This document shows positions 1-64,000 of a stretch of DNA of 64,000 nucleotides, piece by piece. The stretch is from Blastocatellia bacterium. Its GTDB lineage: Bacteria > Acidobacteriota > Blastocatellia > RBC074. The notes beneath the pieces are model-generated. The model worked only from the letters and a program-made list of their open reading frames with translations. It was not told the origin of the DNA and ran no database searches. The DNA lies in assembly GCA_035560235.1 (NCBI GenBank), contig DATMAG010000120.1, positions 3,930 through 67,929 of the forward strand, read 5' to 3'. The translations under genes and the position numbers were made by a program. Each line of letters starts with the position of its first letter. Positions within the stretch are counted from its first letter, which is position 1.

Positions 1-582
1 ACCGCCGGGTGCGCGAGTCCCGCGTAAGTGCCGCGCAGCTTTTCGGGCACTGCCGGATGTTGCATCGTGAAGCCTCTGACGTGCAGTTCGTAAATCAGCG
101 TCCGGTGCCAGGGCGTTCGCAGCGGCGCATCGCCTTCCCAGTCGAAGGTTGAATCGGTGACGACACACTTCGGCAGCCCGGCGGCGCTGTCGCGTTCATC
201 ACGCGACAAATCTGCCCGCGGATCACCGATGGTGTAGCCGAAGAGCGCATCGCTCCACTGAATATGGCCGTTGATCGCCCGCGCATACGGATCGAGCAGC
301 AGCTTCGCCGGATTGAAACGATGTCCGGCCTGCGGCTCATACGGCCCGTGAACGCGATAACCATACAGCATTCCCGGCCTGGCGTCGGGCAGATAAACGT
401 GCCAGACGTGATCGGTCTGTTCTCTCACCCGGATGACGTCAGTCTGCCGCGTCGGATCATCACGATCGAAGAGGCATAGCTCAACTGCCGTCGCATTCTC
501 AGAAAAAAGAGCAAAGTTGACCCCGGCACCATCATAAGTCGCGCCGAGCGGGTAAGGTTGTCCAGGCCAGGTTTTCATCATT
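1..582 (-). CDS. glgX: glycogen debranching enzyme GlgX (isoamylase), N-terminal part; gene continues past window start
   Basis: The reverse-complement translation starts MMKTWPGQPYPLGATYDGAGVNFALFSENATAVELCLFD...WHVYLPDARPGMLYGYRVHGPYEPQAGHRFNPAKLLLDPYAR. This matches the conserved GlgX N-terminus (LGA.YDG.GVNF.LFS...VELC.FD; YLPDARPG; GHRFNPAKLL.DP.AR). It is absent from the ORF track because it runs off the edge. Confidence 0.85.
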
Positions 583-699
583 CGGTTTCATCTTTCAGAG
601 ACAGTCTTCGGGCTTCCCGACAGCGGCGACTCAATGAGCAAGCAGCGTTCCAGCGTTCAGATGAATTAACCTCACGGGCGCGGGGCAAAGTGAGTCTGC

Positions 700-791
700 G
701 CCTTCTCAATTTTCAATTCTCAAATCCCGGCAGCAGATTCCTCCCTGCACAATAATGGAGAGTGGAGAGTTGAGAATTGAGAATGGCCGGG
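700..791. repeat. intergenic inverted repeat; arms TTCTCAATTTTCAATTCTCAAATCCCGGC / CCGGG...TTGAGAATTGAGAA
   Basis: Arms at 703-731 and 753-791 are reverse-complementary. A related single arm lies at 41936-41972. Confidence 0.5.
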
Positions 792-976
792 TGCTTTACA
801 CTCCTGCGCTGAACAATGCCGCTGCCGGGTGCTGCGCTGATCGTACAGTTTCAGCATGGCGTTTGCAGCACTGGCGTGAGAAAGGCTGAACTGTTCTGTT
901 CCTTAGCCCGGGTCTGGTCAGAACAGTACAGTTTGTGTATCGCCGCGGAACAGCGGCCTGGAATGATTAAGACAGA

Positions 977-1675
977 ATGAACCATCAGAACGGCAGGAGA
1001 GGAACAATCCGTAAAGCAGAGCCGCAGAGTGAAATCGTGCGGCGAAATTTCCAGGCAGTCACTGAAATGCAGCAGCGCACCGATGCGGCGCGCTCAAAGC
1101 AGGAGCGCATTGCTGACTGGATTACGATGTTCTCCGGTTCGATGGGCTTCGTTTATCTTCACGCCATCTGGTTTGCGGTCTGGATTCTGCTCAATGTCGG
1201 GCTGCTGGATATTCCGTATCTGACGCAGTTCGATCCGTATCCGTTTGGGCTGCTGACGCTCGTGGTGTCGCTTGAAGCGATCTTTCTTTCGACCTTCGTG
1301 CTGATTTCACAGAACCGGCAGGCCCGGATTGCCGAGCGGCGCACCGAACTGGATCTGCAGATCAACCTGCTCTCAGAGCAGAAGACGGCCAAGATCATCG
1401 AAATGCTTGATCGCATCGTCGAACAGCTCAATGCGATGAACAACTCCTTTCACGTCCCGCGCGACAGTGAAGCCGCCGCGCTCAAAGTTTCGCCTCAGCC
1501 TGAAGAGGTGATGCAGGTCATTGATGACTGCGCTCAGGAGGAGAATGGACAGGCTGAAGACGACTCTGAGCAAACGCCGGAAGCCTGCGCTGCCCCGCAG
1601 AAATCGGCGCGCAATGAAACCGAAGAGGCTGCTGCCGGAGTTCAGGCAGGAAATCAGAAGGAGCGCCGGGAGTAA
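977..1675 (+). CDS. DUF1003-like membrane protein
   Basis: A 232-aa ORF with two central TM helices (FVYLHAIWFAVWILLNVGLLD; FGLLTLVVSLEAIFLSTFVLISQNR) followed by a coiled-coil. This layout is typical of DUF1003. Confidence 0.5.
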   Translation: MNHQNGRRGTIRKAEPQSEIVRRNFQAVTEMQQRTDAARSKQERIADWITMFSGSMGFVYLHAIWFAVWILLNVGLLDIPYLTQFDPYPFGLLTLVVSLEAIFLSTFVLISQNRQARIAERRTELDLQINLLSEQKTAKIIEMLDRIVEQLNAMNNSFHVPRDSEAAALKVSPQPEEVMQVIDDCAQEENGQAEDDSEQTPEACAAPQKSARNETEEAAAGVQAGNQKERRE

Positions 1676-1680
1676 ACGAA

Positions 1681-3123
1681 ATGCCCGTCACCGCGGATCC
1701 TGTTTCAGAGGACAAGAAACCTGAGTCTGTTTCAGCCGAACCACTGCGGCGGGCGCTGGATGAGGCAAAAAGAGAGGCGCAGTCGTCAGGAACTTTTTCG
1801 CGGCTGCGCGGCCTGATCTGGACGCAGTGGCTGTGGCTGCTGATTCAGGCAGCCGAGCTGACCTGGAAACAATGGCTCGGCCTGATCGCCCTGCTGACAG
1901 CCGCCTTCATCCTCTGGCTCTTCCGGCCCATCGAAAAGGAGCCGGAATACGGCCTCGATCACGAATTCGCCATCGCTTCAGATGAATTCCTGCCTTCGAT
2001 TTCCGGCGCAACCGACACGCCTTTTCTGCCGGGCAACCGGATAGACATTCTCAACAACGGCGATCAGTTCTATCCGGCCATGCTCACGGCCATCAGTCAG
2101 GCACAGCAGTCAATCACGATTGAAGCATACATTTACTGGGCCGGAGAGATCGGACGCCGCTTTGCCGAAGCCCTGGCAGCAAAGGCGCGCGCCGGGCTGC
2201 CGGTCAGAATCCTGCTCGATGCCGTCGGCTCGGCCACGATCAGCGATGAGATTCTCAGCACGCTCAGGGCGGGCGGCTGTCAGGTGGCATGGTATCACCC
2301 GATTCGCTGGTACACGCTCAAACGCACCAACAATCGCACGCATCGCAAATCGCTGATCGTGGACGGGCGGATCGGTTTCACCGGCGGCGCGGGCATTGCG
2401 GATCAGTGGCTCGGCCACGCGCAGGATCCCGAACACTGGCGCGACATTCAGATTCGCATCGAAGGCCCCGCAGTGACGCCGCTGCAAAGCGCCTTCGCCC
2501 GCAACTGGCTGGAAACGACCGGCGAGATGATTTCAGGGCCGCGCTACTATCCGCAGCCCGAACCTGCCGGAACGCTCGCCGTGCAGTCAATTCTCAGCTC
2601 GCCGGAAACAGGCTCCTCGACGGTGCGAACGATGTACTATCTCTCCATCGTCTGCGCCCGCCGGTCAATCTTCATTGCCAACCCGTACTTCGTGCCGGAC
2701 GAAAACGCGATCAGAATTCTGGTAGCGGCCAGAAAACGCGGCGTGGACGTGAAGATCATGGTTTCCGGACGTTACAACGATAACTGGCTGGCGCGACACA
2801 ACAGCACGCGTTTATACCGAAGACTGCTTGAAGCCGGGGTGGAGATTTATGAATATAACCGGACGATGCTGCATCAGAAGTACATGGTCTGTGACGGCCT
2901 GTGGTCAACTGTCGGGACGACGAACTTCGATAACCGTTCATTCGCGCTCAACGATGAAAACAACGTCTGCGTTTATGACCGCGCCTTCGCCGCACAGTGG
3001 GAAGAGATTTTTCGGCAGGATCTGATCGCCGCTGCCCGCGTCACCTTTGAAGACTGGCAGAGCCGCGGACTGCTGAGGAAACTCAGTGAACTCATTGCCG
3101 CGCTCCTGCAGGATCAGGTCTGA
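1681..3123 (+). CDS. cls: cardiolipin synthase (PLD family)
   Basis: Two HKD motifs (HRKSLIVDG and HQKYMVCDG) and N-terminal TM helices; 480 aa. Confidence 0.85.
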   Translation: MPVTADPVSEDKKPESVSAEPLRRALDEAKREAQSSGTFSRLRGLIWTQWLWLLIQAAELTWKQWLGLIALLTAAFILWLFRPIEKEPEYGLDHEFAIASDEFLPSISGATDTPFLPGNRIDILNNGDQFYPAMLTAISQAQQSITIEAYIYWAGEIGRRFAEALAAKARAGLPVRILLDAVGSATISDEILSTLRAGGCQVAWYHPIRWYTLKRTNNRTHRKSLIVDGRIGFTGGAGIADQWLGHAQDPEHWRDIQIRIEGPAVTPLQSAFARNWLETTGEMISGPRYYPQPEPAGTLAVQSILSSPETGSSTVRTMYYLSIVCARRSIFIANPYFVPDENAIRILVAARKRGVDVKIMVSGRYNDNWLARHNSTRLYRRLLEAGVEIYEYNRTMLHQKYMVCDGLWSTVGTTNFDNRSFALNDENNVCVYDRAFAAQWEEIFRQDLIAAARVTFEDWQSRGLLRKLSELIAALLQDQV

Positions 3124-3150
3124 GGAGCGACAGCTTCAGAAAGTGAAATC

Positions 3151-4014
3151 ATGTCAGAACCGGACAAGCCCGATCATCTCACGCTCTCTTATCTCAATCC
3201 GCAGTTTCTCAAAAGCCCGCCCGCCAGAGCGATTCGCATTCTGGCCGAATATCTGGAACCGGCGGAACGACTGCACCGGGCGCGGGTGCGCGACACGATT
3301 GTCTTTTTCGGGTCGGCGCGTTCGATCTCTCCCGAAGAGGCCGGGCAGCGAATGACCGCTGCGAGAGCCGCGATTGAACAGGCCGACACACTCACGCCCG
3401 AACTGGCCGAGGCGGAGCGGCGCGCTGAAGCTGCCGTCAGATTGTCGCGTTACTATCAGGACGCGGTCGAACTGGCGCGCCGGATGACGGCCTGGTCGAA
3501 GTCGCTGACGAGCAACCGCCATTTCATCATCTGTTCAGGCGGTTCGGGCGGGATGATGGAGGCCGCCAATCGCGGCGCTTCGCTGGCCGGTGGCCGCTCG
3601 ATCGGGCTGCACATTCATCTTTCGACCGAAGAGGATGTCAACCCTTACGTCTCGCGCGATCTGATCTTCACGTTTCACTACTTCTTCATGCGCAAGTTCT
3701 GGTTCGTCTATCCGGCCAAGGCGCTGGTGATCTTTCCCGGCGGGTTCGGAACGATGGATGAACTCTTTGAAGTGCTGACGCTGATTCAGACCCGAAAGCC
3801 GAGCAAGACGATGCCGGTGGTGCTGTTTGGCGCGCAGTTCTGGAATGAAATCGTCAACTTCGAAGCGATGGCGCGCTGGGGCGTCATCAGCCCGGCTGAT
3901 CTCAGCCTCTTTCTCAGAACCGATTCGGTTGATGAAGCTTTTACATATCTGACGACCCGGCTTGAGGAACTCTATCTCTCACCTGAAAAGCTCGATGAAG
4001 TGAAGCTCACCTGA
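3151..4014 (+). CDS. LOG-family (TIGR00730) Rossmann-fold protein / cytokinin riboside 5'-monophosphate phosphoribohydrolase-like
   Basis: GGGSGGMMEAANRGA and PGGFGTMDELFE motifs. Confidence 0.7.
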   Translation: MSEPDKPDHLTLSYLNPQFLKSPPARAIRILAEYLEPAERLHRARVRDTIVFFGSARSISPEEAGQRMTAARAAIEQADTLTPELAEAERRAEAAVRLSRYYQDAVELARRMTAWSKSLTSNRHFIICSGGSGGMMEAANRGASLAGGRSIGLHIHLSTEEDVNPYVSRDLIFTFHYFFMRKFWFVYPAKALVIFPGGFGTMDELFEVLTLIQTRKPSKTMPVVLFGAQFWNEIVNFEAMARWGVISPADLSLFLRTDSVDEAFTYLTTRLEELYLSPEKLDEVKLT

Positions 4015-4261
4015 AATCCATCGGCACATCGTTTGCTCATTTGAAAGAGCAGCACAACGAGACAACAAAGAAAGTCGGAGAGTGCGCAGTCAGCGTTAGT
4101 TCTCAGATTCGTTGCGGGATTTTCCATTCGCCGATGAGTGTAATTGCTCACCAGCGAATGTAATTTCACGGTACGGCCTGTTCTGATTCAGGTCGTGCTG
4201 CTGCACGAATCATAACGACTTTATTCCGGATGTTCACTGAATCTTTGCCGGGGGAATCAAC

Positions 4262-4837
4262 ATGATTCTGGTTATGAAACAAAACTGGTGGATGCTGGCG
4301 TTGCGCGGACTGGCAGGGGTGCTGTTCGGACTGGCGACTTTCATCTGGCCGGGAGTCACACTGCTTGCGCTGATGACGCTGTTCGGCGTCTATGCGCTGG
4401 TGGACGGAATCCTTGCGCTGATTGCAGCGTTCAGTCGCGACACTGAACGACATCGCTGGTGGGCGCTGCTGGCCGAAGGGCTGGCGGGCATAGCCATTGC
4501 CATTATCACCTTCATCTGGCCCGGCATCACGGCATTCGGGCTGGTGTATCTGATCGCCTTCTGGGCCTTCGTAACCGGCATCTTTGAAATCATCACCGCC
4601 ATCAGACTGCGCCGCGAAATCACGGGCGAATGGCTGATGGGGCTGGCCGGAGTGCTGTCAATTCTCTTCGCTGTGCTGCTGGCAATCTGGCCGCTGGCCG
4701 GCGCTCTTTCAGTGTTGTGGCTGATCGGCGCTTACGCAATCTTTTTCGGCGGGCTGATGATTGCGCTCGCCTTCAGGCTGCGCGGCAGACGCGAACCGGG
4801 CGATCAGATTCATCACACTCCGGCAGCAGTTCATTGA
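4262..4837 (+). CDS. HdeD/DUF308-like acid-resistance membrane protein
   Basis: Repeated short TM units with W/G pattern (LAGVLFGLATFIWPG...; GLAGIAIAIITFIWPGITAFG...). Confidence 0.55.
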   Translation: MILVMKQNWWMLALRGLAGVLFGLATFIWPGVTLLALMTLFGVYALVDGILALIAAFSRDTERHRWWALLAEGLAGIAIAIITFIWPGITAFGLVYLIAFWAFVTGIFEIITAIRLRREITGEWLMGLAGVLSILFAVLLAIWPLAGALSVLWLIGAYAIFFGGLMIALAFRLRGRREPGDQIHHTPAAVH

Positions 4838-4839
4838 AC

Positions 4840-4880
4840 CCCCGGGAGCGCGAGCTTCCCGCTCCCGGGCAGTGATTTTT
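4840..4880 (+). terminator. rho-independent terminator candidate
   Basis: CCCGGGAGCG-cgagcttcc-CGCTCCCGGG hairpin followed by a GATTTTT tract, directly after the stop of the HdeD-like gene. Confidence 0.5.
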
Positions 4881-4894
4881 GAACGAGGCGGATT

Positions 4895-6802
<1,908 letters not shown>

Positions 6803-6998
6803 TGAGCGCGGCGACGGGCTTCGGTTCGCTGCTGACTGACTGATGCCGTCATTCAGGATGCGAAGGTTACCGGTGAGGCCGGGCCTCTGTTGTCTCAACA
6901 AAGGCGGCGCAGCCGGGCCATCGTTCATCGGGAATGGCCTCTCAGCCGGACAGCAGCGAACTGAGGGTGAACCAGACAGCGTTAACGACGGGGATGTG

Positions 6999-7487
6999 AT
7001 GCCTGATCAGCCTCCGGAAAATTCGGGCCAGGCCAGAGCTGAAACGCCTGATGAAAACGATCAGCTCAGAGCCGAACTCAATCGCGAACGCGAGATGCGC
7101 TTGCGCGCCCTGGCCGATTTTGACAACTACCGCAAGCGCGTCGAACGCGAACGCGAGAGCGCGGCGCAGGCGGGCAAACGTCAGCTTGTCATGTCGCTGC
7201 TTGAGGTCATGGACAATTTCGAGCGCGCGCTCGCTCACACCCGCGAATCACCCGAAGCAGTCGCCGAAGGCCTGCGCGCCATTTACAGACGAATGCTCAG
7301 TGTCCTTGAAGCGCAGGGCATCACTTCGTTTGAAAGCGTGGGCGAGAGCTTCGATCCCGCGCTGCACGAAGCAATTGGTACCGTGGCCAGCGATCAGCCG
7401 TCAGGCACGATTCTCGATGAACTGAGTCGCGGCTGGCGCTGGGGCGATGAGATCCTGCGCCCGGCCCGCGTCAGAGTAGCTGAATAG
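6999..7487 (+). CDS. grpE: nucleotide exchange factor GrpE
   Basis: The DFDNYRKR...MDNFERAL core is present. The likely start is the internal ATG at 6999 (the ORF track begins at 6843). Confidence 0.85.
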   Translation: MPDQPPENSGQARAETPDENDQLRAELNREREMRLRALADFDNYRKRVERERESAAQAGKRQLVMSLLEVMDNFERALAHTRESPEAVAEGLRAIYRRMLSVLEAQGITSFESVGESFDPALHEAIGTVASDQPSGTILDELSRGWRWGDEILRPARVRVAE

Positions 7488-7580
7488 TGGTTAGTGGTCA
7501 GTGGTTAGTGATAAGCAGCCGAACTTCAAAGGCTCGAATCCGGCCACTGACCACTAACCACTGACCACTGACCACTAACC
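7487..7580. repeat. long imperfect hairpin built from GTGGTYA heptamer repeats (grpE-dnaJ spacer)
   Basis: Left arm TGGTTAGTGGTCAGTGGTTAGTG (7488-7510); right arm CCACTGACCACTAACCACTGACCACTGACCACTAACC (7544-7580). A second copy of (GTGGTCA)x4 lies at 22015-22047. Confidence 0.7.
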
Positions 7581-7581
7581 T

Positions 7582-8616
7582 ATGGCAGTCAGGTTCCGCG
7601 ATTACTACGAAGTCCTCGGCGTCGCCCGCGCGGCGAGTGAGGATGAGATCAAGAAGGCGTATCGCAAGCTGGCCCGCAAATATCACCCCGACGTCAACCC
7701 GAACGACAAAGAAGCTGAAGAGAAGTTCAAGGAGATCAGCGAGGCTTACGAGGTTCTCTCCGATCCGGAAAAACGCCAGCGTTACGATCAGCTCGGCGCG
7801 AACTGGAAGGCAGGTTCGGACTTCACGCCGCCGCCCGGCTGGGAGAATGTGCGCGTTGAATACGGCGATTTCGGCGATCTCTTCGGCGGCATGGGCGGGC
7901 GCGGCGCGGGCGGGTTCAGTGACTTCTTTGAAAGCCTGTTCGGCGGCAGGCGCGGCGCACGCGGTGGCGCGGGCTTTGCCATGCGCGGGCAGGACATCGA
8001 AGCCGCAATCGAACTCACGCTCGAAGAGGCTCATCGCGGCACAACACGCACGATCACCTTGCCGACCACAGTTCCATGTCCGACCTGCCAGGGCAGCGGC
8101 ATACAGAACAGCAAGCCCTGTCCGACCTGTCGCGGCGCCGGTGTCGTGCCGCAGCCGAAGACTCTGGATGTGAACATTCCCGCCGGAGTGCGCGAAGGCT
8201 CGGTCATTCGCCTGGCCGGTCAGGGCGAAGCGGGAACACGCAACGCGCCGCCGGGTGATCTGCTGCTGCGCGTGCGCCTCGCGCCGCACCGGCTCTTCAC
8301 CGTTACCGGCGAAGGCGACATTCAGCTTGATCTGCCCGTTGCGCCCTGGGAAGCGGCGCTTGGAGCAAAGGTCAGCGTGCCGACGCTCGATGGTTCGGTT
8401 GAGATGACGATTCCTGCCGGAGCGCAGGGCGGCAGGCGCTTGCGGCTGCGCGGGCAGGGCCTGAATCGCCGTGGCGGCGGGCGCGGCGATGAATACGTCA
8501 GACTGAAGATCGTCATTCCGCCCAATCCGACTGACAGCGAAAGGCAGTTGTTTGAGAAACTCGCCGCCGAATCGCGCTTCAATCCGCGCGACCTGATGAA
8601 CGGAGCCGGAAGATGA
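7582..8616 (+). CDS. dnaJ: DnaJ/CbpA-family J-domain co-chaperone with a single CxxCxGxG pair
   Basis: J-domain DYYEVLGV...HPD, a G/F-rich region, and only two CxxCxGxG repeats ([16 protein letters not shown]) instead of four. Confidence 0.85.
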
Positions 8617-8924
8617 CCGAGATGCAATACCAGATCACGCTCTGCCGGGCCCGGAGCGAACAACTGACGCTCGACGCGCTCGCCGTCTGCACCGGCCTTC
8701 ACCCCGGGCTGATTGAACGCTTCGTTGAATACGGACTGCTCGAACCCGAATGCGCCAGCCCGCAGCGGCTCTTCAGCGCTTCGTGCATTGCGCGCCTGCG
8801 CACGATTGAAAGACTGCGCCGTGATCTCGGCGCCAACCTGGCGGGCGTGGCCATCATCCTCGATCTGCTTGACCGGATGAATGCCCTGCAGCGCGAAGTT
8901 GAAAGGCTGCGCAGTCAGTTCTGA
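8613..8924 (+). CDS. MerR-family regulator, CbpM/HspR-like
   Basis: A 103-aa ORF overlapping the dnaJ stop, with an N-terminal MerR-type HTH. The C-terminus ([29 protein letters not shown]) resembles CbpM. Confidence 0.55.
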
Positions 8925-8947
8925 GCCTGAATCTCTGATGAGGTGGA

Positions 8948-11590
8948 TTGATGGACATCAATCGTTTCACTGAAAAGGCACAACAGGCGCTGAGCGCGGC
9001 GCAGACCAGAGCGGCGCGTTACAGTCATCAGCAGGTGGATGTGGAGCACCTGCTCGCGGCGCTGCTCGAACAGGAGCGCGGACTGGCCGTTTCGATTTTC
9101 ACCAAAGCCGGAATTCACGCCGACGATCTGAAACGCCGCGTCGAACAGGAGCTTGAGCGGATGCCGAAAGTCTCAGGCCCGTCGGGCGCGCCAGATCAGA
9201 TCTATGTCACGGCGCGCCTGAACCGCCTGCTCGCGCAGGCTGAAGATGAAGCCGCGAGGCTCAAAGACGATTACATCTCGGTCGAACATCTGCTGCTCGC
9301 AATGACCGATGATTCCGGCACGACCGGGCGCATCCTGAAAGAGTTCGGCGTCACGCGCGACCGGCTGATGCGCGCCTTGCAGGAGGTGCGCGGCAATCAG
9401 CGCGTCACTTCGCAGAATCCTGAAGCGACTTATGAAGCGCTCGAACGTTACGGGCGCGACCTGACGCAGTACGCGGCGAAGGGCAAGCTCGATCCGGTGA
9501 TCGGACGCGATGATGAAATCCGCCGCACGATTCAGGTGCTTTCGCGTCGCACCAAGAACAATCCGGTGCTGATTGGTGAACCGGGCGTCGGCAAGACCGC
9601 GATTGTTGAAGGACTCGCGCAGCGCATCGTGCGCGGTGATGTGCCGGAAGGATTGAAGGATAAAAAGATCGTCGCGCTCGATATGGGCGCGCTGATTGCA
9701 GGCGCAAAGTATCGCGGCGAATTTGAGGAGCGGCTCAAGGCCGTGCTGAAGGAAGTTCAGGAATCGCAGGGCGGCATCATCCTGTTCATTGACGAACTGC
9801 ACACGGTTGTCGGCGCGGGCAGGGCCGAAGGCGCTATGGATGCGGGCAACCTGCTCAAGCCGATGCTCGCGCGCGGCGAACTGCACTGCATCGGCGCGAC
9901 AACGCTCGATGAATACCGTCAGCATATTGAAAAGGACGCCGCGCTCGAACGCCGCTTTCAGCCGGTGCTCGTGGATCAGCCTTCGGTTGAGGACACGATT
10001 TCGATTCTGCGCGGCCTGAAGGAGCGTTACGAAGTGCATCACGGCGTGCGCATTCGCGATTCGGCGCTCGTTGCGGCGGCGGTGCTGTCGAATCGTTATA
10101 TCACCGAACGCTTTCTGCCCGACAAGGCGATTGACCTGGTGGATGAGGCGGCGGCGAAGCTGCGCACCGAGATTGATTCGATGCCGACTGATCTTGATGA
10201 AATCTCGCGGCGCGTGATGCAGCTTGAAATCGAACAGGCGGCGCTGAAGAAAGAGACCGACCCGGCCTCGAAGGAGCGGTTGCAGAAACTTGAAAAGGAA
10301 CTCGCTGAGCTGAAGTCGCAGGCCGATGCGCTGCGCGCGCAGTGGCAGGTCGAAAAACAGAGCGTGCAGCGACTGCGCAGCCTGCGCGAACAGATCGAAC
10401 AGACGCGCATTGAAATCGAGCAGGCCGAACGACAGTACGATCTGAACCGCGCCGCTGAACTGCGCTACGGTCGTCTGGCCGAGCTTGAACGAAAGCTTCA
10501 GGCTGAAGAGGAGATGCTGACGAAGAAGCAGAACACATCGCGGCTGATTCGCGAAGAGGTTGACGAAGAGGATATCGCGCAGGTCGTCAGTCGCTGGACG
10601 GGCGTGCCTGTCTCGAAACTGCTCGAAGGCGAAGTGCAGAAGCTGCTCACGCTCGAAGACGAACTGCATCGGCGCGTGATCGGGCAGGATGAAGCTGTGA
10701 CTGCCGTGGCCGAAGCCGTCATTCGCGCGCGGTCGGGACTCAAGGACCCGAATCGTCCGATTGGTTCGTTTATTTTTCTCGGCCCGACCGGCGTGGGCAA
10801 AACGGAACTCGCGCGGGCGCTCGCGGAATTTCTCTTCGATGACGAACACGCGATGATCCGGATTGATATGTCCGAGTATCAGGAGAAGCACACCGTTGCA
10901 CGGCTGATTGGCGCGCCGCCGGGTTATGTCGGTTATGAAGAAGGCGGGCAGCTGACTGAAGCCGTCCGGCGCAGGCCGTATTCGGTGATTCTCTTCGATG
11001 AAATCGAAAAGGCGCATCACGATGTCTTCAATGTGATGCTGCAGATTCTCGATGACGGGCGGCTGACCGACGGTCAGGGGCGTGTGGTCAATTTCAAAAA
11101 CACGCTGGTCATTATGACCTCGAACATCGGCAGTCAGCGCATTCTGGAATATCGCGGCGCGTTTGCGGGCGAAGGCTACGAGCGCATGAAGGAAGCGGTG
11201 CTGGAAGAGATGCGCCATTACTTCCGGCCCGAATTTCTCAATCGCGTGGATGAGATCATCGTCTTTCACGCGCTCTCTGAAGAGCACCTCAAGCAGATCG
11301 TCGAGATTCAGCTTGGCCGGTTGCGGCAGCGGCTGGAGGAGCGACACATTCAGATCGAACTGACCGACGCGGCGCGCACGCATCTGGTGCAGACCGGGTT
11401 CGATCCGAATTACGGAGCGCGGCCACTCAAACGCGCCATTCAGCGCGAGATTGAAACGCCGCTCGGACGTCGCCTGCTGAAAGGCGAAATCCGCGATGGT
11501 CAGACGGTGCTGATTGATTACGACCCGGCGGGTGGCCTGACCTTCACGCCGCAGACCAGCAGCGCGCAGGAGCGTGTCGCGGCAAGCTGA
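8948..11590 (+). CDS. clpB: ATP-dependent chaperone ClpB
   Basis: Two AAA+ modules ([16 protein letters not shown]), a middle coiled-coil domain and 880 aa. Confidence 0.95.
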
Positions 11591-11857
11591 GGCTGAGGAA
11601 TTGAGTGATGCGTCTCTGAGCAGTCTTTGAAAGTGAAAGCCGAACAGAACACTGATTGAACTGATGCGGCTGATCGGCACAGACCAGAATCCGTACCAGT
11701 CAGTTCTGTCTGTTTCATCCGTGTTCTATTCAGGCTCAGCAGAATGGACTGCGGATTGAACGGATGCGACGGATTGATGCTGATCCGCTGCAGCTGTCTC
11801 ATCCGTATTCCATTCCGCGTCGAGCCGCAACAATTGCATCTGTGAAATGAGCAAACC

Positions 11858-12214
11858 GTGAAGCGAGCAACATCTCTCTTTTTATTTTCCAGCGAAGCCG
11901 CCGCTGAAATGGTCTGGCGACCGCTGGCCGATATTTATCGCACGCGCGACGGCTGGGCAGTCAAGCTCGATCTGGCCGGGGTCTGTCCCGAAGATGTCAC
12001 CGTCGTCACACGCGGATCGCAGGTTTACATCAGTGGTTCACGGCGCGACCGGATCATCGAGGAAGGCTGGAATCTGTATGCGATGGAGATTGCATACTGC
12101 CACTTTGAGCGCGTGATTGAACTGCCTGATGAACTGGAACGCGCAGCCATCAGCCTCGAATGCCGCGAAGGCATGCTGATTGTGCGTCTGGCTCGCAATG
12201 AGGAGAATCAATAA
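11858..12214 (+). CDS. Hsp20/alpha-crystallin family small heat-shock protein
   Basis: ACD-like core (PLADIYRTRDGWAVKLDLAGV...IELP). GTG start; an internal ATG start is possible. Confidence 0.65.
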   Translation: MKRATSLFLFSSEAAAEMVWRPLADIYRTRDGWAVKLDLAGVCPEDVTVVTRGSQVYISGSRRDRIIEEGWNLYAMEIAYCHFERVIELPDELERAAISLECREGMLIVRLARNEENQ

Positions 12215-14571
12215 TGAGTGAACAGGAACAGATTGAAACTCTGCCGGTGCTGCCGCTCAAAAACACAGTTCTTTTTCCCGGCCTGATGATGCCGCTCACA
12301 GCGGGCCGTCCCGCTTCGATTGCCGCGGTTGACGCGGCGCTCTCGAGCGAAGGCAAGGAACTCCTCGTCATCGCGCAGCGCGACGCCGCAGTTGAAGTAC
12401 CCGGCCCGAACGATTTCTTCAGCATCGGCACAAAGGCCGTAGTCAAGCGCATGGCCCGGCAGCCGGACGGCGCTGTGGCCCTGATCGCACAGGGCGTCGA
12501 GCGGGTGGTGCTGATCAGAATCGAAGAGACTGAACCTTATGCGAAAGCGCGGGTCAGAACCTCTCCGGTGCCTGAAGAACAGAGCACTGAGATTGAAGCC
12601 ATGCAGCGCGCCATCCTCGAACTTGCCGGGCGTGCCGTGCAACTGGCGCAGCCGAACGCGCCGGAAGAGTTCGCGCGGATGATTGCAGGCAATGAAGACC
12701 CGCTGCGGCTCGTTTATCTGATCGGTTCGCTGATGGGTCTGCCGGTCGAAAAGGAACAGGCGCTGCTTGAAGCCGCGACGCGGCTCGATGCGCTGCGGCT
12801 GCTGCATTCGTACCTGCTGCACGAACTGCAGGTGCTGGAACTGCGCAATCAGATCAACACGCAGGCACAGACTGAAATGAACAAGCAGCAGCGCGAATAT
12901 TTTCTGCGCCAGCAACTGCGCGCCATTCAGCAGGAACTTGGCGAGGAGAATCCCGAACAGGCCGAAGCCGCGCTGCTGCGACAGCAGCTTGACGAAGCTC
13001 ATCTGCCTGACGAAGTTCGCAAAGAGGCTGAACGCGAACTCGGACGCATGGAAAAGCTGCCGCCCGCCGCGCCCGATTACCACGTCATTCGCACTTATCT
13101 GGAACTGATTCTCGAACTGCCCTGGCGCAAAAGCACCGAGGACAACCTTGATCTGCAGCGCGCGCGGCAGGTGCTTGATGAAGACCACTTCGATCTGAAG
13201 GAGGTCAAGGAGCGCATCCTCGAACACCTGGGCGTGCTGAAACTCAACCCTGAAGCCAACGCGCCGATTCTCTGTTTCGTCGGCCCGCCAGGTGTCGGCA
13301 AGACTTCGCTCGGTCAGTCAATCGCGCGGTCGCTCGGTCGCAGGTTCGAGCGTATCAGCCTGGGTGGAATGCATGATGAAGCCGAACTGCGCGGGCATCG
13401 GCGCACGTACATCGGCGCGCTGCCGGGCCGCATCATTCAGGCCATGCGACGCGCGGGCGCCAACAATCCGGTGCTGATGCTCGATGAAGTTGACAAACTC
13501 GGACGCGACTTTCGCGGCGATCCGGCGGCGGCGCTGCTCGAAATTCTCGATCCGGCGCAGAACCACTCATTCCGCGACAACTATCTCGATCTGCCGTTCG
13601 ATCTCTCGAAGGTCTTTTTCATCGCTACGGCCAACACGCTCGACACGATTCCGCAGCCGCTGCTCGACCGCATGGAACTGCTGCGCCTGCAGGGTTACAG
13701 CGAGGAGGAGAAGCTCGAGATTGCGCATCGCTATCTGATTCCGCGTCAGGTGCGCGAGGCGGGGCTGACGGCGGAACAGTTCACGCTCGAAGATGAAGCG
13801 CTGCGCCACGTCATTGCGCGATACACGCGCGAAGCGGGCGTCAGGCAGCTTGAACGCGCCATCGGGCGGCTGGCGCGACGTGTGGCGCTGCGCTTTGCCG
13901 AAGGCCACACCGGAGCGGTCACCATCACGCTCGGCGATGTGCCGGAGATGCTCGGGCCGGAGCGTTATTCATTCGAACTGACGCGCAAGCAGCTGCCGCC
14001 GGGCGTGGCGACCGGCCTGGCGTGGACTGAAGCGGGCGGCGATGTGCTGTACATCGAAGCGACGGTGCTGCCTGCCGGGCGCGGGCTGACGCTGACCGGA
14101 CAGCTTGGCGAAGTGATGCAGGAATCGGCGCGGGCCGCGCAGAGTTACATCTGGTCGCACGCTGAAGACCTTGGCATCGGAGCAGATGTCTTCAAGGACA
14201 CCGGCGTGCACATTCACGTTCCGGCTGGCGCGATTCCCAAGGATGGCCCGTCGGCGGGGATCACGATGGCGACGGCGCTCGCTTCGATCTATTCGAGACT
14301 GCCGGTGCGCAGCGATACGGCGATGACCGGTGAAATCACGCTGACGGGACTGGTGCTGCCGATAGGCGGCGTCAAGGAAAAGGTGCTGGCCGCGCGTCGC
14401 GCCGGACTGCGCCGCGTAATTCTGCCTGCCGAAAATCAGAAGGATCTGCGCGAACTGCCTGAGAACGTGCGCAGTGAGATTGAATTCATTCTGGCTGAAA
14501 GGATCGAGGATGTGCTGGCTGCCGCGATTCCTGAACTGGCCACACGCCTGCATCTGATCGAAGCGGCGTGA
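12214..14571 (+). CDS. lon: ATP-dependent protease Lon
   Basis: LON N-domain, GPPGVGKTS Walker A and catalytic PKDGPSAG. Confidence 0.95.
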
Positions 14572-14916
14572 AGCCCGGAACAGAAACGAAACAGTAGTGC
14601 GACTCCCGCAATCGCACTACTCCTCCTTTCAGTCTCCTTTCAGATAAAGTCGTGCGACTGAAATCTGGTCGCACAACAGCCGCTGCAATTGCGCGCAGCG
14701 ACTGCGAGGCAACGACCCGCTGTCGGCTGCCATCAAAGCGGGCGCACAAACAGCCGATTCCCCTGCGACCAGAAACCAGCATTCAGAACACACAAACAAC
14801 GGGGGCAAGCCCCTGGCCGGTTTTCATCAATCGGGAGCCTGACTGATGAGTTGTGATGAAACCTCAGGCAGAGGTGAGCATTCCGGCTGAGCGTCCGAAA
14901 GGGCAAGGAGAGAATT

Positions 14917-16239
<1,323 letters not shown>

Positions 16240-16253
16240 GGCTGAGACAGGGA

Positions 16254-16347
<94 letters not shown>

Positions 16348-16486
16348 CATCAGCTTTCGTCGCGTCCGTGCCTGGCGCAGGCGGGCAGGTCGCTTCGACT
16401 GCCGTGAAGGGTTCGAGAATGTGGTGGCTGTGTTCCGCGCCTTGCGGTGGCTGAGGCTTCATCGAAGCGGGTAAATTCTGTCGTGA

Positions 16487-17872
16487 GTGAGAAGTATGAT
16501 GAAAGCATTATTTCTGATTCTGCTGTTAACGTTCGCGCCGGCATTTTCGCTGGCGCAGACAGGGGCGAAGATGAACAAAATCGTTCCGTACAGTTACACG
16601 ATTGACGATCTGCCGAACGGGTTGCGGCTGATTACGATGCCGACCGATTACCCGAATCTGGTGGCGCTTTACATCGTCGTCCGCACCGGTTCACGCAATG
16701 AGGTCGAACCGGGCAAAAGCGGATTTGCGCATCTCTTCGAACACATGATGTTTCGCGGCAGCGAGCATTACACGCCCGAAGAGCGCGATGCGATTCTCAA
16801 GCGCGCCGGAGCTTCATCGAACGCTTACACAAGCGATGACCGCACGGTCTATCACGAAGTCTTCGCCAGAGAAGACCTCGATCAGGTGATGAAACTCGAA
16901 GCTGACCGCTTCGAGCGGCTGAAGTATTCGCCCGATGTCTATCGCACTGAAACGCGCGCGGTGCTCGGCGAATACAACAAGAACAGCGCCAGTCCGATCA
17001 GCAGGCTTTACGAAAAACTGCGCGAGACGGCCTTTGACCGGCACACCTACAAACACACGACGATGGGCTTTCTCAGGGACATTGAGGAGATGCCCAATGA
17101 GTATGATTACAGTCTGAAGTTTTATCAGCGCTATTACCGGCCTGAGTACACGACCATTCTGCTGGTTGGCGACGTGAAGCGCGACGAGGCGCTCAGCCTG
17201 ACGAAGAAGTATTTCGGTGACTGGAAGCGCGGCGATTACGCGCCGCAGATTCCGCAGGAACCGGAACAGACCGCGCCACGCACCGCGCACGTTGAATGGC
17301 CCGCGCCGACTCTGCCTTACATTGCCATAGCCTTTCACGGCCCGGCCTACTCGGATGAAGCGAAGGACAAGGCGGCGCTCGATCTGCTCGCGGCAATTGC
17401 GTTCGGTGAAAACTCTGATCTGTATCAGCGGCTGGTGCTGAAGGAACAGAAGGTTGACCTGCTGGAAGTCGGTTTCGACAATCAGATTGATCCGGAACTT
17501 TTCACGGTCTTTGCGCGCGTGAAGGAGCCGAAGGATACAGATTACGTGCGCGATCAGATTCTGGCCACATTCAAACGATACACGACTGAAAAGGTGCCGC
17601 AGACATTGCTTGACGGGACGCGCTCGCGCCTGCGTTACGGCGCGGCGCTCGCGATGAACAGTTCCGAAGCGATTGCGAGCGCGCTTGCGCCATTCATCGC
17701 GCTGCGGCGCACGCCGGAAACCGTGGACAAACTCTTTGCGCTTTATGACCGCATCACGCCGGAAGACATGCGCAGCAACGCGGCGCGTTACTTTGTCGAA
17801 CCGCACCGCATCATCGTGACGCTCGCCGCATCAGCTTCCGGCGCGACGAGTCAGACACAACAGAAGAACTGA
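16487..17872 (+). CDS. M16 family zinc peptidase (pitrilysin-like) with signal peptide
   Basis: Inverted zinc motif HLFEHMMFRGS (HxxEH) and N-terminal signal peptide. Confidence 0.8.
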   Translation: MRSMMKALFLILLLTFAPAFSLAQTGAKMNKIVPYSYTIDDLPNGLRLITMPTDYPNLVALYIVVRTGSRNEVEPGKSGFAHLFEHMMFRGSEHYTPEERDAILKRAGASSNAYTSDDRTVYHEVFAREDLDQVMKLEADRFERLKYSPDVYRTETRAVLGEYNKNSASPISRLYEKLRETAFDRHTYKHTTMGFLRDIEEMPNEYDYSLKFYQRYYRPEYTTILLVGDVKRDEALSLTKKYFGDWKRGDYAPQIPQEPEQTAPRTAHVEWPAPTLPYIAIAFHGPAYSDEAKDKAALDLLAAIAFGENSDLYQRLVLKEQKVDLLEVGFDNQIDPELFTVFARVKEPKDTDYVRDQILATFKRYTTEKVPQTLLDGTRSRLRYGAALAMNSSEAIASALAPFIALRRTPETVDKLFALYDRITPEDMRSNAARYFVEPHRIIVTLAASASGATSQTQQKN

Positions 17873-17891
17873 AAACATCAGGGTCGTAACA

Positions 17892-19409
17892 ATGCTTCGC
17901 AAGGTAATCATTGCACTGATCATCGCGGCCTTTGTGCTGGCGGCTTTCATGCCGCTCTTTGCCGGGCCGCAGAAGACTATGAACACACAGCTCAGCAGCG
18001 TGCTGCAACCGAACCGTTCGCCGCTCGTTTCATTTCGCATTCTCTTTCTGACGGGCGCAGCCGATGATCCGAAGGGCAAAGAGGGCCTGGCCTCGCTGAC
18101 GGCGGCGATGCTGGCCAAAGGCGGCTCGCGCGCGCTCAGTTACGAACAGATTGTCAGGGAGATGTATCCGCTGGCGACGAGCTTCGGCTGGCAGACGGAC
18201 AAGGAGATGACCGTGTTCACCGGCACGACGCACGTGGACAATCTGGCGAAGTATTACGCACTGATCTCGCGGATGCTGCTCGATCCCGGTTTTCGCGCCG
18301 ACGATTTCACGCGACTCAAAACCGATGCGATCAACTTTCTGAAGGTCGGGCTGCGCGCAAGCAACGACGAGGAACTGGGCAAAGAGTATCTCTACAACGT
18401 GATCTATGCCGGTCATCCATACGGCCATCACAACCTGGGCCGGGTGAGCGCGCTCGAAAAACTGACGCTCGATGATGTGCGCGATTTTTACCGGCGGCAT
18501 TACACGCAGGCGAATCTGGTGATCGGTCTGGCAGGCGGTTATCCGGCTTCGTTCCCGCAGCAGATAATGAATGATTTTGCGAAGCTGCCCGCCGGGGTGA
18601 AGGAGGAAGAGAAGCTGCCCGCGCCGAAGCTCGCGCCCGGCACACACATTGACATCATTGAGCGCGAAACGCGCTCGACCGCCATTTCGCTCGGCTTTCC
18701 GATCGACGTGAAACGCGGCGACCACGACTGGCCTGCGCTGGCGCTCGTGGCTTCGTACTTCGGGCAGCACCGTTCGAGCAACAGTTATCTCTATCAGCGG
18801 CTGCGCGAGGCGCGCGGGCTGAATTACGGCGATTACGCTTACATTGAATACTTCCCGCGCGGGATGTATCAGTTCACGCCCGATCCGAATCTGGCGCGAC
18901 AGCAGCAGATCTTTCAGATCTGGATTCGTCCGGTCGAACCGCAGAACGGACACTTTGCATTGCGTGCTGCACTGTATGAATACGACCGTCTGGTTCGCGA
19001 CGGCCTCTCGCGCGAAGCCTTTGAATCAACGCGCGAGTTTTTGAGCAAATACGCGAACATCCTGACGCAGACGCAGGATGACCGGCTCGGTTATGCGCTC
19101 GACAACCGCTATTACAACATCCCCGAATTCGGCGCGTACCTGCGCGAACAACTCTCAAAGCTGACGCTCGATGAGGTCAACCGCGCCATTCGCGAGCATC
19201 TGAAGACCGACCACATGCGCGTGGTCATCGTGACAAAGGACGCCGCCGCGCTGCGCGAGGCGATCATCAGCAACAGGCCGTCGCCGATTACTTATCTGTC
19301 ACCGAAGCCGAAGGAGATTACTGATGAGGACAAGGCGATCGAGACATATCAGATCAAAGTCAGGCCGGAGGACGTGACGATTGTTCCGGTCAGCCGGGTT
19401 TTTGAATAA
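17892..19409 (+). CDS. M16 family peptidase, probable non-catalytic partner subunit
   Basis: M16 fold similarity, signal peptide, no HxxEH motif. Confidence 0.7.
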   Translation: MLRKVIIALIIAAFVLAAFMPLFAGPQKTMNTQLSSVLQPNRSPLVSFRILFLTGAADDPKGKEGLASLTAAMLAKGGSRALSYEQIVREMYPLATSFGWQTDKEMTVFTGTTHVDNLAKYYALISRMLLDPGFRADDFTRLKTDAINFLKVGLRASNDEELGKEYLYNVIYAGHPYGHHNLGRVSALEKLTLDDVRDFYRRHYTQANLVIGLAGGYPASFPQQIMNDFAKLPAGVKEEEKLPAPKLAPGTHIDIIERETRSTAISLGFPIDVKRGDHDWPALALVASYFGQHRSSNSYLYQRLREARGLNYGDYAYIEYFPRGMYQFTPDPNLARQQQIFQIWIRPVEPQNGHFALRAALYEYDRLVRDGLSREAFESTREFLSKYANILTQTQDDRLGYALDNRYYNIPEFGAYLREQLSKLTLDEVNRAIREHLKTDHMRVVIVTKDAAALREAIISNRPSPITYLSPKPKEITDEDKAIETYQIKVRPEDVTIVPVSRVFE

Positions 19410-19430
19410 GACAGGCTGAAGACAAACAAA

Positions 19431-19470
19431 GCGGCGGGCGAATGAGCTGTTCATTCGGCCCGCCATTTTT
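19431..19470 (+). terminator. rho-independent terminator
   Basis: GGCGGGCGAATGA-gctgt-TCATTCGGCCCGCC followed by ATTTTT. Confidence 0.65.
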
Positions 19471-19498
19471 ATGAATCCGGCGTGAGAGATCAGGACAT

Positions 19499-19642
19499 CT
19501 GACTGTGTCCGCGAGGCGTTCCGGTGTTATCCATCTCGAACTGCTCTCGCGCAACGGGCTGTATGCTGGTTTGTATCGTCAGCAGATGGAACCTGCCCAT
19601 CACGAACCGGTCGCGCCCGTAATGGCTGAAGTGACGATTTGA
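19499..19642 (+). pseudogene. remnant of an ABC exporter gene C-terminus
   Basis: An orphan 48-codon frame translates to ...GVIHLELLSRNGLYAGLYRQQME... This resembles the conserved extreme C-terminus of MsbA-like ABC transporters. There is no upstream body or start. Confidence 0.35.
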
Positions 19643-20177
19643 GTAGCCGGAAGAGTGAGACGATTCGACAGGCTGCCCGCCGATAATCCCGGCGCAGATT
19701 CATCTTCGTCCTGCGCGCGTTCATGCTCCGTGCGGTCGAGCCTCGCTGCGCTGCTCCGGAATAGTGCCTGAAACCTGCTCTGAGACTGTAGCAGGTTCGA
19801 TACACCTGTCACTGTTCAGTTCAACTCAGCCTGTATCTTTCTTGTCCATCGCATCGTGCCACTGCATCGCAGCGCAGAAGCGCAAAATCATCAGATTTCA
19901 CGCACTTTCCGGGAGTTCCGGCATGCGGGCCGGGAGGCTGAAAATTGTGGCGCGCAGATTGCCCGGCGAAGGAGCGGGAAGTTGCTGAAATTCTCAAGCT
20001 CGCCTGAAAAGGGATGACGCAGGGAGCATCCTGATGGAACCTGTTGGGGAGCGGGTTCTGCTTCATGCCGAGGTCGGGCTGTTCGCATCAGGGGGCTTTG
20101 GGGAAGGCTGCTGATGTGAACAGCCCTGCATTTTCCGTCAGTGTGCTGTCTGCTTCGCTACCGACTGACAGGGGGAC

Positions 20178-22010
20178 TTGCTGATGAAAGGCTGGCCTGA
20201 AGAGGCTCCCTTCTGCCGGATCACGCAGTGGGCAGTCTGCTGCTGCCTGTTTCTGCTCATTCAGTCCTGCGTCCGCCGTGCCGAAGGATTGCAGGGCGGC
20301 GCGCCTCAGACTCATTCCACTTCTGCCGCGCAAACTGTCGCACAATCCGGCGATGGTCAGTGGCCGATGGCCGCCGGAAACTTCGCCAACACCCGCTACA
20401 GCGGCCTCTCAGAGATTACCACGGGCAATGCCGGTCAGTTGAAACTCGCGTGGACGTTTTCGACCGGCCTCGTGCGCGGCCACGAAGCTGCGCCGCTGGT
20501 CGTGGGCAGCACGATGTATGTTGTCACGCCGTTTCCGAACTACCTCTATGCGCTCGATCTGACGAAACCCGGCGCGCCGCTCAAATGGAAGTATGACCCG
20601 AAGCCTGCCTCAGCCGCGCAGGGCGTGGCCTGCTGCGATGTGGTCAATCGCGGAGCGGCATACGCGAACGGAAAGATTTTCTACAACACGCTCGATGATT
20701 ACACCATCGCGGTTGACGCGAACACCGGACAGCAGGTCTGGAAGACAAAGCTCGGCGACATCAACCGGGGCGAGACAATCACGATGGCGCCGCTTGTCGT
20801 GGGCAACAAAGTTTTTGTCGGCAACAGCGGCGGTGAATTCGGCGTGCGCGGATGGCTGACGGCGCTCGATGCAAACACCGGGCAGATCGCGTGGCGGGCT
20901 TACAGCACAGGGCCTGACAGCGATTGTCTGATCGGGCCGAACTTCAGGCCGTTTTACGCGCACGACCAGGGCAAAGACCTGGGCGTTTCGACCTGGCCGC
21001 CCGATGCCTGGAAGATCGGCGGCGGCACGGTCTGGGGCTTCGTTTCATACGACCCGGAACAGAACCTGATCTTTTACGGCACGGCGAATCCCGGCCCGTG
21101 GAATCCCGATCAGCGACCAGGGGACAACAAATGGACTGCCGGAGTCTTTGCGCGCAATCCCGACACAGGCGAAGCGCGCTGGTTCTTTCAGTGGAATCCG
21201 CACGATCTGTACGATTACGACGGGATCAACGAAAACGTCCTGGTTGATCTGAACATCAACGGGCAGATGCGAAAGACGCTGCTGCATCCTGACCGCAACG
21301 GTTATCTCTATGTGCTGGATCGCACGAACGGACAGATGATCTCAGCGACTCCGTTCGTTCACATCACGACCACCAAAGGCATTGATCCGCAGACCGGCAG
21401 GCCGATTGAAGCGCCCGAAAAGAAAGTCACCACCGGCAAGGTCGTGCGCGACATCTGTCCGCATTCGTCCGGCGGCAAGGACTGGCAGCCGTCGGCGTAC
21501 TCGCCGCAGACCGGAATGCTTTACATCCCGCATCAGAATATGTGCCAGGACGAGGAGGGCGTCGAAGTCAATTACATCGCCGGGACGCCTTATGTCGGCG
21601 CGAACGTGAAGATGTACGCCGGGCCGGGCGGTCATCGCGGCGAATTCACGGCGTGGGATCCGGTCGCGGCTCGTCCGGTCTGGAGCGGCGCGCTGGTGAC
21701 GGCGGGCGATGTAGTCTTTTACGGAACGATGGAAGGCTGGTTCAAGGCGGTCAATGCGCGCACGGGTGAACCGCTCTGGCAGTTCAAGTGCGGTTCGGGA
21801 ATCATCGGGCAGCCGATCACCTATCGCGGGCCGGATGGCAGACAGTACGTCGCCGTGCTGTCAGGCGTCGGCGGCTGGTCGGGCGCCATCGTCGCCGGTG
21901 ATCTCGATCCGCGTGACTCAAGCGCTGCGCTCGGTTTCGTCGGCGGCATGAGCGATCTGCCGCAGCACACCACGAAGGGAGGGATGCTTTATGTCTTCTC
22001 GCTCCCTTGA
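20178..22010 (+). CDS. xoxF: PQQ-dependent alcohol/methanol dehydrogenase, XoxF-type
   Basis: Eight-bladed PQQ propeller motifs, vicinal disulfide ACCD, and WNPHDLYDYDG (DYD rather than DYA). C-terminus: GGMLYVFSL. Confidence 0.85.
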   Translation: MLMKGWPEEAPFCRITQWAVCCCLFLLIQSCVRRAEGLQGGAPQTHSTSAAQTVAQSGDGQWPMAAGNFANTRYSGLSEITTGNAGQLKLAWTFSTGLVRGHEAAPLVVGSTMYVVTPFPNYLYALDLTKPGAPLKWKYDPKPASAAQGVACCDVVNRGAAYANGKIFYNTLDDYTIAVDANTGQQVWKTKLGDINRGETITMAPLVVGNKVFVGNSGGEFGVRGWLTALDANTGQIAWRAYSTGPDSDCLIGPNFRPFYAHDQGKDLGVSTWPPDAWKIGGGTVWGFVSYDPEQNLIFYGTANPGPWNPDQRPGDNKWTAGVFARNPDTGEARWFFQWNPHDLYDYDGINENVLVDLNINGQMRKTLLHPDRNGYLYVLDRTNGQMISATPFVHITTTKGIDPQTGRPIEAPEKKVTTGKVVRDICPHSSGGKDWQPSAYSPQTGMLYIPHQNMCQDEEGVEVNYIAGTPYVGANVKMYAGPGGHRGEFTAWDPVAARPVWSGALVTAGDVVFYGTMEGWFKAVNARTGEPLWQFKCGSGIIGQPITYRGPDGRQYVAVLSGVGGWSGAIVAGDLDPRDSSAALGFVGGMSDLPQHTTKGGMLYVFSLP

Positions 22011-22014
22011 AAAG

Positions 22015-22047
22015 CAGTGGTCAGTGGTCAGTGGTCAGTGGTCAGTT
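22015..22047. repeat. (GTGGTCA)x4 heptamer tandem repeat
   Basis: CAGTGGTCAGTGGTCAGTGGTCAGTGGTCAG between the xoxF stop and the probable xoxJ start. Same unit as 7487-7580. Confidence 0.65.
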
Positions 22048-22050
22048 GCA

Positions 22051-22869
22051 GTGACGTGTGCGCTGCTGCTGGTGCTGCTCTCAGGCGCGTGCGCTCAGCG
22101 GAGCGATGCGCGGTCAGTGCGCAAACTGCGCGTCTGCGCTGACCCGAACAACCTGCCGTTTTCAAATCAGCGGCTCGAAGGTTTCGAGAACAGAATCGCC
22201 GCGCTGCTCGCGCGCGAACTGCACGCCGAGGTCGAATACACGTGGTGGGCGCAGCGACGCGGCTTCATTCGCAACACACTAAAGGCAGGCACGTGCGATC
22301 TCGTGATCGGCGTGCCGAGCGGCTTTGAAATGGCGCAGACGACCGTGCCTTACTATCGCTCAACCTATGTGTTCGTTTACCGCCAGGATAGTGGTCTGAA
22401 GATCAGTTCCTTCGATGATCCGGCGCTGCGCCGACTGAAGATCGGCGTGCAGGTGATCGGTGACGATGGCGCGAACGCGCCACCGGCGCACGCGCTCACG
22501 GCTCGCGGCATCGTGCAGAACGTGCGCGGCTACACGGTCTACGGTGATTACACGCAGCCTGCTCCCGCCGCTGCGATCATTGACGCGGTGGTGAAACGCG
22601 AAATTGATGTCGCCATCGCGTGGGGGCCGCTCGCCGGATACTTTGCGAAACGCGAACCGGTCGCGCTCGCCGTTGTGCCAGTCTCTCCGCAGATTGATCT
22701 CCCCTTTTTACCATTCATCTATGACATCTCGCTCGGCGTGCGCCGGGGTGAAAGCGCCTTCAAAGAGGAACTCGAAGGCGCGCTCGAACGCCGCCGGGCA
22801 GAGATTGACAGCATTCTCGATGAATACGGAGTCCCGCGAATCAGAACCGGCGCAGTCCCGCGCTCGTGA
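22051..22869 (+). CDS. xoxJ: MoxJ/XoxJ-like periplasmic binding protein
   Basis: Probable GTG start with lipoprotein-like LLLVLLSGAC. RVCADPNNLPFSN and GTCDLVIG blocks are typical of MxaJ/XoxJ. Confidence 0.6.
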   Translation: MTCALLLVLLSGACAQRSDARSVRKLRVCADPNNLPFSNQRLEGFENRIAALLARELHAEVEYTWWAQRRGFIRNTLKAGTCDLVIGVPSGFEMAQTTVPYYRSTYVFVYRQDSGLKISSFDDPALRRLKIGVQVIGDDGANAPPAHALTARGIVQNVRGYTVYGDYTQPAPAAAIIDAVVKREIDVAIAWGPLAGYFAKREPVALAVVPVSPQIDLPFLPFIYDISLGVRRGESAFKEELEGALERRRAEIDSILDEYGVPRIRTGAVPRS

Positions 22870-22885
22870 ATCTCAGATCTCAAAT

Positions 22886-23437
22886 CTGAAATTTGAGATT
22901 CGCCGCGGCTGCGCGTTTGTTGCCATCGCATTGCTCGTGCTGACGGCGTGCGAGCGCGAGCAGCGGCGCTTCAGAGAGATTCCGCCCGGCGCGACCGCTG
23001 CTTCAGCCGTTCGTCAAAGCGAACTGCAGCCGGGCGCGCCGCAGCCCGCCGCGCACTTTGAAGGACCATACGCCGACAACGCCTGGGCAGTGTCTGAAGG
23101 GCAGCGGCTCTACTCGTGGTTCAACTGCGTCGGCTGTCACGCGCACGGCGGAGGCGCCATCGGGCCGCCGCTGATGGATGACAAATGGATTTATGGCAGC
23201 GAACCCGAAAACATCTTCGCGACGATCATCGAAGGCCGTCCGAACGGGATGCCATCGTTTCGCGGCAGGCTGACCAATCAGCAGGTCTGGCAGCTCGTCG
23301 CTTACGTTCGCTCGCTGAGCGGGCAGTTGCCGAAGGATGTTTCGCCCGGTCGCCCGGATGACATGAGCGTGAAGGCTCCCGAACAGTCGAAGCAGAAGGA
23401 GTATCCGGTCACGCAGCCCGCTCAGCATCCGCAGTAA
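22886..23437 (+). CDS. c-type cytochrome (XoxG/cL-like?), lipoprotein
   Basis: CVGCHAHGG heme motif and lipobox LVLTAC. No in-frame ATG precedes the lipobox; 22886 is a CTG. Stop at 23435-37. Confidence 0.5.
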   Translation: MKFEIRRGCAFVAIALLVLTACEREQRRFREIPPGATAASAVRQSELQPGAPQPAAHFEGPYADNAWAVSEGQRLYSWFNCVGCHAHGGGAIGPPLMDDKWIYGSEPENIFATIIEGRPNGMPSFRGRLTNQQVWQLVAYVRSLSGQLPKDVSPGRPDDMSVKAPEQSKQKEYPVTQPAQHPQ

Positions 23438-23453
23438 ATTGCCTGAGAAGCTG

Positions 23454-24593
23454 ATGAATAAAGATCACTGCAAAACCGGTGGCATCAAGAGCAACCCGTA
23501 CCAGACCTCTGGTCACGAATTTATTCGTTCTGCTTTCAATTCGCGTGATCCCGGAAGCAGAACGAATAAATTCCTGGCGAATATATTCGCTTCTGCGTGG
23601 TTGCTTCTGTTGATTCTGGCTGGCGCCGGCTTTTATGCGAGTTGCGGCGGCACGCAGTCAGCGATTGATCCGGCGGGGCCGCAATCGCGCCGCATCAGCT
23701 TTTTATGGTGGCTGATGCTGATTGTGCTGTCGGTGGTTTACGTGATCGTGATGCTGGCGCTCTTTCTCTCTGTCAGGCGCGGGCGGCGGCGCGAACAGGC
23801 AGCGACTGAGCCTGAAGCTGAACAGCGTCTGACCAGAAGAGTCGCCGTCGCGGTCGGCATTACGGTGGTCATTCTCTTCAGTCTGCTGCTCGTTGATTTC
23901 ACGACGGGCCGGGCGATCTATTCGATGCAGTCGAATGATGCCATTGAAATCAAAGTCACCGGTCATCAGTGGTGGTGGGATTTTGAATACGTCGCCGCCG
24001 TGCCGAGTGAGCGCGTGCGCACGGCGAATGAACTTCACATTCCGGTCGGGCGGCCTGTGAAGTTGCAGATGACCTCGCAGGACGTGATTCACAGCTTCTG
24101 GGTGCCGAACCTGCACGGCAAGACCGATCTGCTGCCCGGGCATCAGACTGTGACCTGGCTGCAGGCCGATGAGCCGGGAATTTATCGCGGGCAGTGCGCT
24201 GAATACTGCGGCTATCAGCACGCGCACATGGCAATGGCCCTGATTGCTGAACCGCCCGAGCAGTTCAATGCCTGGCTTGAGAATCAGCGCCGCCCCGCGC
24301 CCGCGCCGATGAATGAAGAGCAGCAGCGCGGGCAGCAGGTTTTTCTGACCCGTTCGTGTGTGATGTGCCATCAGATCAGAGGCACCATCGCGGGCAGTCG
24401 CAGCGCGCCCGACCTGACGCACCTGGCGAGCAGGCATTACATCGCCGCCGGAACGCTCGTCAACAATCGCGGCAATCTGGGCGGCTGGATCGTTGACCCG
24501 CAACGCATCAAGCCCGGCAGCAGAATGCCGCCCAACGACCTGAGCGGCGAGGATCTGAACGCGCTGCTCAGTTATCTGGAGATTCTGAAGTGA
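23454..24593 (+). CDS. coxB: caa3-type cytochrome c oxidase subunit II with fused cytochrome c
   Basis: CuA site H..C.EYCG..H..M (GQCAEYCGYQHAHM) and a C-terminal CVMCH heme-c domain. Confidence 0.85.
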   Translation: MNKDHCKTGGIKSNPYQTSGHEFIRSAFNSRDPGSRTNKFLANIFASAWLLLLILAGAGFYASCGGTQSAIDPAGPQSRRISFLWWLMLIVLSVVYVIVMLALFLSVRRGRRREQAATEPEAEQRLTRRVAVAVGITVVILFSLLLVDFTTGRAIYSMQSNDAIEIKVTGHQWWWDFEYVAAVPSERVRTANELHIPVGRPVKLQMTSQDVIHSFWVPNLHGKTDLLPGHQTVTWLQADEPGIYRGQCAEYCGYQHAHMAMALIAEPPEQFNAWLENQRRPAPAPMNEEQQRGQQVFLTRSCVMCHQIRGTIAGSRSAPDLTHLASRHYIAAGTLVNNRGNLGGWIVDPQRIKPGSRMPPNDLSGEDLNALLSYLEILK

Positions 24594-24675
24594 GAGAAGG
24601 TGATGACCACGCTGCCGCGTGACTGACATTACGGATGCAACTGAAGGTTGCAATAACCGATAACAGCGAAGATCA

Positions 24676-26619
24676 ATGACGCACGAACCATCAATAAATC
24701 CGGCTGATGCTGACCGCGAACGGCGACGGCTTGAGGAGACCTGGCAGGAGCCGGGCGGACTGATCGGCTGGTTCAGGTGCGTTCATCACACGTCCATCGG
24801 GCGGCGGTTCATCATCACGGCTTTTGTCTTTTTTCTGCTCGGCGGCATCGAGGCGGTGCTGCTGCGCATTCAACTGGCGCGGCCTGAAAACAAGTTTCTG
24901 GGGCCGGATCTTTACAACCAGGTCTTCACTATGCACGGCTCGACGATGATGTTTCTCTTTGCTGTGCCGATGATGCTGGCGCTCGGCGTATATCTGGTTC
25001 CGCTGATGGTCGGAGCGCGCAACATTGCCTTCCCGCGCCTGGTTGCCTTTGGTTATTACATCTATCTGTTCGGCGGCATCTTTCTGTACACGATGTTTCT
25101 GCTGAACACCGGGCCTGACAACGGCTGGTTCAGCTATGTGCCGCTCGCGGGGCCTGAATACGGGCCAGGCAAGCGGGCCGATACGTGGGCGCAACTGATC
25201 ACGTTTACCGAAGTCTCGGCGCTGGTGGTCGCGGTTTCGCTGATTACGACTGTCTTCAAGCTGCGCGCGCCGGGAATGACGCTCAACCGGATTCCGATGT
25301 TTGTCTGGGCGATGCTGGTGGTGGCGTTTATGGTCGTCTTTGCGATGCCGACAGTCGCGCTGGCGAGTACGTGCCTGATACTTGATCGCCTGATCAGCAC
25401 GCACTTCTTCAATCCGGCAGAAGGCGGCGATGTGCTGTTGTGGCAGCATCTGTTCTGGTTCTTCGGTCATCCTGAGGTATACATCATCTTCATTCCGGCG
25501 ACGGGCATCATCTCATCCATTCTGCCGGCTTTCTGCCGCCGCAAAATCTTCGGCTATCCGGCGCTGGTGCTGTCGCTGGTTTCGACCGGCTTCATCGGCT
25601 TCGGATTGTGGGTTCATCATATGTTTGCGACCGGATTGCCGAAGCTCGGTCAGAGCTTCTTTACGGCGGCGAGCATGATGATTGCGATTCCGACCGGGAT
25701 TCAGATCTTCTGCTGGATTGCGACGCTCTGGAGCGGCAGGCCTGTTTTCAAAACACCGCTGCTCTTTGTGCTCGGGTTTTTCGTCAACTTCATCATCGGC
25801 GGAATGACGGGGCTGATGCTGGCTTCGGTATCGCTCGATCAGCAGGTGCACGACACATTCTTTGTGGTCGCACATTTTCATTATGTGCTGATCGGCGGCG
25901 CGGTCTTTCCGCTCTTTGGCGGGTTCTATTACTGGTTTCCGAAGTTCACCGGACGCCGGCTGAGTGAACGCGCGGGCCGGTGGGTCTTTGCGCTGCTGCT
26001 CATCGGCTTCAATCTGACTTTCTTTCCGATGCATCAGCTTGGCCTCAAAGGAATGCCGCGCCGGGTTTATACATACCTGCCTGAAATGGGCTGGGGCGGG
26101 CTGAACCTGCTGGCTTCAATCGGCGGCGTCATCATTGTCACAAGCGTGCTGGTCTTTCTGATTGATGTCGTGCGCAGCCTGCGAGCGGGTGAAGTCGCGG
26201 GCGACAATCCCTGGCAGGCAGGCACGCTCGAATGGGCGACGAGTTCGCCGCCGCCTGATTACAACTTCGTTTTCATTCCGACTGTCGCGGGGCGCGAAAC
26301 GTTGTGGGAGCAGCGCGAGCAGCAGCGCGTAGTCACGGGCCTTCGCAGCGATCTGCGCGAAGCGCTGGTGACGCAGGTGCTGGATGCCGCGCCCGATCAC
26401 AAAACGCTGATGCCTGATCCTTCGATCTGGCCGTTTCTGAGCGCGATTGCCACGACAGGTCTGTTTGTCGGTTCGATTTTCAATGCCTGGGCCGTGCCGA
26501 TTGGCGCAGTGCCGGTGACGGTTGCGCTGATCGGCTGGTTCTGGCCAAAACAGCAGGAACACGAAGAGGAGCTTGAATCCGAACGCGATCAGCAGCCGGT
26601 GATGGAGGGACAGGCGTGA
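24676..26619 (+). CDS. coxA: cytochrome c oxidase subunit I
   Basis: Twelve or more TM helices, WFFGHPEVYI and HHMF... His ligands; 647 aa. Confidence 0.95.
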   Translation: MTHEPSINPADADRERRRLEETWQEPGGLIGWFRCVHHTSIGRRFIITAFVFFLLGGIEAVLLRIQLARPENKFLGPDLYNQVFTMHGSTMMFLFAVPMMLALGVYLVPLMVGARNIAFPRLVAFGYYIYLFGGIFLYTMFLLNTGPDNGWFSYVPLAGPEYGPGKRADTWAQLITFTEVSALVVAVSLITTVFKLRAPGMTLNRIPMFVWAMLVVAFMVVFAMPTVALASTCLILDRLISTHFFNPAEGGDVLLWQHLFWFFGHPEVYIIFIPATGIISSILPAFCRRKIFGYPALVLSLVSTGFIGFGLWVHHMFATGLPKLGQSFFTAASMMIAIPTGIQIFCWIATLWSGRPVFKTPLLFVLGFFVNFIIGGMTGLMLASVSLDQQVHDTFFVVAHFHYVLIGGAVFPLFGGFYYWFPKFTGRRLSERAGRWVFALLLIGFNLTFFPMHQLGLKGMPRRVYTYLPEMGWGGLNLLASIGGVIIVTSVLVFLIDVVRSLRAGEVAGDNPWQAGTLEWATSSPPPDYNFVFIPTVAGRETLWEQREQQRVVTGLRSDLREALVTQVLDAAPDHKTLMPDPSIWPFLSAIATTGLFVGSIFNAWAVPIGAVPVTVALIGWFWPKQQEHEEELESERDQQPVMEGQA

Positions 26620-27218
26620 GAGAGGATCAGACATTCGATGTTTCGCACCTGCCCGCGTCTGCCTTCGGGCCGCGCAGCCTGATGTGGTGGGGCACGCTCG
26701 GCATCATCCTGATCGAAGGCACGATGTTTGCGATGCTGATCGGCATGTACTTTTACCTGCGCGGGCGCGTGCCGGACTGGCCGCCGAATGCCGCGCCGCC
26801 TGCACTGCGCTTCGGGATTGCCAACACCATCGTGCTGATTGCGAGTGTGCTGCCGAACAGCTGGTACAAGCGCGCCGCTGAAAAACACGACCTGACGAAG
26901 GTGCGCATCGGTCTGGTCATCAGTCTGATCTTTGCCGCCGCTTTCATCGTCATCAGGTTTTATGAATTCTCGACGCTCAATTGCCGGTGGGACACGAACG
27001 CTTACGGCTCGGTGGTGTGGACGCTGATGGGTTTTCACACGACGCATCTGATTACCGATTTCATTGATACGGCAGTGCTGACGGTGCTGATGTTTACCGG
27101 GCCGATTGAAGGCAAGCGGTTCTCTGACGTCAGCGACAACGCTTTTTACTGGTACTTCGTCGTGATCGTCTGGCTGCCGATCTTTGCCGCGATCTATCTC
27201 GCGCCGCGATTGATTTGA
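26616..27218 (+). CDS. coxC: cytochrome c oxidase subunit III
   Basis: Subunit-III-like TM pattern; overlaps the coxA stop. Confidence 0.75.
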   Translation: MREDQTFDVSHLPASAFGPRSLMWWGTLGIILIEGTMFAMLIGMYFYLRGRVPDWPPNAAPPALRFGIANTIVLIASVLPNSWYKRAAEKHDLTKVRIGLVISLIFAAAFIVIRFYEFSTLNCRWDTNAYGSVVWTLMGFHTTHLITDFIDTAVLTVLMFTGPIEGKRFSDVSDNAFYWYFVVIVWLPIFAAIYLAPRLI

Positions 27219-27233
27219 GGATGTAAAAGCAGG

Positions 27234-27363
27234 CACGAATGAACACGAATTCTTCTGAAGAGCGTATGTGAGAAGTGCGGCTCAACTCCTCTTGCCCGCT
27301 CCGCGGACAGGAAGAAATACTGATGTTTCCATCAGTATTCGTGAACATTCGTGTTCATTCGTG
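27234..27363. repeat. MITE-like palindromic element with CACGAATGAACACGAAT terminal inverted repeats
   Basis: Arm 27234-27252 CACGAATGAACACGAATTC and arm 27337-27363 ATTCGTGAACATTCGTGTTCATTCGTG. An internal palindrome GAAATACTGATG..CATCAGTATTC is also present. Confidence 0.6.
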
Positions 27364-27377
27364 GCCGACTGAAAAAC

Positions 27378-27755
27378 ATGCCTGAGCCGACGGACAACTA
27401 TTTCAATCAGCGCAGCGGCATTCTCGCGTTGTGGGCGGGGCTGCTGGCCGGGCCGCTGGCGTGGGCGCTGGCGCAGCAGGTCGGGTATCTCTTCGTCACG
27501 CTCGACTGCTCCTATGAAAAGACGCTGCTGCTGTCGCCGGTGATGCTGGTGGCGCTGCTGATGGCGGCTTCAGGCGCGCTGATATCGTGGCGCAACTGGC
27601 AGCGCGCAGGCGGTGAACTGCCTGATGAAGGCGGCACGGTCATTTCGCGCAGCCGGTTTATGGCGGTCGTCGGACTGCTGCTCAGCAGCCTGGCGCTGCT
27701 GCTCGTGATTGCCGAGTGGCTGCCGGTCTTCTTCTACCGGCAGTGTCAGAGGTGA
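27378..27755 (+). CDS. small membrane protein in the caa3 operon (possible subunit IV-like)
   Basis: Three predicted TM helices and operon position. Start set after the palindromic element. Confidence 0.4.
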   Translation: MPEPTDNYFNQRSGILALWAGLLAGPLAWALAQQVGYLFVTLDCSYEKTLLLSPVMLVALLMAASGALISWRNWQRAGGELPDEGGTVISRSRFMAVVGLLLSSLALLLVIAEWLPVFFYRQCQR

Positions 27756-28700
27756 ATGATGAAGCTTCGCCGCAGTGCCGCAATCAGCCTGTTGATCCTG
27801 GCCGCAATGACCACTGCGGTCAGCGCGCACGAAGGCGAGCCGCCCGCGCCGCACGATCTGTGGACGGCGTGGAGTTTTGAACCTCTCGTCATTGTCAGCC
27901 TGCTTGTTTCAGCGTGGCTTTACGTGAGCGGAGTGCGGCGCGTGTGGCAACAGGCTCAACCGGGGCGCGGAGTGAGATGGTGGGAAGCGGCAGCGTTTGC
28001 CGGTGGCTGGCTGGCTTTGTTTGTCGCGCTGGTGTCGCCGGTTGATGCGCTCGGCAGCGCGCTCTTTTCGGCGCACATGCTGCAGCACGAAATTCTGATG
28101 GTGGTGGCCGCGCCGCTGCTCGTGCTGAGCCGCCCGCTGACGGCGTGGCTGTGGGCTTTGCCGCTTGAATGGCGACGCCGGGCAGGCCGGCTGGGCAGTC
28201 ACGCTCAGGTGCAGCAGGTCTGGCGCGGAATGACAAACCTGCTGGCGGCGTGGCTGATTCACGCGGTGGTGCTGTGGGGCTGGCATCTGCCGCTGCTCTT
28301 TCAGGCGACGCTTGAAAGCGAAGCGGTTCACGCGGCGCAGCATCTGAGCTTCTTTGTCTCGGCGCTGCTCTTTTATCAGGCGCTGCTTGTCAGGCGCAAC
28401 GGACAAATGAACGCAGGCGCAGGCGTTTTGTACGTTTTCACGACGGCAGTGCATACGAGTGTGCTGGGCGCGCTGCTGACCTTCTCAAATGCGCTCTGGT
28501 ATCCGGCCTATCGTGAAACCACTGCGGCGTGGGGACTCTCGCCGCTTGAGGATCAGCAGCTTGGCGGGCTGATTATGTGGGTGCCTGCCGGAGTCGTTTA
28601 CATCATTGGCGGGCTGGCGCTCTTTGGCCTGTGGCTGCGTGAATCTGAACGCAGTCTGCGCCGCCGCGAAAATGCGGTGATATTCGATGCGGGTGACTGA
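27756..28700 (+). CDS. ctaG: Caa3-type cytochrome oxidase assembly factor CtaG
   Basis: A polytopic membrane protein with conserved His-rich blocks (HMLQHEILM; HLSFF), positioned after coxC. Confidence 0.55.
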   Translation: MMKLRRSAAISLLILAAMTTAVSAHEGEPPAPHDLWTAWSFEPLVIVSLLVSAWLYVSGVRRVWQQAQPGRGVRWWEAAAFAGGWLALFVALVSPVDALGSALFSAHMLQHEILMVVAAPLLVLSRPLTAWLWALPLEWRRRAGRLGSHAQVQQVWRGMTNLLAAWLIHAVVLWGWHLPLLFQATLESEAVHAAQHLSFFVSALLFYQALLVRRNGQMNAGAGVLYVFTTAVHTSVLGALLTFSNALWYPAYRETTAAWGLSPLEDQQLGGLIMWVPAGVVYIIGGLALFGLWLRESERSLRRRENAVIFDAGD

Positions 28701-29087
28701 ATGAAACTGTGCAGACGAATGATGACAGCGATGTTGCTGTCGGCTCTGATCCTGATTGGCGCGTGCGTGAGACGCGGGGCCGATCAGGAGGGAGCAGAAC
28801 TGACCGCAGGTGATCCGGCACGGGGCCGTGTCGCAATCGTGCGGTATGGCTGCGGCGCGTGCCACGCGATTCCCGGCGTGAGCAATGCAAAGGGGCTGGT
28901 CGGCCCGCCGCTCAGCGGCATTGCAAATCGCGCTTATATCGGTGGCGTGCTCGGCAACACGCCTGACAATATGATCGAGTGGCTGCGCAATCCGCAGGCT
29001 GTCAGTCCGAAGACGGCGATGCCGAACCTTCACGTCAGCGAAAGAGACGCGCGGGACATTGCCAGTTACCTGTACACCCTCAAATAA
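28701..29087 (+). CDS. c-type cytochrome, lipoprotein
   Basis: CGACHAIPG heme motif and signal/lipobox LIGAC. Confidence 0.65.
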   Translation: MKLCRRMMTAMLLSALILIGACVRRGADQEGAELTAGDPARGRVAIVRYGCGACHAIPGVSNAKGLVGPPLSGIANRAYIGGVLGNTPDNMIEWLRNPQAVSPKTAMPNLHVSERDARDIASYLYTLK

Positions 29088-29090
29088 ACG

Positions 29091-29552
29091 ATGCGCCAGG
29101 CACTGCAAAGCGGGAGAACAATTCAGGCGATCATCGCGCTGCTGATGGCGGGCGGCCTGGTCTTCTGGCTGGTCGCAGAAGCAGGCAAACCGGCAGGCAC
29201 GAAAAAGCTAAAGGTCGCAACAGGTGATCTGCGCTCGATTGCCTCAGAGGCCGTGATGCTGATTGATCAGGCCGAGGCTGGCAGGCTGACGGCAAATTTC
29301 TTTCGGATTGAAAGCTCGCTGCTGAGCGAGAAGGCCGCTTCAACAGCGCAGAGCGCTGCCACAAGCAGACCACAGGCCGGACTCGAAGGACTGTTTGCAC
29401 AGACAGCCGGGATGGCGCAGCAGGCAGCGAATGAACTGCACGGCCTTTCATCATCCTTCGGAAATCGCGAAGTGATGGAGAGCGCGAAAAAGAAGCTGGC
29501 AGAAATAAAGCAGCAGGCTCTGAGGCTCGAAGAGAGCCTGCGCCGGTCATAA
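29091..29552 (+). CDS. hypothetical single-pass membrane protein
   Basis: ORF with one N-terminal TM and an Ala/Gln-rich helical tail. Confidence 0.35.
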   Translation: MRQALQSGRTIQAIIALLMAGGLVFWLVAEAGKPAGTKKLKVATGDLRSIASEAVMLIDQAEAGRLTANFFRIESSLLSEKAASTAQSAATSRPQAGLEGLFAQTAGMAQQAANELHGLSSSFGNREVMESAKKKLAEIKQQALRLEESLRRS

Positions 29553-29564
29553 GCCTGAAAGCGC

Positions 29565-29690
29565 AGCCCTGGAGCAGCCCCGGAGCGCGGGCAGCCCTGC
29601 CCGCCTGAATTGCGCAACGGTTCGCCTGCAGAGGAACTGCGGGCAGGGCTGCCCGGGCTCCAGGGCTGCGTTGCCGGGGTAAAGGCAATC
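29565..29690. repeat. long imperfect inverted repeat (GC-rich)
   Basis: GCAGCCCTGGAGCAGCCCCGGAGCGCGGGCAGCCCTGCCCGC ... GCGGGCAGGGCTGCCCGGGCTCCAGGGCTGC. Confidence 0.45.
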
Positions 29691-29695
29691 GCGAA

Positions 29696-30934
29696 GTGAG
29701 AAAGTTTCTGGAGATATTTCTGAGCATCCTGACCGCGATGGGCGGGTTCGTTGAAATTGGTGAACTGGTCTTTTCGGTCAATGCGGGCGCGAAGTTCGGT
29801 TTCAGCCTGCTCTGGGTGGTGGCGCTCGGAACTGTCGGCATCATTGTTTACGGCGAAATGGCCGGGCGCGTTGCGGCTGTCGCCAAACAGCCGGTCTTCA
29901 GCCTGATTCGTGAACGCACGGGCTTCACGGTCGGACTCGGAACACTGATCGCGGCCAACATCGTCAGCCTGCTCACCTGCGCGGCTGAAATCGGCGGCCT
30001 GGCGATTATTCTGCGGCTGCTTTCGGGCTGGCCTTACCGGCTGCTGATTGTGGCGGCGTTCGTCGCGCTGCTCGTGATCGTCTGGTTTTTCTCCTTCAAA
30101 TGGATCGAGAGATTTTTCGGACTGCTCGGGCTGCTGATGATTGTCTTTATCGCGGCGGCAGCGGCGCTCGGGCCTGACTGGTCGCAGGTGGCGCTCGGTT
30201 TTATTCCCAATGTTCCGCAGGTCGAATCGCGGGCGGAATACTTCAGCTACGCTTATTTCGTCGTCGCGCTGATGAGTTCGATCATGCTGCCGTATGAAAC
30301 TTACTTCTATGCGTCGGGAGCGATTGAAGACCGGTGGGAACCGGCGGACATCAATGTCAACCGGGTGATCGTCGTCATCGGCTTCGTGCTCGGTTCGCTG
30401 CTCTCGGTCGGGCTGATTCTGATTGGTGCGCAGCTTTTTCTGCCGGTAAAACTCGAACCCGATCTGCCGGGCGCGGCAGCGCTGGGGCCTGTGGCTGCGT
30501 TCGGAAAGACGGGGCTGCTGCTTGCGCTCGCGGGAATGCTCTTCGCCTTCGGTGGCGCGGCGGTCGAAAACGCGCTGACAGGGGCTTACAACCTGGCGCA
30601 GTTTCTCGGCTGGTCGTGGGGGAAGTTTCGCGGGGCAGCGGGCGCGCCGCGCTTCACGCTGGCGTGGCTGGTGATGTTTGCGCTTGCGATGCTGATTGTC
30701 GTGACCGGAGTTGATCCGGTGATGGTCGTTGAATATTCGATCATTTTTTCAGTGATTATTCTGCCGCTCAGTTACCTGCCGCTGCTGATGGTGGCGAGCG
30801 ATGAGCTGATTATGGGGCCGTTTGTGAACGGGTGGCTGGCGAAGACGCTCGGCTGGTTTTATCTGATTGTGATCTGCATCGCGGCGCTGTGCGCCGTGCC
30901 GCTGCTCGTGATTACACACGGAGGGAAGGGATGA
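29696..30934 (+). CDS. NRAMP-superfamily transporter with non-canonical TM1 motif
   Basis: Aligns to MntH TM1-TM6 (FG(F/Y)xLLWVV). It has FVEIGE where MntH has YIDPGN, and IMLPYE where MntH has VMPHNL. Confidence 0.55.
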   Translation: MRKFLEIFLSILTAMGGFVEIGELVFSVNAGAKFGFSLLWVVALGTVGIIVYGEMAGRVAAVAKQPVFSLIRERTGFTVGLGTLIAANIVSLLTCAAEIGGLAIILRLLSGWPYRLLIVAAFVALLVIVWFFSFKWIERFFGLLGLLMIVFIAAAAALGPDWSQVALGFIPNVPQVESRAEYFSYAYFVVALMSSIMLPYETYFYASGAIEDRWEPADINVNRVIVVIGFVLGSLLSVGLILIGAQLFLPVKLEPDLPGAAALGPVAAFGKTGLLLALAGMLFAFGGAAVENALTGAYNLAQFLGWSWGKFRGAAGAPRFTLAWLVMFALAMLIVVTGVDPVMVVEYSIIFSVIILPLSYLPLLMVASDELIMGPFVNGWLAKTLGWFYLIVICIAALCAVPLLVITHGGKG

Positions 30935-31281
30935 AAGCGCCACATCTCGACATCGTGCGGATGGTTCTGGACCGGCAACTGCTCGATTCAAATTACATCG
31001 AATGCGGCAGGGTTGAGGATGTGGAGCTTGAAGGCGGGCCGGATGAACTGAAGGTGACGGCTGTCATCACCGGGCCGGGCGCAGTGACAGATCACTTTCC
31101 GCGCTGGCTGCAACCGCTCGCGCGCCGGGTTTTCGGTCATCGCACGGTGCGTGTGCCCTGGGCAGAGGTGCTGATTATTACAAGCCGGATCAAACTGAAA
31201 TCGCGGGCCGCAGCGCTTGGCCTGGCTGATGAAGATAAGCGGGTCGCGAGGTGGCTCAGAAAGCTGCCGGGATCTGAATGA
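30931..31281 (+). CDS. small PRC-barrel-like protein
   Basis: Short ORF coupled to the transporter stop. Paired with the PRC-barrel ORF downstream. Confidence 0.4.
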   Translation: MKAPHLDIVRMVLDRQLLDSNYIECGRVEDVELEGGPDELKVTAVITGPGAVTDHFPRWLQPLARRVFGHRTVRVPWAEVLIITSRIKLKSRAAALGLADEDKRVARWLRKLPGSE

Positions 31282-31538
31282 AATTATCTGAACTGCTCAG
31301 AATGGAAGTGGTCGCGCGCGACGGCAGGCATCTCGGCTGGGTGATTGACCTGCGCTGCGCGGGCGAACCGGAACACGGCGATGCGCGCCCGGAGCGCATC
31401 GTCAGCGAACTCGTTTACGGCAAGGCCGGGTGGCTTGAACGCCTGGGCTTCAGAGCCGTCAGAGAAAGACGAACTCCCTGGGCCGCAGTCACTGCCATCG
31501 AAAACGGAAGAATCATCATTGCCGATGAAGCTGAATAA
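31278..31538 (+). CDS. PRC-barrel domain protein
   Basis: MEVVARDGRHLGWVIDL...IVSELVY motif, typical of PRC barrels. Confidence 0.5.
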   Translation: MKLSELLRMEVVARDGRHLGWVIDLRCAGEPEHGDARPERIVSELVYGKAGWLERLGFRAVRERRTPWAAVTAIENGRIIIADEAE

Positions 31539-32541
31539 AACAGCTTGGTCTGTCAGCTCAGCCGCAGTCATCATCGCGGCGCTGATTTTTTGCCGGCCCT
31601 TTAATGCCGGCGCGCAGAAGACTGTTCCGCTCATTTATGTCAGCAATGAACGCGACGGCACAATCACGGTCATCAACACGAAAACCGATCAGGTTGTTTC
31701 GACCATTCGCATCGGCGGCAGACCGCGCGGCATTCAGCTCAGTCCCGACGGGCGCACGCTTTACGTTGCGCTGAGCCGTTCGCTGCGGGCGACCTCATCA
31801 GACGTGACGGATCAGATTGCGGCGCTCGATCCGGTTTCGGGAAAGGTGAAAGCGAGCTACAGCGTCGGGCCTGATCCCGAACAGTTCGCGGTCAGTCAGG
31901 ACGGAGCGCGGTTGTACGTGACCAATGAGGACGCCGGAACCGCGACGATCACCGATCTGCGAACGCGGCGCGTGCTGGCGACGCTGGTTGTTGGCACTGA
32001 ACCTGAAGGCGTGGCGATCAGTCCTGACGGGCGCTGGGTCTATGTGACTTCAGAGACCAGCAACATCATTTCGGTGATCGACACGCGCGCGCAGCGCGTC
32101 AGCCTCAACTTTCCGGTTGATCCGCGCCCGCGCGCCGCTGCCTTCTCGTCTGACGGGACGCGGGCTTTTGTGACAAGTGAAAACGGCGGAACGGTGATGG
32201 TCATTGATGCGCGCAGGCATCAGGTCATTCAGACCATCCCGCGCCCTGACAACGCCGCGCGCCCGATGGGCATTGTGGTTTCGCGCGATGGCCGCACAAT
32301 CTATGTCGCCAACGGGCGCGGCAACAATGTCTCGGTGATTGACGGGCAGACATACCAGTTGCGCGAACTGATCCCGACCGGCGCGCGGCCCTGGGGCATC
32401 GCGCTCACGCCGAATGGAAAGAAGCTCTATACAGCCAACGGGCTTTCAAACGATGTTTCAGTCATAGACACGGCCACGCGTTGCGTCATCGCCACGATCA
32501 GGGCAGGTGACGGTCCCTGGGGCATTGCCGTCAGAGGCTGA
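31525..32541 (+). CDS. YVTN-family beta-propeller repeat protein (secreted)
   Basis: Signal peptide and repeated ~40-aa units (LYVSNERDGTITVIN, LYVTNEDAGTATITD, VYVTSETSNIISVID, IYVANGRGNNVSVID, LYTANGLSNDVSVID). Confidence 0.65.
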   Translation: MKLNKTAWSVSSAAVIIAALIFCRPFNAGAQKTVPLIYVSNERDGTITVINTKTDQVVSTIRIGGRPRGIQLSPDGRTLYVALSRSLRATSSDVTDQIAALDPVSGKVKASYSVGPDPEQFAVSQDGARLYVTNEDAGTATITDLRTRRVLATLVVGTEPEGVAISPDGRWVYVTSETSNIISVIDTRAQRVSLNFPVDPRPRAAAFSSDGTRAFVTSENGGTVMVIDARRHQVIQTIPRPDNAARPMGIVVSRDGRTIYVANGRGNNVSVIDGQTYQLRELIPTGARPWGIALTPNGKKLYTANGLSNDVSVIDTATRCVIATIRAGDGPWGIAVRG

Positions 32542-32773
32542 CCTGTGCGCGGCTGAATTGAATCAGCCCGGCTTTCAGTTCAGTCTGCCTCAGCCGTCTG
32601 CCATTAAAGTCTGATCAGCAACCCGCCTGAGGCACCCTGCTTGCTGAAGATCAGGCAGGGATTCATCGTTGACAGATCACGATAACGACGGACGGCGGGG
32701 TCGGTCAGTTCGCCGCCGCTCCGCTGTCTTTGGTGAAGTGACGGGGAGCAGATCAGAAGAAGGAGGGAGAACA

Positions 32774-33127
32774 ATGCAGACAGGTCAGCAGCAGAGAGAA
32801 GTGCCGCGCCTCAGTCCGCAGGAAGTCAAAAAGCAGCTGGATCGCGGCGAACAGATTCTCTTCATTGATACACGCAATCCGCAGGCGTGGAGCGAATCGG
32901 ATGTCAAACTGCAGGGCGCGTTGCGTATCCCGGCAGATCAGATCTCTCAGCATCTCGGTGAGATTCCGCGCGACCGTGAAATTGTCACCTACTGCACCTG
33001 ACCGCACGAAGCCTCAAGCGCCCGGGCGGCGCAGGAACTGATGGATCACGGATACTTCAATGTGCATCCGCTCGCGGGCGGGTTCGAGGCGTGGCGCAAG
33101 CTCGGTTATCCGGTCACGCCCAAATAA
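32774..33127 (+). CDS. single-domain rhodanese with in-frame TGA at the catalytic Cys position (candidate Sec selenoprotein)
   Basis: The frame is continuous through TGA 32999-33001 (...IVTYCT-TGA-PHEASSARAAQELMDHGYFNVHPLAGGFEAW...). TGA falls exactly on the active-site Cys column of rhodaneses (GlpE CYHGNSSKGAAQ). RBS GGAGGGAG lies before the ATG at 32774. Confidence 0.55.
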
Positions 33128-33223
33128 TCTCCAGGCGCGGGCCGGACAGGCCTGGTGACCCTGGCGATCTTTACACTGACTCTGCCTGAGGCGAAGAAGG
33201 CGACCAGGGCGCAGCGCCAGAGA

Positions 33224-33258
33224 GGAGCCTCAGCAAAGCTGCTGAGGCTCTTTTTCTT
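33224..33258 (+). terminator. rho-independent terminator
   Basis: GAGCCTCAGC-aaagct-GCTGAGGCTC followed by TTTTTCTTC. Confidence 0.7.
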
Positions 33259-33411
33259 CAGTTCTGACCTGCGGCTGATTCACATGTTCCTGCCGATCCT
33301 CACCCTCAATATCCGCACTGAGAGGCGTCTGAAGAAAAAACAGTTCGCTGTGACATAAGTCATCTCATTGCCGTACAGCTGTGCGCCATGATTACGCTCA
33401 CGGAGGTCACA

Positions 33412-33984
33412 ATGAAGAAGATCAGTTCACTGCAACTGCTCAATCAACCGCTGATTCCTGACTTTTCAGATCCGCTCGCGCTGCTGGTTCATTGTCACGA
33501 GCGGATCGAAAGACAACTGCGCGCACTCGAACGCGCCGGAGAACTGCTGCGCGAGGGTGCGCCTGAAACGCTGCCGATGGCCTTTGTCGCGATTGATCAG
33601 GCCTGCGCGCATTTCGCCGGGCCGGGAGTGAAGCACACTGCCGATGAGGAAGTCTCGCTCTTTCCGCGCCTGCGCGAATGCAGTCAGGCGATGGTGCGCG
33701 AGGCGCTCGCCGCGCTTGATGAACTTGAACCGCAGCATCGCACGGCTGAAAGCCTGCATGCTGAATTTGACGCATTCATCGCTCTGTTGCCGCGTGACGG
33801 ATTGGCTGAACTGTCGAGCCTTGATCGTTATGAAGAACTGACCGCGCAACTGACGGCGCTTTATCGCCCGCATATCCGGCTTGAGAACGAACTGATCTTT
33901 CCCGCCGCAGCCCAGGCTCTCTCACCTGAAGCAATCGCGCTCATTGGCGCTGAAATGCGCGCGCGACGGCAGCGCGCAGGATAA
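33412..33984 (+). CDS. hemerythrin-like (HHE cation-binding) domain protein
   Basis: His/Glu ligand pattern (VHCHERIE; H..ADEE; HAEFD; HIRLENE). Good RBS GGAGG. Confidence 0.5.
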   Translation: MKKISSLQLLNQPLIPDFSDPLALLVHCHERIERQLRALERAGELLREGAPETLPMAFVAIDQACAHFAGPGVKHTADEEVSLFPRLRECSQAMVREALAALDELEPQHRTAESLHAEFDAFIALLPRDGLAELSSLDRYEELTAQLTALYRPHIRLENELIFPAAAQALSPEAIALIGAEMRARRQRAG

Positions 33985-34181
33985 CCCCTCGCGCGGCGTG
34001 AGAACCCGCCACTCACGCCGCGCACGTCTTATCCTGAGACCCTTCCTTCTCTCTCAGACTTTCCTGATCACAGTCGGGCTGATGTCGTGCTGCGGCGATT
34101 CGCGCGAATCGTCGCAGACGGATTTCTGCTGCGCAGTGGCAGATAAGTTGCAAGTCAGTTTGCAGGAGGAGGATCAGCTCG

Positions 34182-36467
34182 ATGAATCACCGAAAACTCT
34201 GGATTGCTCTGGTCGTCGTCATCGTCGCTTCATTTGCGGTGCTGGGCGGAGTCGGTTACAGGATCGCCCGCACTGCGCCGCCGATTCCGCAGCAGGTCGT
34301 CACTTCGGATGGCCGGACAGTAATTGATTCAGGTCAGATTCAGCGCGGGCAGGGCGTCTGGCAGTCGCTCGGCGGGCAGGAGGTCAGCTCGATCTGGGGA
34401 CACGGCGCATATCTGGCTCCGGACTGGACGGCTGACTGGCTGCACCGCGAAGCCGTGTTCATTCTCGACTACTGGGCGCAGCAGGCCGGTGGCCCGAATT
34501 TCAATGCGCTCACGGCTGAACAGCAGGCGGCGCTGCGCGCCAGGCTGCAGGCGGTGATGCGGACCAATACATACGATCAGAGCACCGGACGAGTAACGAT
34601 TGATCTGGTCAGGGCCGAAGCCTTCGAGTCGCTGGCGAAATATTACGGCGACCTGTTTGCGCAGGGCCGCGATGAATATGCGATTCCGCGCGGCGCGCTG
34701 ACCGATGCGACCAAAGCGCGCGAAATGGGCGCGTTCTTCTGGTGGACTTCGTGGGTGGCTTCGACGAATCGTCCGGGTCAGGATGTGACATACACGCAGA
34801 ACTGGCCGCACGAACCGCTGACTGGCAACACGCCTACGGGCAGTTCAGTCGTCTGGAGCGTCATCAGCTTCGTGCTGCTGCTCGCGGGGATTGGCGGAAT
34901 GGTCTGGTATTTCGTGGCGCAGGAACGCGACACGCGGCACGAGGATCTGCCGTCGCACGACCCGCTGCTCGGCCTGCAGCCGACGCCATCGCAGCGCGCC
35001 ACGGTCAAATATTTCTTCGTTGTCGCGGCGCTCGTCGTCGTGCAGTGCGGGCTTGGCGCAGTGACGGCGCATTACGGCGTGGAAGGATCGAGCTTTTACG
35101 GCCTGCCGATTGATCAGGGACTGCCCTATTCAGTGGCGCGCACGTGGCACATGCAACTGGGGCTGTTCTGGATTGCGACTTCGTGGCTGGCGACGGGACT
35201 TTACATTGCGCCTGCGGTCAGCGGTTATGAGCCGCGCGGGCAGCGGCTCGGCGTCAATCTGCTTTTTGCGGCGCTGCTGTTTGTGGTGATTGGCTCGCTC
35301 GCGGGCGAATGGCTTGGCATCAGACAGCGGCTGGGTGATTACTGGTTCTGGTTCGGCGCGCAGGGCTATGAATATGTTGACCTGGGGCGCTTCTGGCAGA
35401 TTCTGCTCTTTGCCGGGCTGGTCTTCTGGCTCTGGCTGATGTGGCACGCGCTGCGTCCGGCGCTGGCTGAACGCAACGAGAGCCGTTCGCTGCTGAGCCT
35501 CTTTCTGGTGGCGAGCATTGCCATTCCGCTCTTTTATGCGGCGGGACTGATGTACGGGCAGCGCAGCCATCTGGTAGTCGCCGAATACTGGCGCTGGTGG
35601 GTGGTGCATCTGTGGGTCGAAGGTTTCTTTGAAGTCTTTGCCACAGTCGTCATCGCCTTTCTGTTTACGCGGCTGCGGCTGCTTTCGACCGGCACGGCGA
35701 CAAAGGCTGTGCTGTTCTCAACGGTCGTCTTTCTTTCAGGCGGAATCATAGGGACATTCCATCACCTCTATTTCAGCGGCACGCCGAACGTGGTGCTGGC
35801 GCTGGGCGCGACCTTCAGCGCGCTGGAAGTCGTCCCGCTGGTGCTGATCGGCTTTGAGGCGTGGGAGAACATCCGGCTGGCGCGGGCCAGGAACTGGCTG
35901 ACGGCCTGTCGCTGGCCGATCTGGTTCTTCGTGTCGGTCGCGTTCTGGAACTTCGTCGGCGCGGGACTGTTCGGGTTTCTGATCAATCCGCCGATTGCGC
36001 TCTATTTCAGGCAGGGACTCAACACGACTCCGGTGCATGGGCACACGGCGCTCTTTGGCGTCTACGGGATGCTCGGCATCGGGCTGATGCTCTTCTGCCT
36101 GCGCGCGCTGCAGCCGGGGCGGGCGTGGAAGGACTGGCCGCTGCGAACGGCCTTCTGGACGATCAACGGCGGACTGCTGCTGATGGTGCTGCTCAGCCTG
36201 CTGCCGATTGGCCTGATGCAGACCTGGGCGGCAGTTGAATACGGCACCTGGTATGCGCGTTCGGCGGAGTTTCTGCAGACCGGACTGATGGACACGCTGC
36301 GCTGGCTGCGCGTAATCGGTGACACGATCTTTGCGTTTGGCGCAGTGGTGCTGGGCTGGTTCGTGCTCGGACTCGTGACGGGTCATTCGTATGATGAACG
36401 CGGCACCGTTGCGCCGGGCGAATCCGAAGTCCGCACCGGCCCCGCTCCGGCTCCCGCAGGAGACTGA
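34182..36467 (+). CDS. norZ: quinol-dependent nitric oxide reductase (qNOR, NorZ-type)
   Basis: 761 aa. An N-terminal TM plus periplasmic extension, then a 12-TM heme-copper-oxidase-like core with conserved His. Confidence 0.75.
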   Translation: MNHRKLWIALVVVIVASFAVLGGVGYRIARTAPPIPQQVVTSDGRTVIDSGQIQRGQGVWQSLGGQEVSSIWGHGAYLAPDWTADWLHREAVFILDYWAQQAGGPNFNALTAEQQAALRARLQAVMRTNTYDQSTGRVTIDLVRAEAFESLAKYYGDLFAQGRDEYAIPRGALTDATKAREMGAFFWWTSWVASTNRPGQDVTYTQNWPHEPLTGNTPTGSSVVWSVISFVLLLAGIGGMVWYFVAQERDTRHEDLPSHDPLLGLQPTPSQRATVKYFFVVAALVVVQCGLGAVTAHYGVEGSSFYGLPIDQGLPYSVARTWHMQLGLFWIATSWLATGLYIAPAVSGYEPRGQRLGVNLLFAALLFVVIGSLAGEWLGIRQRLGDYWFWFGAQGYEYVDLGRFWQILLFAGLVFWLWLMWHALRPALAERNESRSLLSLFLVASIAIPLFYAAGLMYGQRSHLVVAEYWRWWVVHLWVEGFFEVFATVVIAFLFTRLRLLSTGTATKAVLFSTVVFLSGGIIGTFHHLYFSGTPNVVLALGATFSALEVVPLVLIGFEAWENIRLARARNWLTACRWPIWFFVSVAFWNFVGAGLFGFLINPPIALYFRQGLNTTPVHGHTALFGVYGMLGIGLMLFCLRALQPGRAWKDWPLRTAFWTINGGLLLMVLLSLLPIGLMQTWAAVEYGTWYARSAEFLQTGLMDTLRWLRVIGDTIFAFGAVVLGWFVLGLVTGHSYDERGTVAPGESEVRTGPAPAPAGD

Positions 36468-36497
36468 GAGCGCAGTGCAGCAGTATGAGGACCAGAG

Positions 36498-37881
36498 TAT
36501 GAGTGATGAACACCGCGCTGTCGTGTCAATTTCCCACACGAATGAGAAGCATCGTTCGCTTGAGCGAGTCGAAGCGCTGGTGCGTGAAGCCCTCAGTCAC
36601 CTCGGCGGGATGCAGCAGTTTGTCCGGCCCGGTCAGACGGTGCTGATCAAGCCGAATCAGACGGTCTATTATTCAGCCGAGGAGGGCTGCACGACTGATC
36701 CGTTTGTCGTCGGCGCGCTCATCAGGCTGGCCCGTGAAGCGGGCGCGGCGCGCGTCGAGGTAGCGGAATCATCCGGCGGTTTCTTCTCCTCGATGGAATG
36801 CATGCGCATCACCGGCATGGCGGCGATGGCTGAACGCGAGGGCGCTGAACTGATTGACCTCGGCAGCGACGAGACGCCGAACCGGACGGTGCGGATTCCA
36901 TATGGTCAGGTGATTCAGGAAGTCCCGCTGCCTGTGCCGCTGCTCGATGCCGATGTCGTCATCGCCGTGCCAAAGGCCAAGAATCATCACATCGAACCGA
37001 TCACGGGCGCACTGAAACTGTGGGTCGGCGCGGTCAATCAGAACTGGCGCAATCATCATCACGGCGACGAGGACATGATCGAACGCTTTGTCGAAATCAT
37101 GACCGTCAGCCGTCCGACGCTCTGCGTGACTGATGCGCTGATTGCGGGCGAAGGCGACGGGCCGATTGCGAACCTGCCGCGCTGGTGTGGCTGCATTCTC
37201 GCTTCAACTGACCCGGTGGCGACCGATGTGACGATTGCAAGGCTGCTCGGTCACGACTGGCGCAGACTGCGCTTTGCCGAAGAGGCCGAAAAACGCGGGC
37301 TCGGCGTGCGCGAGCCGATTGATTACCTCGGCGTGCCGCTCGATGAAGTTTCATTCAAAGCCTGGCCGGGACACGAAGGATACGATTATCTGCCGATCAA
37401 TTTTCTGGTCGGTTCGGGGGTGACGCTCGCCGGGACTATCGGGCACGTCAAAAGCGCGATTGACAGCATGCTGCGGCGCGGCGAACTCAATCAGGTGATC
37501 TGGCTTAAGGGCACGCCGACGATCATGATCGGTGAAAAGGACGACCCGCATTTTGAAGAGCATCTGCGCGAAGGGCCGTATGTCGTTTTTGATGATGCGG
37601 CAAAGCCGGAATACAGGAATGATCCGCGCGTTCATTTCGTGCCGGGTCATCCGGTGCTGCAGACGGCGCTGCCCGAACTGATGAAGGGCCTGGGCGTGAG
37701 CGCGCCGGGCAATGCGATGATGAAGTGGCAGCAGTTCGAACGGTGGGGGATGCACAATGTCGAATACGGTTCGTGGCCGCGCAAGGTGCTGACCGTCGCC
37801 AAACCGCTCGCCGCAGCAGGAGCAGTGGCGGCGGGCGTCTGGGGAGCGGGCAAACTCGTGCGCCGCATCACCGGACACTGA
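36498..37881 (+). CDS. DUF362 domain protein
   Basis: GQTVLIKPN and VEVAESSGG blocks, typical of DUF362. Start chosen at the ATG after the qNOR stop. Confidence 0.5.
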
Positions 37882-37985
37882 TGACAGCACTTCTGATTCA
37901 TGATTCCTGTGATTGAAAAATTCAGGTATCAGGAATCAGGAGTGAAAGCTTCCTTCGAACTGACAGGAATGCGGGGACGACTGGC

Positions 37986-38942
37986 ATGTTGTTGATGCAA
38001 TCAGCCGCGCAGGGACAGCGGAACAGCATCGGCATTGTCTGGCAGACGCTGATCGGGTTGTGGCATTCGCTGCTCGCGCGGCTGCCGTATCTGGCCATCG
38101 GGGTGATCGTCTTTGCGGTCTTTCTGGCCGGCGCGTTCATTACCCGGCGGGTCATTCACACGGCGGGCGAACGCACGCGGCTGGATGTGGCGCTGGCTGA
38201 TCTGCTCGGACGGCTGGCGTCGCTGGGAATCATCATCCTGGGCGTGTTCGTGGCAGCGGTCGTCATCTTTCCGTCCTTCAAGCCGGGCGATCTGGTAACG
38301 GGGCTGGGCATCACTTCAGTCGCCATCGGATTTGCCTTCAAGGATATTCTGCAGAACTTCTTTGCGGGCATTCTGATTCTGTGGCGGCGACCATTTCGGA
38401 TCGGGGATGAGATTCGCACGAAGGATTTCGAGGGCACGGTTGAGGACATCAACACCCGCTCGACGTGGATCAGAACTTATGACGGTGAACGCGTAATTGT
38501 ACCGAACAGCGAGGTCTATACCAGTCCGATTATGGTGCGAACGGCCTTTCCCAAACGGCGCCTGAAGTTCATCGTCGGCATCGGTTATCCCGATTCGATT
38601 GAAGAGGCGCGCGAAACAATTCACCGCGTGCTGGAGCAGACCGAAGGCGTGATGAAAGACCCCGGCCCCTGGGTTTACGTCAGCGAACTTGCACCCTCCT
38701 CGGTCAACTTTACGGTCTGGTTCTGGACTGAGCCTGAGCAGGCAAAGGCGCTGGCCGCGAGCAACCGCGTGGCGACGGGCATCAAGCTGGCGCTGGATAA
38801 AGCGGGCATTGATATGCCTTACCCGCACGAGGTGGTGCTTTTTCACGACACCACCGGCTCGCGCAAAGGCGATATTGAACGCGAGGCTTATCTGCAGCGG
38901 ACGAATGGCGCTCAGCCACAGACCCTGCGGCAGACGCGATGA
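37986..38942 (+). CDS. small-conductance mechanosensitive channel (MscS family)
   Basis: Three TM helices followed by an MscS beta domain (GDEIRTKDFEGTVEDINTRSTWIRTYDGERVIVPNS). Confidence 0.7.
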   Translation: MLLMQSAAQGQRNSIGIVWQTLIGLWHSLLARLPYLAIGVIVFAVFLAGAFITRRVIHTAGERTRLDVALADLLGRLASLGIIILGVFVAAVVIFPSFKPGDLVTGLGITSVAIGFAFKDILQNFFAGILILWRRPFRIGDEIRTKDFEGTVEDINTRSTWIRTYDGERVIVPNSEVYTSPIMVRTAFPKRRLKFIVGIGYPDSIEEARETIHRVLEQTEGVMKDPGPWVYVSELAPSSVNFTVWFWTEPEQAKALAASNRVATGIKLALDKAGIDMPYPHEVVLFHDTTGSRKGDIEREAYLQRTNGAQPQTLRQTR

Positions 38943-40210
38943 AATACTATCAGCCGAAAAAGCAGTTCAATCCCAATACGCAGCGATTCATCTTCGCGAC
39001 CGGCATCGAGTGCAGCTATCCGACAATCGGGACTGAGCAGGGCCGCCGCCGGATTGATGAGATGGAGAAATGCGGCCACTACAAGCGCTGGCGCGAGGAT
39101 CTGCAGCTGACGCTCGATCTGGGCATTCAGGTATTGCGTTACGGGCCGCCCTGTTACCGCATTCACCTGGGGCCGGGGCAGTATGACTGGTCGTGGACGG
39201 ATGAAGTGCTGCCGGTGATGAGGGAGATGCAGATCACGCCGGTGATGGATCTCTGCCATTTCGGCGTGCCGGACTGGCTCGGGGATTTTCAGAACCCTGA
39301 TTTTCCGCGGTACTTCGCCGAATATGCGCGGGCCTTTGCCGAACGATACAACTGGGTGCGCTTCTACACGCCGGTCAACGAAATGTTCATTGCGGCTGAG
39401 TTCAGCGCCTGGTACGGCTGGTGGAATGAGCGGCTGAGTTCACACGAGGGGTTCGTGACCGCGCTCAAGCACATCGTGCGCGCCAATATCGAAGCGATGC
39501 TGGCGATTCTCGAAACGCGTCCCGATGCGCTCTTTATTCAGAGCGAGTCGTCCGAATACACGCACGCCAGCCGCCCCGATCTGCTCGACGAAGCCGAGCT
39601 GTTCAATGAGCGGCGCTTTCTTTCGCTCGATCTCAATTACGCCCGTCGCGTCGGTTCGGGGATGTATGAATATCTGATGGACAACGGGATGACCGAAGAG
39701 GAATACGATTTTTTCATGGGGCATCACCTGCGCGAGCATTGCGTGATGGGCAATGATTATTACGAAGCCAACGAGCACCTGCTGGTGGATGAGAAGAACA
39801 GCATCTATGCGGGCGAGATTTTCGGCTACTATGTGGTGACGCGCGATTATTACGACCGTTACAATCTGCCGGTCATGCACACGGAAACGAACAAGGCCGA
39901 ACCGGAGGCCGAACGCTGGTTGTGGAAGACGTGGGCGAATATTCAGAAACTGCGCCACGACGGGGTGCCGCTGGTCGGGATGACGTGGTACAGCCTGACC
40001 GATCAGGTGGACTGGGACACCGCGCTGCGCGAAGAGAACAATCGCGTCAATCCGCTCGGCCTGTATGATCTGGACCGGAAGATTCGTCCGGTCGGACGTG
40101 CCTACAAAAAGCTGATCAGCCAGTGGAGCGAAACGCCGCTGCTGCCGAACGGGCCGCTCACGCTGATCGGTGATTTGTCAGGCGAGCAGGACAACACACC
40201 TGAAGCATAG
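38939..40210 (+). CDS. glycoside hydrolase family 1-like protein
   Basis: TPVNEMF (acid/base NEP-like) and MHTETN (nucleophile I/TENG-like) blocks. Confidence 0.45.
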   Translation: MKYYQPKKQFNPNTQRFIFATGIECSYPTIGTEQGRRRIDEMEKCGHYKRWREDLQLTLDLGIQVLRYGPPCYRIHLGPGQYDWSWTDEVLPVMREMQITPVMDLCHFGVPDWLGDFQNPDFPRYFAEYARAFAERYNWVRFYTPVNEMFIAAEFSAWYGWWNERLSSHEGFVTALKHIVRANIEAMLAILETRPDALFIQSESSEYTHASRPDLLDEAELFNERRFLSLDLNYARRVGSGMYEYLMDNGMTEEEYDFFMGHHLREHCVMGNDYYEANEHLLVDEKNSIYAGEIFGYYVVTRDYYDRYNLPVMHTETNKAEPEAERWLWKTWANIQKLRHDGVPLVGMTWYSLTDQVDWDTALREENNRVNPLGLYDLDRKIRPVGRAYKKLISQWSETPLLPNGPLTLIGDLSGEQDNTPEA

Positions 40211-40376
40211 CCGATGCTTCCTCCCGCTCACTGGTGAACCTGCTTTCGGAGGCAGCGTGTTCACAGGTGAGTGAACACGCATCAGAACCGCTGCTCAATA
40301 AGCTGTCGCCTGGCCTGATCACGGTGCAGATTCAGGTTCCTGTGGGGCTGCTTCTCTCACTCATTGATCGGGCGCG

Positions 40377-41171
40377 TTATTTTCCGGCCCGGCGGACTTC
40401 GTTCCAGTAACCGGGGCGTCCGTAATGTTCGTGCAGCCGGGTTTCGTAATCGCGCGAAAGCAGATTCGCCTTGTCATACTCAGGACTGTTTCTGACTTCA
40501 TCCCTGGTCAGATTCACGAAGACCTTCGAATCAGTCCAGCTGACGCGTTCGAGCCATTCGGGCGCGAGCAGCACCTTGCGGCCCGGCAGCCAGTTCCGGG
40601 TATCAACCACCAGATAGCGAATCGCCCAGGAATCGTCTTCGATGATGAAGTCCTCCACGTGCCCGATGTCGTCGTCCGAAGCCTGAATGTAATAACCAGT
40701 GACTTCGCGCGTGCTGTGCAGATGGCTGTCCCCGCTCTGTTCCTCATCGCGCGCTCTGGCTTCAGATTCGGCGGCGATGTGTTCTGCCGTCGCCGGAGGC
40801 AGCGCGACCGCTGCCGGATAGGCCGCTGAACCCCAGAGGCCGGGGCCGCCCCAGTAATACGGATAACCGTAATAGCTCATAAACAGCGACTCGTGCTGCC
40901 GCGAGACGGGTTTGTGCGTATCAATGTCGGGACTGTGCCTGACCTGATCCATCGTCAGGTTCACGAAAACCTGATTGCTGCCGCGATCAACCTGCCGGAC
41001 GGAGATGGGCGAGATCAGCACGTCTCTGCCTTCCAGCCACGAGCCTGTGCTGACGACCAGATAACGAACCGTCCAGCGTTCATCATCGAAATAAAACTCT
41101 CTGACCTCGCCTACCGCGCCGTCAGTCGCCATCAGGGCGAAACCCTGCAGTTCATTCACACTTTGCAACAT
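40377..41171 (-). CDS. tandem PRC-barrel domain protein
   Basis: Two repeats: ...DGAVGEVREFYFDDERWTVRYLVVSTGSWL... and ...DDIGHVEDFIIEDDSWAIRYLVVDTRNWL... Confidence 0.6.
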   Translation of the reverse strand: MLQSVNELQGFALMATDGAVGEVREFYFDDERWTVRYLVVSTGSWLEGRDVLISPISVRQVDRGSNQVFVNLTMDQVRHSPDIDTHKPVSRQHESLFMSYYGYPYYWGGPGLWGSAAYPAAVALPPATAEHIAAESEARARDEEQSGDSHLHSTREVTGYYIQASDDDIGHVEDFIIEDDSWAIRYLVVDTRNWLPGRKVLLAPEWLERVSWTDSKVFVNLTRDEVRNSPEYDKANLLSRDYETRLHEHYGRPGYWNEVRRAGK

Positions 41172-41185
41172 TGTCTGCTCCTCCT

Positions 41186-41794
41186 TCAGTACTCACAGTT
41201 GAGAATGCGCCTGCGGCCATCGCGGTCAATGCTCAGATCAATACCGAGAATCCTGCCGGCCAGCCCGCGCACTACTTCATCTTCCAGTCTGCCGTTCGAC
41301 GCGAGATCAACCCATTGTCCATCGCGGTCGCGTCCGACGACCGGTGCCGCGCGCCCCTGCGGAAAGGCCTCAACCACAATCTGCGAGCGTTTGTCATCGA
41401 GCGGGAGCGCCCTGATTTCAAGCCGCACCCGGCCAGCCGTCCACGCCCGCGTCTCAGCGCCGCGCGGCAGCGTCGCGTAATGGGCCAGATCGGTCCGCGC
41501 CGTAACGCCGTCGGCATACGGGAGGTAATCAGTTATCAGTTTGTCCTCAATCGGCGCTTTGCGGCGGCTCCTGTCTTCAAAGGGAATGTGGCAGGCCCTG
41601 AGAACTTCACGCGCCGTGCTGATGATCTGTTCGCGTGAGGCAGCGATGGTGTAAGGCGAAGGCAGCGGCTTCGTATTTTTCGGCTTGTCGAGTTCGATCT
41701 GTGCCCGCGCTGTGTCTGAAGCCGTTGCCAGGATGCCGCACAGACAGACCAGGATAAAACTCATTGATGACCATTTCAGCTTCATCGGCCTCAC
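41186..41794 (-). CDS. hypothetical secreted/lipoprotein
   Basis: Signal peptide with LCGILATAS; no recognised domain. Confidence 0.35.
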   Translation of the reverse strand: MRPMKLKWSSMSFILVCLCGILATASDTARAQIELDKPKNTKPLPSPYTIAASREQIISTAREVLRACHIPFEDRSRRKAPIEDKLITDYLPYADGVTARTDLAHYATLPRGAETRAWTAGRVRLEIRALPLDDKRSQIVVEAFPQGRAAPVVGRDRDGQWVDLASNGRLEDEVVRGLAGRILGIDLSIDRDGRRRILNCEY

Positions 41795-41935
41795 CTCACA
41801 GCGAATCAGTTTCTGATCCAGCCGGTCATCAGTGAAGTGAGCAAGCCCTGTGCCTCTTCAGCCGCAAATGCAAAAAGGGTGGCCGAATCTGCGGCCACCC
41901 TGAATCGTGAAGAACCGGAACACCCCGCGGGGGAG

Positions 41936-41972
41936 TATTCTCAATTTTCCATTTTCAATTCTCCATTATCTG
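41936..41972. repeat. TTCTCAATTTTCCATTTTCAATTCTCCATTA repeat (family with 700-791)
   Basis: Shares the TTCTCAATT / CTCCATTA cores with the 700-791 element. Confidence 0.4.
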
Positions 41973-42052
41973 CGGAAGCGAGGTTCATCAGTTACCGCTC
42001 TGCCGCAGAAAAACGGAGAAGGCAGAGTTGAGACTGAACTCTGCCGTGCCTG

Positions 42053-43549
42053 CTATTCCAGCGTGACGGTCAGGAAGATGAGCTGACCATCGCGTTCGAT
42101 CTGCAGCACGACCTCCTTTTCACCCTTCAGTGAACGCAGCGCCGAGGTCAGCTCCTGCGCGGTCGTGATGTTCGTCCGGTTGAGACGGTGAATCACGTCG
42201 CCGCGCTGCAGCCCGGCCTCAGCGGCAGGGCTGCCCGGCTGCACCTGCTGAATGACTGCGCCGGTCGTGATCTTCAGCTTCAGTTCGCGCGCGATTTCAG
42301 GCGTCACGTTTGACACCGAAACGCCGAGTTTCACGCCGCCCTGCTCATCGGTTTCCTTCTCTTCGGCCACGTTGCGGCCCGGACGCTCGCCAAGCGTGAT
42401 GGACGTGGTCTGAATGCGGCCATCGCGGACATACTTCACCTGGACGGTTTTGCCGACCGGCGTGTCAGCCACGATTTCAGTCAGCTGCTTCGGTGAAGTC
42501 ACGTGTCTGCCGTCGAATTCGACGATCACGTCACCGCTGCGCAGACCTGATTTCGAGGCCGGGCCGCCTTCGCTGAGGTCGCCCACGAGAACGCCTTCAG
42601 TGCCTTCAAAGCCGACCGATTTCGCCACTGCCGGAGTCAGCGTCTGCAGGTTCACGCCGAGATAACCGCGCGAGACTTTGCCGCTCTTCGCCAGTTGTGT
42701 GTAAACCTTCTTTGCCAGATTCGACGGAATCGCGAAGCCGATGCCTTCGCTGCCGCCCGAACGCGAGAAGATCATCGTGTTGATGCCGACGACTTCACCC
42801 GACATATTGACGAGCGGACCGCCCGAATTACCCGGATTGATCGAAGCGTCGGTCTGAATGTAGTTGTCATACGGGCCGGAACGCAGGTCACGACCGGTGG
42901 CGGAAACAATGCCTGCGGTCATCGTCTGTTCCAGACCGAAGGGCGAGCCGAGCGCGATCACCCATTCGCCCTGTTCAAGTTTCGATGAATCACCGAGCCT
43001 GGCAAACGGCAGGTTCTGCGCATCAACCTTGATGAGCGCGAGGTCTGTTTCAGGGTCAGTACCGACGCGGCGCGCCCTGAGTTCGCGGCCATCGGCCAGC
43101 TTGACCTTGATTTCATCGGCCTCACCGGCGACGTGATTGTTGGTCAGGATGTAGCCGTCAGGGCTGATGATGACGCCTGAACCAGTGCCGCGACGCGCGC
43201 GGGGTTCCATCTGACCAAAGGGCGGAAAGCCCGGAATCTGCGGGAAACCTTCCGTTTCGCTCCACGCATTGCGCTTCGGTTTTTCAACTACATCAATGTT
43301 GACGACGGCAGGTTTGACCTGGCGGGCAACGTTGATGAAGGCGCGTGAAAGTTCCGCCGGGGAAGCAATCGCGGCAGGCTGCTGAACGGTCTGCGACCGC
43401 TGCGCCAGCCTGTCGGGCTGAGTCTGCTGACCGAAGACGGGGCGGTGAAACATACTGCCCATCCCCAGTCCGAGCGTAAGCGCCAGCGCCGGAACCACAG
43501 TTCGCCCGCGCAGCGCCTGTCTGACTGAATCTCTGAGTTTCATTTCCAT
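42053..43549 (-). CDS. HtrA/DegP-family serine protease with two PDZ domains
   Basis: Catalytic triad contexts (TNNHVAGEAD, DLALIKV, GNSGGPL) plus 2 PDZ. The start is set at the MEMKLRD Met with an upstream GGAGAGG. Confidence 0.85.
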   Translation of the reverse strand: MEMKLRDSVRQALRGRTVVPALALTLGLGMGSMFHRPVFGQQTQPDRLAQRSQTVQQPAAIASPAELSRAFINVARQVKPAVVNIDVVEKPKRNAWSETEGFPQIPGFPPFGQMEPRARRGTGSGVIISPDGYILTNNHVAGEADEIKVKLADGRELRARRVGTDPETDLALIKVDAQNLPFARLGDSSKLEQGEWVIALGSPFGLEQTMTAGIVSATGRDLRSGPYDNYIQTDASINPGNSGGPLVNMSGEVVGINTMIFSRSGGSEGIGFAIPSNLAKKVYTQLAKSGKVSRGYLGVNLQTLTPAVAKSVGFEGTEGVLVGDLSEGGPASKSGLRSGDVIVEFDGRHVTSPKQLTEIVADTPVGKTVQVKYVRDGRIQTTSITLGERPGRNVAEEKETDEQGGVKLGVSVSNVTPEIARELKLKITTGAVIQQVQPGSPAAEAGLQRGDVIHRLNRTNITTAQELTSALRSLKGEKEVVLQIERDGQLIFLTVTLE

Positions 43550-43737
43550 CTGATCCTCTACCTCTCCTTTGAATGATTGACAGACTGCGCCGACGGACTG
43601 TTGTCCGGGGCAGTCGAAGCCTTTTGATGACAGGCTCAAATGTGCCGCTGTCCGGCGGGCACATTATTCATTCCTAAATCGAAGAAGGTGAGATGCTGCC
43701 AGGAGTTGAAGCAGAGAGCGGCTCAGGCAGGCTGTGT

Positions 43738-44688
43738 TTACGGGGTGGCATAATAACCTTCGCGAGCGCGGACGATCAGTGAGGGCAGTCCCTTCGGCGG
43801 ATTGATGCGCACTTTGATCTTCCGCCATTTGCCATCGCGCTTGTCGTTGAGCGGCACATAGCCGAGGCTGTACTGATGGCGCAGCACCAGCGCGATGCGC
43901 GTGACGGCGTCTTCGAGTTCTTCCCACGAATGCGGAAAGAAGGCCAGCCCGCCCGTCGTGTGCGCAATCTCTTCGAGAATCGTCTGGCCCTGCCGGTCAA
44001 GAACGCTGCCCGCCGCTGCGCCTTCCTCGCCAATCCCGATGCAGTAGATCTGCACATCGGATTCCTTCAGCAGGCGGCTCAGTTCGCCGTAGCTGTAGCG
44101 CGAAGAGTTATCCTGCCCGTCAGAAATGACGAGCAGCGCGCGTTTGTCGTGACGGCCTTCTCTGGCCTTCTCAACGCCCAGACAGGCCGCATCAAAGAGC
44201 GCCGTCTGACCGTTCGGATCAACGAGCGTGAGTTTGTTGATAATTGTTTCTCCGCCGGAGAAGCCTGAGAGCAGGCTGGCGCGCTGATTGAAGCCGACGA
44301 GAAAGAAGTCATCCTCGTCGTGGCTGGTTTCAATGAAGGCCTTGAGCGCTTCGCGGGCGCGGCTGAGCTTGTGTTTCATGCTGCCCGAGAGGTCGAAGAT
44401 GATGCCGATGCTCAGCGGCGTGTCTTCATCGCTGAAGAAATCAATCTTTTGTCTGACCTTGTCCTCGTAAACCTCGAAACGATCCCTGTCGAGTCCGGTG
44501 ATCTGCCGATTGAACTGATCCATCACCGTCACATTAACCGTCACCAGAGTCGTATGCTGCCTGATGACCGGCTCCTGCGTGCTGCTGCGCGGCTGCTGTC
44601 CTGATGAGGCCGGAGCGAGCAGCAGCAGTGCAGAGAGCGAAGCCATGAGCTTCAAATAAACCCGTCGTCGCTGGCCGCGCGCATTCAT
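43738..44688 (-). CDS. von Willebrand factor A domain protein (secreted)
   Basis: MIDAS motif DLSGSM and a signal peptide. Confidence 0.7.
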   Translation of the reverse strand: MNARGQRRRVYLKLMASLSALLLLAPASSGQQPRSSTQEPVIRQHTTLVTVNVTVMDQFNRQITGLDRDRFEVYEDKVRQKIDFFSDEDTPLSIGIIFDLSGSMKHKLSRAREALKAFIETSHDEDDFFLVGFNQRASLLSGFSGGETIINKLTLVDPNGQTALFDAACLGVEKAREGRHDKRALLVISDGQDNSSRYSYGELSRLLKESDVQIYCIGIGEEGAAAGSVLDRQGQTILEEIAHTTGGLAFFPHSWEELEDAVTRIALVLRHQYSLGYVPLNDKRDGKWRKIKVRINPPKGLPSLIVRAREGYYATP

Positions 44689-44880
44689 TCGTGTATCTCC
44701 CCGGAGAAACTTCGTCAGGCCGGCAAGCCTGGCGTGAGTTCCAGAAAGGCTGTCTCCGTTTGATCACGACAAGCCGACGCTTGTCGAACATCCCTCGCCA
44801 ATTACTCCCGCTGTTGAATGCCGGAACGAATGTCCGGCATCAGACGAATCCGGCACTAATCTTCACAAACGATGTGCCAG

Positions 44881-45037
44881 AGAGGGGGAGAGGAGAAGAG
44901 GAGAAAATGGGGATAGAGAGAAGAGGTAAGAAATCAGGAAGCGAGCAACTCCGAAACATAGTTCCGCCTGCCCACCCCTCTTCACCTCTTCTACTTTTCT
45001 CCTCTTCCCCTGTTCTCCTTGTCCCCTTGTCTCCCTG
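44881..45037. repeat. polypurine/polypyrimidine mirror-inverted element
   Basis: A 60-nt GA tract (GAGGGGGAGAGGAGAAGAGGAGAAAATGGGG...), a 30-nt spacer, then a 67-nt CT tract (CCCACCCCTCTTCACCTCTTCTACTTTTCTCCTCTTCCCC...) with a complementary core. Confidence 0.6.
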
Positions 45038-45197
45038 TCTTTACTTCAAGGGCCGGATTGTTTCAGAACAAGGGGTGTATGAGGCTGCGCCAGATGTATG
45101 CGGGATGTGCGCTCAGTGCGTTGGCGTACCGACAGGGCGAGGCAGCGTGATCTAAGTTCGGGCACACGGCACTGACATTTCTGCGGGGGAGATCAGA

Positions 45198-46694
45198 GTG
45201 AACAGAACAATCAACGGCGCACGACCCGGCAGGCTGATGCAGCGCAGCCTGCTGCTCTGGCTGGTAATCGCCTTTCTGGCGCTGCATTTGTTCGAAGGCT
45301 GCCGGAAGCGGGATGAAGTCTCGGAACTGCCGATGGCTGCGCCCGCCGGTTCGCCGCTTGTGAGCGGTGGCGCGGCGGTCTCTTATGCCGATCTGGTCAG
45401 CCGGGTCGCTCCGGCAGTCGTGACCATTCGTTCGGAGCGGCGCGTGCGCGCTCCGCAGCAGCATCCGTTCTTCGATGACCCGTTCTTCCGCGAGTTCTTT
45501 GGGGACAGGTTCGGCGGGATGCAGCCCCGCGAACAGATTGAGCGCGGCCTGGGGTCGGGCGTGATCGTGACTCAGGATGGTTACCTGCTGACCAACCATC
45601 ACGTCATTGACGGCGCTGAAGAGATCAAGGTCGAACTGACGAACAATCGCGTCTACGATGCCAGAGTCGTCGGCACTGATCCGCGCAGCGATCTGGCCGT
45701 CCTCAGAATCAACGCTTCGGGGCTGCCGCTGCTCGCGCTCGGCGATTCAGACCGCGTGCGGGTGGGCGATGTGGTGCTGGCCATCGGCAATCCGCTCGGG
45801 GTCGGACAGACCGTCACCGCCGGAATCATCAGCGCGAAGGGGCGCACGACCGGCCTGAGCGACGGCAGCTTTGAAAGCTTTCTGCAGACCGATGCGCCGA
45901 TCAACCGGGGCAATTCGGGCGGCGCGCTCGTCAACACTGCGGGCGAACTGATCGGCATCAACTCGCAGATCCTTTCACCGACGGGCGGCAACATCGGCAT
46001 CGGCTTCGCCATCCCGGCCAACATGGCCCGCAGTGTTGCGGATCAGCTGATGAAGCAGGGCAAAGTGCGGCGCGGCATGCTTGGCGTTTCGATTCAGCCG
46101 GTGACTTCTGAGATCGCACAGAGTCTGGGGCTGAAGGATGTGCGCGGCGTCATCATCAGCTCCATCGAACCCGGCAGCCCGGCTGAACGCGCCGGACTGA
46201 AGCAGGGTGACATCATCACGGCTTTCAATGACAGGGAAGTCAGCGACAGCAACAGCCTGCGCAATCTGGTGGCGAGCACTGCGCCCGGCACTGAAGTGAC
46301 GCTGACGATTCTGCGCGACGGGCGCGAGCAGCAGGTGCGCGCCACGCTCGGTGAACTGTCGAATCAGGTGAATCAGAATCAGCGCGGCGGTGAAGGGAAC
46401 TCAGGCGAAGGGCATTTCGGAATGAGCGTGACTCCGCTCACGCCTGAAATCGCTGCGCAACTCGGCCTGCCGCGCGATGCGCAGGGCCTCGCGGTGAGCG
46501 CGGTTGATCCGGCGGGCGCTGCCGCTGATGCCGGACTCCGGCCCGGCGATGTGCTCGAACAGGTCAATCGTCAGCCGGTGCGAACAGTGGACGAACTCAA
46601 ATCCGCGCTTGATAAAACCGGTGATCGTCCGGCGCTGCTGCTCGTCAACCGGCGCGGCAATCGCGTATTTCTGACGCTGCGCGCACGGCGCTGA
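45198..46694 (+). CDS. DegQ/HtrA-family serine protease with two PDZ domains
   Basis: TNHHVIDGAE, DLAVLRI and GNSGGAL, plus 2 PDZ. Confidence 0.85.
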   Translation: MNRTINGARPGRLMQRSLLLWLVIAFLALHLFEGCRKRDEVSELPMAAPAGSPLVSGGAAVSYADLVSRVAPAVVTIRSERRVRAPQQHPFFDDPFFREFFGDRFGGMQPREQIERGLGSGVIVTQDGYLLTNHHVIDGAEEIKVELTNNRVYDARVVGTDPRSDLAVLRINASGLPLLALGDSDRVRVGDVVLAIGNPLGVGQTVTAGIISAKGRTTGLSDGSFESFLQTDAPINRGNSGGALVNTAGELIGINSQILSPTGGNIGIGFAIPANMARSVADQLMKQGKVRRGMLGVSIQPVTSEIAQSLGLKDVRGVIISSIEPGSPAERAGLKQGDIITAFNDREVSDSNSLRNLVASTAPGTEVTLTILRDGREQQVRATLGELSNQVNQNQRGGEGNSGEGHFGMSVTPLTPEIAAQLGLPRDAQGLAVSAVDPAGAAADAGLRPGDVLEQVNRQPVRTVDELKSALDKTGDRPALLLVNRRGNRVFLTLRARR

Positions 46695-46910
46695 TTCAGC
46701 CGCATTAAGCTCCGGCACTCGGTACGTTGGCGGACAGACTGTGCGCTGTCGCTGCCATAAGCTTGTGTTTCCCCCGCCAGTCACTCCCCGGGAACAATCA
46801 TTCGCAGCTCAGTCAGACTTTCAGCGGCAGCCGGGCCTGTTCGCCGCCGGATGCTGTGGCGCGGCAGTCCCTGAACAACAGCAACAGACAACATCACGAG
46901 GAGGAAGATA

Positions 46911-47977
46911 TGGCAGACTATTATCGCAACTATGGCAGCGAGAGATACGGACGCCGCTCCGATGAAGACGATGAACGCTACCGGCGCGGGCGCAGTCGCG
47001 AGGAGGACCGTGGCTTCTGGGATCGCGCCGGTGATGAAGTCCGCTCCTGGTTTGGCGACGATGAAGCCGAACGCCGTCGCCGGATGGATGAGATGGAAGA
47101 TGAGCGTCGCTATGGCCGCGAAGGTTACGGCAGCTATGGCCGCGAAAGCTATCGCCGCGGCTATGACCGGGGCTACGGACGGGAAGGCTACTACGGCAGC
47201 GAACCGTACCGGAGCAGTTACGAGCGCGGCAGCTATGGCCGCAGCGCCTGGGGCCGCGAAGGTTACTCAGGCAGCCGCTACTCCGGTCGTGAATCAGGAC
47301 GCGAAGGCTGGTCAGGCGGCACTTCCGAGACTGAACGGGGCGCCTATGGCCGCGATTACGGGCGCGGCTATTACGGCAGCGGCTACGGCGGCGGTTATGG
47401 CGGCAGCGCTTACGGCACCGGCTCCTACAGCGGCAGTTCCGGCAGCTACACGAGCGGCATGGATTATGGCCGGTACGGAACATACGGCAGTGATTATGGC
47501 CGCGAGTATAGCCGCGACTACGGACGCAGCGGGCAGTATGGTTCCGGCGATTATGAATCGGAGCGTGGTTACAACACGCCTGCATCCTGGAGCTACACCG
47601 AGATGTGGTGGGTTCCGGGGCCATACACCGGGCGCGGGCCGAGCGGTTATCAGCGTTCGGATGAACGCATCACCGAAGATGTCAACGAACGGCTGCAGCA
47701 GCACGGACAGATTGATGCGAGCAACATCACTGTCAGCGTCAACAATGGCGAGGTCACGCTTTCAGGCACGGTCAACAGCCGGATGGAGAAACGCATGGCT
47801 GAAGACGTGGCCGAGTCCTGCTCAGGCGTAAGGGAAGTCCACAACAACCTGCGCGTCTTGCGTGAGCAGAGCCAGCAGTACGGCACTTCACAAACGCAGA
47901 CCGGCGCTCAGTCTTCAACTCAGCAGAGCCAGACCGGTCAGACATCCTCCACGCGCACCAGAACCACGTCCGGCTGA
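46911..47977 (+). CDS. SWFGD/BON-domain protein with long RG/YG-rich low-complexity region
   Basis: RBS GGAGGA before the ATG at 46911. N-terminal motif (VRSWFGDDEAERRRR), about 170 aa of G/Y/R/S repeats, the conserved block GPYTGRGPSGYQRSDERITEDVNERL, and a C-terminal BON domain. Confidence 0.65.
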
Positions 47978-48015
47978 GGTCGGAAGTGACAGATCCAAGG
48001 CTGGAGGTCAAAGGA

Positions 48016-48074
48016 AAGCGGGAGAACGCGCCGGACAGTTAATCTTGAAGCCCGGCAGATTCTCCCGCTTTTCG
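48016..48074 (+). terminator. terminator-like hairpin
   Basis: AAGCGGGAGAA ... TTCTCCCGCTT followed by TTCG. Confidence 0.45.
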
Positions 48075-48652
48075 CATTTCAGGGCATCAGAAGAGCAAAA
48101 TAAAAACGGCTGCCAGAATCATCCATCAGAAAGTGACGGAACTGATTGTGACAGCCGAAACAGTTTCGGGACGGGGTGGCACGTTCACCCATTCCATGCC
48201 ACCGGATGATGCCTGCATCCCGCCCGCCCCAAAACCTTCTCCAATCCTTATTGGAGGTCCACAGGCTCAGCCCAACGCAAACGCAATGCCTTGTCCCGCG
48301 GCTGAAGAAGGCTGAACTAAACGGTTCCTGAAACCTGATTGAGTGCTGTTACGCACGGGGTTGATGCACACGGGTGTACGGGTGTCTGTTGCGCGAACAA
48401 TGCGTGTGGCTGCGGGGTGAAAGCTGCCTTCCTGTCTGTCATCAGAACAAAGTGATCTGTTCAGGGACGAGGCCGGAACTTCCGGTCAGGCTCAGGCTGA
48501 AACGAATGTATACCGCTGCTGCCGCGACGGCTGAACCTGCGCGCTGTAACTGTACTGCTCGCAAAGGCTGAGTGCGTGCTCAGACTGACTGGCATTTTGC
48601 TTGCCTTGTCCGAGGCTGGATGTTCTGGAAAGCGTAAGAGGGTGGCATCACC

Positions 48653-49813
48653 ATGAAAATGACTTCGCAAAAACTGAAGACCATGAAAGCGGCAGCCGGC
48701 GCAGAGGGAGCCGCCGACTGGGTCACACTTAATGCCAGGCAGCGCTGTGATGAAGCGGGAATGTTCGAGCAGGAACTCTTTGCGCGGGTTGTGTCGCAGG
48801 ATGACGCGGTGCTGGCGCTGTCACAGCTTTATCAGCTCTATCTGGCGAAACTGAATCTGCCGGGCAAGCCGATTGGCACGCTGCTTTTTCTTGGCCCGAC
48901 CGGATCGGGCAAGACGCGGTCAGTCGAAGCCGCCGCCGAGATTCTCTTTGGCGATCCGTACGCGATGATCAAGATTGACTGCGCCGAGTTTCAGCATTCG
49001 CATGAAATCTCGAAGCTCGTTGGCTCGCCGCCAGGTTATCTCGGCCATCGTGAAACACAGCCGCTGCTGTCGCAGGACAATATTGACCGCTTTCAGACGC
49101 CGAACAAGAAGCTGACGTTCGTGCTGTTTGACGAAATCGAGAAGGCGAGCGATGCGCTCTGGCAACTGCTGCTCGGCATTCTCGACAAGGCCACGCTCAC
49201 GCTCGGTGACAATCGCCGCGTTGATTTTTCGCGCTGCGTGATTGTGATGACCTCGAATCTGGGCGCACGGGAAATGAGTCTGGTGACGGAAGGCAAAATG
49301 GGATTTACCCCGTGCGAGATCACCTCGCCGGAACTGAATGCGAAGCTCGAAAAGATCGGCATCGAGGCGGCGCGGCGCAAGTTCTCGCCGGAATTTATGA
49401 ACCGGCTCGACAAGGTGGTGGTCTTTCAGTCGCTGACTGAAGCCGCGATGAGACGCATTCTGGATCTGGAACTGGAAATTGTGCAGCGGCGCATTCTGAC
49501 CGCCGGACGCGGGCCGTTTGTGCTGCGCTGCACTGAAGAAGTGAAGGAGTTTCTGCTCAGGGAAGGCTTTGATCGTCGCTACGGGGCACGGCCTCTGAAA
49601 CGGGCGATTGAGCGCCACCTGATCATTCCGCTCTCGAATCTGATTGCAACCGGACAACTCAATGCCGGTGATGTGCTGGTGGTGGATGAGGATGATGGTG
49701 ACGGGGAACTTTGTTTCCGCAAGGCGAGTGGCGCTTCGGCATTCGGAATCGAGAGCGGATTGCATAATCCGGGCGGTTTTGTTCCCGCACCGGCAACTGT
49801 GCTGGGATTCTGA
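48653..49813 (+). CDS. stand-alone Clp/Hsp100 D2-type AAA+ ATPase
   Basis: A single NBD (GPTGSGKT; VLFDEIEKA; sensor/arginine finger) plus a C-terminal small domain. It aligns to the second ATPase module of ClpA/ClpB. There is no N-domain, D1 or ClpP-loop. Confidence 0.7.
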   Translation: MKMTSQKLKTMKAAAGAEGAADWVTLNARQRCDEAGMFEQELFARVVSQDDAVLALSQLYQLYLAKLNLPGKPIGTLLFLGPTGSGKTRSVEAAAEILFGDPYAMIKIDCAEFQHSHEISKLVGSPPGYLGHRETQPLLSQDNIDRFQTPNKKLTFVLFDEIEKASDALWQLLLGILDKATLTLGDNRRVDFSRCVIVMTSNLGAREMSLVTEGKMGFTPCEITSPELNAKLEKIGIEAARRKFSPEFMNRLDKVVVFQSLTEAAMRRILDLELEIVQRRILTAGRGPFVLRCTEEVKEFLLREGFDRRYGARPLKRAIERHLIIPLSNLIATGQLNAGDVLVVDEDDGDGELCFRKASGASAFGIESGLHNPGGFVPAPATVLGF

Positions 49814-49958
49814 AGAGGCACGAGCAATCGTCAACGTTCTGACAGGCAGCCGGAGGGCCTGAGCGGATTGCCGTTCAGCCCTCCCTCAGCCTGTCATCAG
49901 CCGGGTTACTCTCTGGAGTGGCCCGAATAAATAAATCAGCAGAACCCGGGAGGGACAT

Positions 49959-50621
49959 ATGAGGAAAAGTATTCTGGCTTTCATCGTGATCACGGCAATC
50001 AGCATGGCTCTTTATGGCTGTGCCACAACCAGCCGGGAAGGGACTGGAACCGGCACGGCCTCGCCTGCTGCAAAGATGTCTGATTCCGATCTGGAAAACA
50101 GCATCAAGGCGAAAATCAATTCTGATGAACAGCTCCGCGCTGCCAATCTGGATGTTGATGCCAATGCTGATCGCAATGAAGCGACTCTGTCCGGCACGGT
50201 CGAGTCTGAAGCATTGCGCACCCGCGCCGTTGAACTGGCGAAGAGCGCGCATTCAGGTCTGATCGTGACCGACAAGATTGATGTCAAACCGCGCGAACTC
50301 TCACGGTCGGAATACACCGATGAGAATGCGCGTGAAGAAAGAGCAAAGGCAAAGGAGCGTGGAGAAACAATCGGCTCTTCGCTTGACGATGCCTGGATTC
50401 ACGCCAAGATCGTGACCAAACTGATCGGCAATGCCAGTACGCCGGAACGCAAGATCAACGTGGACGTCAACAACAACGTGGTGACGCTGCGTGGTACTGT
50501 GGATACGGCGGAGGCGAAGATGGAGGCCGAACGTGTGGCGAAGGAAACCGAGGGCGTCAAGCGCGTCGTCAACCAGCTCAAGGTTGGTGCTGCGGCCAGT
50601 TCGACACCGGCCCATAAGTAA
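49959..50621 (+). CDS. OsmY-like lipoprotein with two BON domains
   Basis: Lipobox LYGCA and two BON repeats (...ATLSGTVES; ...VTLRGTVDT). Confidence 0.7.
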   Translation: MRKSILAFIVITAISMALYGCATTSREGTGTGTASPAAKMSDSDLENSIKAKINSDEQLRAANLDVDANADRNEATLSGTVESEALRTRAVELAKSAHSGLIVTDKIDVKPRELSRSEYTDENAREERAKAKERGETIGSSLDDAWIHAKIVTKLIGNASTPERKINVDVNNNVVTLRGTVDTAEAKMEAERVAKETEGVKRVVNQLKVGAAASSTPAHK

Positions 50622-50721
50622 TCATCGCATGATGTGAGATGCCTCCTTTTGGTTGATGGTCATAGTGGCTCAACCAGCTTCGGGCGGCGCTGTGGCGTCG
50701 CCCGCTTTTTTGTCAGAAGGA

Positions 50722-50787
50722 GATGACGGAACAAACGGAATGAACGGATGTTTTCGTGTGTTTCGTTCACTTCGTTTGTTCCGTCAT
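50722..50787. repeat. strong hairpin related to the GAATGAAC repeat family
   Basis: GATGACGGAACAAACGGAATGAACGGA / TCCGTTCACTTCGTTTGTTCCGTCATC arms. Confidence 0.5.
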
Positions 50788-50835
50788 CATTCTTCCGGCC
50801 CGACACCACTGCACTCGTGCTGAGTGAGCGCGAAT

Positions 50836-52038
50836 ATGAACAGAGGACTGCGCATAGGCCGGATTTTCGGCATCAGCATTCAGGTTGACGCCAGCTGGAT
50901 TCTGATTTTTCTGCTCGTGACCTGGAGTCTGGCTGCAGGCGTCTTTCCGGAGTGGCATCCGGAATGGTCAGGCTGGACGAACCAGGCTGTGGCGATTGCG
51001 GGAGCGCTGCTCTTCTTTGTTTCGATTCTGCTGCACGAACTGTCGCACTCGCTCGTGGCAAAGGCGCGCGGGCTGCCGGTGCGGCGGATTACGCTGTTTC
51101 TGTTCGGCGGCGTCTCAAACATCGAACGCGAGCCGCCAACACCAAAGACCGAATTTCTGATGGCCGTCGTCGGGCCGCTCACAAGCATCGTGCTGGGAGT
51201 CATCCTGGTTGCGCTGAGCACGGTCAGCCTTACCTGGCCGGAGGTCTTTCCGGGAGATACCAGGCAGATCATCGGCGCACTCGGCCCGGTTTCGACGCTG
51301 CTGCTGTGGCTCGGGCCGGTCAATATTTTTCTGGGCATCTTCAATCTGCTGCCCGGGTTTCCGCTCGACGGCGGGCGCATTCTGCGTTCGATTCTCTGGC
51401 AGACAAGCGGCGATCTGCAAAAGGCTACAAGATGGGCGGCCTCTGTCGGACGCCTCACCGGCTGGCTGTTTATTCTGACTGGCATTGCGATGGTCTTTGG
51501 CCTTCGCGTGCCTGTTTTCGGCGCAGGCCTGGTCAGTGGCCTGTGGCTGGTGCTGATCGGCTGGTTCCTGAGCGATGCGGCGGTGACGAGCTATCAGCAG
51601 ACAGTGATTCGCAACCTGCTCGAAGATGTCCCGGTCTTCCGGCTGATGCACTCGAATGTTCCGGTCGTGCCTCCGACGATGCCCGTCAGCGTGCTGGTTT
51701 ACGACTGGATTATGGGAACTGATGAACGCGCCTTTCCGGTGATGGAAGCAGATCATCTGGTTGGTCTGGTCTGCCTTGAGGATGTGCGCCGGGTGCCGCG
51801 CGAGCAGTGGGAGCAGACGACTGTCGGCGAGATCATGACGCGGCTGAATCAGCTTGATGTCGTGGCCGCTCGCGAAGACGCGAGCGAAGCGCTCGAAAAG
51901 CTCACGCGCCGCGACGTGCGTCAGGTGCCGGTTGTTGATAACGGACGGCTGGTCGGCCTGCTGCGCCGCCGCGACATCATCAAGTGGCTGCAGCTGCAGT
52001 CAGGCTTCAACCTGCCCGGCCAGAGCCTGCAGGCCTGA
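50836..52038 (+). CDS. site-2 protease (M50) family membrane metalloprotease with C-terminal CBS pair
   Basis: HELSH zinc motif, an LPGFPLDGGR second motif, and tandem CBS domains. Confidence 0.75.
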   Translation: MNRGLRIGRIFGISIQVDASWILIFLLVTWSLAAGVFPEWHPEWSGWTNQAVAIAGALLFFVSILLHELSHSLVAKARGLPVRRITLFLFGGVSNIEREPPTPKTEFLMAVVGPLTSIVLGVILVALSTVSLTWPEVFPGDTRQIIGALGPVSTLLLWLGPVNIFLGIFNLLPGFPLDGGRILRSILWQTSGDLQKATRWAASVGRLTGWLFILTGIAMVFGLRVPVFGAGLVSGLWLVLIGWFLSDAAVTSYQQTVIRNLLEDVPVFRLMHSNVPVVPPTMPVSVLVYDWIMGTDERAFPVMEADHLVGLVCLEDVRRVPREQWEQTTVGEIMTRLNQLDVVAAREDASEALEKLTRRDVRQVPVVDNGRLVGLLRRRDIIKWLQLQSGFNLPGQSLQA

Positions 52039-52125
52039 ACCGCCGGGATTGCTGAAACTCTGCTGCGGGCAATTCAGCCCGCAGCAGAGCGAGTCTGTGG
52101 TTACGGGAACGGCGCTGCTTTATCT

Positions 52126-52608
52126 TCAGGCCGGGCGTCCGATGATCGGGGGATGGCTTTCGTAGCTGCCTGCTGCGTGCCGCTCACGGCGGCGCAGGAG
52201 CGTATCAAGGGCAAGGACATTGTACTCAGAGTAGAAGATCAGAAAGAACGTGCAGAGTGAATAGAGCAGATTCTGTGCGACTGTCTGCGGCTGTTGCAGC
52301 AGAATCACTCCAATCGTCAGCCCCATCATCAGGACTGCCATCAGCGACAGGCCCACCAGCGTAAACAGACCGAGCAGTACCAGCACGCCGACAATGATTT
52401 CAAGAAAGGGCAGAAGCAGACTGAAGAGATGAACCAGGCCGGACGGCGCAGGTGTCTTTGCAAACTGCCCGCCCATCATTTCGGCAAAAGCGCCCGGCCC
52501 CGCCATCAGCTTGCCGAGACCATAAAAGAGAAAGATCAGCCCGAGGCTGACTCTCAGCAAAAGGTATCCCCAGTGTTTGTAGCTTTCCATATGCTCCTCC
52601 CTTCGCAA
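52126..52608 (-). CDS. DoxX-family membrane protein
   Basis: Four TM helices and a DoxX-like N-terminus (YLLLRVSLGLIFLFYGLGKL). Confidence 0.6.
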   Translation of the reverse strand: MRREEHMESYKHWGYLLLRVSLGLIFLFYGLGKLMAGPGAFAEMMGGQFAKTPAPSGLVHLFSLLLPFLEIIVGVLVLLGLFTLVGLSLMAVLMMGLTIGVILLQQPQTVAQNLLYSLCTFFLIFYSEYNVLALDTLLRRRERHAAGSYESHPPIIGRPA

Positions 52609-53172
52609 TCAGGCTCCGGCCCGTGTTTCCGGCTGAGGACGCGCGTCGGGCGGCGGAGTCCCGGTTTCATCTTCTTCGTCTTCTGTCTCTTCAATCAAAG
52701 CCGGATTCAGATCAGCTTCACTGAGCCGTTCCATCAGCCAGTGACGAAAGATTTCAGCTTCGTGGCCTTTGCGCGTCCACCGCGCGCGATTGAACATCGT
52801 CATCGCCATCATCAGCGCGTGATGCTGCCCGGCGCGATCACCGGCCAGTTCAAACTGATGATACAGGCGATCAATCAAATCCACGCTCTGCCGCGCCGCC
52901 TCTTCATCTCTGAAGCCGAGCTTCCCGGCAAAGAATCTTGAGTAAACATTCATCGGCTGGCCGGTCGTCGTGTACAGATCGAAATAGCCGCTGATCAGTC
53001 CCGCCTGCTGCAGAACCGAAGCGACATAACCGGGCCGCGAGCCGGTAATCATTGCCAGATCCTCAACGCTGCCCACGCCGTTCGTGAAGAGCGCAATGAT
53101 CTGATCCTTTTTCGATACGCGCCGCTCGCGCTGCGCGCCTGATTCACGTTCACGCATTAAGTCTCGTTTCAT
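52609..53172 (-). CDS. hypothetical protein with putative N-terminal HTH and acidic C-terminus
   Basis: Upstream of and coupled to doxX; no confident domain. Start uncertain. Confidence 0.35.
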   Translation of the reverse strand: MKRDLMRERESGAQRERRVSKKDQIIALFTNGVGSVEDLAMITGSRPGYVASVLQQAGLISGYFDLYTTTGQPMNVYSRFFAGKLGFRDEEAARQSVDLIDRLYHQFELAGDRAGQHHALMMAMTMFNRARWTRKGHEAEIFRHWLMERLSEADLNPALIEETEDEEDETGTPPPDARPQPETRAGA

Positions 53173-53177
53173 ACACT

Positions 53178-53801
53178 GTGAATAGTATGCAAATTGCAAG
53201 CCTCATCGGTGCCATGCCGAAACAGCAGTTGAAGAAAAAAGCTGAGAATGAACGGCGGCTCGAAGAACTGGCCGCCGCAATTCGCGTCTGTGTCAGATGC
53301 CCGCTGCACGAATCGCGCACTCTGGCCGTGCCGGGCGACGGAACAGTGAAGGCAAAGGTGATGATTATCGGCGAAGCGCCGGGGCGCGATGAGGATACGA
53401 CCGGACATCCGTTTGTGGGCGCAGCCGGGCGCTTTCTCGACTCGGTGCTTGAGGGCAGCGGCATCAGACGCGAGGATCTTTTCATCACCAACACGGTCAA
53501 ATGCCGTCCGCCGCAGAACCGCACGCCGCGCAGGCTGGAAGTTGACACCTGCACCTCGAACTATCTGTTCGAGCAGATTGAACTCATCAATCCGCAGCTC
53601 GTCATGCTGCTCGGCAGCGTGGCGGCAAAAAAAGTGCTGGGAATCAAAACCATCGGCGAGGCGCGCGGGCAGGTCATCGAACGCGACGGGCGCAAATATC
53701 TGGTCGGTTATCACCCGGCAGTCAGGTTTTATCGTGAAGACCTGGCCGAAAAGGTCAGAGAGGATTTCGATCTGCTCAGAAGAGTAATCGAACAATTGTA
53801 A
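53178..53801 (+). CDS. uracil-DNA glycosylase, family 4
   Basis: GEAPGRDED motif, Cys ligands (CVRCPLHE...) and an HPA(V) C-terminal motif. Confidence 0.75.
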   Translation: MNSMQIASLIGAMPKQQLKKKAENERRLEELAAAIRVCVRCPLHESRTLAVPGDGTVKAKVMIIGEAPGRDEDTTGHPFVGAAGRFLDSVLEGSGIRREDLFITNTVKCRPPQNRTPRRLEVDTCTSNYLFEQIELINPQLVMLLGSVAAKKVLGIKTIGEARGQVIERDGRKYLVGYHPAVRFYREDLAEKVREDFDLLRRVIEQL

Positions 53802-53862
53802 TCGCGCATTCTGTTCGCCGGACTGTCGGCCCGGCGAACAGTCAGTGAAAGGAGAAACAGTC

Positions 53863-54048
53863 ATGGCATCACACACTGATCCCGTCTGCGGAATGCAGGT
53901 TGATGAAGAGAATGCCGCCGGTGAATCGGAGTATCTGGAGCAGAGGTATTACTTCTGCTCGGAAGACTGCAAGCACAAGTTCGACCAGCGCCCGGAAGAT
54001 TACGTGGTCAGAAGCGGACAGGCCGGGCGCAGCGTGACGAGCGGCTGA
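53863..54048 (+). CDS. YHS/TRASH-domain metal-binding protein
   Basis: DPVCGMQV...YFCSEDCKHKF, with RBS AAGGAG. Confidence 0.55.
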   Translation: MASHTDPVCGMQVDEENAAGESEYLEQRYYFCSEDCKHKFDQRPEDYVVRSGQAGRSVTSG

Positions 54049-54091
54049 GGCGCTTCAGGGGCCGGGGCTCAACGGATTTTTTCAGGAGGAA

Positions 54092-54664
54092 GTGAGAATG
54101 CTGACCCGCTTGCGACGACGCAGAGATGAGGATGTCCTGAAAGGCCTGCTGGTCGGCGCGATCAGCGGGCTGGCTGCATCCTGGGTGATGAATCAGTTTC
54201 AGGCGTGGCTGAGCCATATGGCTGGCAGCGACGGTAATTCGCACGGCGCGCAGTCAGAGCAGCAGGGCACACCGCCGCACGGACAGCAGCCGCGCAGCGA
54301 AAATTCGGACGATGACGCGACTGAAAGACTCGCGGCTGTGCTGTCTGAAAACATTGCCGGACAGATGCTGACTGAAGACGAAAAGAAGTCTGCAGGCACA
54401 GCCCTTCACTATGCTTTTGGCGTCACGACCGGCGCGGCTTACGGCGCGGCAGCCGAACTGCTGCCACAGGTGAAGGCCGGAGCCGGAATACCATTCGGCG
54501 CGCTGGTCTGGCTGACGGCGGATGAGGGCGTCGTGCCTGCGCTCGGGCTGTCGAAAACGCCGACAGATTATCCGCTGTCAATTCATGCTTACTCACTGGC
54601 TTCGCATCTGGTCTACGGCGCGACAACCGAAGGCCTGCGCCGTGTGCTGCGCCCTTTGCTCTGA
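54092..54664 (+). CDS. DUF1440 family membrane protein
   Basis: Gly/Ala-rich TM helices in the typical DUF1440 pattern. Confidence 0.45.
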   Translation: MRMLTRLRRRRDEDVLKGLLVGAISGLAASWVMNQFQAWLSHMAGSDGNSHGAQSEQQGTPPHGQQPRSENSDDDATERLAAVLSENIAGQMLTEDEKKSAGTALHYAFGVTTGAAYGAAAELLPQVKAGAGIPFGALVWLTADEGVVPALGLSKTPTDYPLSIHAYSLASHLVYGATTEGLRRVLRPLL

Positions 54665-54767
54665 GGCGCGCTGTTCGAATTGAACAGGATCATTTGAAAA
54701 CAGGTCGTTCGGATCACGTGCAGAGAGTGAACTGAGAGCCGCCTGATAAATCACGTGGAGCAGATTT

Positions 54768-55277
54768 ATGTCACAGTTCAGCAGATGGAATGATGACCGC
54801 GAGCGCAGCTACGTCGAACGCGCCGCTGATGAGGTTCGCGCCTGGCTCGGTGACGACGAGGCTGTCAGGCGCAGGCGCGAGGATATGCGGCGCAACAGCC
54901 GGGGCGAGGGCCGTTACAAGGGCACCTTTGATCGCGCCGATCTGCATGGCTTCGGTTACGAAAGCGCGGAGAGCGGCATCCGGCAGCCGCGAACCCGTCA
55001 CGAATGGGAACGGATGCGCGGCCCGTATGCAGGGCGCGGTCCGCAGGGGGACAGGCGCTCTGATGAGCGAATCGCGGAAGAGATCAATGAGCAGCTGACG
55101 CATCACGGAATGATTGATGCCACACAGATTCAGGTCAGAGTGCAGGATGGCGAGGTCACGCATGAAGGCACTGTCGGCAGCCGCGCGGAGCGGCGCCTGG
55201 CTGAGGCCGCTGCTGAATCCTGCTCCGGCGTCAGAGAAGTTTTCAATCACCTGCGGGTCAATCGAAATGGTCAGTAA
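54768..55277 (+). CDS. SWFGD/BON-domain protein (short paralog of 46911-47977)
   Basis: Shares AWLGDDEA, GPYAGRGPQGDRRSDERIAEEINEQL and a BON domain (...ESCSGVREVFNHLRV) with the long paralog. Confidence 0.65.
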   Translation: MSQFSRWNDDRERSYVERAADEVRAWLGDDEAVRRRREDMRRNSRGEGRYKGTFDRADLHGFGYESAESGIRQPRTRHEWERMRGPYAGRGPQGDRRSDERIAEEINEQLTHHGMIDATQIQVRVQDGEVTHEGTVGSRAERRLAEAAAESCSGVREVFNHLRVNRNGQ

Positions 55278-55360
55278 CAGCAGATCGGATTTCAACTCAG
55301 TGTCTGGAAGCCGCAATTGAAAACTGACCGGAAAGTCTGCACTGCATTCACCAGAAGGTT

Positions 55361-56845
55361 ATGATGATCGCTTCAGTAAATCAGTGGCTGAAGCGCGCAC
55401 GCACGGCGGCCTGGCTGACCGGGCTGCTGTCGGCTGCCGTTGCGGGACAGAGTGTGCCGGGGCCGGGATTCAATCTTTTTTCGCCGCCGCAGGAGATTGA
55501 AATCGGGCGGGAATCAGCCGCACAAATCGAGCGGCAGGCGCCGCTGCTGCGCGATGCCACTCTCAGCAGTTATCTCAATCGCATCGGGCTGCAGCTCGCC
55601 GCGCAGGCTCCGGGCGAGCGTTACCCGTGGAGCTTCAGAGTCATCAATGTTCCTGACATTGCCGCATTCGCGCTGCCGGGCGGGCCTGTTTATCTGACTC
55701 GCGGAGCGATTGAAGCGGCGCACAGCGAAGGAGAGCTGGCCGGACTGATTGCGCACGCGCTGGCGCATATTGCCCTGCGTCACGGGGCCGGGCAGGCCTC
55801 GAAGGCATATCTGGCGCAGGCGGGCCTGAGCGTGATGGGCGGGCTGCCGGGCGGTGCGCTGGCCGGGATCATCGGCGCGGTGGGTGGTTGCGGACTCAAT
55901 CCGGTCTTTCTCAATTACAGCCGCGAGGCCGAGATGCAGGCCGATCTGCTGAGTGCGCAGATGCTGGCGCAGGCCGGATACGATCCGCGCGAACTTGCGA
56001 GCTTCTTCGAGACGGCGCGCCGCAGCGGGAATGCTCAGTCCGGGCAGACATCCTGCTTCAGCGATCATCCGTCGCTGCTCAGTCGGCGCGAGCGCGTCAT
56101 CCAGTCGGCCATGCAACTGCTCGTGCCGCGCCCGCTGCAGCGTGGCTACAGCTTCGATCAGATGCAGCATTACGTCGCAAGCCTGCCGCGTTCAGACCTC
56201 AGAAGCATTCCTTTTGGCGGCGCAGTGGCGGGTGTGTCGCGGCCACCGTCGGGCGCGGTGATTGATGTTCGCATCGAAAAGCCTTCTCCCCGAACCATCA
56301 TCTGGCGTCAGCCGGGGAGCCTTTATAACGTCGCTTATCCGGATAACTGGCAGGCCTGGCCGAGCAGCGACAGGTTCGGGGTGACTTTCGTTCCGGCGGG
56401 CGGAGCCGTGCAGAGAAACGGCATCGAGCAGCTTGTGTACGGCGCAATGATCAATCACTACCGCCCGCTTGGCGACAACAGCCGGTTCAGCGGGCGGCCA
56501 CAGCGCAGGCTGCGTTACGTCGGCGGACGCGGCGCGCTGCCCGAGGCGACGAATGATCTGCTCAACAGCCTCCTGCAGAATAATCCGCAGCTCGATTACG
56601 TGCGCGGTTCAGCGCGCCGGGGAACGATTGACGGAGGCCGGGCGATCACGCTGACGCTGACCGGACGTTCACCCATCACCGGACGCGCCCAGCAGGTGCA
56701 GCTTTACACGCGGACGCGCGATGAAGAGCGCATAAATGATGCGCTCTTCATCGCGCCGGATGATGAGTTCGCTGACCTCCGTCACATCTTCAATCAGATG
56801 CTGCGCAGCCTGAACATTGATGATCGGGCGCTGGACGAGAACTGA
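55361..56845 (+). CDS. M48/BepA-like peptidase homolog with HALAH in place of HExxH
   Basis: SEGELAGLIAHALAHIALRHG aligns to the BepA block NEAELASVMAHEISHVTQRH. The catalytic Glu codon reads GCG (Ala) at 55757-59. A signal peptide is present. Confidence 0.65.
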   Translation: MMIASVNQWLKRARTAAWLTGLLSAAVAGQSVPGPGFNLFSPPQEIEIGRESAAQIERQAPLLRDATLSSYLNRIGLQLAAQAPGERYPWSFRVINVPDIAAFALPGGPVYLTRGAIEAAHSEGELAGLIAHALAHIALRHGAGQASKAYLAQAGLSVMGGLPGGALAGIIGAVGGCGLNPVFLNYSREAEMQADLLSAQMLAQAGYDPRELASFFETARRSGNAQSGQTSCFSDHPSLLSRRERVIQSAMQLLVPRPLQRGYSFDQMQHYVASLPRSDLRSIPFGGAVAGVSRPPSGAVIDVRIEKPSPRTIIWRQPGSLYNVAYPDNWQAWPSSDRFGVTFVPAGGAVQRNGIEQLVYGAMINHYRPLGDNSRFSGRPQRRLRYVGGRGALPEATNDLLNSLLQNNPQLDYVRGSARRGTIDGGRAITLTLTGRSPITGRAQQVQLYTRTRDEERINDALFIAPDDEFADLRHIFNQMLRSLNIDDRALDEN

Positions 56846-56861
56846 CCGGAAGGCTCGGCTG

Positions 56862-57896
56862 ATGGACGTGATTCTCTTTCCCTTTGGTGATTACTGGTGG
56901 CTGTACGCAGGCTTTGTCGTCTTCGTGCTGCTGATGCTGGCGCTCGATCTGGGCGTTTTTCAGCGCCACGCGCACGCGGTTTCGTTTCGTGAGGCTGCGA
57001 TCTGGAGCGCCGTCTGGGTGATCCTCTCGCTCGGATTCAATTTTGCTCTCTGGCGCTATGCGCTCTGGCAACTGCCGCGCGATCCGCGTCTCGCGGCAAT
57101 TCCCGGTTTCGATCCCGAAGCGGCGGCGTGGCAGGCGGCGCTGGAATTTCTGACCGGCTATGTGGTCGAAAAATCGCTCTCGGTTGATAACATCTTCATC
57201 TTCGTTGTCATCTTCAGCTACTTCAATACTCCGGCCAGATATCAGCACCGGGTGCTTTTTTACGGCATCCTGGGCGCGCTCGTCTTTCGCGCCAGCTTCA
57301 TCGCCATCGGCACGGCGCTCGTGCAGTATCACTGGGTGCTGGTGGTCTTCGGCCTCTTTCTGATCGTCACGGGCGGGCGGATGATCTTTGCCGGTCGCGA
57401 AAAGTACGAGCCGGAGCGCAACCCGCTGCTGCGGCTCTTCCAGCGGCTGGTTCCGGTGACGGCTGAGCCTGAGGATGAGCATTTCTTCGTGCGGCAGAAC
57501 GGCAGGCTGCACGCCACGCCGCTGCTGATTGCGCTCTTCGTCCTTGAAATGACGGACATCATCTTTGCGATTGATTCGGTGCCCGCGATCTTTGCGCTGA
57601 CGAATGAGCCGCTGATCGTCTTCACTTCAAACATCCTTGCGATTCTCGGCCTGCGTTCGATGTACTTCATGCTCGCCGGAGCGGTGGAAAAATTTCATCT
57701 GCTCAAATACGGCCTGGCGGTCGTGCTTATCTTTGTTGGCCTGAAGATGGTCTGGCTCAATGATCTCTTTGGCGGCAAATTCCCGATCAGCCTCTCGCTC
57801 GGCATCATCATCTCAACCATCGGCGCTTCGATTGTTCTTTCGCTGCTCTTTCCGAAACGTGCGCAGGCGTGGCACAGGCGCGAGCGGCACATCTGA
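56862..57896 (+). CDS. TerC-family integral membrane protein
   Basis: TerC-like TM layout and conserved Asp/Glu in TM (VDNIFIFVVIF; LEMTDIIFAIDSVPA). Confidence 0.7.
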   Translation: MDVILFPFGDYWWLYAGFVVFVLLMLALDLGVFQRHAHAVSFREAAIWSAVWVILSLGFNFALWRYALWQLPRDPRLAAIPGFDPEAAAWQAALEFLTGYVVEKSLSVDNIFIFVVIFSYFNTPARYQHRVLFYGILGALVFRASFIAIGTALVQYHWVLVVFGLFLIVTGGRMIFAGREKYEPERNPLLRLFQRLVPVTAEPEDEHFFVRQNGRLHATPLLIALFVLEMTDIIFAIDSVPAIFALTNEPLIVFTSNILAILGLRSMYFMLAGAVEKFHLLKYGLAVVLIFVGLKMVWLNDLFGGKFPISLSLGIIISTIGASIVLSLLFPKRAQAWHRRERHI

Positions 57897-57971
57897 ATTG
57901 CGGCACGATGCCGGGCTGATGACTTTGTCCTCCGGAGGCGGTCCAGGGCTTGCAGGTGATGAGCGCGGAGG

Positions 57972-58223
57972 ATGCATCGGATGACTGAATGGGAAGACCC
58001 TGATCCTGAAAAAATTGCCTTCGAACTGATCGAGCAGTATGCGCCGGAGGTGGCTGAACTGCTGCTCGAAATGGCCGCACAGTCAGATTCGCTGCCGGAA
58101 CTGACCGCGCGACTGTACGACCTGGCGCTTGAGAACGATCTGCCCGAAGAGGATTTCAGAGCCGCTGCCATCGCGCTGCGTTACGCCCGCCGTTCACTGA
58201 CCGCACCTGTGCTGACTCACTGA
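57972..58223 (+). CDS. hypothetical small acidic protein
   Basis: ORF only. Confidence 0.3.
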   Translation: MHRMTEWEDPDPEKIAFELIEQYAPEVAELLLEMAAQSDSLPELTARLYDLALENDLPEEDFRAAAIALRYARRSLTAPVLTH

Positions 58224-58459
58224 TCCAGCGCCGTCACACACTCAGAGCATATTTCAGGAGCCGTTGTCGAACAGTTGCTCAATGCATTTTTTATACAGGA
58301 TTGTTCGCAGTGCGGGCAGCGGGCGTATGTTTTAGAAACAAGCGGCGGCTGCGCGGATTGAAAATCCTGAGCAAAGCGGCGACCGCAGGCGGGCGAAAAA
58401 CTGGCACATCCCTTGCGAATGTTCTGGTGAAGCATTCCGGATGAAGGGAGTACCAACTC

Positions 58460-58841
58460 ATGGCTTCAAAACCTGAGGCTGTTCGGCAGACGGCGGAGCA
58501 GATTCGCCGGTGTATTGAACTCTGCCAGAACTGCCACACTGTCTGTCTGCGCACCCTCGCTTACTGCCTGCGCATGGGTGGACAGCAGGCCGCTGAACAG
58601 CATCTGCGAGTGATGACCGACTGCGCTGAAATCTGTCAGACGAGCGCTGATTTCATGCTGCGCGGTTCCGATTTTCACGCCCGCGTCTGTGGCGTCTGCG
58701 CTGAAGTCTGCGTGCGCTGCGCCGAATCGTGCGAGGCATGAGGCATTCGGAGATGATGACCGGATGAAGGCCTGCGCTGAAACCTGTCGTGAATGCGCCG
58801 AATCCTGCCGCACCATGGCTGACACCGCAGCCGCATAACAA
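58460..58841 (+). pseudogene. Csp3-like Cys-rich four-helix-bundle (DUF326) copper-storage protein, apparent +1 frameshift at 58739-58763
   Basis: Frame 0 gives ...CAEVCVRCAESCEA then TGA. The +1 frame continues ...FGDDDRMKACAETCRECAESCRTMADTAAA, a typical DUF326 C-terminus. About 18 Cys in total. Confidence 0.45.
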
Positions 58842-58867
58842 CCCTGATTTCTCACGAAAGGCCAAAG

Positions 58868-59503
58868 ATGAATTACCAGGCGAAACAGTTCAATCTGAGC
58901 GGGCTCAGTGGCATCTCGGATCAGACGCTGGAGATGCACTTCAAGCTCTACGAAGGTTACGTCAAGGGCACCAATCTGCTGAATGAAAAGATCAGCGAAA
59001 TACTGAAGAGCGGAAAAGTCGAACAGGCGGATCAGCCGGCTTATTCGGAACTGAAGCGGCGGCTCGGCTTTGAATACAACGGCATGGTGCTGCACGAATA
59101 TTACTTCGGCAATCTGATGCAGGGCGGCGGCGGCGATGCGCCGTCAGGCTCAGGGTTTTTCCAGGCGGCGGAAACGAGCTGCGGCAGCTATCAGGTCTGG
59201 AAGGAGGATTTCATCAGCGTCGGCAGGATGCGCGGAGTCGGCTGGGCGATCTGTTATCAGGATCCGCAGAGCGGGCTGCTCTCGAATCACTGGATCACGC
59301 TGCACCAGGTCAATAACATCGCGGGTTTCACGCCCATCCTCGTGATGGATGTGTGGGAACACGCCTTTCTGCTTGATTACGCTCCGGCAGAGCGACCGAA
59401 ATATATCGAGGCTTTCTTCTCAAATATCAACTGGCAGGCTGTCGAAGCGCGCCTTGCAGGACCCGGTCAGACCGGGACGCAGACCCGTCGTTCGACTGTC
59501 TGA
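58868..59503 (+). CDS. Fe/Mn-family superoxide dismutase-like protein
   Basis: DVWEHAF motif and conserved His positions; the N-terminal region is divergent. Confidence 0.7.
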   Translation: MNYQAKQFNLSGLSGISDQTLEMHFKLYEGYVKGTNLLNEKISEILKSGKVEQADQPAYSELKRRLGFEYNGMVLHEYYFGNLMQGGGGDAPSGSGFFQAAETSCGSYQVWKEDFISVGRMRGVGWAICYQDPQSGLLSNHWITLHQVNNIAGFTPILVMDVWEHAFLLDYAPAERPKYIEAFFSNINWQAVEARLAGPGQTGTQTRRSTV

Positions 59504-59607
59504 TGAAATGAAAGTCATGAGACTGCGTTCTTTGAACTGACAGAAACGGCGCGAGGCGTACTGTCAGCCCCACCGCTGAACGCCACACTGGGTAAGGAGA
59601 ATATCAG

Positions 59608-59916
59608 ATGAGCGCCATGCTTCAACTTGTCAATCAGCAGCCGGAGCGGTCACCTCTGCAGGAGGTACAGTCAGGCAGGTTCGACACTCTCATCCAGCTG
59701 GGTGAATCGCTGGAGCAGAAACTGGCCTGCGCGCTGGCCTGGATTATGCAACTGCGGAGTGAAAACGAGCGCCTGCGCACTGAACTGATGCAGGTCAGAC
59801 GGGAGTTGATGATCAGAGAAACGCTCCTGCGCAATGCGGCAGTGCGCGAGCGCGAATTGCGTGTGCATTTTGCGCGCGGCGGGCAGCGCCAGTCCTCAGG
59901 CAGTGCCGGGTTATGA
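59608..59916 (+). CDS. small coiled-coil protein
   Basis: 102-aa ORF with heptad periodicity (LRSENERLRTELMQVRRELMIRE). Its stop overlaps the next start (ATGA). Confidence 0.35.
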   Translation: MSAMLQLVNQQPERSPLQEVQSGRFDTLIQLGESLEQKLACALAWIMQLRSENERLRTELMQVRRELMIRETLLRNAAVRERELRVHFARGGQRQSSGSAGL

Positions 59917-61700
59917 GTTTCAAGGCAAAAAGAATTCTTTTCAGAATCGCCCTTGGGCTGATCATTTACCTGGCCATCAGTTTTTCTCCCGCCGGATCTG
60001 CTCCGCCCGGGCAGGTTCATCAGCATCCCGGCAGCAGCGAGCAGCGTCAGCCTGCTGCCACCCCGGAACGGCTGATGCCGGGACGCAGGTTGTATGAACG
60101 CAGTTGCGCCGCCTGTCACGGCTCCGACGGTCGCGCGCAAACGGTCAGAGCCTCCGCCATGAAAGTCCGGCCCGCCGATCTGACCGCGCTGCACGAGATG
60201 ACCGATGACGAAATTTACCAGGTCATCACCGACGGCATTGCCACGAGCGGAATGCCGTCATTCAAAAACAGACTGAGCGATAACGAGCGCCGTCAGATCG
60301 CTCAGTTTGTGCAGACGCTGCGCCGTCAGCCGGCTGAAACAGCTCATCAGGCTCATCACCACGATCACACCGCAACGCCGTCGCCGCAGGATCAGCCGCC
60401 TGCCGCTGATTCACACAGCGCCGATCATCAGCCTCACGCCGAGCACGGCGCAGCGGGGATGATGATCAATACAGTCACCGGCGGCCCGTTTCGTTCGATG
60501 CGCGCCATCGGTTCCGGCACGTCGCTGCAGCCTGCCTCGACGCCGATGTGGATGTGGCATTTCAGTCCGGGCGAGTGGATGCTGATGCTCCACACCGACA
60601 TGAGGACCGGCTTCAATTATCAGAGCGGACCGCGCGGCGTGGGCAGGGCTGAATCAGAAAACTGGCTGATGCTGATGGCTGAACGCAGTCTCGGCCCGGG
60701 CCGCCTGATGCTGCGCGGCATGCTTTCAGCCGAACCGCTGACAGCGCCGCACGGCGGATTCCCGCAGCTCTTTCAGACGGGCGAGACTTATCGCCGCCGC
60801 CCGATCATTGACGCGCAGCATCCGCACGATCTGGTGATGGAACTCGCGGCGAGTTATTCGGTGCCGCTTTCGGAAAACGTTTCGGTGCAGCTTTACGGCG
60901 GCCCGGTCGGTGAACCGGCGCTCGGCCCCGTCGCCTTTATGCATCGCGCTTCAGCCATTGAAAACCCGGCAGCGCCGCTCGGCCATCACTGGCAGGATTC
61001 AACGCACATCACGCACGGAGTCATCACCGGTTCACTGACGGCGTGGAAGTTCAGGTTCGAGGCTTCGGGCTTTCAGGGCAGAGAGCCGGACGAAGACCGC
61101 GTGGCGATTGAGTTCGGGCGGCTCGACTCATACAGCATTCGCACCTGGTTTACGCCGACGCCGAACTGGGCGATGCAGTTTTCATACGGGCATCTGACTG
61201 ATCCCGAAGTGGTCACGCCGGGCGATCTTGACCGGATGACGGCCTCGCTGACGTACAATCGTCCGCTTGCGAATGGCAACTGGGCGACTTCGCTGATCTG
61301 GGGACGCAATGCGGAAGAACACGGCAACTCGAATTCATACCTGCTGGAATCAACGGTCAGATTCCGGCGCCGGAATCATCTCTACACGCGGCTTGAACTG
61401 CTCGATAAAAGCGGGCTGCTTTCTGACAATATTTTTGGCCGTCCGGGGCTGATTCGCGCGCCTGTGGTGCCGCCTGAAGCTGTTCACTTTCGTCCGCCCG
61501 CAGAGTTCGAGCGCACCTTTCGCGTCGGCGCTTTCACTTTCGGCGGCGTGCACGACTTCATTGACACTGAACTGTTCCGCGTCGGCCTCGGTGCTGACGT
61601 GACCTTTTATCATCAGCCGTCAGCGCTCACCCGGATTTACGGGCGCAATCCGGTCTCAACTCACGTCTTTCTGCGCTTCCGGCCCGGCGAGATGCGCTGA
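59913..61700 (+). CDS. cytochrome c fused to His-rich linker and Met/His-rich ~400-aa C-terminal domain
   Basis: N-terminal TM/signal, CAACHGSDG heme motif, a His-rich linker (HQAHHHDHTATPSPQDQPPAADSHSADHQPHAEHG) and M-x-M motifs (MMINTV, MWMWHF, MLMLH, LMLMAE). Confidence 0.55.
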   Translation: MSFKAKRILFRIALGLIIYLAISFSPAGSAPPGQVHQHPGSSEQRQPAATPERLMPGRRLYERSCAACHGSDGRAQTVRASAMKVRPADLTALHEMTDDEIYQVITDGIATSGMPSFKNRLSDNERRQIAQFVQTLRRQPAETAHQAHHHDHTATPSPQDQPPAADSHSADHQPHAEHGAAGMMINTVTGGPFRSMRAIGSGTSLQPASTPMWMWHFSPGEWMLMLHTDMRTGFNYQSGPRGVGRAESENWLMLMAERSLGPGRLMLRGMLSAEPLTAPHGGFPQLFQTGETYRRRPIIDAQHPHDLVMELAASYSVPLSENVSVQLYGGPVGEPALGPVAFMHRASAIENPAAPLGHHWQDSTHITHGVITGSLTAWKFRFEASGFQGREPDEDRVAIEFGRLDSYSIRTWFTPTPNWAMQFSYGHLTDPEVVTPGDLDRMTASLTYNRPLANGNWATSLIWGRNAEEHGNSNSYLLESTVRFRRRNHLYTRLELLDKSGLLSDNIFGRPGLIRAPVVPPEAVHFRPPAEFERTFRVGAFTFGGVHDFIDTELFRVGLGADVTFYHQPSALTRIYGRNPVSTHVFLRFRPGEMR

Positions 61701-61724
61701 AGCTGACGGCAGAGGAGATTCGTT

Positions 61725-62603
61725 ATGGTTCGTCGCATTCTGGTCTTTCTGCTGGCGCTGGTGGTGCTGGGCGTCGTGATCGGCGTTGTCTTCCGCTCGC
61801 GCTGGCGCATGCCGCAGGCCGCGCACGAGGTTGCGCAGAAGGCGACCGATTCGGCCACGACCGGCAAGGTCAAAGTCGCGCTCGCCCTTTCAAAACGTCT
61901 CTCGGCTTATGACATCAGTGTGGACACGCACGATGGCATCGTCACGCTGACCGGGCGCGTGCCGTCAGAGATTGACCGCGAACTGGCAGCGAATGTGACA
62001 AAGGACACGGTCGGCGTTTCACAGGTGAACAATCAGCTGGAGGTTGATCCGGGCGTGACACCGTCAGACGCCGGAGCGCGTGAAAGCGCCCGCGTGGCCG
62101 ATCTGGAAATCCGCGCTGATTTGCAGGAACGTCTCAGCTCAAGCGAGCAGTTGAAGGGGCAGAACATTCAGATCAGCGTTGAGAATCGCGTCGTGACGCT
62201 GAGCGGTCAGGTCGAAACTCCGCAGCAGAAGACCGGAGCTGAACAGCTTGCGCGCAGCGTGTCGAATGTCAGCAGCGTCGTCAATAACCTGACCGTCGCC
62301 AGGCCGTCAGCCCCGCAGTCCGAAGTGCCCGGTGTTTCTGAAAATGCCACAAAGGACCGGGAGCTTTCGCGTCAGGTGCTGTTTGCGCTTTTCAGCGAGC
62401 GGGAATATTTCAGCGATGTCGGCGCGATCAGGGCTGAAGGTCAGAACGGAATGGTCACGCTCGCAGGTACTGTCGCCTCACGCGCCGAAAAGGCTCTCGC
62501 TGAACGCATCGCCAGAGATGTCAGCGGCGTGCGCAGCGTGAATAATCAGCTCACCGTCGCTACTCAGCCGACACCAGCTCCGGGGCGACGCTCAGGCAAA
62601 TGA
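61725..62603 (+). CDS. membrane-anchored protein with three BON domains
   Basis: N-terminal TM then three BON repeats (...GIVTLTGRV; ...RVVTLSGQV; ...GMVTLAGTV). Confidence 0.7.
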   Translation: MVRRILVFLLALVVLGVVIGVVFRSRWRMPQAAHEVAQKATDSATTGKVKVALALSKRLSAYDISVDTHDGIVTLTGRVPSEIDRELAANVTKDTVGVSQVNNQLEVDPGVTPSDAGARESARVADLEIRADLQERLSSSEQLKGQNIQISVENRVVTLSGQVETPQQKTGAEQLARSVSNVSSVVNNLTVARPSAPQSEVPGVSENATKDRELSRQVLFALFSEREYFSDVGAIRAEGQNGMVTLAGTVASRAEKALAERIARDVSGVRSVNNQLTVATQPTPAPGRRSGK

Positions 62604-62750
62604 GATTCTCGACGAAGCCACACGAACGAAGATTTTTCGACAGGATTTACAGGACGAGCAGAATGATTGTGTCTGGAAAGACCTGTTTCATCTCGTTCAT
62701 CCTGTAAATCCTGTCTGATATTTCTTCGTGCGGCTTCGTGGAGAATAATC

Positions 62751-64000
62751 CTACAGCGGCCAGAAGACGGGCACGACCAGCATAATCACGACGAGCACCG
62801 CCAGCGTCAGCAGGCCGCCGACGCGCACGTAATCGGCAAAGCGGTAATTGCCCGGCCCGTACACAATCGCGCAGACCGGTTCGAGCGGCGTCGGAAAGGA
62901 GCAGGAAGCGGCAATCGCAATCGCCATCACGTAAGAGCGCGGATTGACCTGCAACTGATGCGCGACGTTGATGGCAATCGGCGTCAGCAGCATCGCCGCC
63001 GCCGCGTTCGCCATCGGCTGCGTCAGGAGCGTGGTGAAGATCAGAAATCCGGCCATCACCACGAGCGGCCCGCCTGACCCCAGAGCGCCGGTCACATACT
63101 GCGCAAGCACACGCGCCGCGCCGGTCTTTTCCATCGCCACGCCCATCGGAATCGTGGCTGCAATCAGCACGATGGCCGACCATTCAACCCGCGCGTAGGC
63201 TTCGCGCACGGTGATGCAGCCGGTCAGCAGCATCGCCGCCGCTCCGGCCATGGCGATGAGCGCAATCGGCATGAGATTCAGCCCGGCAGTGACTGCCACC
63301 GCCAGAAAGAGCGCAATGGCCCACGCCGCCTTGTTGCGGCGCAGCGGCGTGTGTTCGACGTCATCGAGCGTCAGAAAGTTCGGGTCTTCGCGCAGACTGT
63401 CAATCCGCCGCTTCGAACCCTGAATGACGAGCATGTCGCCAACCTTGAGCCGGATGTCTCCGATGTTTTTCGTCAGCGGCTGATCGTGCCGGTACACGGC
63501 CAGCACATCTGCGCCGTAGCGCGAAGCAAAGCTGATGCGTTTGAGCGTGCGGCCTGTAAAGGTCGAGTTGGGCGAAAGAATCGCTTCAACAATAACTGTG
63601 TCACTGCTGCCTTTGCCATCGCTCTGAGCGCCCTCAGCGGCTGATGTTCCGGGGCCGGGTTCGGAAGTCTGTCCGGTTTCGGCGTCGCGTTTCAGATCAA
63701 GCCCCTGTGCGTCCTTGACGCTCAGAATCTTGTCGAGTTTGCCGCTCACCAGCAGCACATCACCTTCCTGCAGCACTTCGTCAACGTGCGGCAGCAGGCG
63801 TTCGCCCTGGCGCACGATTTTGATGATCTGTAATTCATAGAGATTGCGAAAGTCGGCCTCGCCGAGCGTGTGCGCGATCAGCGGCGAATCAGGCCGCACC
63901 ACTATCTCAGTCACATAATCCTTGTCCTGCCGCTCTGCCGCTTCAGATTCGGTCGCATGCTTTGGCAGCAGCCGCACGCCTATCAGCACCATGTACAGAA
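62751..64000 (-). CDS. SLC13/DASS-type permease with tandem TrkA-C domains, C-terminal part; gene continues past window end
   Basis: Two TrkA-C-like soluble repeats followed by a permease half. The ORF runs to the window edge with no plausible start. Confidence 0.6.
   Translation of the reverse strand, partial: LYMVLIGVRLLPKHATESEAAERQDKDYVTEIVVRPDSPLIAHTLGEADFRNLYELQIIKIVRQGERLLPHVDEVLQEGDVLLVSGKLDKILSVKDAQGLDLKRDAETGQTSEPGPGTSAAEGAQSDGKGSSDTVIVEAILSPNSTFTGRTLKRISFASRYGADVLAVYRHDQPLTKNIGDIRLKVGDMLVIQGSKRRIDSLREDPNFLTLDDVEHTPLRRNKAAWAIALFLAVAVTAGLNLMPIALIAMAGAAAMLLTGCITVREAYARVEWSAIVLIAATIPMGVAMEKTGAARVLAQYVTGALGSGGPLVVMAGFLIFTTLLTQPMANAAAAMLLTPIAINVAHQLQVNPRSYVMAIAIAASCSFPTPLEPVCAIVYGPGNYRFADYVRVGGLLTLAVLVVIMLVVPVFWPL

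Follow-up and report, generated by a model that had tools for sequence, protein, structure and literature searches.

Based on a comparative analysis of a 64,000-nucleotide stretch of Blastocatellia bacterium DNA (hereafter the window), we propose, with a probability of about 0.92, that positions 32774-33127 constitute a single intact gene whose product is a rhodanese selenoprotein of 117 residues and one domain; in this gene an internal UGA would be decoded as selenocysteine (Sec), and a hairpin just downstream of it would serve as the SECIS. In the light of the comparative data, Sec would be the only reasonable reading of this TGA. The case is demonstrated at the level of the recoded UGA, its conservation, its Cys alternates, the SECIS and the fold. 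The gene belongs to a known kind of selenoprotein, the CxU rhodanese; the new points are a sister clade missed by the curated family model, the spread of this clade in soil Acidobacteriota, and the placement of Sec at +2 from the conserved rhodanese cysteine.

The reading frame runs from MQTG to REIVTYCT (75 codons), passes through the TGA, continues as PHEASSARAAQELMDHGYFNVHPLAGGFEAWRKLGYPVTPK (41 codons) and ends at a TAA codon (Table 1). The preliminary description of this DNA, made from the sequence alone, had noted an ORF ending at ...REIVTYCT and TGA with the same frame open for 41 more codons, a C-terminal rhodanese half after the TGA, a cysteine two residues before it, and the use of TGA as a standard stop elsewhere in the window, and all four observations were borne out. 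Translation confirmed the frame, and with Cys substituted at the TGA the Pfam Rhodanese domain (PF00581) spans the codon, matching residues 14-109 (E=1.2e-14), with the HPL and GGF-AW motifs encoded downstream of it. The upstream cysteine is Cys74. In the window, TGA ends 30 of the 40 long non-overlapping ORFs; since it is an ordinary stop there, the genome is not TGA-recoded. A separate Logan assembly of run SRR7882662 agrees with the window throughout a 10,175-bp stretch that contains the gene (100% identity), TGA included. In GenBank the product is entered as 'MAG TPA: rhodanese-like domain-containing protein [Blastocatellia bacterium]', with a length of 75 aa.

Table 1. Features of the rhodanese gene and its immediate surroundings, in window positions
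Feature	Position	Strand	Remarks
Shine-Dalgarno-like AAGGAGGGAG	32760-32769	+	4 nt 5' of the ATG at 32774; by direct reading
Complete selenoprotein gene	32774-33127	+	117 codons, Met1-Lys117 including predicted Sec76, then TAA at 33125-33127; by translation
TGC codon, Cys74	32993-32995	+	'YC' cysteine common to rhodaneses; putative C-x-U partner of Sec76
UGA read as selenocysteine, residue 76	32999-33001	+	TGA/Cys alternation in orthologs
Predicted bacterial SECIS core hairpin	33018-33032	+	stem 33018-33022/33028-33032, apical loop CGGGC at 33023-33027
Intrinsic terminator	33225-33255	+	11-bp perfect stem, 4-nt loop, T-run, about 100 nt past the stop

An ortholog scan with one genome per species yielded 80 loci, nearly all of them from Pyrinomonadaceae, Blastocatellia or unclassified Acidobacteriota, with one MAG labelled Thermoanaerobaculia and one labelled 'delta proteobacterium'. 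The homologous codon is TGA in 59 of these loci and TGT or TGC in the other 21. The earlier suggestion of a Sec/Cys pair in an otherwise intact rhodanese domain therefore held up, both in this alternation, which places Cys in the TGA column of the homolog alignment at 21 of 80 orthologous loci, and in the coding constraint 3' of the TGA that is described below. Because the nearest relative of several Cys forms is a Sec form, at 86-90% identity, repeated exchange is suggested, and Sec and Cys may have been swapped more than once within this rhodanese clade.

The same column was followed in a search of a 5.8-billion-protein collection, from which the best 120 clusters were taken. Ninety-nine of these gene calls stop exactly at ...YCT (96 of them at TYCT) and 13 read on with Cys at the Sec column, with W, E or S found there in the other eight. 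Among the truncated calls is the product of the window gene itself. Tryptophan occurs in three of the database homologs among these best 120 clusters and may represent a TGA translated by the gene caller with an alternative genetic code, and the E and S homologs suggest forms that operate with C74 alone. Among the full-length homologs with one of these three residues are P0005, P0012, P0017, P0019, P0021 and P0023, in which Cys74 is mostly kept.

The preliminary description had considered the hairpin downstream of the TGA unconvincing on its own. This part of the assessment stood: the minimum free energy (MFE) of the window hairpin is -9.4 kcal/mol bare and -10.7 kcal/mol with flanking pairs, and when it is folded alone its stability does not exceed that of shuffles (z = -0.14 and -0.94). 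Because the single-sequence fold is not significant, only the comparative data carry weight for a SECIS, and these data turn the hairpin into a well-supported one. In the window, the hairpin GCGCC-CGGGC-GGCGC begins 16 nt after the UGA, with 21 nt (33002-33022) between the UGA and the loop. The consensus of the TGA genes is GCGCC-NGUGU-GGCGC at the same position and with identical spacing, without indels among the aligned genes, and a consensus fold of 56 sequences recovers the same 5-bp helix. The hairpin overlaps the codons Ser-Ala-Arg-Val-Ala and, since amino-acid conservation could mimic a hairpin, the Cys-type genes were used as a control. Of the 60 UGA genes, 59 form all five base pairs, as opposed to three of the 16 Cys genes. 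At codons +7 to +10, the third-position entropy amounts to 0.13, 0.37, 0.13 and 0.49 bits in the UGA genes versus 1.62, 1.81, 1.50 and 1.59 bits in the Cys genes; in the flanking codons it is similar in the two groups. Double changes from C-G to U-A are present at two pairs (six sequences and one sequence), all of them synonymous. The covariation score was reached by none of 500 shuffles, and pairing, which stands at 92%, falls to 23-56% when the partner columns are slid. In the loop, position 2 is G in all 60 UGA genes and the next base is U in 55 and G in five; the CGGGC loop of the window is unique among the 60.

The published bSECIS model, as quoted in PMC13188914, has an apical loop of 3-9 nt, an upper stem of 4-16 bp with an MFE of at most -7.5 kcal/mol, a G at loop position 1 or 2 that is usually followed by G or U, and a distance of 16-37 nt from the UGA to the apical loop. 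In the stretch around 32995-33070, where a SECIS had been proposed to be sought, the hairpin at 33018-33032 agrees with this model in all four structural respects (5-nt loop, 5-bp stem, CGGGC, 21 nt). No Rfam family matched the window at gathering thresholds, nor did any match 32960-33100 at E<=10. A longer lower stem, pairing columns 16-17 with 37-38, was considered and rejected, being paired in just 72-74% and showing no covariation. We read 33018-33032 as a putative bacterial SECIS that is conserved and covarying. It resembles the E. coli fdhF-type SECIS and the bSECIS consensus (Zhang & Gladyshev 2005) in lying in the coding sequence just 3' of the UGA, in its small apical loop with G and then G or U near the 5' side, and in its 21-nt spacing, which falls within 16-37 nt. 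It differs from them in its conserved stem, which is very short (5 bp; the AGUGU variants have a sixth pair and a loop of 3 nt), in the unsupported extension of the lower stem, and in matching no Rfam model. The clade offers a clean natural example of a SECIS reduced to a minimal 5 bp, in which Sec and Cys appear to have been exchanged repeatedly and the hairpin decays once Cys replaces Sec.

By the established bacterial mechanism, the hairpin, located in the coding sequence 16 nt after the UGA, would act as the SECIS by binding SelB-GTP with Sec-tRNA(Sec), which would bring Sec to the ribosome at the UGA. The SelB dependence, the selenium content and the chemistry of the window protein are inferred. 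The Sec machinery was searched for in the window and in related loci. ARAGORN detected no tRNA gene in the 64-kb window, and in 60 related loci it detected no tRNA-Sec. With E. coli SelA, SelB and SelD as queries, tblastn returned nothing in the window, and Logan contigs that extend the window by roughly 3.5 kb on one side and 0.5 kb on the opposite side contained no Sec genes. Among 83 fetched loci, the same tblastn queries detected only SelB, in two Pyrinomonadaceae genomes. Both are full-length selB genes (L037, 16634-18535, minus strand; L047, 13531-15450, minus strand) located 3-6 kb from a Cys-type rhodanese, and next to them selA, selD and tRNA-Sec were not found. The L047 SelB has 639 aa and carries the SelB winged-helix domains PF09106 and PF09107. 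A search with this protein returned at least 120 clusters at identities of at least 67%, all with both domains, and the named clusters among the matches listed are from Pyrinomonadaceae or Acidobacteriota only. As early as 2006, Acidobacteria were listed among the users of Sec (PMC1794560). In the Pyrinomonadaceae and Blastocatellia, abundant soil bacteria that the selenoproteome papers compared here do not treat at family level, Sec decoding appears to be routine.

The alternative that survives best, although we consider it improbable, is that the UGA is read through without a Sec system, either through a tRNA of the opal-suppressor or tRNA(Sec)-like kind (allo-tRNAs, for instance) or through near-cognate insertion of Trp or Cys, so that the product would hold Cys, Trp or another residue at position 76. 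Acidobacterial allo-tRNAs have been proposed as nonsense suppressors (PMC5389517), but a general suppressor would be costly, since stops in the window are mainly TGA. Tryptophan does stand at the Sec column in the three homologs mentioned above, perhaps as a gene-caller code effect, yet the natural alternate in this column is Cys, not Trp. Of the Sec machinery, selB with PF09106 and PF09107 is widespread in the lineage, which speaks against this alternative; for the genome itself, none was found within the 64-kb window or the few kb added to it, which leaves some room for it. Finally, a covarying hairpin with bSECIS geometry (G at loop position 2, 21 nt from the UGA) is what SelB would need, unlike simple suppression, and this argues for decoding as Sec.

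The sequence 3' of the TGA was analyzed in 56 TGA genes over 39 codons. Stop codons are absent from frame 0 in this set, in contrast to 44 and 57 stops in the other two frames. At third positions, pairwise differences amount to 0.52 downstream of the TGA and 0.56 upstream of it; at first and second positions the corresponding values are 0.17 and 0.15. All 56 genes share a C-terminus of the same ...EPK type. Because the downstream frame is open and evolves in a codon-like manner, we rule out that the gene is a pseudogene, that the TGA is a sequencing error, and that it is a true stop yielding a product of 75 residues. Of these, a true stop at the UGA, which would leave a half-domain of 75 residues and require the downstream conservation to reflect an RNA or regulatory element only, is in our view very improbable. 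The short product is consistently predicted by gene callers, but the 39 downstream codons show codon-type substitutions, are free of stops in frame 0 only and supply the C-terminal half of the rhodanese fold, which is conserved (HPL, GGF-AW), the Cys-type orthologs are translated as a single 110-aa protein, and the 75-residue fragment, judged from the AF2 model of the Cys homolog P0001, would be without the active-site loop and two core secondary-structure elements. The least probable explanation, that of a pseudogene or an assembly or sequencing error in which a TGC or TGT Cys codon became TGA through a nonsense change, leaving a dead or mis-read gene, would accord with the mere 75-aa fragment in the GenBank annotation and with the absence of Sec machinery from the 64-kb window, but not with a TGA that recurs in 59 of 80 distinct species genomes ahead of an intact and constrained frame, with an RNA hairpin that is kept specifically in the TGA genes, or with the same base in the second assembly of SRR7882662.

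The preliminary description had placed the TGA exactly on the catalytic cysteine, and our alignments indicate that this is only half right, because Sec76 lies at +2 from the conserved C74. The part that stands is the register of the following helix. In BLASTP and hhalign alignments with E. coli GlpE, Sec76 is opposite the catalytic Cys65, with 'CT' (74-75) as a two-residue insertion, and gapless HMMER alignments to 6MXV and 1YT8 likewise put Sec76 at the catalytic Cys. The register of the preceding strand and the conservation across relatives point instead to C74. In a MAFFT alignment of 146 representatives, obtained by a profile search of 1.84 billion proteins, the canonical 'hhhYC' cysteine corresponds to C74; it is Cys in 130 of the 146 relatives and invariant within the clade. 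Position 76 exists in this alignment only in an extended-loop subfamily, 'YC-x-x-P-x-E-x-S-S', with Cys in 35 sequences and G, S, D or A in the rest. Among the representatives listed for this alignment, thirteen end at ...YCT. The active-site loop of the window protein is two residues longer than the canonical one, with 'CT' or its equivalent inserted by both MAFFT and hhalign, and reads T-U-P-H-E-A-S-S without Arg or Lys. The six-residue rhodanese loop (C-x4-[R/S/T]) with basic thiosulfate-binding residues is absent from the window protein, which belongs to an extended-loop subfamily of the form 'YC-x-[C/U]-P-x-E-x-S-S'. Our reading is that C74 is probably the ancestral rhodanese cysteine and Sec76 a second, clade-specific chalcogen in a longer, non-basic loop.

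The AF2 model of P0001, which is 62% identical to the window protein, has a pLDDT of 90.3 and matches the single-domain rhodaneses 3TP9, 3NHV and 6MXV with TM scores of 0.75-0.81. In this model the central strand (62-66) stops at the Tyr, the conserved Cys is the first residue beyond it, the loop is C-T-C-P-H-E, and the helix begins four residues past the second Cys. Compared with E. coli GlpE and other single-domain thiosulfate sulfurtransferases (1GMX; the rhodanese domains of 3TP9 and 6MXV), the window protein shares the fold and, with GlpE, 31% identity, the signature H-x-x-S-S...AAQ-L...GGFEAW and the gapless match of Sec76 to Cys65. It differs from the GlpE type in the loop between the end of the 'YC' strand and the helix, which is two residues longer, and in having two chalcogen residues, C74 and U76; thiosulfate-binding rhodaneses have an Arg or Lys in the loop, in contrast to U-P-H-E-A-S-S here, which contains no basic residue. 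One of the best structural matches is BH2092 (3NHV/3O3W; TM 0.79), an uncharacterised extended-loop rhodanese with the same TYC-x-x-P and a longer loop, but in BH2092 Gly stands in place of Sec, the second Cys follows three residues later (CWGPAC), and the protein is no selenoprotein.

C74 and U76 could form a redox pair through a C-x-U selenenylsulfide, in which Sec76, with Cys74 as its partner, would be the nucleophile attacking a substrate that offers sulfane sulfur or another oxidised chalcogen. Such a C74-x-U76 selenenylsulfide pair would most likely be the working unit. We put forward a broader reading only tentatively, as something that may well prove wrong: a distinct, uncurated TYCTU subfamily would prevail in soil Pyrinomonadaceae and Blastocatellia (59 of 80 loci), using the C74-U76 selenenylsulfide and not acting as a classical thiosulfate sulfurtransferase, and Sec would not be the canonical nucleophile, the enzyme being, for example, a reductase of persulfides, polysulfides or other chalcogens.

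Among NCBIfam models, the best match of the window protein is NF041203, 'rhodanese_LYCAU, rhodanese-related (seleno)protein' (E=6e-33, 113.2 bits), the model of the 'form 3' CxU rhodanese selenoprotein, aligned over residues 5-117 to model positions 15-126 of 126, with the next family at 54 bits. The curated cutoff of NF041203 is 115 bits, which the window protein misses, and nine further members of the clade, both Sec- and Cys-type, score 89.7-111.6 bits, all below this cutoff. The annotation of a 75-aa fragment in GenBank fits these sub-cutoff scores. The CxU rhodanese selenoprotein is catalogued in two reviews (PMC13188914, PMC9312934), both of which credit Zhang & Gladyshev 2005; the remark in the preliminary description that rhodanese selenoproteins had already been reported is thus correct, as the existence of NF041203 also attests. 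The window protein, a single rhodanese domain, carries C-x-U in its active-site loop as Y-C74-T-U76-P-H-E. Judged by these scores, the acidobacterial TYCTU clade appears to be a close sister just outside the curated NF041203 equivalog. The two have in common a single rhodanese domain of about 110-126 aa and Sec at the same C-x-U place in the active-site loop, and LYC[AT]C-P-x-E Cys versions are found among the wider relatives; they differ in the motif, which is TYCTU here and LYCAU there, and in the annotation of the window clade as truncated fragments. About a hundred database clusters are likewise mis-annotated, being cut at ...YCT. As curated, NF041203 misses the clade by a few bits, and a lower cutoff or a sister model would repair many annotations in soil MAGs.

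With its own Shine-Dalgarno run and a strong terminator, the rhodanese gene looks monocistronic. The terminator (-26.4 kcal/mol, z = -4.3, none of 200 shuffles equally stable) was not among the results of a consensus terminator scan, and it sets the gene apart from the downstream hemerythrin and NorB genes. Upstream in the window lies a YVTN-type beta-propeller protein. Downstream, a hemerythrin-domain protein (33388-33984) is followed by a quinol-type nitric oxide reductase (34182-36467; NorB cytochrome-c-like domain and COX1), and together (33388-36467) they are a typical NO-detoxification pair. Operon context common to the window and the related loci was not found. About 20-23 related loci, both Sec- and Cys-type (e.g., L003, L013 and L052), have a conserved trio 0.5-3 kb upstream of the rhodanese, consisting of a pirin-like protein, a GAF-domain protein similar to free methionine sulfoxide reductase and a YdeP/FdhF-like molybdopterin oxidoreductase of 780 aa, all named by eye from their sequences; the trio is absent from the window, and genomic context yields no function for the rhodanese gene. 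Between an Nramp transporter and the beta-propeller gene there are two small overlapping ORFs, 30832-31281, which has no Pfam match, and 31278-31538, which has a weak PRC-barrel match.

In a scan of the window for TGAs that lie in frame between two potentially coding flanks, the TGA at 32999 ranks second. A second selenoprotein candidate, the TGA at 52609-52611 on the minus strand, was rejected. It lies within 52126-53199 (minus strand), where two adjacent genes share the same frame and the second has its own Met start and encodes a hydrophobic membrane protein, so that we regard this as ordinary gene adjacency. According to the ORF list, the remaining in-frame TGA candidates are antisense to longer ORFs or located at the boundaries of neighbouring genes, and they were likewise set aside.

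Direct repeats of CATTCGTG, 10 nt apart, were observed in intergenic positions at 16257-16284 (minus strand), 27234-27251 (minus strand) and 27336-27363 (plus strand). There are two or three units per site, and the window contains seven matches with at most two mismatches against 0.07 expected. Two of the repeat copies oppose each other upstream of a CtaG/cytochrome c cluster, and the arrangement looks like a possible operator for a transcription factor.

Follow-up and report, generated by a model that had tools for sequence, protein, structure and literature searches.

The E. coli proteins OsmY, DolP/YraP and Kbp/YgaU have in common the BON alpha-beta-beta-alpha-beta fold and are linked to osmotic or envelope stress, and Kbp is cytoplasmic. 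DolP is localised by phospholipid binding mediated by its BON domain (PMC7806268). Two alphaproteobacterial proteins, SMb20225 of S. meliloti and WP_347920182.1 of Paracoccus marcusii, join a SWFGD domain (NF033157) to a BON domain. In the literature searched, we found no functional work on the family (SWFGD, SMb20225, RpoE2/EcfG with BON, and BON with desiccation), and an architecture in which SWFGD, a low-complexity region and BON are combined goes unmentioned in a review of BON proteins. In FET-family and RGG-type proteins, a sticker-and-spacer make-up drives phase separation. The known bacterial condensates are a handful of cases, such as RNase E bodies, PopZ, Dps and aggresomes, and we know of no recognised widespread bacterial family defined by a Tyr/Arg/Gly sticker-and-spacer domain. 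Phase separation of prion-like domains is attributed primarily to Tyr and Arg (PMC10888811), and the FUS low-complexity domain is described as nearly uncharged (PMC5641905).

Herein, we analysed a 64,000-nt stretch of a Blastocatellia bacterium genome (contig DATMAG010000120.1; hereafter the window) that encodes a protein in which a long low-complexity region lies between a SWFGD domain and a BON domain (Table 1). The gene is a typical representative of the SWFGD/GPY-BON family, which is very large. This family is not novel, as it is already catalogued under the NCBI name "SWFGD domain-containing protein".

The open reading frame reported at 46911-47977 in the initial annotation was present, but its ATG is at 46910, and the frame beginning at 46911 runs into a stop codon. 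Every peptide quoted there was found in the translation. The gene had also been credited with its own ribosome-binding site and terminator. The former stood (GGAGGA). For the latter, RNA folding predicted a hairpin, the 136-nt stretch 47975-48110 having a folding energy of -45.2 kcal/mol (z -3.0), whereas a strict terminator scan of 46600-48700 made no call, so that the assignment derives from RNA folding only. The 215-nt leader contains the blocks GGTACG, CGGACAGAC and CCGCCGGATG, which are conserved in the alignment with the loci L001 and L002. A GGAAC-like element in the leader is absent from L001 and was rejected as evidence of an ECF promoter. No recognisable promoter for the gene was found within the window: a scan of 46600-48700 returned no sigma-70-like promoter, and the 8-mers common to the upstream regions of both paralogs and five neighbouring stress genes were scattered and chance-like, giving no common promoter. 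No RNA family passed the gathering thresholds when the entire window, with the leader and the 675-nt gap downstream of the gene, was scanned with Rfam.

Table 1. Features of the SWFGD/BON locus, with positions in the window
Feature	Positions	Strand	Basis
Upstream region (promoter/5' UTR), 215 nt, partly conserved with ortholog locus L001	46695..46909	+	Alignment
Ribosome-binding site GGAGGA, 5 nt 5' of ATG	46899..46904	+	Sequence reading
CDS, SWFGD/low-complexity/BON protein, 355 aa	46910..47977 (stop codon included)	+	ORF listing, translation
SWFGD domain, residues 32-60, predicted helix-turn-helix (H36-46, H51-70)	47003..47089	+	NF033157, AlphaFold
Disordered low-complexity region, residues 61-235, Y/G/R/S/E polyampholyte with evenly spaced aromatics	47090..47614	+	Composition, pLDDT, dN/dS, spacing
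Near-uncharged [G/S]Y[G/S] sub-block, residues 151-185 (GRGYYGSGYGGGYGGSAYGTGSYSGSSGSYTSGMD)	47360..47464	+	Composition
GPYTGRGPSGYQRSDERI block, residues 237-254, running into BON helix 1	47618..47671	+	Family alignment
BON domain, residues 250-317, alpha-beta-beta-alpha-beta fold	47657..47860	+	PF04972, AlphaFold, Foldseek
Q/S/T-rich disordered C-terminal tail, residues 319-355, family-typical end ..sR..tRTtsg	47864..47974	+	Composition, low pLDDT
Terminator-like long GC-rich hairpin (48013-48073), then U-rich tail (UUUUCGCAUUU)	48013..48083	+	RNA fold
Short paralog, 169 aa: SWFGD, ~60-aa linker, GPYAGRGP block, BON	54768..55277	+	NF033157, Pfam

At the DNA level, tandem repeats were detectable by TRF only at 47355-47434, and the repeats are degenerate, with an identity of 60-80%, exact repeats of at most 15 nt and spacings that are all multiples of 3. 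The low-complexity region is also spanned by long ORFs in a different frame and on the reverse strand. GC-rich repeats would give such ORFs, and a region produced by misassembly or by reading a wrong frame, in a gene that is not real, had to be considered; we regard this as scarcely credible. A 3017-nt contig in the independent Logan assembly of run SRR7882662 is 100% identical to window 45987-49003, and the encoded protein is identical as well. In frame, dN/dS over the region was 0.20 relative to a Blastocatellia ortholog with 66% identity, and in thousands of homologs the region is bordered, in the same frame, by the SWFGD and BON blocks. The identical contig, the degenerate repeats and the dN/dS value exclude the assembly artefact of repeats that the initial annotation had raised. 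The low-complexity region is real and under selection.

The proposed layout of an N-terminal SWFGD motif and a C-terminal conserved block with a BON domain was borne out by matches to NF033157 and Pfam. The SWFGD domain scored 54.3 bits with NF033157 (cutoff 35) and had an AlphaFold pLDDT of 58-75; SWFGDDEA occupies residues 46-53 within this match, and E43, W47, D50, R56 and R57 are invariant in the family alignment. In the GPYTGRGP...SDERI block (GPY block), G237, P238, G241, G243, P244, R249 and R253 are invariant among 39 family members, and the block was present in the ORFs of 80 genomes, with or without SWFGD. The BON domain matched PF04972 with 79.2 bits (gathering 27; E 2.9e-22), and AlphaFold predicted helices at residues 251-265 and 291-303 and strands at 273-278, 281-288 and 309-316, with pLDDT >90. 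Foldseek and HMM searches matched it to OsmY (8rjx), DolP (7a2d), Kbp (7pvc) and BonA (6v4v). A Pfam search of the protein returned nothing but BON at E <= 0.01, with no RRM, zinc finger, LEA, dehydrin, SMP or CsbD/KGG match. The tail with its basic C-terminal end recurs across the family alignment.

Residues 61-235 are composed of 25% Gly, 18% Tyr, 16% Ser, 13% Arg, 10% Glu and 4% Asp, with no Lys and only 8 aliphatic residues. These 175 residues include 32 Tyr and 23 Arg, and the whole protein has 50 Arg versus 1 Lys. There are 18 RG/GR dipeptides in the region and no RGG triplet; the dominant unit is YGR[ED] (9 copies). The charged fraction is 0.27 and the net charge approximately zero (-0.006 per residue), and the whole protein has a net charge of -4 and a pI of 5.6. 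Residues 151-185 are 40% Gly, include 7 Tyr and have a charged fraction of 0.06; in composition they are the portion closest to the FUS prion-like domain. For residues 70-232, AlphaFold gave pLDDT <50 and no secondary structure, in agreement with the disorder that the initial annotation had wished to see checked. The 37 aromatic residues have a mean spacing of 4.6, and the standard deviation of the spacing was 2.09 versus 3.94+/-0.62 in shuffled sequences, a value matched by 0 of 1000 shuffles. Aromatics were likewise more evenly spaced than in shuffles in 74 of 75 homolog linkers (median z -1.8). This evenness could be a by-product of an origin from short tandem repeats. The charge patterning, measured as sequence charge decoration (SCD), was -0.48 and indistinguishable from that of shuffles.

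A search at E<1e-5 yielded 3330 homologs. The family extends over Acidobacteriota, Chloroflexota, Gemmatimonadota, Myxococcota, Bacteroidota, Deinococcota and Proteobacteria, and most members are from soil. The linker from SWFGD to the GPY block was 90-200 aa long in ~80 of the top 120 homologs. Architectures were surveyed with small HMMs, and 80 genomes were sampled by motif, independently of the low-complexity region; in 72 of their 80 ORFs, R/G/Y/S/D/E/Q made up >=70% of the 120 aa preceding the GPY-BON block, across ~10 phyla. These results overturn the earlier view of the region as a lineage-specific insertion: long R/G/Y/S/D/E/Q-rich regions are the family rule, and the short form, that of the paralog, is rare. 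When the short paralog was used as the query, its relatives were mostly 210-370 aa long and only one, P0121, was short; the representative-library search with this query returned mostly 6xBON proteins, and only the few SWFGD-type matches were used.

The paralog itself exists as described, with the conserved blocks kept and only ~60 residues between SWFGD and the GPY block. Its SWFGD domain scored 39.0 bits (NF033157) and its BON domain had an E value of 9e-16; it is 53% identical to the long protein across the C-terminal 117 aa, and its AlphaFold model has the same modules and the same disorder pattern. P0121, its ortholog in a Blastocatellia MAG, has 158 aa and 64% identity, and one relative has conserved counterparts of the long and of the short paralog at 64-66% identity. 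The neighbouring genes have roles in proteostasis or envelope stress (HtrA/DegP, ClpB-D2 AAA+, an OsmY-like lipoprotein, M50-CBS, M48 and TerC). The orphan Hsp100 D2 ATPase noted at the outset was recovered as a ClpB-D2-only AAA+ gene at 48653-49813, 675 nt downstream, but as a partner of the family it did not hold up, being adjacent only in the closest relatives. When 12 window neighbours were compared by tblastn with 80 distant loci, the ClpB-D2 ATPase had 0 matches and any other gene at most 2, and a functional pair with the ATPase was rejected because of this absence (0/80). The order VWA-DegP-SWFGD/BON was kept only in close Acidobacteriota relatives, with DegP followed by SWFGD-BON in relatives at 46-66% identity. 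A BrkB-like gene lies downstream in relatives, and no remnants of it were found within the window.

Hydrophobicity peaked at 0.4 in a 19-residue window (Kyte-Doolittle), and there is no signal peptide, transmembrane segment or lipobox, so that this soluble and extremely hydrophilic protein is presumably cytoplasmic. Among 120 homologs, 115 had no hydrophobic 15-mer, and 5 had an N-terminal transmembrane segment, indicating that some members are membrane-tethered. Many homologs are named "osmotically-inducible protein OsmY" by JGI, and OsmY is the best PDB match of the BON domain. An exported, OsmY-like periplasmic chaperone is nevertheless very unlikely: the signal peptide is absent here and in 115 of the 120 homologs, no Sec signal was seen, the OsmY equivalog NF007858 scored 36.8 bits against a cutoff of 174, and the protein has one BON domain, not two. 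The DolP/YraP equivalog NF008247 scored 27.7 bits against a cutoff of 184, again with no lipobox and one BON domain. A true OsmY/DolP-like lipoprotein with two BON domains, whose signal ends in LYGC, is encoded separately at 49959-50621. The hydrophilin-type physico-chemistry suggested at first was confirmed (GRAVY -1.52, Gly 17.5%), hydrophilins being reportedly defined by Garay-Arroyo et al. in 2000 by a Gly content >6% and a hydrophilicity index >1; 116 of the 120 homologs also have these properties.

The general idea of a stress protein gained support from alphaproteobacterial relatives with genes preceded by EcfG promoters. All 8 Microvirga loci, one Rhodobacter locus and one Paracoccus plasmid gene had the motif GGAAC-N16-17-CGTT ~60-95 nt before the start, and variants ending in GGTT were found in S. 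meliloti, Tianweitania and one Rhizobiaceae MAG; the background of this type of motif was 0.008 sites per 100 nt per strand. The motif agrees with the EcfG consensus reported in PMC6599016, for which enrichment was found no more than 100 bp from the start codon. SMb20225, a SWFGD+BON protein, was upregulated with a log2 value of 2.51 (5.7-fold, adjusted P 8e-17) on RpoE2 overexpression, and it adjoins ndiA/ndiB, which are likewise induced (PMC6180224 Data Set S1). No EcfG-type site was found in the Novosphingobium and Caulobacteraceae loci or in 4 of 5 loci from Azospirillum, the remaining one having only a variant 347 nt upstream. Part of the family at least lies within a general stress regulon; promoter sites and induction show this regulation in Alphaproteobacteria only, where the low-complexity region is on the other side of SWFGD.

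The reading we prefer, at a little short of even chances, is a cytoplasmic, stress-induced, disordered protectant that self-associates through aromatic and Arg contacts into a condensate or gel, with the BON domain providing a specific contact. As its best supported step, the protein would be made mainly under stress or in stationary phase (osmotic stress, desiccation or starvation), as suggested by the control of alphaproteobacterial relatives by the EcfG/RpoE2 general stress response. It would then act as a hydrophilin-type protectant that becomes concentrated as water activity falls. Within a polyampholyte that is well mixed and net neutral, evenly spaced Tyr/Trp stickers together with Arg would form multivalent contacts, aromatic to aromatic and Arg to aromatic, and these may drive reversible self-association to a condensate or gel. 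Self-association of the region, proposed from its composition, is plausible, and the protein is a good candidate for a protectant that forms condensates or gels. In the least supported step, the BON domain, the GPY block and the SWFGD helices would make a specific contact with an anionic lipid of the membrane, an ion or small ligand, or a second copy of the protein, and this contact may localise or nucleate the assembly. The short paralog would offer the same folded modules with little multivalency. Against demixing, well-mixed polyampholytes can stay soluble, and the region, with its charge and without RGG, is unlike FUS.

There is a different reading, which we consider unlikely but of some weight: function may reside in the folded modules, the low-complexity region being a flexible hydrophilic spacer or entropic bristle that does not self-associate, and the protein being a cytoplasmic BON sensor or binder (of anionic lipid like DolP, or of K+ or osmolyte like Kbp) that reports osmotic change or buffers it. 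Conservation is highest in the BON domain and the GPY block (dN/dS 0.08, with invariant columns), the short paralog and its ortholog keep the modules with a ~60-residue linker, and the solved relatives DolP, OsmY and Kbp all work via the BON fold. The low-complexity sequence is moreover poorly conserved, and its position relative to SWFGD varies by phylum, being N-terminal of SWFGD in Alphaproteobacteria. However, a pure spacer would need neither 15% aromatics, evenly spaced in nearly all members, nor the 50:1 bias of Arg over Lys, and the region is held at 100-200 aa in most lineages.

The Arg and Tyr content and the RG/GR dipeptides would also suit an RNA- or ribosome-associated stress protein, whose region binds RNA as Gly-rich tails do in RNA-binding proteins of eukaryotes and cyanobacteria, and which protects or stores RNA or ribosomes in dormant cells, possibly in RNP granules. 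An RRM protein is encoded two genes from one distant homolog, and Foldseek weakly matched the alpha/beta domain to domains of the ribosomal protein uS3 type (E 0.01-0.05). This role is improbable, as the region is net neutral and free of RGG in a protein of net negative charge, no RNA-binding domain was found by Pfam, the uS3 matches are far weaker than those to BON proteins, and no RNA-metabolism neighbourhood is conserved.

If the low-complexity region drives protective self-assembly, the family would offer a genetically tractable entry to the drying survival of non-sporulating soil bacteria, with S. meliloti SMb20225 and the Microvirga genes as candidates, and would put the Tyr/Arg "molecular grammar" to an independent evolutionary test. 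Otherwise, the protein is one further uncharacterised BON-domain stress protein. A broader proposal, possible though doubtful, is that GPY-BON proteins, with or without SWFGD, are pan-bacterial (at least 10 phyla) stress-induced scaffolds whose Tyr/Arg/Gly or G/Q/Y/S regions reversibly phase-separate or gel in the cytoplasm on water loss, while BON tethers them to the inner face of the membrane. If true, they would be the functional equivalent, in bacteria, of FUS-like and tardigrade CAHS-like protectants, and would be widespread among the factors that determine whether soil bacteria survive drying.

Compared with known systems, the window protein belongs to the same family as SMb20225 and WP_347920182.1 and has in common with them the SWFGD helix motif, the GPxGY.RSDxRI block, a single BON domain, the lack of a signal peptide and an adjoining R/G/Y/D/E-rich disordered region. 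The alphaproteobacterial members differ in that the low-complexity region precedes SWFGD, which abuts the BON block, and the Paracoccus protein has two SWFGD motifs. OsmY and DolP differ in having two BON domains and in being exported, DolP as a lipoprotein, and Kbp pairs BON with LysM; none of the three has SWFGD, a GPY block or a long Tyr/Arg/Gly region, and the equivalog scores are far under the cutoffs. Like hydrophilins and LEA-type proteins, the protein is rich in Gly (>6%), has a mean hydropathy below -1 and predicted disorder, and has stress-induced relatives, whereas it has no LEA, dehydrin or CsbD/KGG Pfam match, and its Tyr/Arg richness and folded BON domain are atypical of them. 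The label "FUS/RGG-like", given in the initial annotation, is apt for composition and goes too far beyond analogy, in view of the missing RGG triplets, RRM and zinc finger and the 27% of charged residues. FUS, EWS and TAF15 of the FET family, LAF-1 and DDX4 are likewise disordered and Gly/Ser/Tyr-rich, with evenly spaced Tyr plus Arg. Unlike FET proteins, the window protein, which has no homology to them, lacks a nuclear localisation signal, has BON as its folded partner and interleaves Arg, Tyr, Glu and Asp in a single segment. In the low-complexity region, 8 [GS]Y[GS] motifs and one 35-residue uncharged block (151-185) stand beside a charged fraction of 0.27 for the region as a whole and little Gln. 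G/Q/Y/S regions nearer still to the FUS domain occur in the Nannocystis, Roseobacter and Gemmatimonadaceae relatives.

The gene encoding the SWFGD–BON protein, in which a low-complexity region (LCR, residues 61–235) lies between the two domains, is real and was well described in the initial annotation, with the correction that its ATG lies one base before the start given there, 46911, from which the frame runs into a stop codon. It has its own ribosome-binding site, as claimed. A terminator of its own was supported in part: RNA folding of the stretch with the downstream hairpin gave -45 kcal/mol (z = -3.0), but a strict terminator scan did not call this hairpin. The LCR consists of 25% G, 18% Y, 16% S, 13% R, 10% E, and 4% D; Lys is absent, and aliphatic residues number only eight. 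AlphaFold predicts a largely disordered protein, in which the BON domain (pLDDT >90) and a moderately confident SWFGD helix-turn-helix (H36–46 and H51–70) are the modeled parts. The 215-nt leader of the gene (46695–46909) is partly conserved, sharing the blocks GGTACG, CGGACAGAC, and CCGCCGGATG with positions 9780–10000 of L001, the locus of the ortholog P0001 in a Blastocatellia MAG, although the two proteins are only 66% identical. These shared blocks may mark a promoter or belong to a structured 5′ UTR.

Four independent grounds establish that the LCR is genuine. The repeats in its DNA are old and degenerate (60%–80% identity, longest exact repeat 15 nt), and their spacings are all multiples of three, so that assembly collapse or expansion is unlikely. 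Concerning the assembly artifact named as a refutation in the initial annotation, a 3017-nt contig of the Logan assembly of SRA run SRR7882662 was 100% identical to positions 45987–49003 of the window and encoded the identical protein. The LCR could be aligned with that of the 66%-identical P0001 with in-frame indels of YGR-type units, and dN/dS was 0.20 in the LCR, against 0.08 in the BON core and 0.11 in the N-terminus; the LCR is under purifying selection, with composition and sticker spacing conserved. Finally, residues 70–232 were predicted to be unstructured (pLDDT <50).

Features of the gene, its protein, and its neighborhood
Feature	Position	Strand	Basis
VWA	43738-44688	-	ORF listing, domain search
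HtrA/DegP protease	45198-46694		domain search
Ribosome-binding site GGAGGA	5 nt 5′ of the SWFGD–BON ATG		read from sequence
SWFGD–BON CDS (355 aa)	46910-47977	+	ORF listing, translation
SWFGD domain	residues 32-60		NCBIfam NF033157 (curated 29-residue SWFGD model), 54 bits, cutoff 35 bits
BON domain, single copy	residues 250-317		Pfam, E 3e-22
Terminator-like GC-rich long hairpin	48013-48073, then UUUUCGCAUUU		RNA fold
ClpB-D2-only AAA+ protein	48653-49813	+	AAA_2, ClpB_D2-small
OsmY/DolP-like 2xBON lipoprotein	49959-50621	+	domain search, signal
M50-CBS protease	50824-52038		domain search
DUF1440	54092-54664		domain search
Short paralog (169 aa)	54768-55277		SWFGD motif, GPYxGRGP block, BON domain
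M48 peptidase	55361-56845		domain search
TerC	56817-57896		domain search

The order VWA / DegP / SWFGD–BON was kept in Acidobacteriota relatives at 46%–66% identity. None of the window neighbors recurred in 80 distant loci; therefore, the gene behaves as a stand-alone unit, and the orphan Hsp100 D2 ATPase is adjacent as claimed, but only locally. A ClpB-D2 gene was found near an SWFGD–BON gene only in the closest relative, with a BrkB-like gene, missing in the window, between them. The ClpB-D2-only protein (386 aa) aligns to ClpB positions 559–849, without the N-domain, D1, and middle domain; it is kept (376–397 aa) in the Blastocatellia relative and is elsewhere unlinked to SWFGD–BON genes. 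A minus-strand BrkB-like gene in the relatives' loci L001, L003, and L005 fills the position of the 675-nt stretch 47978–48652, in which no convincing ORF, Rfam match, or BrkB-like remnant was found. The 2xBON lipoprotein (220 aa, signal …ISMALYGC), two genes downstream of the SWFGD–BON gene, is also present in L001. An intergenic inverted repeat at 50722–50788 (25 nt, 92% complementary, 17-nt spacer, GATGACGGAACAAACGGAATGAACG / CGTTCACTTCGTTTGTTCCGTCATC), just upstream of the M50-CBS gene, may act as an operator or form an RNA hairpin. Neither Pfam nor NCBIfam matched a 196-aa protein that is conserved beside a uracil-DNA-glycosylase-family gene, the latter assigned from its syntenic counterpart, the PF03167 (UDG) gene of L001 (15608–16219); the pair, 52609–53199 (minus strand) and 53178–53801 (plus strand), overlaps by 22 nt at the 5′ ends and is present in L001.

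The short paralog carries all the conserved blocks without the expansion, as initially annotated: its C-terminal 117 aa are 53% identical to the long protein, only ~60 residues lie between the blocks, and AlphaFold predicted the same modules. The 64-kb window contained no further copies, and both paralogs are kept in the Blastocatellia MAG in near-identical gene order. When the full long protein was used as the query, 3330 homologs were obtained at E<1e-5 among 8000 candidates scored, and ~80 of the 120 best had an R/G/Y/E/S-rich linker of 90–200 aa between SWFGD and GP[YHF]xGRGP. As such a search is biased by the LCR itself, two LCR-independent samples were also used. Relatives of the SWFGD type retrieved with the short paralog from a 50%-identity representative library were mostly 210–370 aa, and only its ortholog P0121 (158 aa) was short. 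A genome scan seeded on two conserved peptide motifs yielded at least 548 loci, from Acidobacteriota, Chloroflexota, Rhodothermales, Gemmatimonadota, Alpha- and Gammaproteobacteria, Myxococcota, Bacteroidota, Deinococcota (Trueperaceae), Methylomirabilota, Bdellovibrio, and Obscuribacterales. Among the 80 loci kept, 72 of 80 ORFs containing the full GPYxGRGP block and BON domain (GPY-BON) had at least 70% G/Y/R/S/D/E/Q/N/W in the 120 residues before the block (medians 85%, with 15% aromatic and 7% aliphatic residues). Comparison of these sequences therefore shows that the LCR is an ancient, defining feature of the family, with long linkers usual and the short form exceptional, contrary to the lineage-specific insertion that had been proposed. 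Within this very large family, which is already catalogued and whose function is unexplored, the window gene is an ordinary member.

The flavor of the LCR varies by lineage, being R/Y/G/E in the window protein, R/D/Y/G in Rhodothermales and Alphaproteobacteria, and G/Q/Y/S in Nannocystis, Roseobacter, and Gemmatimonadaceae. The SWFGD motif was undetectable in many GPY-BON members, and in Alphaproteobacteria the LCR is N-terminal of SWFGD. Other architectures included two SWFGD motifs (Paracoccus marcusii plasmid locus L089, 3677–4477), a CBS-domain N-terminus fused to LCR and BON (Microvirga roseola, L067 5356–6735), and proteins of 550–600 aa with an N-terminal transmembrane segment and ~280 extra residues ahead of SWFGD (P0003/P0006).

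A promoter scan recognized no promoter upstream of the SWFGD–BON gene in the window, and no motif was common to the upstream regions of this gene and its neighbors. In alphaproteobacterial relatives, a strict EcfG-type element, GGAAC-N16-17-CGTT (empirical density in the examined loci, 0.008 per 100 nt per strand), was located ~60–95 nt upstream of the start in 8/8 Microvirga loci, whose sites are not independent, one Rhodobacter locus, and one P. marcusii plasmid gene named "SWFGD domain-containing protein" in RefSeq, and variants ending in GGTT occurred in Tianweitania, a Rhizobiaceae MAG, and S. meliloti pSymB, giving three strict cases and three variants by genus. In sequence and placement, these elements agree with the EcfG consensus of PMC6599016, which was found there to be enriched at distances of up to 100 bp from start codons. 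No such site was found in four of five Azospirillum loci (the fifth had only a variant, 347 nt upstream) or in Novosphingobium or Caulobacteraceae loci.

The S. meliloti gene, encoding SWFGD (57 bits) and BON, maps to NC_003078 231657–232482 on the minus strand and is SMb20225 by gene order and strand, with SMb20226, ndiA-1, ndiA-2, and ndiB as neighbors. Upon RpoE2 overexpression, SMb20225 was upregulated along with its ndi neighbors (log2 2.51, adjusted P 8e-17; PMC6180224 Data Set S1); thus, at least part of the SWFGD–BON family is experimentally in the general stress regulon. The idea of a stress protein holds for these alphaproteobacterial relatives, and the window protein is probably stress-related. 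The S. meliloti pSymB locus (L088, CP140883.1 1499957–1508319) is a compact general-stress island, in which six EcfG/RpoE2-like motifs, GGAAC-N16-17-[CG]GTT, within 8.3 kb precede the SWFGD–BON gene, the ndi operon, a DUF4142 gene, and two small genes for hypothetical proteins.

Strongly hydrophilic, the window protein lacks an export signal. Its most hydrophobic 19-residue window scored 0.4 (Kyte–Doolittle), so the scan indicated neither a signal peptide nor a membrane segment; 115 of 120 homologs lacked a hydrophobic 15-mer, and five longer ones had an N-terminal transmembrane segment. It has a GRAVY of -1.52, 17.5% Gly, 50 Arg versus 1 Lys, 40 Tyr, and a net charge of -4, and it qualifies as a hydrophilin, in keeping with the resemblance initially noted, as do 116 of the 120 homologs. 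Within the LCR, RGG triplets are absent, the commonest unit is YGR[ED] (9 copies), [GS]Y[GS] motifs number 8, and only residues 151–185 are nearly uncharged. Opposite charges are well interspersed, with a sequence charge decoration (a charge-patterning measure) of -0.48, as in shuffles. The 37 aromatic residues are spaced far more evenly than by chance (SD 2.09 vs 3.94 ± 0.62 in shuffles, matched by 0/1000); of 75 homolog linkers, 74 likewise had aromatics more evenly spaced than in their shuffles (median z -1.8, 34 below -2). Even spacing of aromatic stickers goes along with the liquid-like demixing of prion-like domains, and here it could also simply come from the repeat origin of the LCR. 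Tyr/Arg richness is likewise tied to such phase separation (PMC10888811).

We infer that the protein would be stress-induced like its alphaproteobacterial relatives, that the LCR may self-associate via Tyr/Arg contacts upon water loss, and that the BON, GPY, and SWFGD modules may supply localization or nucleation. The main rival explanation is that the LCR is a mere hydrophilic spacer and that binding or sensing through the BON domain accounts for the biology. A role in RNA binding is less probable, the LCR being net-neutral and the whole protein acidic. The initial interpretation is right in part: the protein is disordered, hydrophilin-like, and probably stress-related. The SWFGD–BON family at large is worth following up in work on bacterial condensates and desiccation.

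In the literature library searched, we found no mention of SWFGD as a domain, of SMb20225, or of any disordered BON protein linked to desiccation. Profile matches and the predicted fold place the protein in both the SWFGD-domain and BON families, and its PDB relatives cover the BON domain only. OsmY, the JGI annotation of many homologs, was rejected (36.8 bits vs 174, a single BON domain, and lack of a signal peptide), as was DolP (27.7 bits vs 184), and Pfam gave no homology match to any LEA family. The label FUS/RGG-like was overstated: membership of the FET family was rejected, RRM, zinc finger, and RGG being absent and the LCR charged, and the likeness to FET-family domains is in composition and sticker patterning only. 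By its physico-chemistry, the protein belongs to the class of hydrophilins.

Follow-up and report, generated by a model that had tools for sequence, protein, structure and literature searches.

A cytochrome c–β-barrel fusion protein from a Blastocatellia bacterium, a probable outer-membrane copper porin of a large unnamed family

Introduction

The crossing of the outer membrane by copper belongs to the least understood aspects of copper homeostasis in bacteria. In a 2020 review the outer-membrane copper routes comprise only general porins, the TonB-dependent proteins NosA and OprC, chalkophore uptake, PcoB/CopB and ComC; OprC and NosA transport copper specifically and bind it through Met/His(/Cys) sites (PMC7558416). 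PcoB forms a barrel of 12 strands and in isolation is reported to permit copper influx (PMC9210255), and its His/Met-rich disordered N-terminal domain is needed for copper efflux (PMC12509749). The cupredoxin CopI is needed for copper resistance in R. gelatinosus (PMC4600104), and copJ, a gene for a putative cytochrome c, is found with copI and copG in the cop cluster of C. metallidurans (PMC12029693). The cytochrome-porin fusion Cyc2 of iron oxidisers carries the motif PXFAR[Q/K][T/Y] 5 aa upstream of its CXXCH and the motif PXL 4 aa downstream (PMC8406198).

The window described here, by which is meant the whole 64,000-nucleotide stretch of Blastocatellia DNA that was analysed, encodes a 595-aa protein that we judge, with reasonable though not high confidence, to be an outer-membrane porin for the handling of copper, belonging to a large and as yet unnamed family and equipped, on a flexible His-rich tether, with a periplasmic cytochrome of the c type. 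The barrel family is best read as a new outer-membrane copper channel family working like PcoB/CopB. A search of the literature, of incomplete coverage, for an account of such a 'copper porin' gave nothing relevant, and an earlier description may exist.

Results

Organization of the locus

The gene for the 595-aa protein follows a small overlapping reading frame. The features of the region are as follows.

53845..54048, + strand: small YHS-domain protein with DPVCGM...YYFCS motifs
58460..58741, + strand: Csp3-family cytosolic copper-storage four-helix bundle (PDB 3lmf E=4e-24; RkCSP3 6zif E=6e-12; CSP3 5fig/5arm E~4e-5)
58868-59503: SOD, from a Pfam match
59526..59545, + strand: conserved intergenic block CGTTCTTTGAACTGACAGAA, a candidate promoter element, identical in the window and in loci L081 and L086
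59564..59579, + strand: palindrome TCAGC-N6-GCTGA, putatively operator-like, about 30 nt 5' of the start codon and invariant in three syntenic loci
59608..59916, + strand: ORF for a helical, coiled-coil-like protein of 102 aa that lacks a signal peptide; RBS AAGGAG at 59594-59599
59913..61700, + strand: ORF for the 595-aa cytochrome c–His-rich linker–β-barrel fusion protein
61725..62603, + strand: triple-BON, OsmY-like envelope protein, 24 nt downstream of the 595-aa gene (PF04972 in three stretches, E=5.5e-51; NF007858 OsmY, E=1e-37)

The sequence-only reading had placed a coiled-coil protein and the cytochrome fusion in one operon with overlapping frames, and both frames were confirmed. The stop codon TGA of the small ORF (59914-59916) overlaps the ATG of the 595-aa ORF (59913-59915) to give ATGA. 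The 102-aa coiled-coil ORF looks like a real gene: its substitutions are distributed 34/30/54 over the three codon positions, and an ORF of the same length with the same 4-nt overlap precedes a cytochrome-barrel gene in L081/L082 and in L086. Pfam gave weak coiled-coil-type matches only (ZapB and Cep57, E~0.006-0.009), which fall below the cut-off. Six relatives of the small ORF were found among 5.8 billion proteins, and a metagenome scan for its relatives found none. The proposed pairing of the barrel with the coiled-coil ORF is real and is confined to a few close relatives within one narrow Blastocatellia clade.

The coding DNA that flanks CGTTCTTTGAACTGACAGAA is only about 70% identical among the window, L081 and L086. 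The palindrome occurs once in the window, with 0 occurrences expected by chance. An ECF-type promoter was considered for the conserved upstream block and rejected, as the -10 region is not conserved. Scanning for promoters and terminators gave sites no more frequent than in shuffled sequence, and an Rfam scan of 58200-62800 gave sub-threshold chance matches only.

The BON gene holds the same position in L081, L082 and L086 and is probably co-transcribed with the 595-aa gene as part of the same transcription unit. The immediate neighbours in the window (BON, M48, TerC and SOD) resemble a general envelope- or oxidative-stress cluster, an observation that runs against a function in copper handling. 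Among the neighbours to which a copper context had been attributed, the SOD (Pfam) and the Csp3 homologue (PDB matches) stand; the YHS ORF is present but lies 5.6 kb upstream and is not adjacent. No CopA or Cus genes were found within about 10 kb of the 595-aa gene in the window, and no multicopper oxidase was found in the scanned region of the window.

Domain architecture of the 595-aa protein

The protein, which is identical to the NCBI entry 'MAG TPA: cytochrome c [Blastocatellia bacterium]' (P0001), falls into four segments, namely a signal peptide, a cytochrome c domain of class I, a disordered linker and a C-terminal β-barrel.

59913..59999, + strand: Sec-type signal peptide, about aa 1-29, MSFKAKRILFRIALGLIIYLAISFSPAGS, read from the sequence and seen as an N-terminal helix in the model
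60072..60326, + strand: class-I mono-haem cytochrome c domain, aa 54-138 (PF13442 E=4.4e-14; PF00034 E=3e-8)
60327..60551, + strand: disordered His/Pro-rich linker with a conserved GGPF...GSGT lead-in, aa 139-213, from composition and pLDDT
60552..61697, + strand: porin-like outer-membrane β-barrel of an unannotated family, aa 214-595, from the AF2 model and Foldseek

The signal, the mono-haem cytochrome and the His-rich linker had all been recognized in the sequence-only reading, and each is borne out. The cytochrome domain scores 53.0 bits against a gathering cut-off of 27 for PF13442 and 35.3 bits against 21.3 for PF00034, matches the PDB sequences 6h5l and 3mk7, and is modelled with a pLDDT of 80-94. 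The haem site CAACH is formed by aa 65-69 (60105-60119) and the axial (distal) methionine is Met114, in SGM114PSF; the corresponding CxxCH and GMPxF are kept among the cytochrome-fused homologues. By its profile, CXXCH and distal Met, the region of aa 54-138 is assigned from sequence to the class I c-type cytochromes, with haem attachment predicted. The linker (aa 139-213) contains 9 His, 9 Pro and 4 Met, has a pLDDT of <50 for residues 141-213, and is hypervariable in both length and sequence among homologues.

A signal peptide, a single CXXCH and a 16-strand-type porin are also the layout of Cyc2 (PMC8406198), and a haem acting as the catalytic centre of extracellular Fe(II) oxidation, or of other extracellular electron transfer, has to be weighed on this account. 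A regular-expression search around the haem site, which is flanked by RLMPGRRLYERS upstream and GSDGRAQTVR downstream, was negative for both PXFAR[Q/K][T/Y] and PXL, and membership of Cyc2 was rejected. The cytochrome moreover forms an entire globular class-I domain, with a mostly disordered linker of ~75 residues between it and the barrel; conservation is reversed, with a conserved barrel and a cytochrome that is variable and missing in most of the family; and the genes that neighbour the family are copper genes, not iron-oxidation genes. A Cyc2-like function is very improbable.

Fold of the C-terminal domain

Structure prediction gives a membrane-type β-barrel for the C-terminal domain, and not a soluble non-barrel fold. 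A barrel-only AF2 model, calculated from 16 divergent sequences, has a pLDDT of 88.4, a pTM of 0.88 and 18 DSSP strands. It supersedes a first full-length model from a shallow alignment of close relatives, in which the conserved loops were poor (pLDDT 64). Comparison of the barrel with the PDB using Foldseek retrieves 16-strand general porins (best E~1e-13, probability 1.0, TM 0.5-0.64), and strand-face analysis gives the alternation of a hydrophobic and a polar face along the strands. The strand count is given as 16-18. Two of the 18 DSSP strands (aa 283-302) are without the amphipathic pattern; in the model these residues may form a hairpin within the lumen. Neither the single sequence nor the profile of the barrel matched Pfam, NCBIfam or PDB sequences, and no Pfam porin family was found for it even at E<=10; one homologue gave a weak BBP2 match only (E=0.0067).

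Conserved residues of the barrel

Conservation within the protein is highest in the loops of the barrel, which are His-, Asp- and Glu-rich. Three regions are of particular note.

60579..60722, + strand: strands β1-β3, with predicted polar (lumen) faces M223, M225, H227 / M253, M255, E257 / M266, R268, M270 from strand-face analysis
60810..60830, + strand: motif D300-A-Q302-H303-P-H305-D306 in the long loop L2, near-invariant in the family
60939..61010, + strand: long loop L3, with M-H344-R345 and G-H358-H359-W-Q-D362-S-T-H365-I, defined from DSSP and topology reasoning

Conservation was taken from 150 diverse representatives that are 33-62% identical to the window protein. On β1-β3 the values are 97% for M253 and M270, 88% for M225, 80% for H227 and 79% for M255. 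In L2 they are 95% for D300, 99% for Q302 and H303, 98% for H305 and 92% for D306, and in L3 97% for H344, 99% for R345, H358, H359 and D362, and 100% for H365. Six histidines (H303, H305, H344, H358, H359 and H365) are accordingly 97-100% conserved, and D300, D362, E291, E391, M253 and M270 each reach >=95%. The window protein carries every conserved family position, including all six His.

This domain had been called Met/His-rich, with repeated M-x-M and His motifs. Its overall content is moderate, with 13 Met (3.4%) and 17 His (4.5%) in ~380 aa and three M-x-M motifs, 9 of the 13 Met being concentrated in aa 212-270; what stands is that the key Met/His sites are conserved throughout the family (79-100% across the 150 homologues).

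Distribution and fusion partners of the barrel family

The barrel family comprises 3,061 clusters at 50% identity (E<=1e-3), and with the DxQHxHD motif as the search pattern relatives were retrieved from at least 594 species genomes of many phyla. The family is marked by the motifs GSGT, DxQHxHD, MHR and HHWQDSTH, and its members are annotated everywhere as 'hypothetical protein', or plainly as 'cytochrome c' where fused. A second profile search returned mainly the same Acidobacteriota clade, with little extra diversity.

Homologues exist both with and without the cytochrome module. Among close relatives the barrel is 62-86% identical and the cytochrome part is variable or absent; the fusion is present in 69 of the 120 closest relatives and in 6 of 149 diverse representatives (about 4%). 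As most members of the family have no redox module, the role of the cytochrome cannot be central to the function of the barrel.

Other modules are joined to the barrel elsewhere in the family. These are a cupredoxin with a C-x4-H-x4-M type-1 site (P0182), HMBD domains (PF19335; P0026, P0122, P0286 and P0296), SCO1/SenC domains in three representatives (P0141, P0159 and P0163), YHS domains (P0169 and P0180), Met-rich MxM tails at the N- or the C-terminus, and Cys-rich repeats that contain 16-17 Cys.

Genomic context

In 14 of the 80 loci a P1B ATPase is encoded close to the barrel, within 1.4 kb in 11 of them and within 4.2 kb in the others. These 14 loci span Acidobacteriota, Burkholderiales, Caulobacteraceae and Bacteroidota, and the Cu(I) signature CPC / YN(x4)P / MxxSS is present in 14/14 of the ATPases. 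Further conserved neighbours are PCYCGC, TlpA-like (upstream, 18 loci) and CusF-domain genes. The association extends to cytochrome-fused members: an HMBD-ATPase gene lies 8 nt downstream of P0091, a YHS gene adjoins P0013, and the locus of P0003 has an upstream YHS gene, a two-component system, and a MerR regulator with a YHS-HMBD-ATPase.

In two cultured bacteria the barrel gene is part of a metal-resistance island on a plasmid. On plasmid Paks1 of Pontibacter akesuensis the order is copper ATPase, hypothetical protein, barrel and four-helix-bundle copper-binding protein, and the island of Sphingobium baderi holds MerR, glutaredoxin, barrel, DUF305 and heavy-metal ATPase genes; the barrel homologues are A0W33_RS20300 in the former and QQ987_RS19865 in the latter. 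In Pyrinomonadaceae, Thermoanaerobaculia and Opitutaceae the gene directly downstream of a barrel gene codes for a stand-alone PF13442 cytochrome with a membrane anchor. A multicopper oxidase gene adjoins the barrel gene in just 1 of the 80 loci (L044).

The barrel family lies beside copper pumps in many bacterial phyla, and the 595-aa protein therefore most likely handles copper. The copper role suggested by the sequence-only reading is backed by the fusions to HMBD, YHS, SCO1, cupredoxin and Met-rich tails, by the Cu(I) ATPases (14/80 loci), by the plasmid islands and, in the window itself, by the Csp3 and YHS genes of the surrounding region. An ordinary general-diffusion porin unrelated to metals, with the cytochrome fusion and the copper neighbours a coincidence, would agree with the general porins as closest structural matches and with the generic envelope-stress genes that immediately surround the gene in the window. 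Such porins, however, do not show invariance of six His and numerous loop positions from phylum to phylum. The barrel also occurs in fusions with seven or more distinct copper-related modules, and Cu(I) ATPases adjoin it in several phyla and on plasmids; this explanation is hardly credible.

Discussion

Proposed function

Transport or detoxification of copper at the cell surface is the most likely function of the 595-aa protein, export being the favoured direction. On this model the protein would be exported by the Sec pathway and its haem attached in the periplasm, and the C-terminal ~380 residues would enter the outer membrane as a 16-strand-type barrel with both termini periplasmic. The loops with DxQHxHD and MHR...HHWQDSTH may fold inward into the lumen, in the manner of a porin constriction loop, opposite the Met/His wall of β1-β3, so that the two loops and this wall would form a His/Met/carboxylate copper-binding filter. 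Copper pumped into the periplasm by a CopA-type ATPase would be captured by the His-rich tether and passed through the barrel to the outside of the cell, by the same logic as in PcoB with its His/Met-rich N-terminal domain. The tethered cytochrome would exchange one electron with the bound copper and probably interconverts Cu(I) and Cu(II), a redox role for the haem that would in other copper-resistance systems fall to a multicopper oxidase, to the cupredoxin CopI or to the cytochrome CopJ.

The same components could work in the opposite direction. Extracellular Cu(II) would then be captured by the His/Asp cluster, reduced to Cu(I) by the cytochrome and passed along the Met wall to periplasmic chaperones (Sco, HMBD, YHS or Met-rich tails) for the building of cuproenzymes such as cytochrome oxidase. 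Copper import in the service of cuproenzyme assembly also agrees with the SCO1/SenC fusions of three representatives and with the TlpA-like thioredoxins that 18 loci conserve upstream, and this counts against the export reading. The topology predicted from the model would also suit import, with His/carboxylate residues outward and Met residues facing the periplasm, and several cytochrome-type ORFs in the window would need a copper supply. PcoB alone sensitises cells to copper and lets copper in (PMC9210255). However, of all neighbours a CopA-type efflux ATPase stands out as strongest and most widespread, at times with a MerR regulator, homologues are found on plasmid metal-resistance islands with DUF305 and Csp-like genes, and Met-rich tails are typical of resistance proteins. 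Import is considered unlikely.

The six invariant His exceed the apparent need of a simple channel filter, which leaves room for a bound catalytic metal. The barrel might then be an outer-membrane copper metalloenzyme or electron conduit in which these residues hold one or two permanent copper ions in its interior, oxidising or reducing an external or periplasmic substrate, e.g. Cu(I), Fe(II) or Mn(II), with electrons passing to or from the tethered cytochrome c or a cupredoxin. The HxH, the HH, two further His and Met are nearly 100% invariant, and this set is reminiscent of the ligands in non-coupled binuclear copper enzymes. The barrel has fusion partners of two electron-carrier types, cytochrome c and cupredoxin; in three other lineages the gene directly downstream encodes a stand-alone cytochrome; and since a multicopper oxidase adjoins in only 1/80 loci another oxidant may be needed. 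Set against this, the cytochrome is present in only about 4% of diverse representatives, most fusion partners are copper-trafficking modules rather than electron carriers, and the Pfam, NCBIfam and PDB searches gave no similarity to known oxidoreductases. We regard an enzyme of this kind as distinctly unlikely. Its more specific form, a copper redox centre of HxH, HH, two His and Met that trades electrons with cytochrome c or cupredoxin, is a shade less probable again; if true, it would be a haem-independent, copper-based counterpart of Cyc2-like conduits, oxidising Cu(I) or external metals.

Significance

Read as a copper-handling porin, the barrel points to a further, very widespread outer-membrane copper family that includes plasmid-borne copies. 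The cytochrome-tethered form suggests that some bacteria wire copper redox conversion straight to an outer-membrane component. If this is true, thousands of unannotated genes would gain a name and a testable mechanism, soil Acidobacteriota would gain a copper-resistance marker, and the protein would be a second kind of natural cytochrome-porin fusion after Cyc2.

Comparison with known systems

OprC and NosA are 22-strand TonB-dependent barrels with a plug domain. The window barrel differs from them in that it has no TonB-receptor Pfam signal.

In structure the barrel comes closest to the general 16-strand porins Omp32, OmpF, OmpK36 and BpsOmp38 (Foldseek E 1e-13 to 1e-10), and as in these porins long internal loops could form a constriction. 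Their sequence identity to the window barrel is, however, about 10%, with no Pfam porin match, and the window family differs in its conserved His/Asp/Glu-rich loops and in the metal-binding or redox periplasmic domains appended to it.

The likeness to CopB/PcoB that was drawn in the sequence-only reading holds for function and not for family membership. Homology was rejected, as neither the window protein nor four divergent homologues match PF05275 at E<=10, and hhalign of the family profile against PcoB of plasmid pRHB28-C13_2 gives a probability of 0.12%. In both cases a barrel follows a poorly conserved, disordered His/Met-rich periplasmic region, the genes lie in a copper-resistance context, and there is a periplasmic redox partner. 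The barrel of the window family is general-porin-like with 16-18 strands, in contrast to 12 in PcoB, and contains an invariant six-His cluster that sets it apart from PcoB/CopB; the redox partner of the window protein is a covalently tethered cytochrome c, whereas that of PcoB is the multicopper oxidase PcoA.

With Cyc2 the window protein has in common its signal peptide, the single CXXCH and the fusion of an N-terminal cytochrome to a porin of the 16-strand type (16-18 strands in the model). In Cyc2 the haem is carried by a short peptide adjacent to the barrel or within it, whereas the window protein has a full class-I domain on a long disordered tether. In Cyc2 the cytochrome is the most conserved part and the porin is poorly conserved; the window family shows the reverse and is mostly without haem.

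Finally, the cupredoxin CopI, the putative cytochrome c CopJ and the thioredoxin-like CopG represent the same types of module that are found fused to, or encoded beside, the family barrels. These three are free periplasmic proteins, whereas the cytochrome of the window protein is covalently tethered to the outer-membrane component itself.

Organization of the gene pair

The sequence-only reading had described a translationally coupled pair of genes. Both open reading frames lie where it had placed them and share four bases, the TGA stop of the first overlapping the ATG of the second (junction GGGTTATGAGTTTC). The pair and its surroundings are arranged as follows.

45198-62603, long same-strand run of envelope-stress-type genes
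46727-47977, 49959-50621, 54768-55277 and 61725-62603, BON-domain proteins of this run
53845-54048, YHS protein
58460-58741, copper-storage protein of the Csp3 family
59526-59545 and 59564-59579, intergenic blocks
59594-59599, good ribosome-binding site (AAGGAG)
59608-59916, small ORF, 102 aa
59913-61700, cytochrome-barrel gene, 595 aa

The 595-residue protein opens with a Sec-type signal sequence, followed by a class-I mono-haem cytochrome c domain (residues 54–138; PF13442, E = 4.4e-14; PF00034, E = 3e-8) with its haem site, CAACH, at residues 65–69 and the usual distal methionine in SGM114PSF. The domain continues into a His-rich linker (residues 139–213, with 9 His and 9 Pro), of which residues 141–213 are left disordered by AlphaFold. 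All three elements had been recognized in the earlier reading. PDB sequence matches fall only in the cytochrome c domain, and the last ~380 residues have no sequence match in Pfam, NCBIfam or the PDB. The entry 'MAG TPA: cytochrome c [Blastocatellia bacterium]' has exactly this protein sequence, which assigns the window to a metagenome-assembled genome of an acidobacterium.

The small ORF had been called a coiled-coil protein; its coiled-coil matches, to ZapB and Cep57, are sub-threshold only. It lacks a signal peptide and has only six relatives in a set of 5.8 billion proteins. Two or three related Blastocatellia genomes (L081/L082 and L086, syntenic loci that are nearly identical to each other here) encode it at the same length of 102 aa and keep both the 4-nt overlap with the cytochrome-barrel gene and the flanking genes. 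It is 48–56% identical to these counterparts, compared with ~80% for the full-length barrel protein, and its substitutions by codon position (34/30/54) are enriched at the third. The small ORF therefore probably encodes a genuine protein that evolves quickly. More remote relatives of 88 aa turn up elsewhere, unaccompanied by a barrel gene, and the small ORF is not a family-wide partner of the barrel.

The two intergenic blocks show no differences between the window, L081 and L086, in contrast to the diverged DNA around them. The second, TCAGC-N6-GCTGA, is a perfect palindrome and could be an operator for some regulator. Two invariant upstream blocks, one of them palindromic, suggest that a separate promoter and operator serve the unit of small ORF and barrel gene. 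The triple-BON gene, which begins 24 nt after the barrel gene and is syntenic too, is probably co-transcribed with it.

Predicted structure of the C-terminal domain

The first full-length model was mediocre (pLDDT 64). The C-terminal domain modelled alone from 16 divergent homologues gave a confident prediction (pLDDT 88.4, pTM 0.88), a porin-like β-barrel; the sequence-only reading had suggested checking residues 190–595 for a barrel. Foldseek against the PDB returned 16-strand general porins, including BpsOmp38, Omp32, OmpF and OmpK35/36, at E ~1e-13 with TM scores of 0.5–0.64 and ~10% identity; PcoB is missing from the top 50 matches. Most predicted strands alternate hydrophobic and polar faces, as expected of a membrane barrel. 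Two short strands (residues 283–302) lack this alternation and are probably a hairpin inside a long loop, which would leave a wall of 16 strands. By predicted fold the barrel is of the general-porin type, but it lies outside the porin sequence families.

Individual His and Met residues of this domain are kept in 79–100% of 150 barrel representatives that are 33–62% identical to the query. The histidines are H365 (100%), H303, H358 and H359 (99% each), H305 (98%), H344 (97%) and H227 (80%), and the methionines M253 and M270 (97% each), M225 (88%) and M255 (79%). They are accompanied by Q302, D362, E391 and R345 (99% each), E291 (98%) and D300 (95%). Judged by sequence, this conservation points to a metal site.

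The six most conserved histidines sit in two long loops, DAQHPHD and MHR...GHHWQDSTHI, which would lie on the extracellular or lumen side given a periplasmic N-terminus. Loops are usually the least conserved part of outer-membrane proteins; in this barrel the His-bearing loops are the most conserved part, which suggests that they fold into the barrel in the manner of a porin constriction loop. The polar (lumen) faces of β1–β3 carry M223/M225/H227, M253/M255/E257 and M266/R268/M270. In the inferred geometry, the His/carboxylate cluster of the loops would oppose a Met-lined wall, as expected of a filter for both Cu(II) and Cu(I).

Distribution and fusion partners

The set of 5.8 billion proteins contains at least 8,000 word-sharing candidates for the barrel family, which forms 3,061 clusters at 50% identity (E <= 1e-3). 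Relatives occur in at least 594 species-representative genomes from the Acidobacteriota, Melainabacteria, Verrucomicrobiota, Gemmatimonadota, Planctomycetota, Armatimonadota, Bacteroidota and the Alpha-, Beta- and Gammaproteobacteria. RefSeq names them 'hypothetical protein', or 'c-type cytochrome' if fused, and a PDB search with the family profile had no match even with the cut-off relaxed to E <= 10.

Across the family, extra modules are always joined to a periplasmic terminus of the barrel. Besides cytochrome c, found in part of the family, these are a cupredoxin with a C-x4-H-x4-M type-1 site (P0182), the heavy-metal-binding domain HMBD (P0026, P0122, P0286 and P0296), SCO1/SenC (P0141, P0159 and P0163) and YHS (P0169 and P0180). 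Some barrels bear long Met-rich MxM tails at either terminus, His-rich stretches, or repeats with 16–17 Cys and no Pfam match. These fusion partners indicate copper. A Cys-rich repeated module of ~110 aa (for example GRYSCCMKPACDVCA...GVCGECYGGW; 16–18 Cys in total), likewise without a Pfam match, precedes the barrel in P0123, P0136, P0138, P0223, P0229, P0262 and the barrel ORFs of loci L059 and L063; it could represent a metal-binding domain of the periplasm that has not been described before.

Most of the closest relatives carry the cytochrome fusion (69/120), which is rare among family-wide representatives (6/149). In three other lineages, Pyrinomonadaceae (L021), Thermoanaerobaculia (L072) and Opitutaceae (L071), a cytochrome-less barrel is directly followed on the same strand by a separate mono-haem, membrane-anchored PF13442 cytochrome. 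Fusion in one clade and adjacency in others is a classic sign of a functional pair. Two of them (L021:9258-9890 and L072:9165-9788) have His-rich C-terminal tails, KHTHTHTHKH and SHHH, reminiscent of the linker in the fused proteins, which is likewise rich in His.

Genomic context

Among 80 species-representative loci, 14 have a P1B ATPase near the barrel gene, and all 14 ATPases carry the Cu(I)/Ag(I)-pump signature CPC / YN(x4)P / MxxSS. Eleven are no more than 1.4 kb away, in many cases tens of bases downstream in the same orientation, and the remaining three lie at 1.8–4.1 kb; the hosts are Pyrinomonadaceae, Bryobacteraceae, Burkholderiales, Caulobacteraceae and one Bacteroidota genome. Other recurrent neighbours are a TlpA-like thioredoxin (18 loci), a PCYCGC protein directly downstream (14 loci), a BNR protein with a terminal CusF domain (12 loci), small Cys-rich proteins and a peroxiredoxin. 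The cytochrome-fused members have similar neighbours: an HMBD-ATPase 8 nt downstream of P0091; a YHS gene 161 nt upstream of P0003, with a two-component system, a MerR regulator and a YHS-HMBD-ATPase; an adjoining YHS gene for P0013; and an E1-E2 ATPase near P0019. In cultured bacteria the barrel gene is plasmid-borne, in the order copper ATPase, hypothetical, barrel, 'four-helix bundle copper-binding protein' in Pontibacter akesuensis (plasmid Paks1), and among MerR, glutaredoxin, DUF305 and a heavy-metal ATPase in Sphingobium baderi. The context of the family therefore says copper, mostly resistance. Copper import for cuproenzyme assembly, the main rival to a role in export, is improbable in our estimate.

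The Pyrinomonadaceae loci L004–L037 show an operon-like order of TlpA-like thioredoxin, ~170-aa Cys-containing protein, ~105-aa Cys-rich protein, barrel, PCYCGC protein and peroxiredoxin, with the BNR-CusF gene nearby, on the opposite strand in most. The ~170-aa and ~105-aa proteins have no Pfam match. In the Planctomycetia locus L069 an ORF that joins a YHS domain to an ArsP-type permease (9128-10306) begins 18 nt after the barrel gene and could be an inner-membrane partner in the same metal route.

The window repeats part of the family's copper context (Csp3, YHS). The YHS, Csp3-like and SOD neighbours reported earlier are all present, the Csp3 assignment resting on PDB entries 6zif (E = 6e-12) and 3lmf (E = 4e-24). 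The string around the barrel (DUF1440, BON, M48 peptidase, TerC, 83-aa ORF, Csp3, SOD, small ORF, barrel, BON) also looks like a general envelope-stress cluster. Its 93-aa Cys-rich Csp3 homologue is barely detected by Pfam and NCBIfam; its syntenic counterparts in L081 and L086 are predicted at 128 aa, so translation in the window may begin elsewhere than listed. The wider same-strand run includes a DegP/HtrA-like protease, a ClpB-like AAA protein, an M50 protease with CBS domains, the M48 protease, TerC and SOD, and the stretch of it running from M48 through the final BON gene shows synteny with L081 and L086. With its listed TTG start at 56817, the TerC ORF shares 29 nt (56817-56845) with the 3' end of the M48 ORF; TerC probably starts further downstream. 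Upstream, three plus-strand CXXCH ORFs at ~23126, ~24357 and ~28851 (280, 406 and 128 codons) may be part of a respiratory cytochrome cluster.

Proposed function and comparison with known systems

On balance we favour a barrel that handles copper: it would be a copper channel of the outer membrane, tethered to a module for redox chemistry and capture, with export downstream of a CopA-type pump as the most likely direction. We add only tentatively that the haem would convert copper between Cu(I) and Cu(II). A redox enzyme with bound copper is a less probable reading than import.

Published copper systems offer precedents for the cytochrome partnership: the cop cluster of C. metallidurans contains copJ (a putative cytochrome c), copI and copG, which is thioredoxin-like (PMC12029693), and Rubrivivax needs the cupredoxin CopI to resist copper (PMC4600104). 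The cytochrome-porin layout recurs in Cyc2, whose signature motifs the window protein lacks. The haem domain of the window protein is, by comparison, a full globular domain on a long tether, and the conservation pattern is reversed. Membership of the CopB/PcoB family, to which the sequence-only reading had likened the protein, is ruled out by the lack of a PF05275 hit, an hhalign probability of 0.12% against authentic PcoB and the 12 strands of PcoB versus 16–18 in this barrel. A multicopper oxidase, the usual PcoB partner, adjoins the barrel in only one of the 80 loci. The likeness does stand in logic, where PcoB/CopB come closest to the window protein: in PcoB, efflux depends on a disordered, His/Met-rich periplasmic domain attached to the barrel (PMC12509749).
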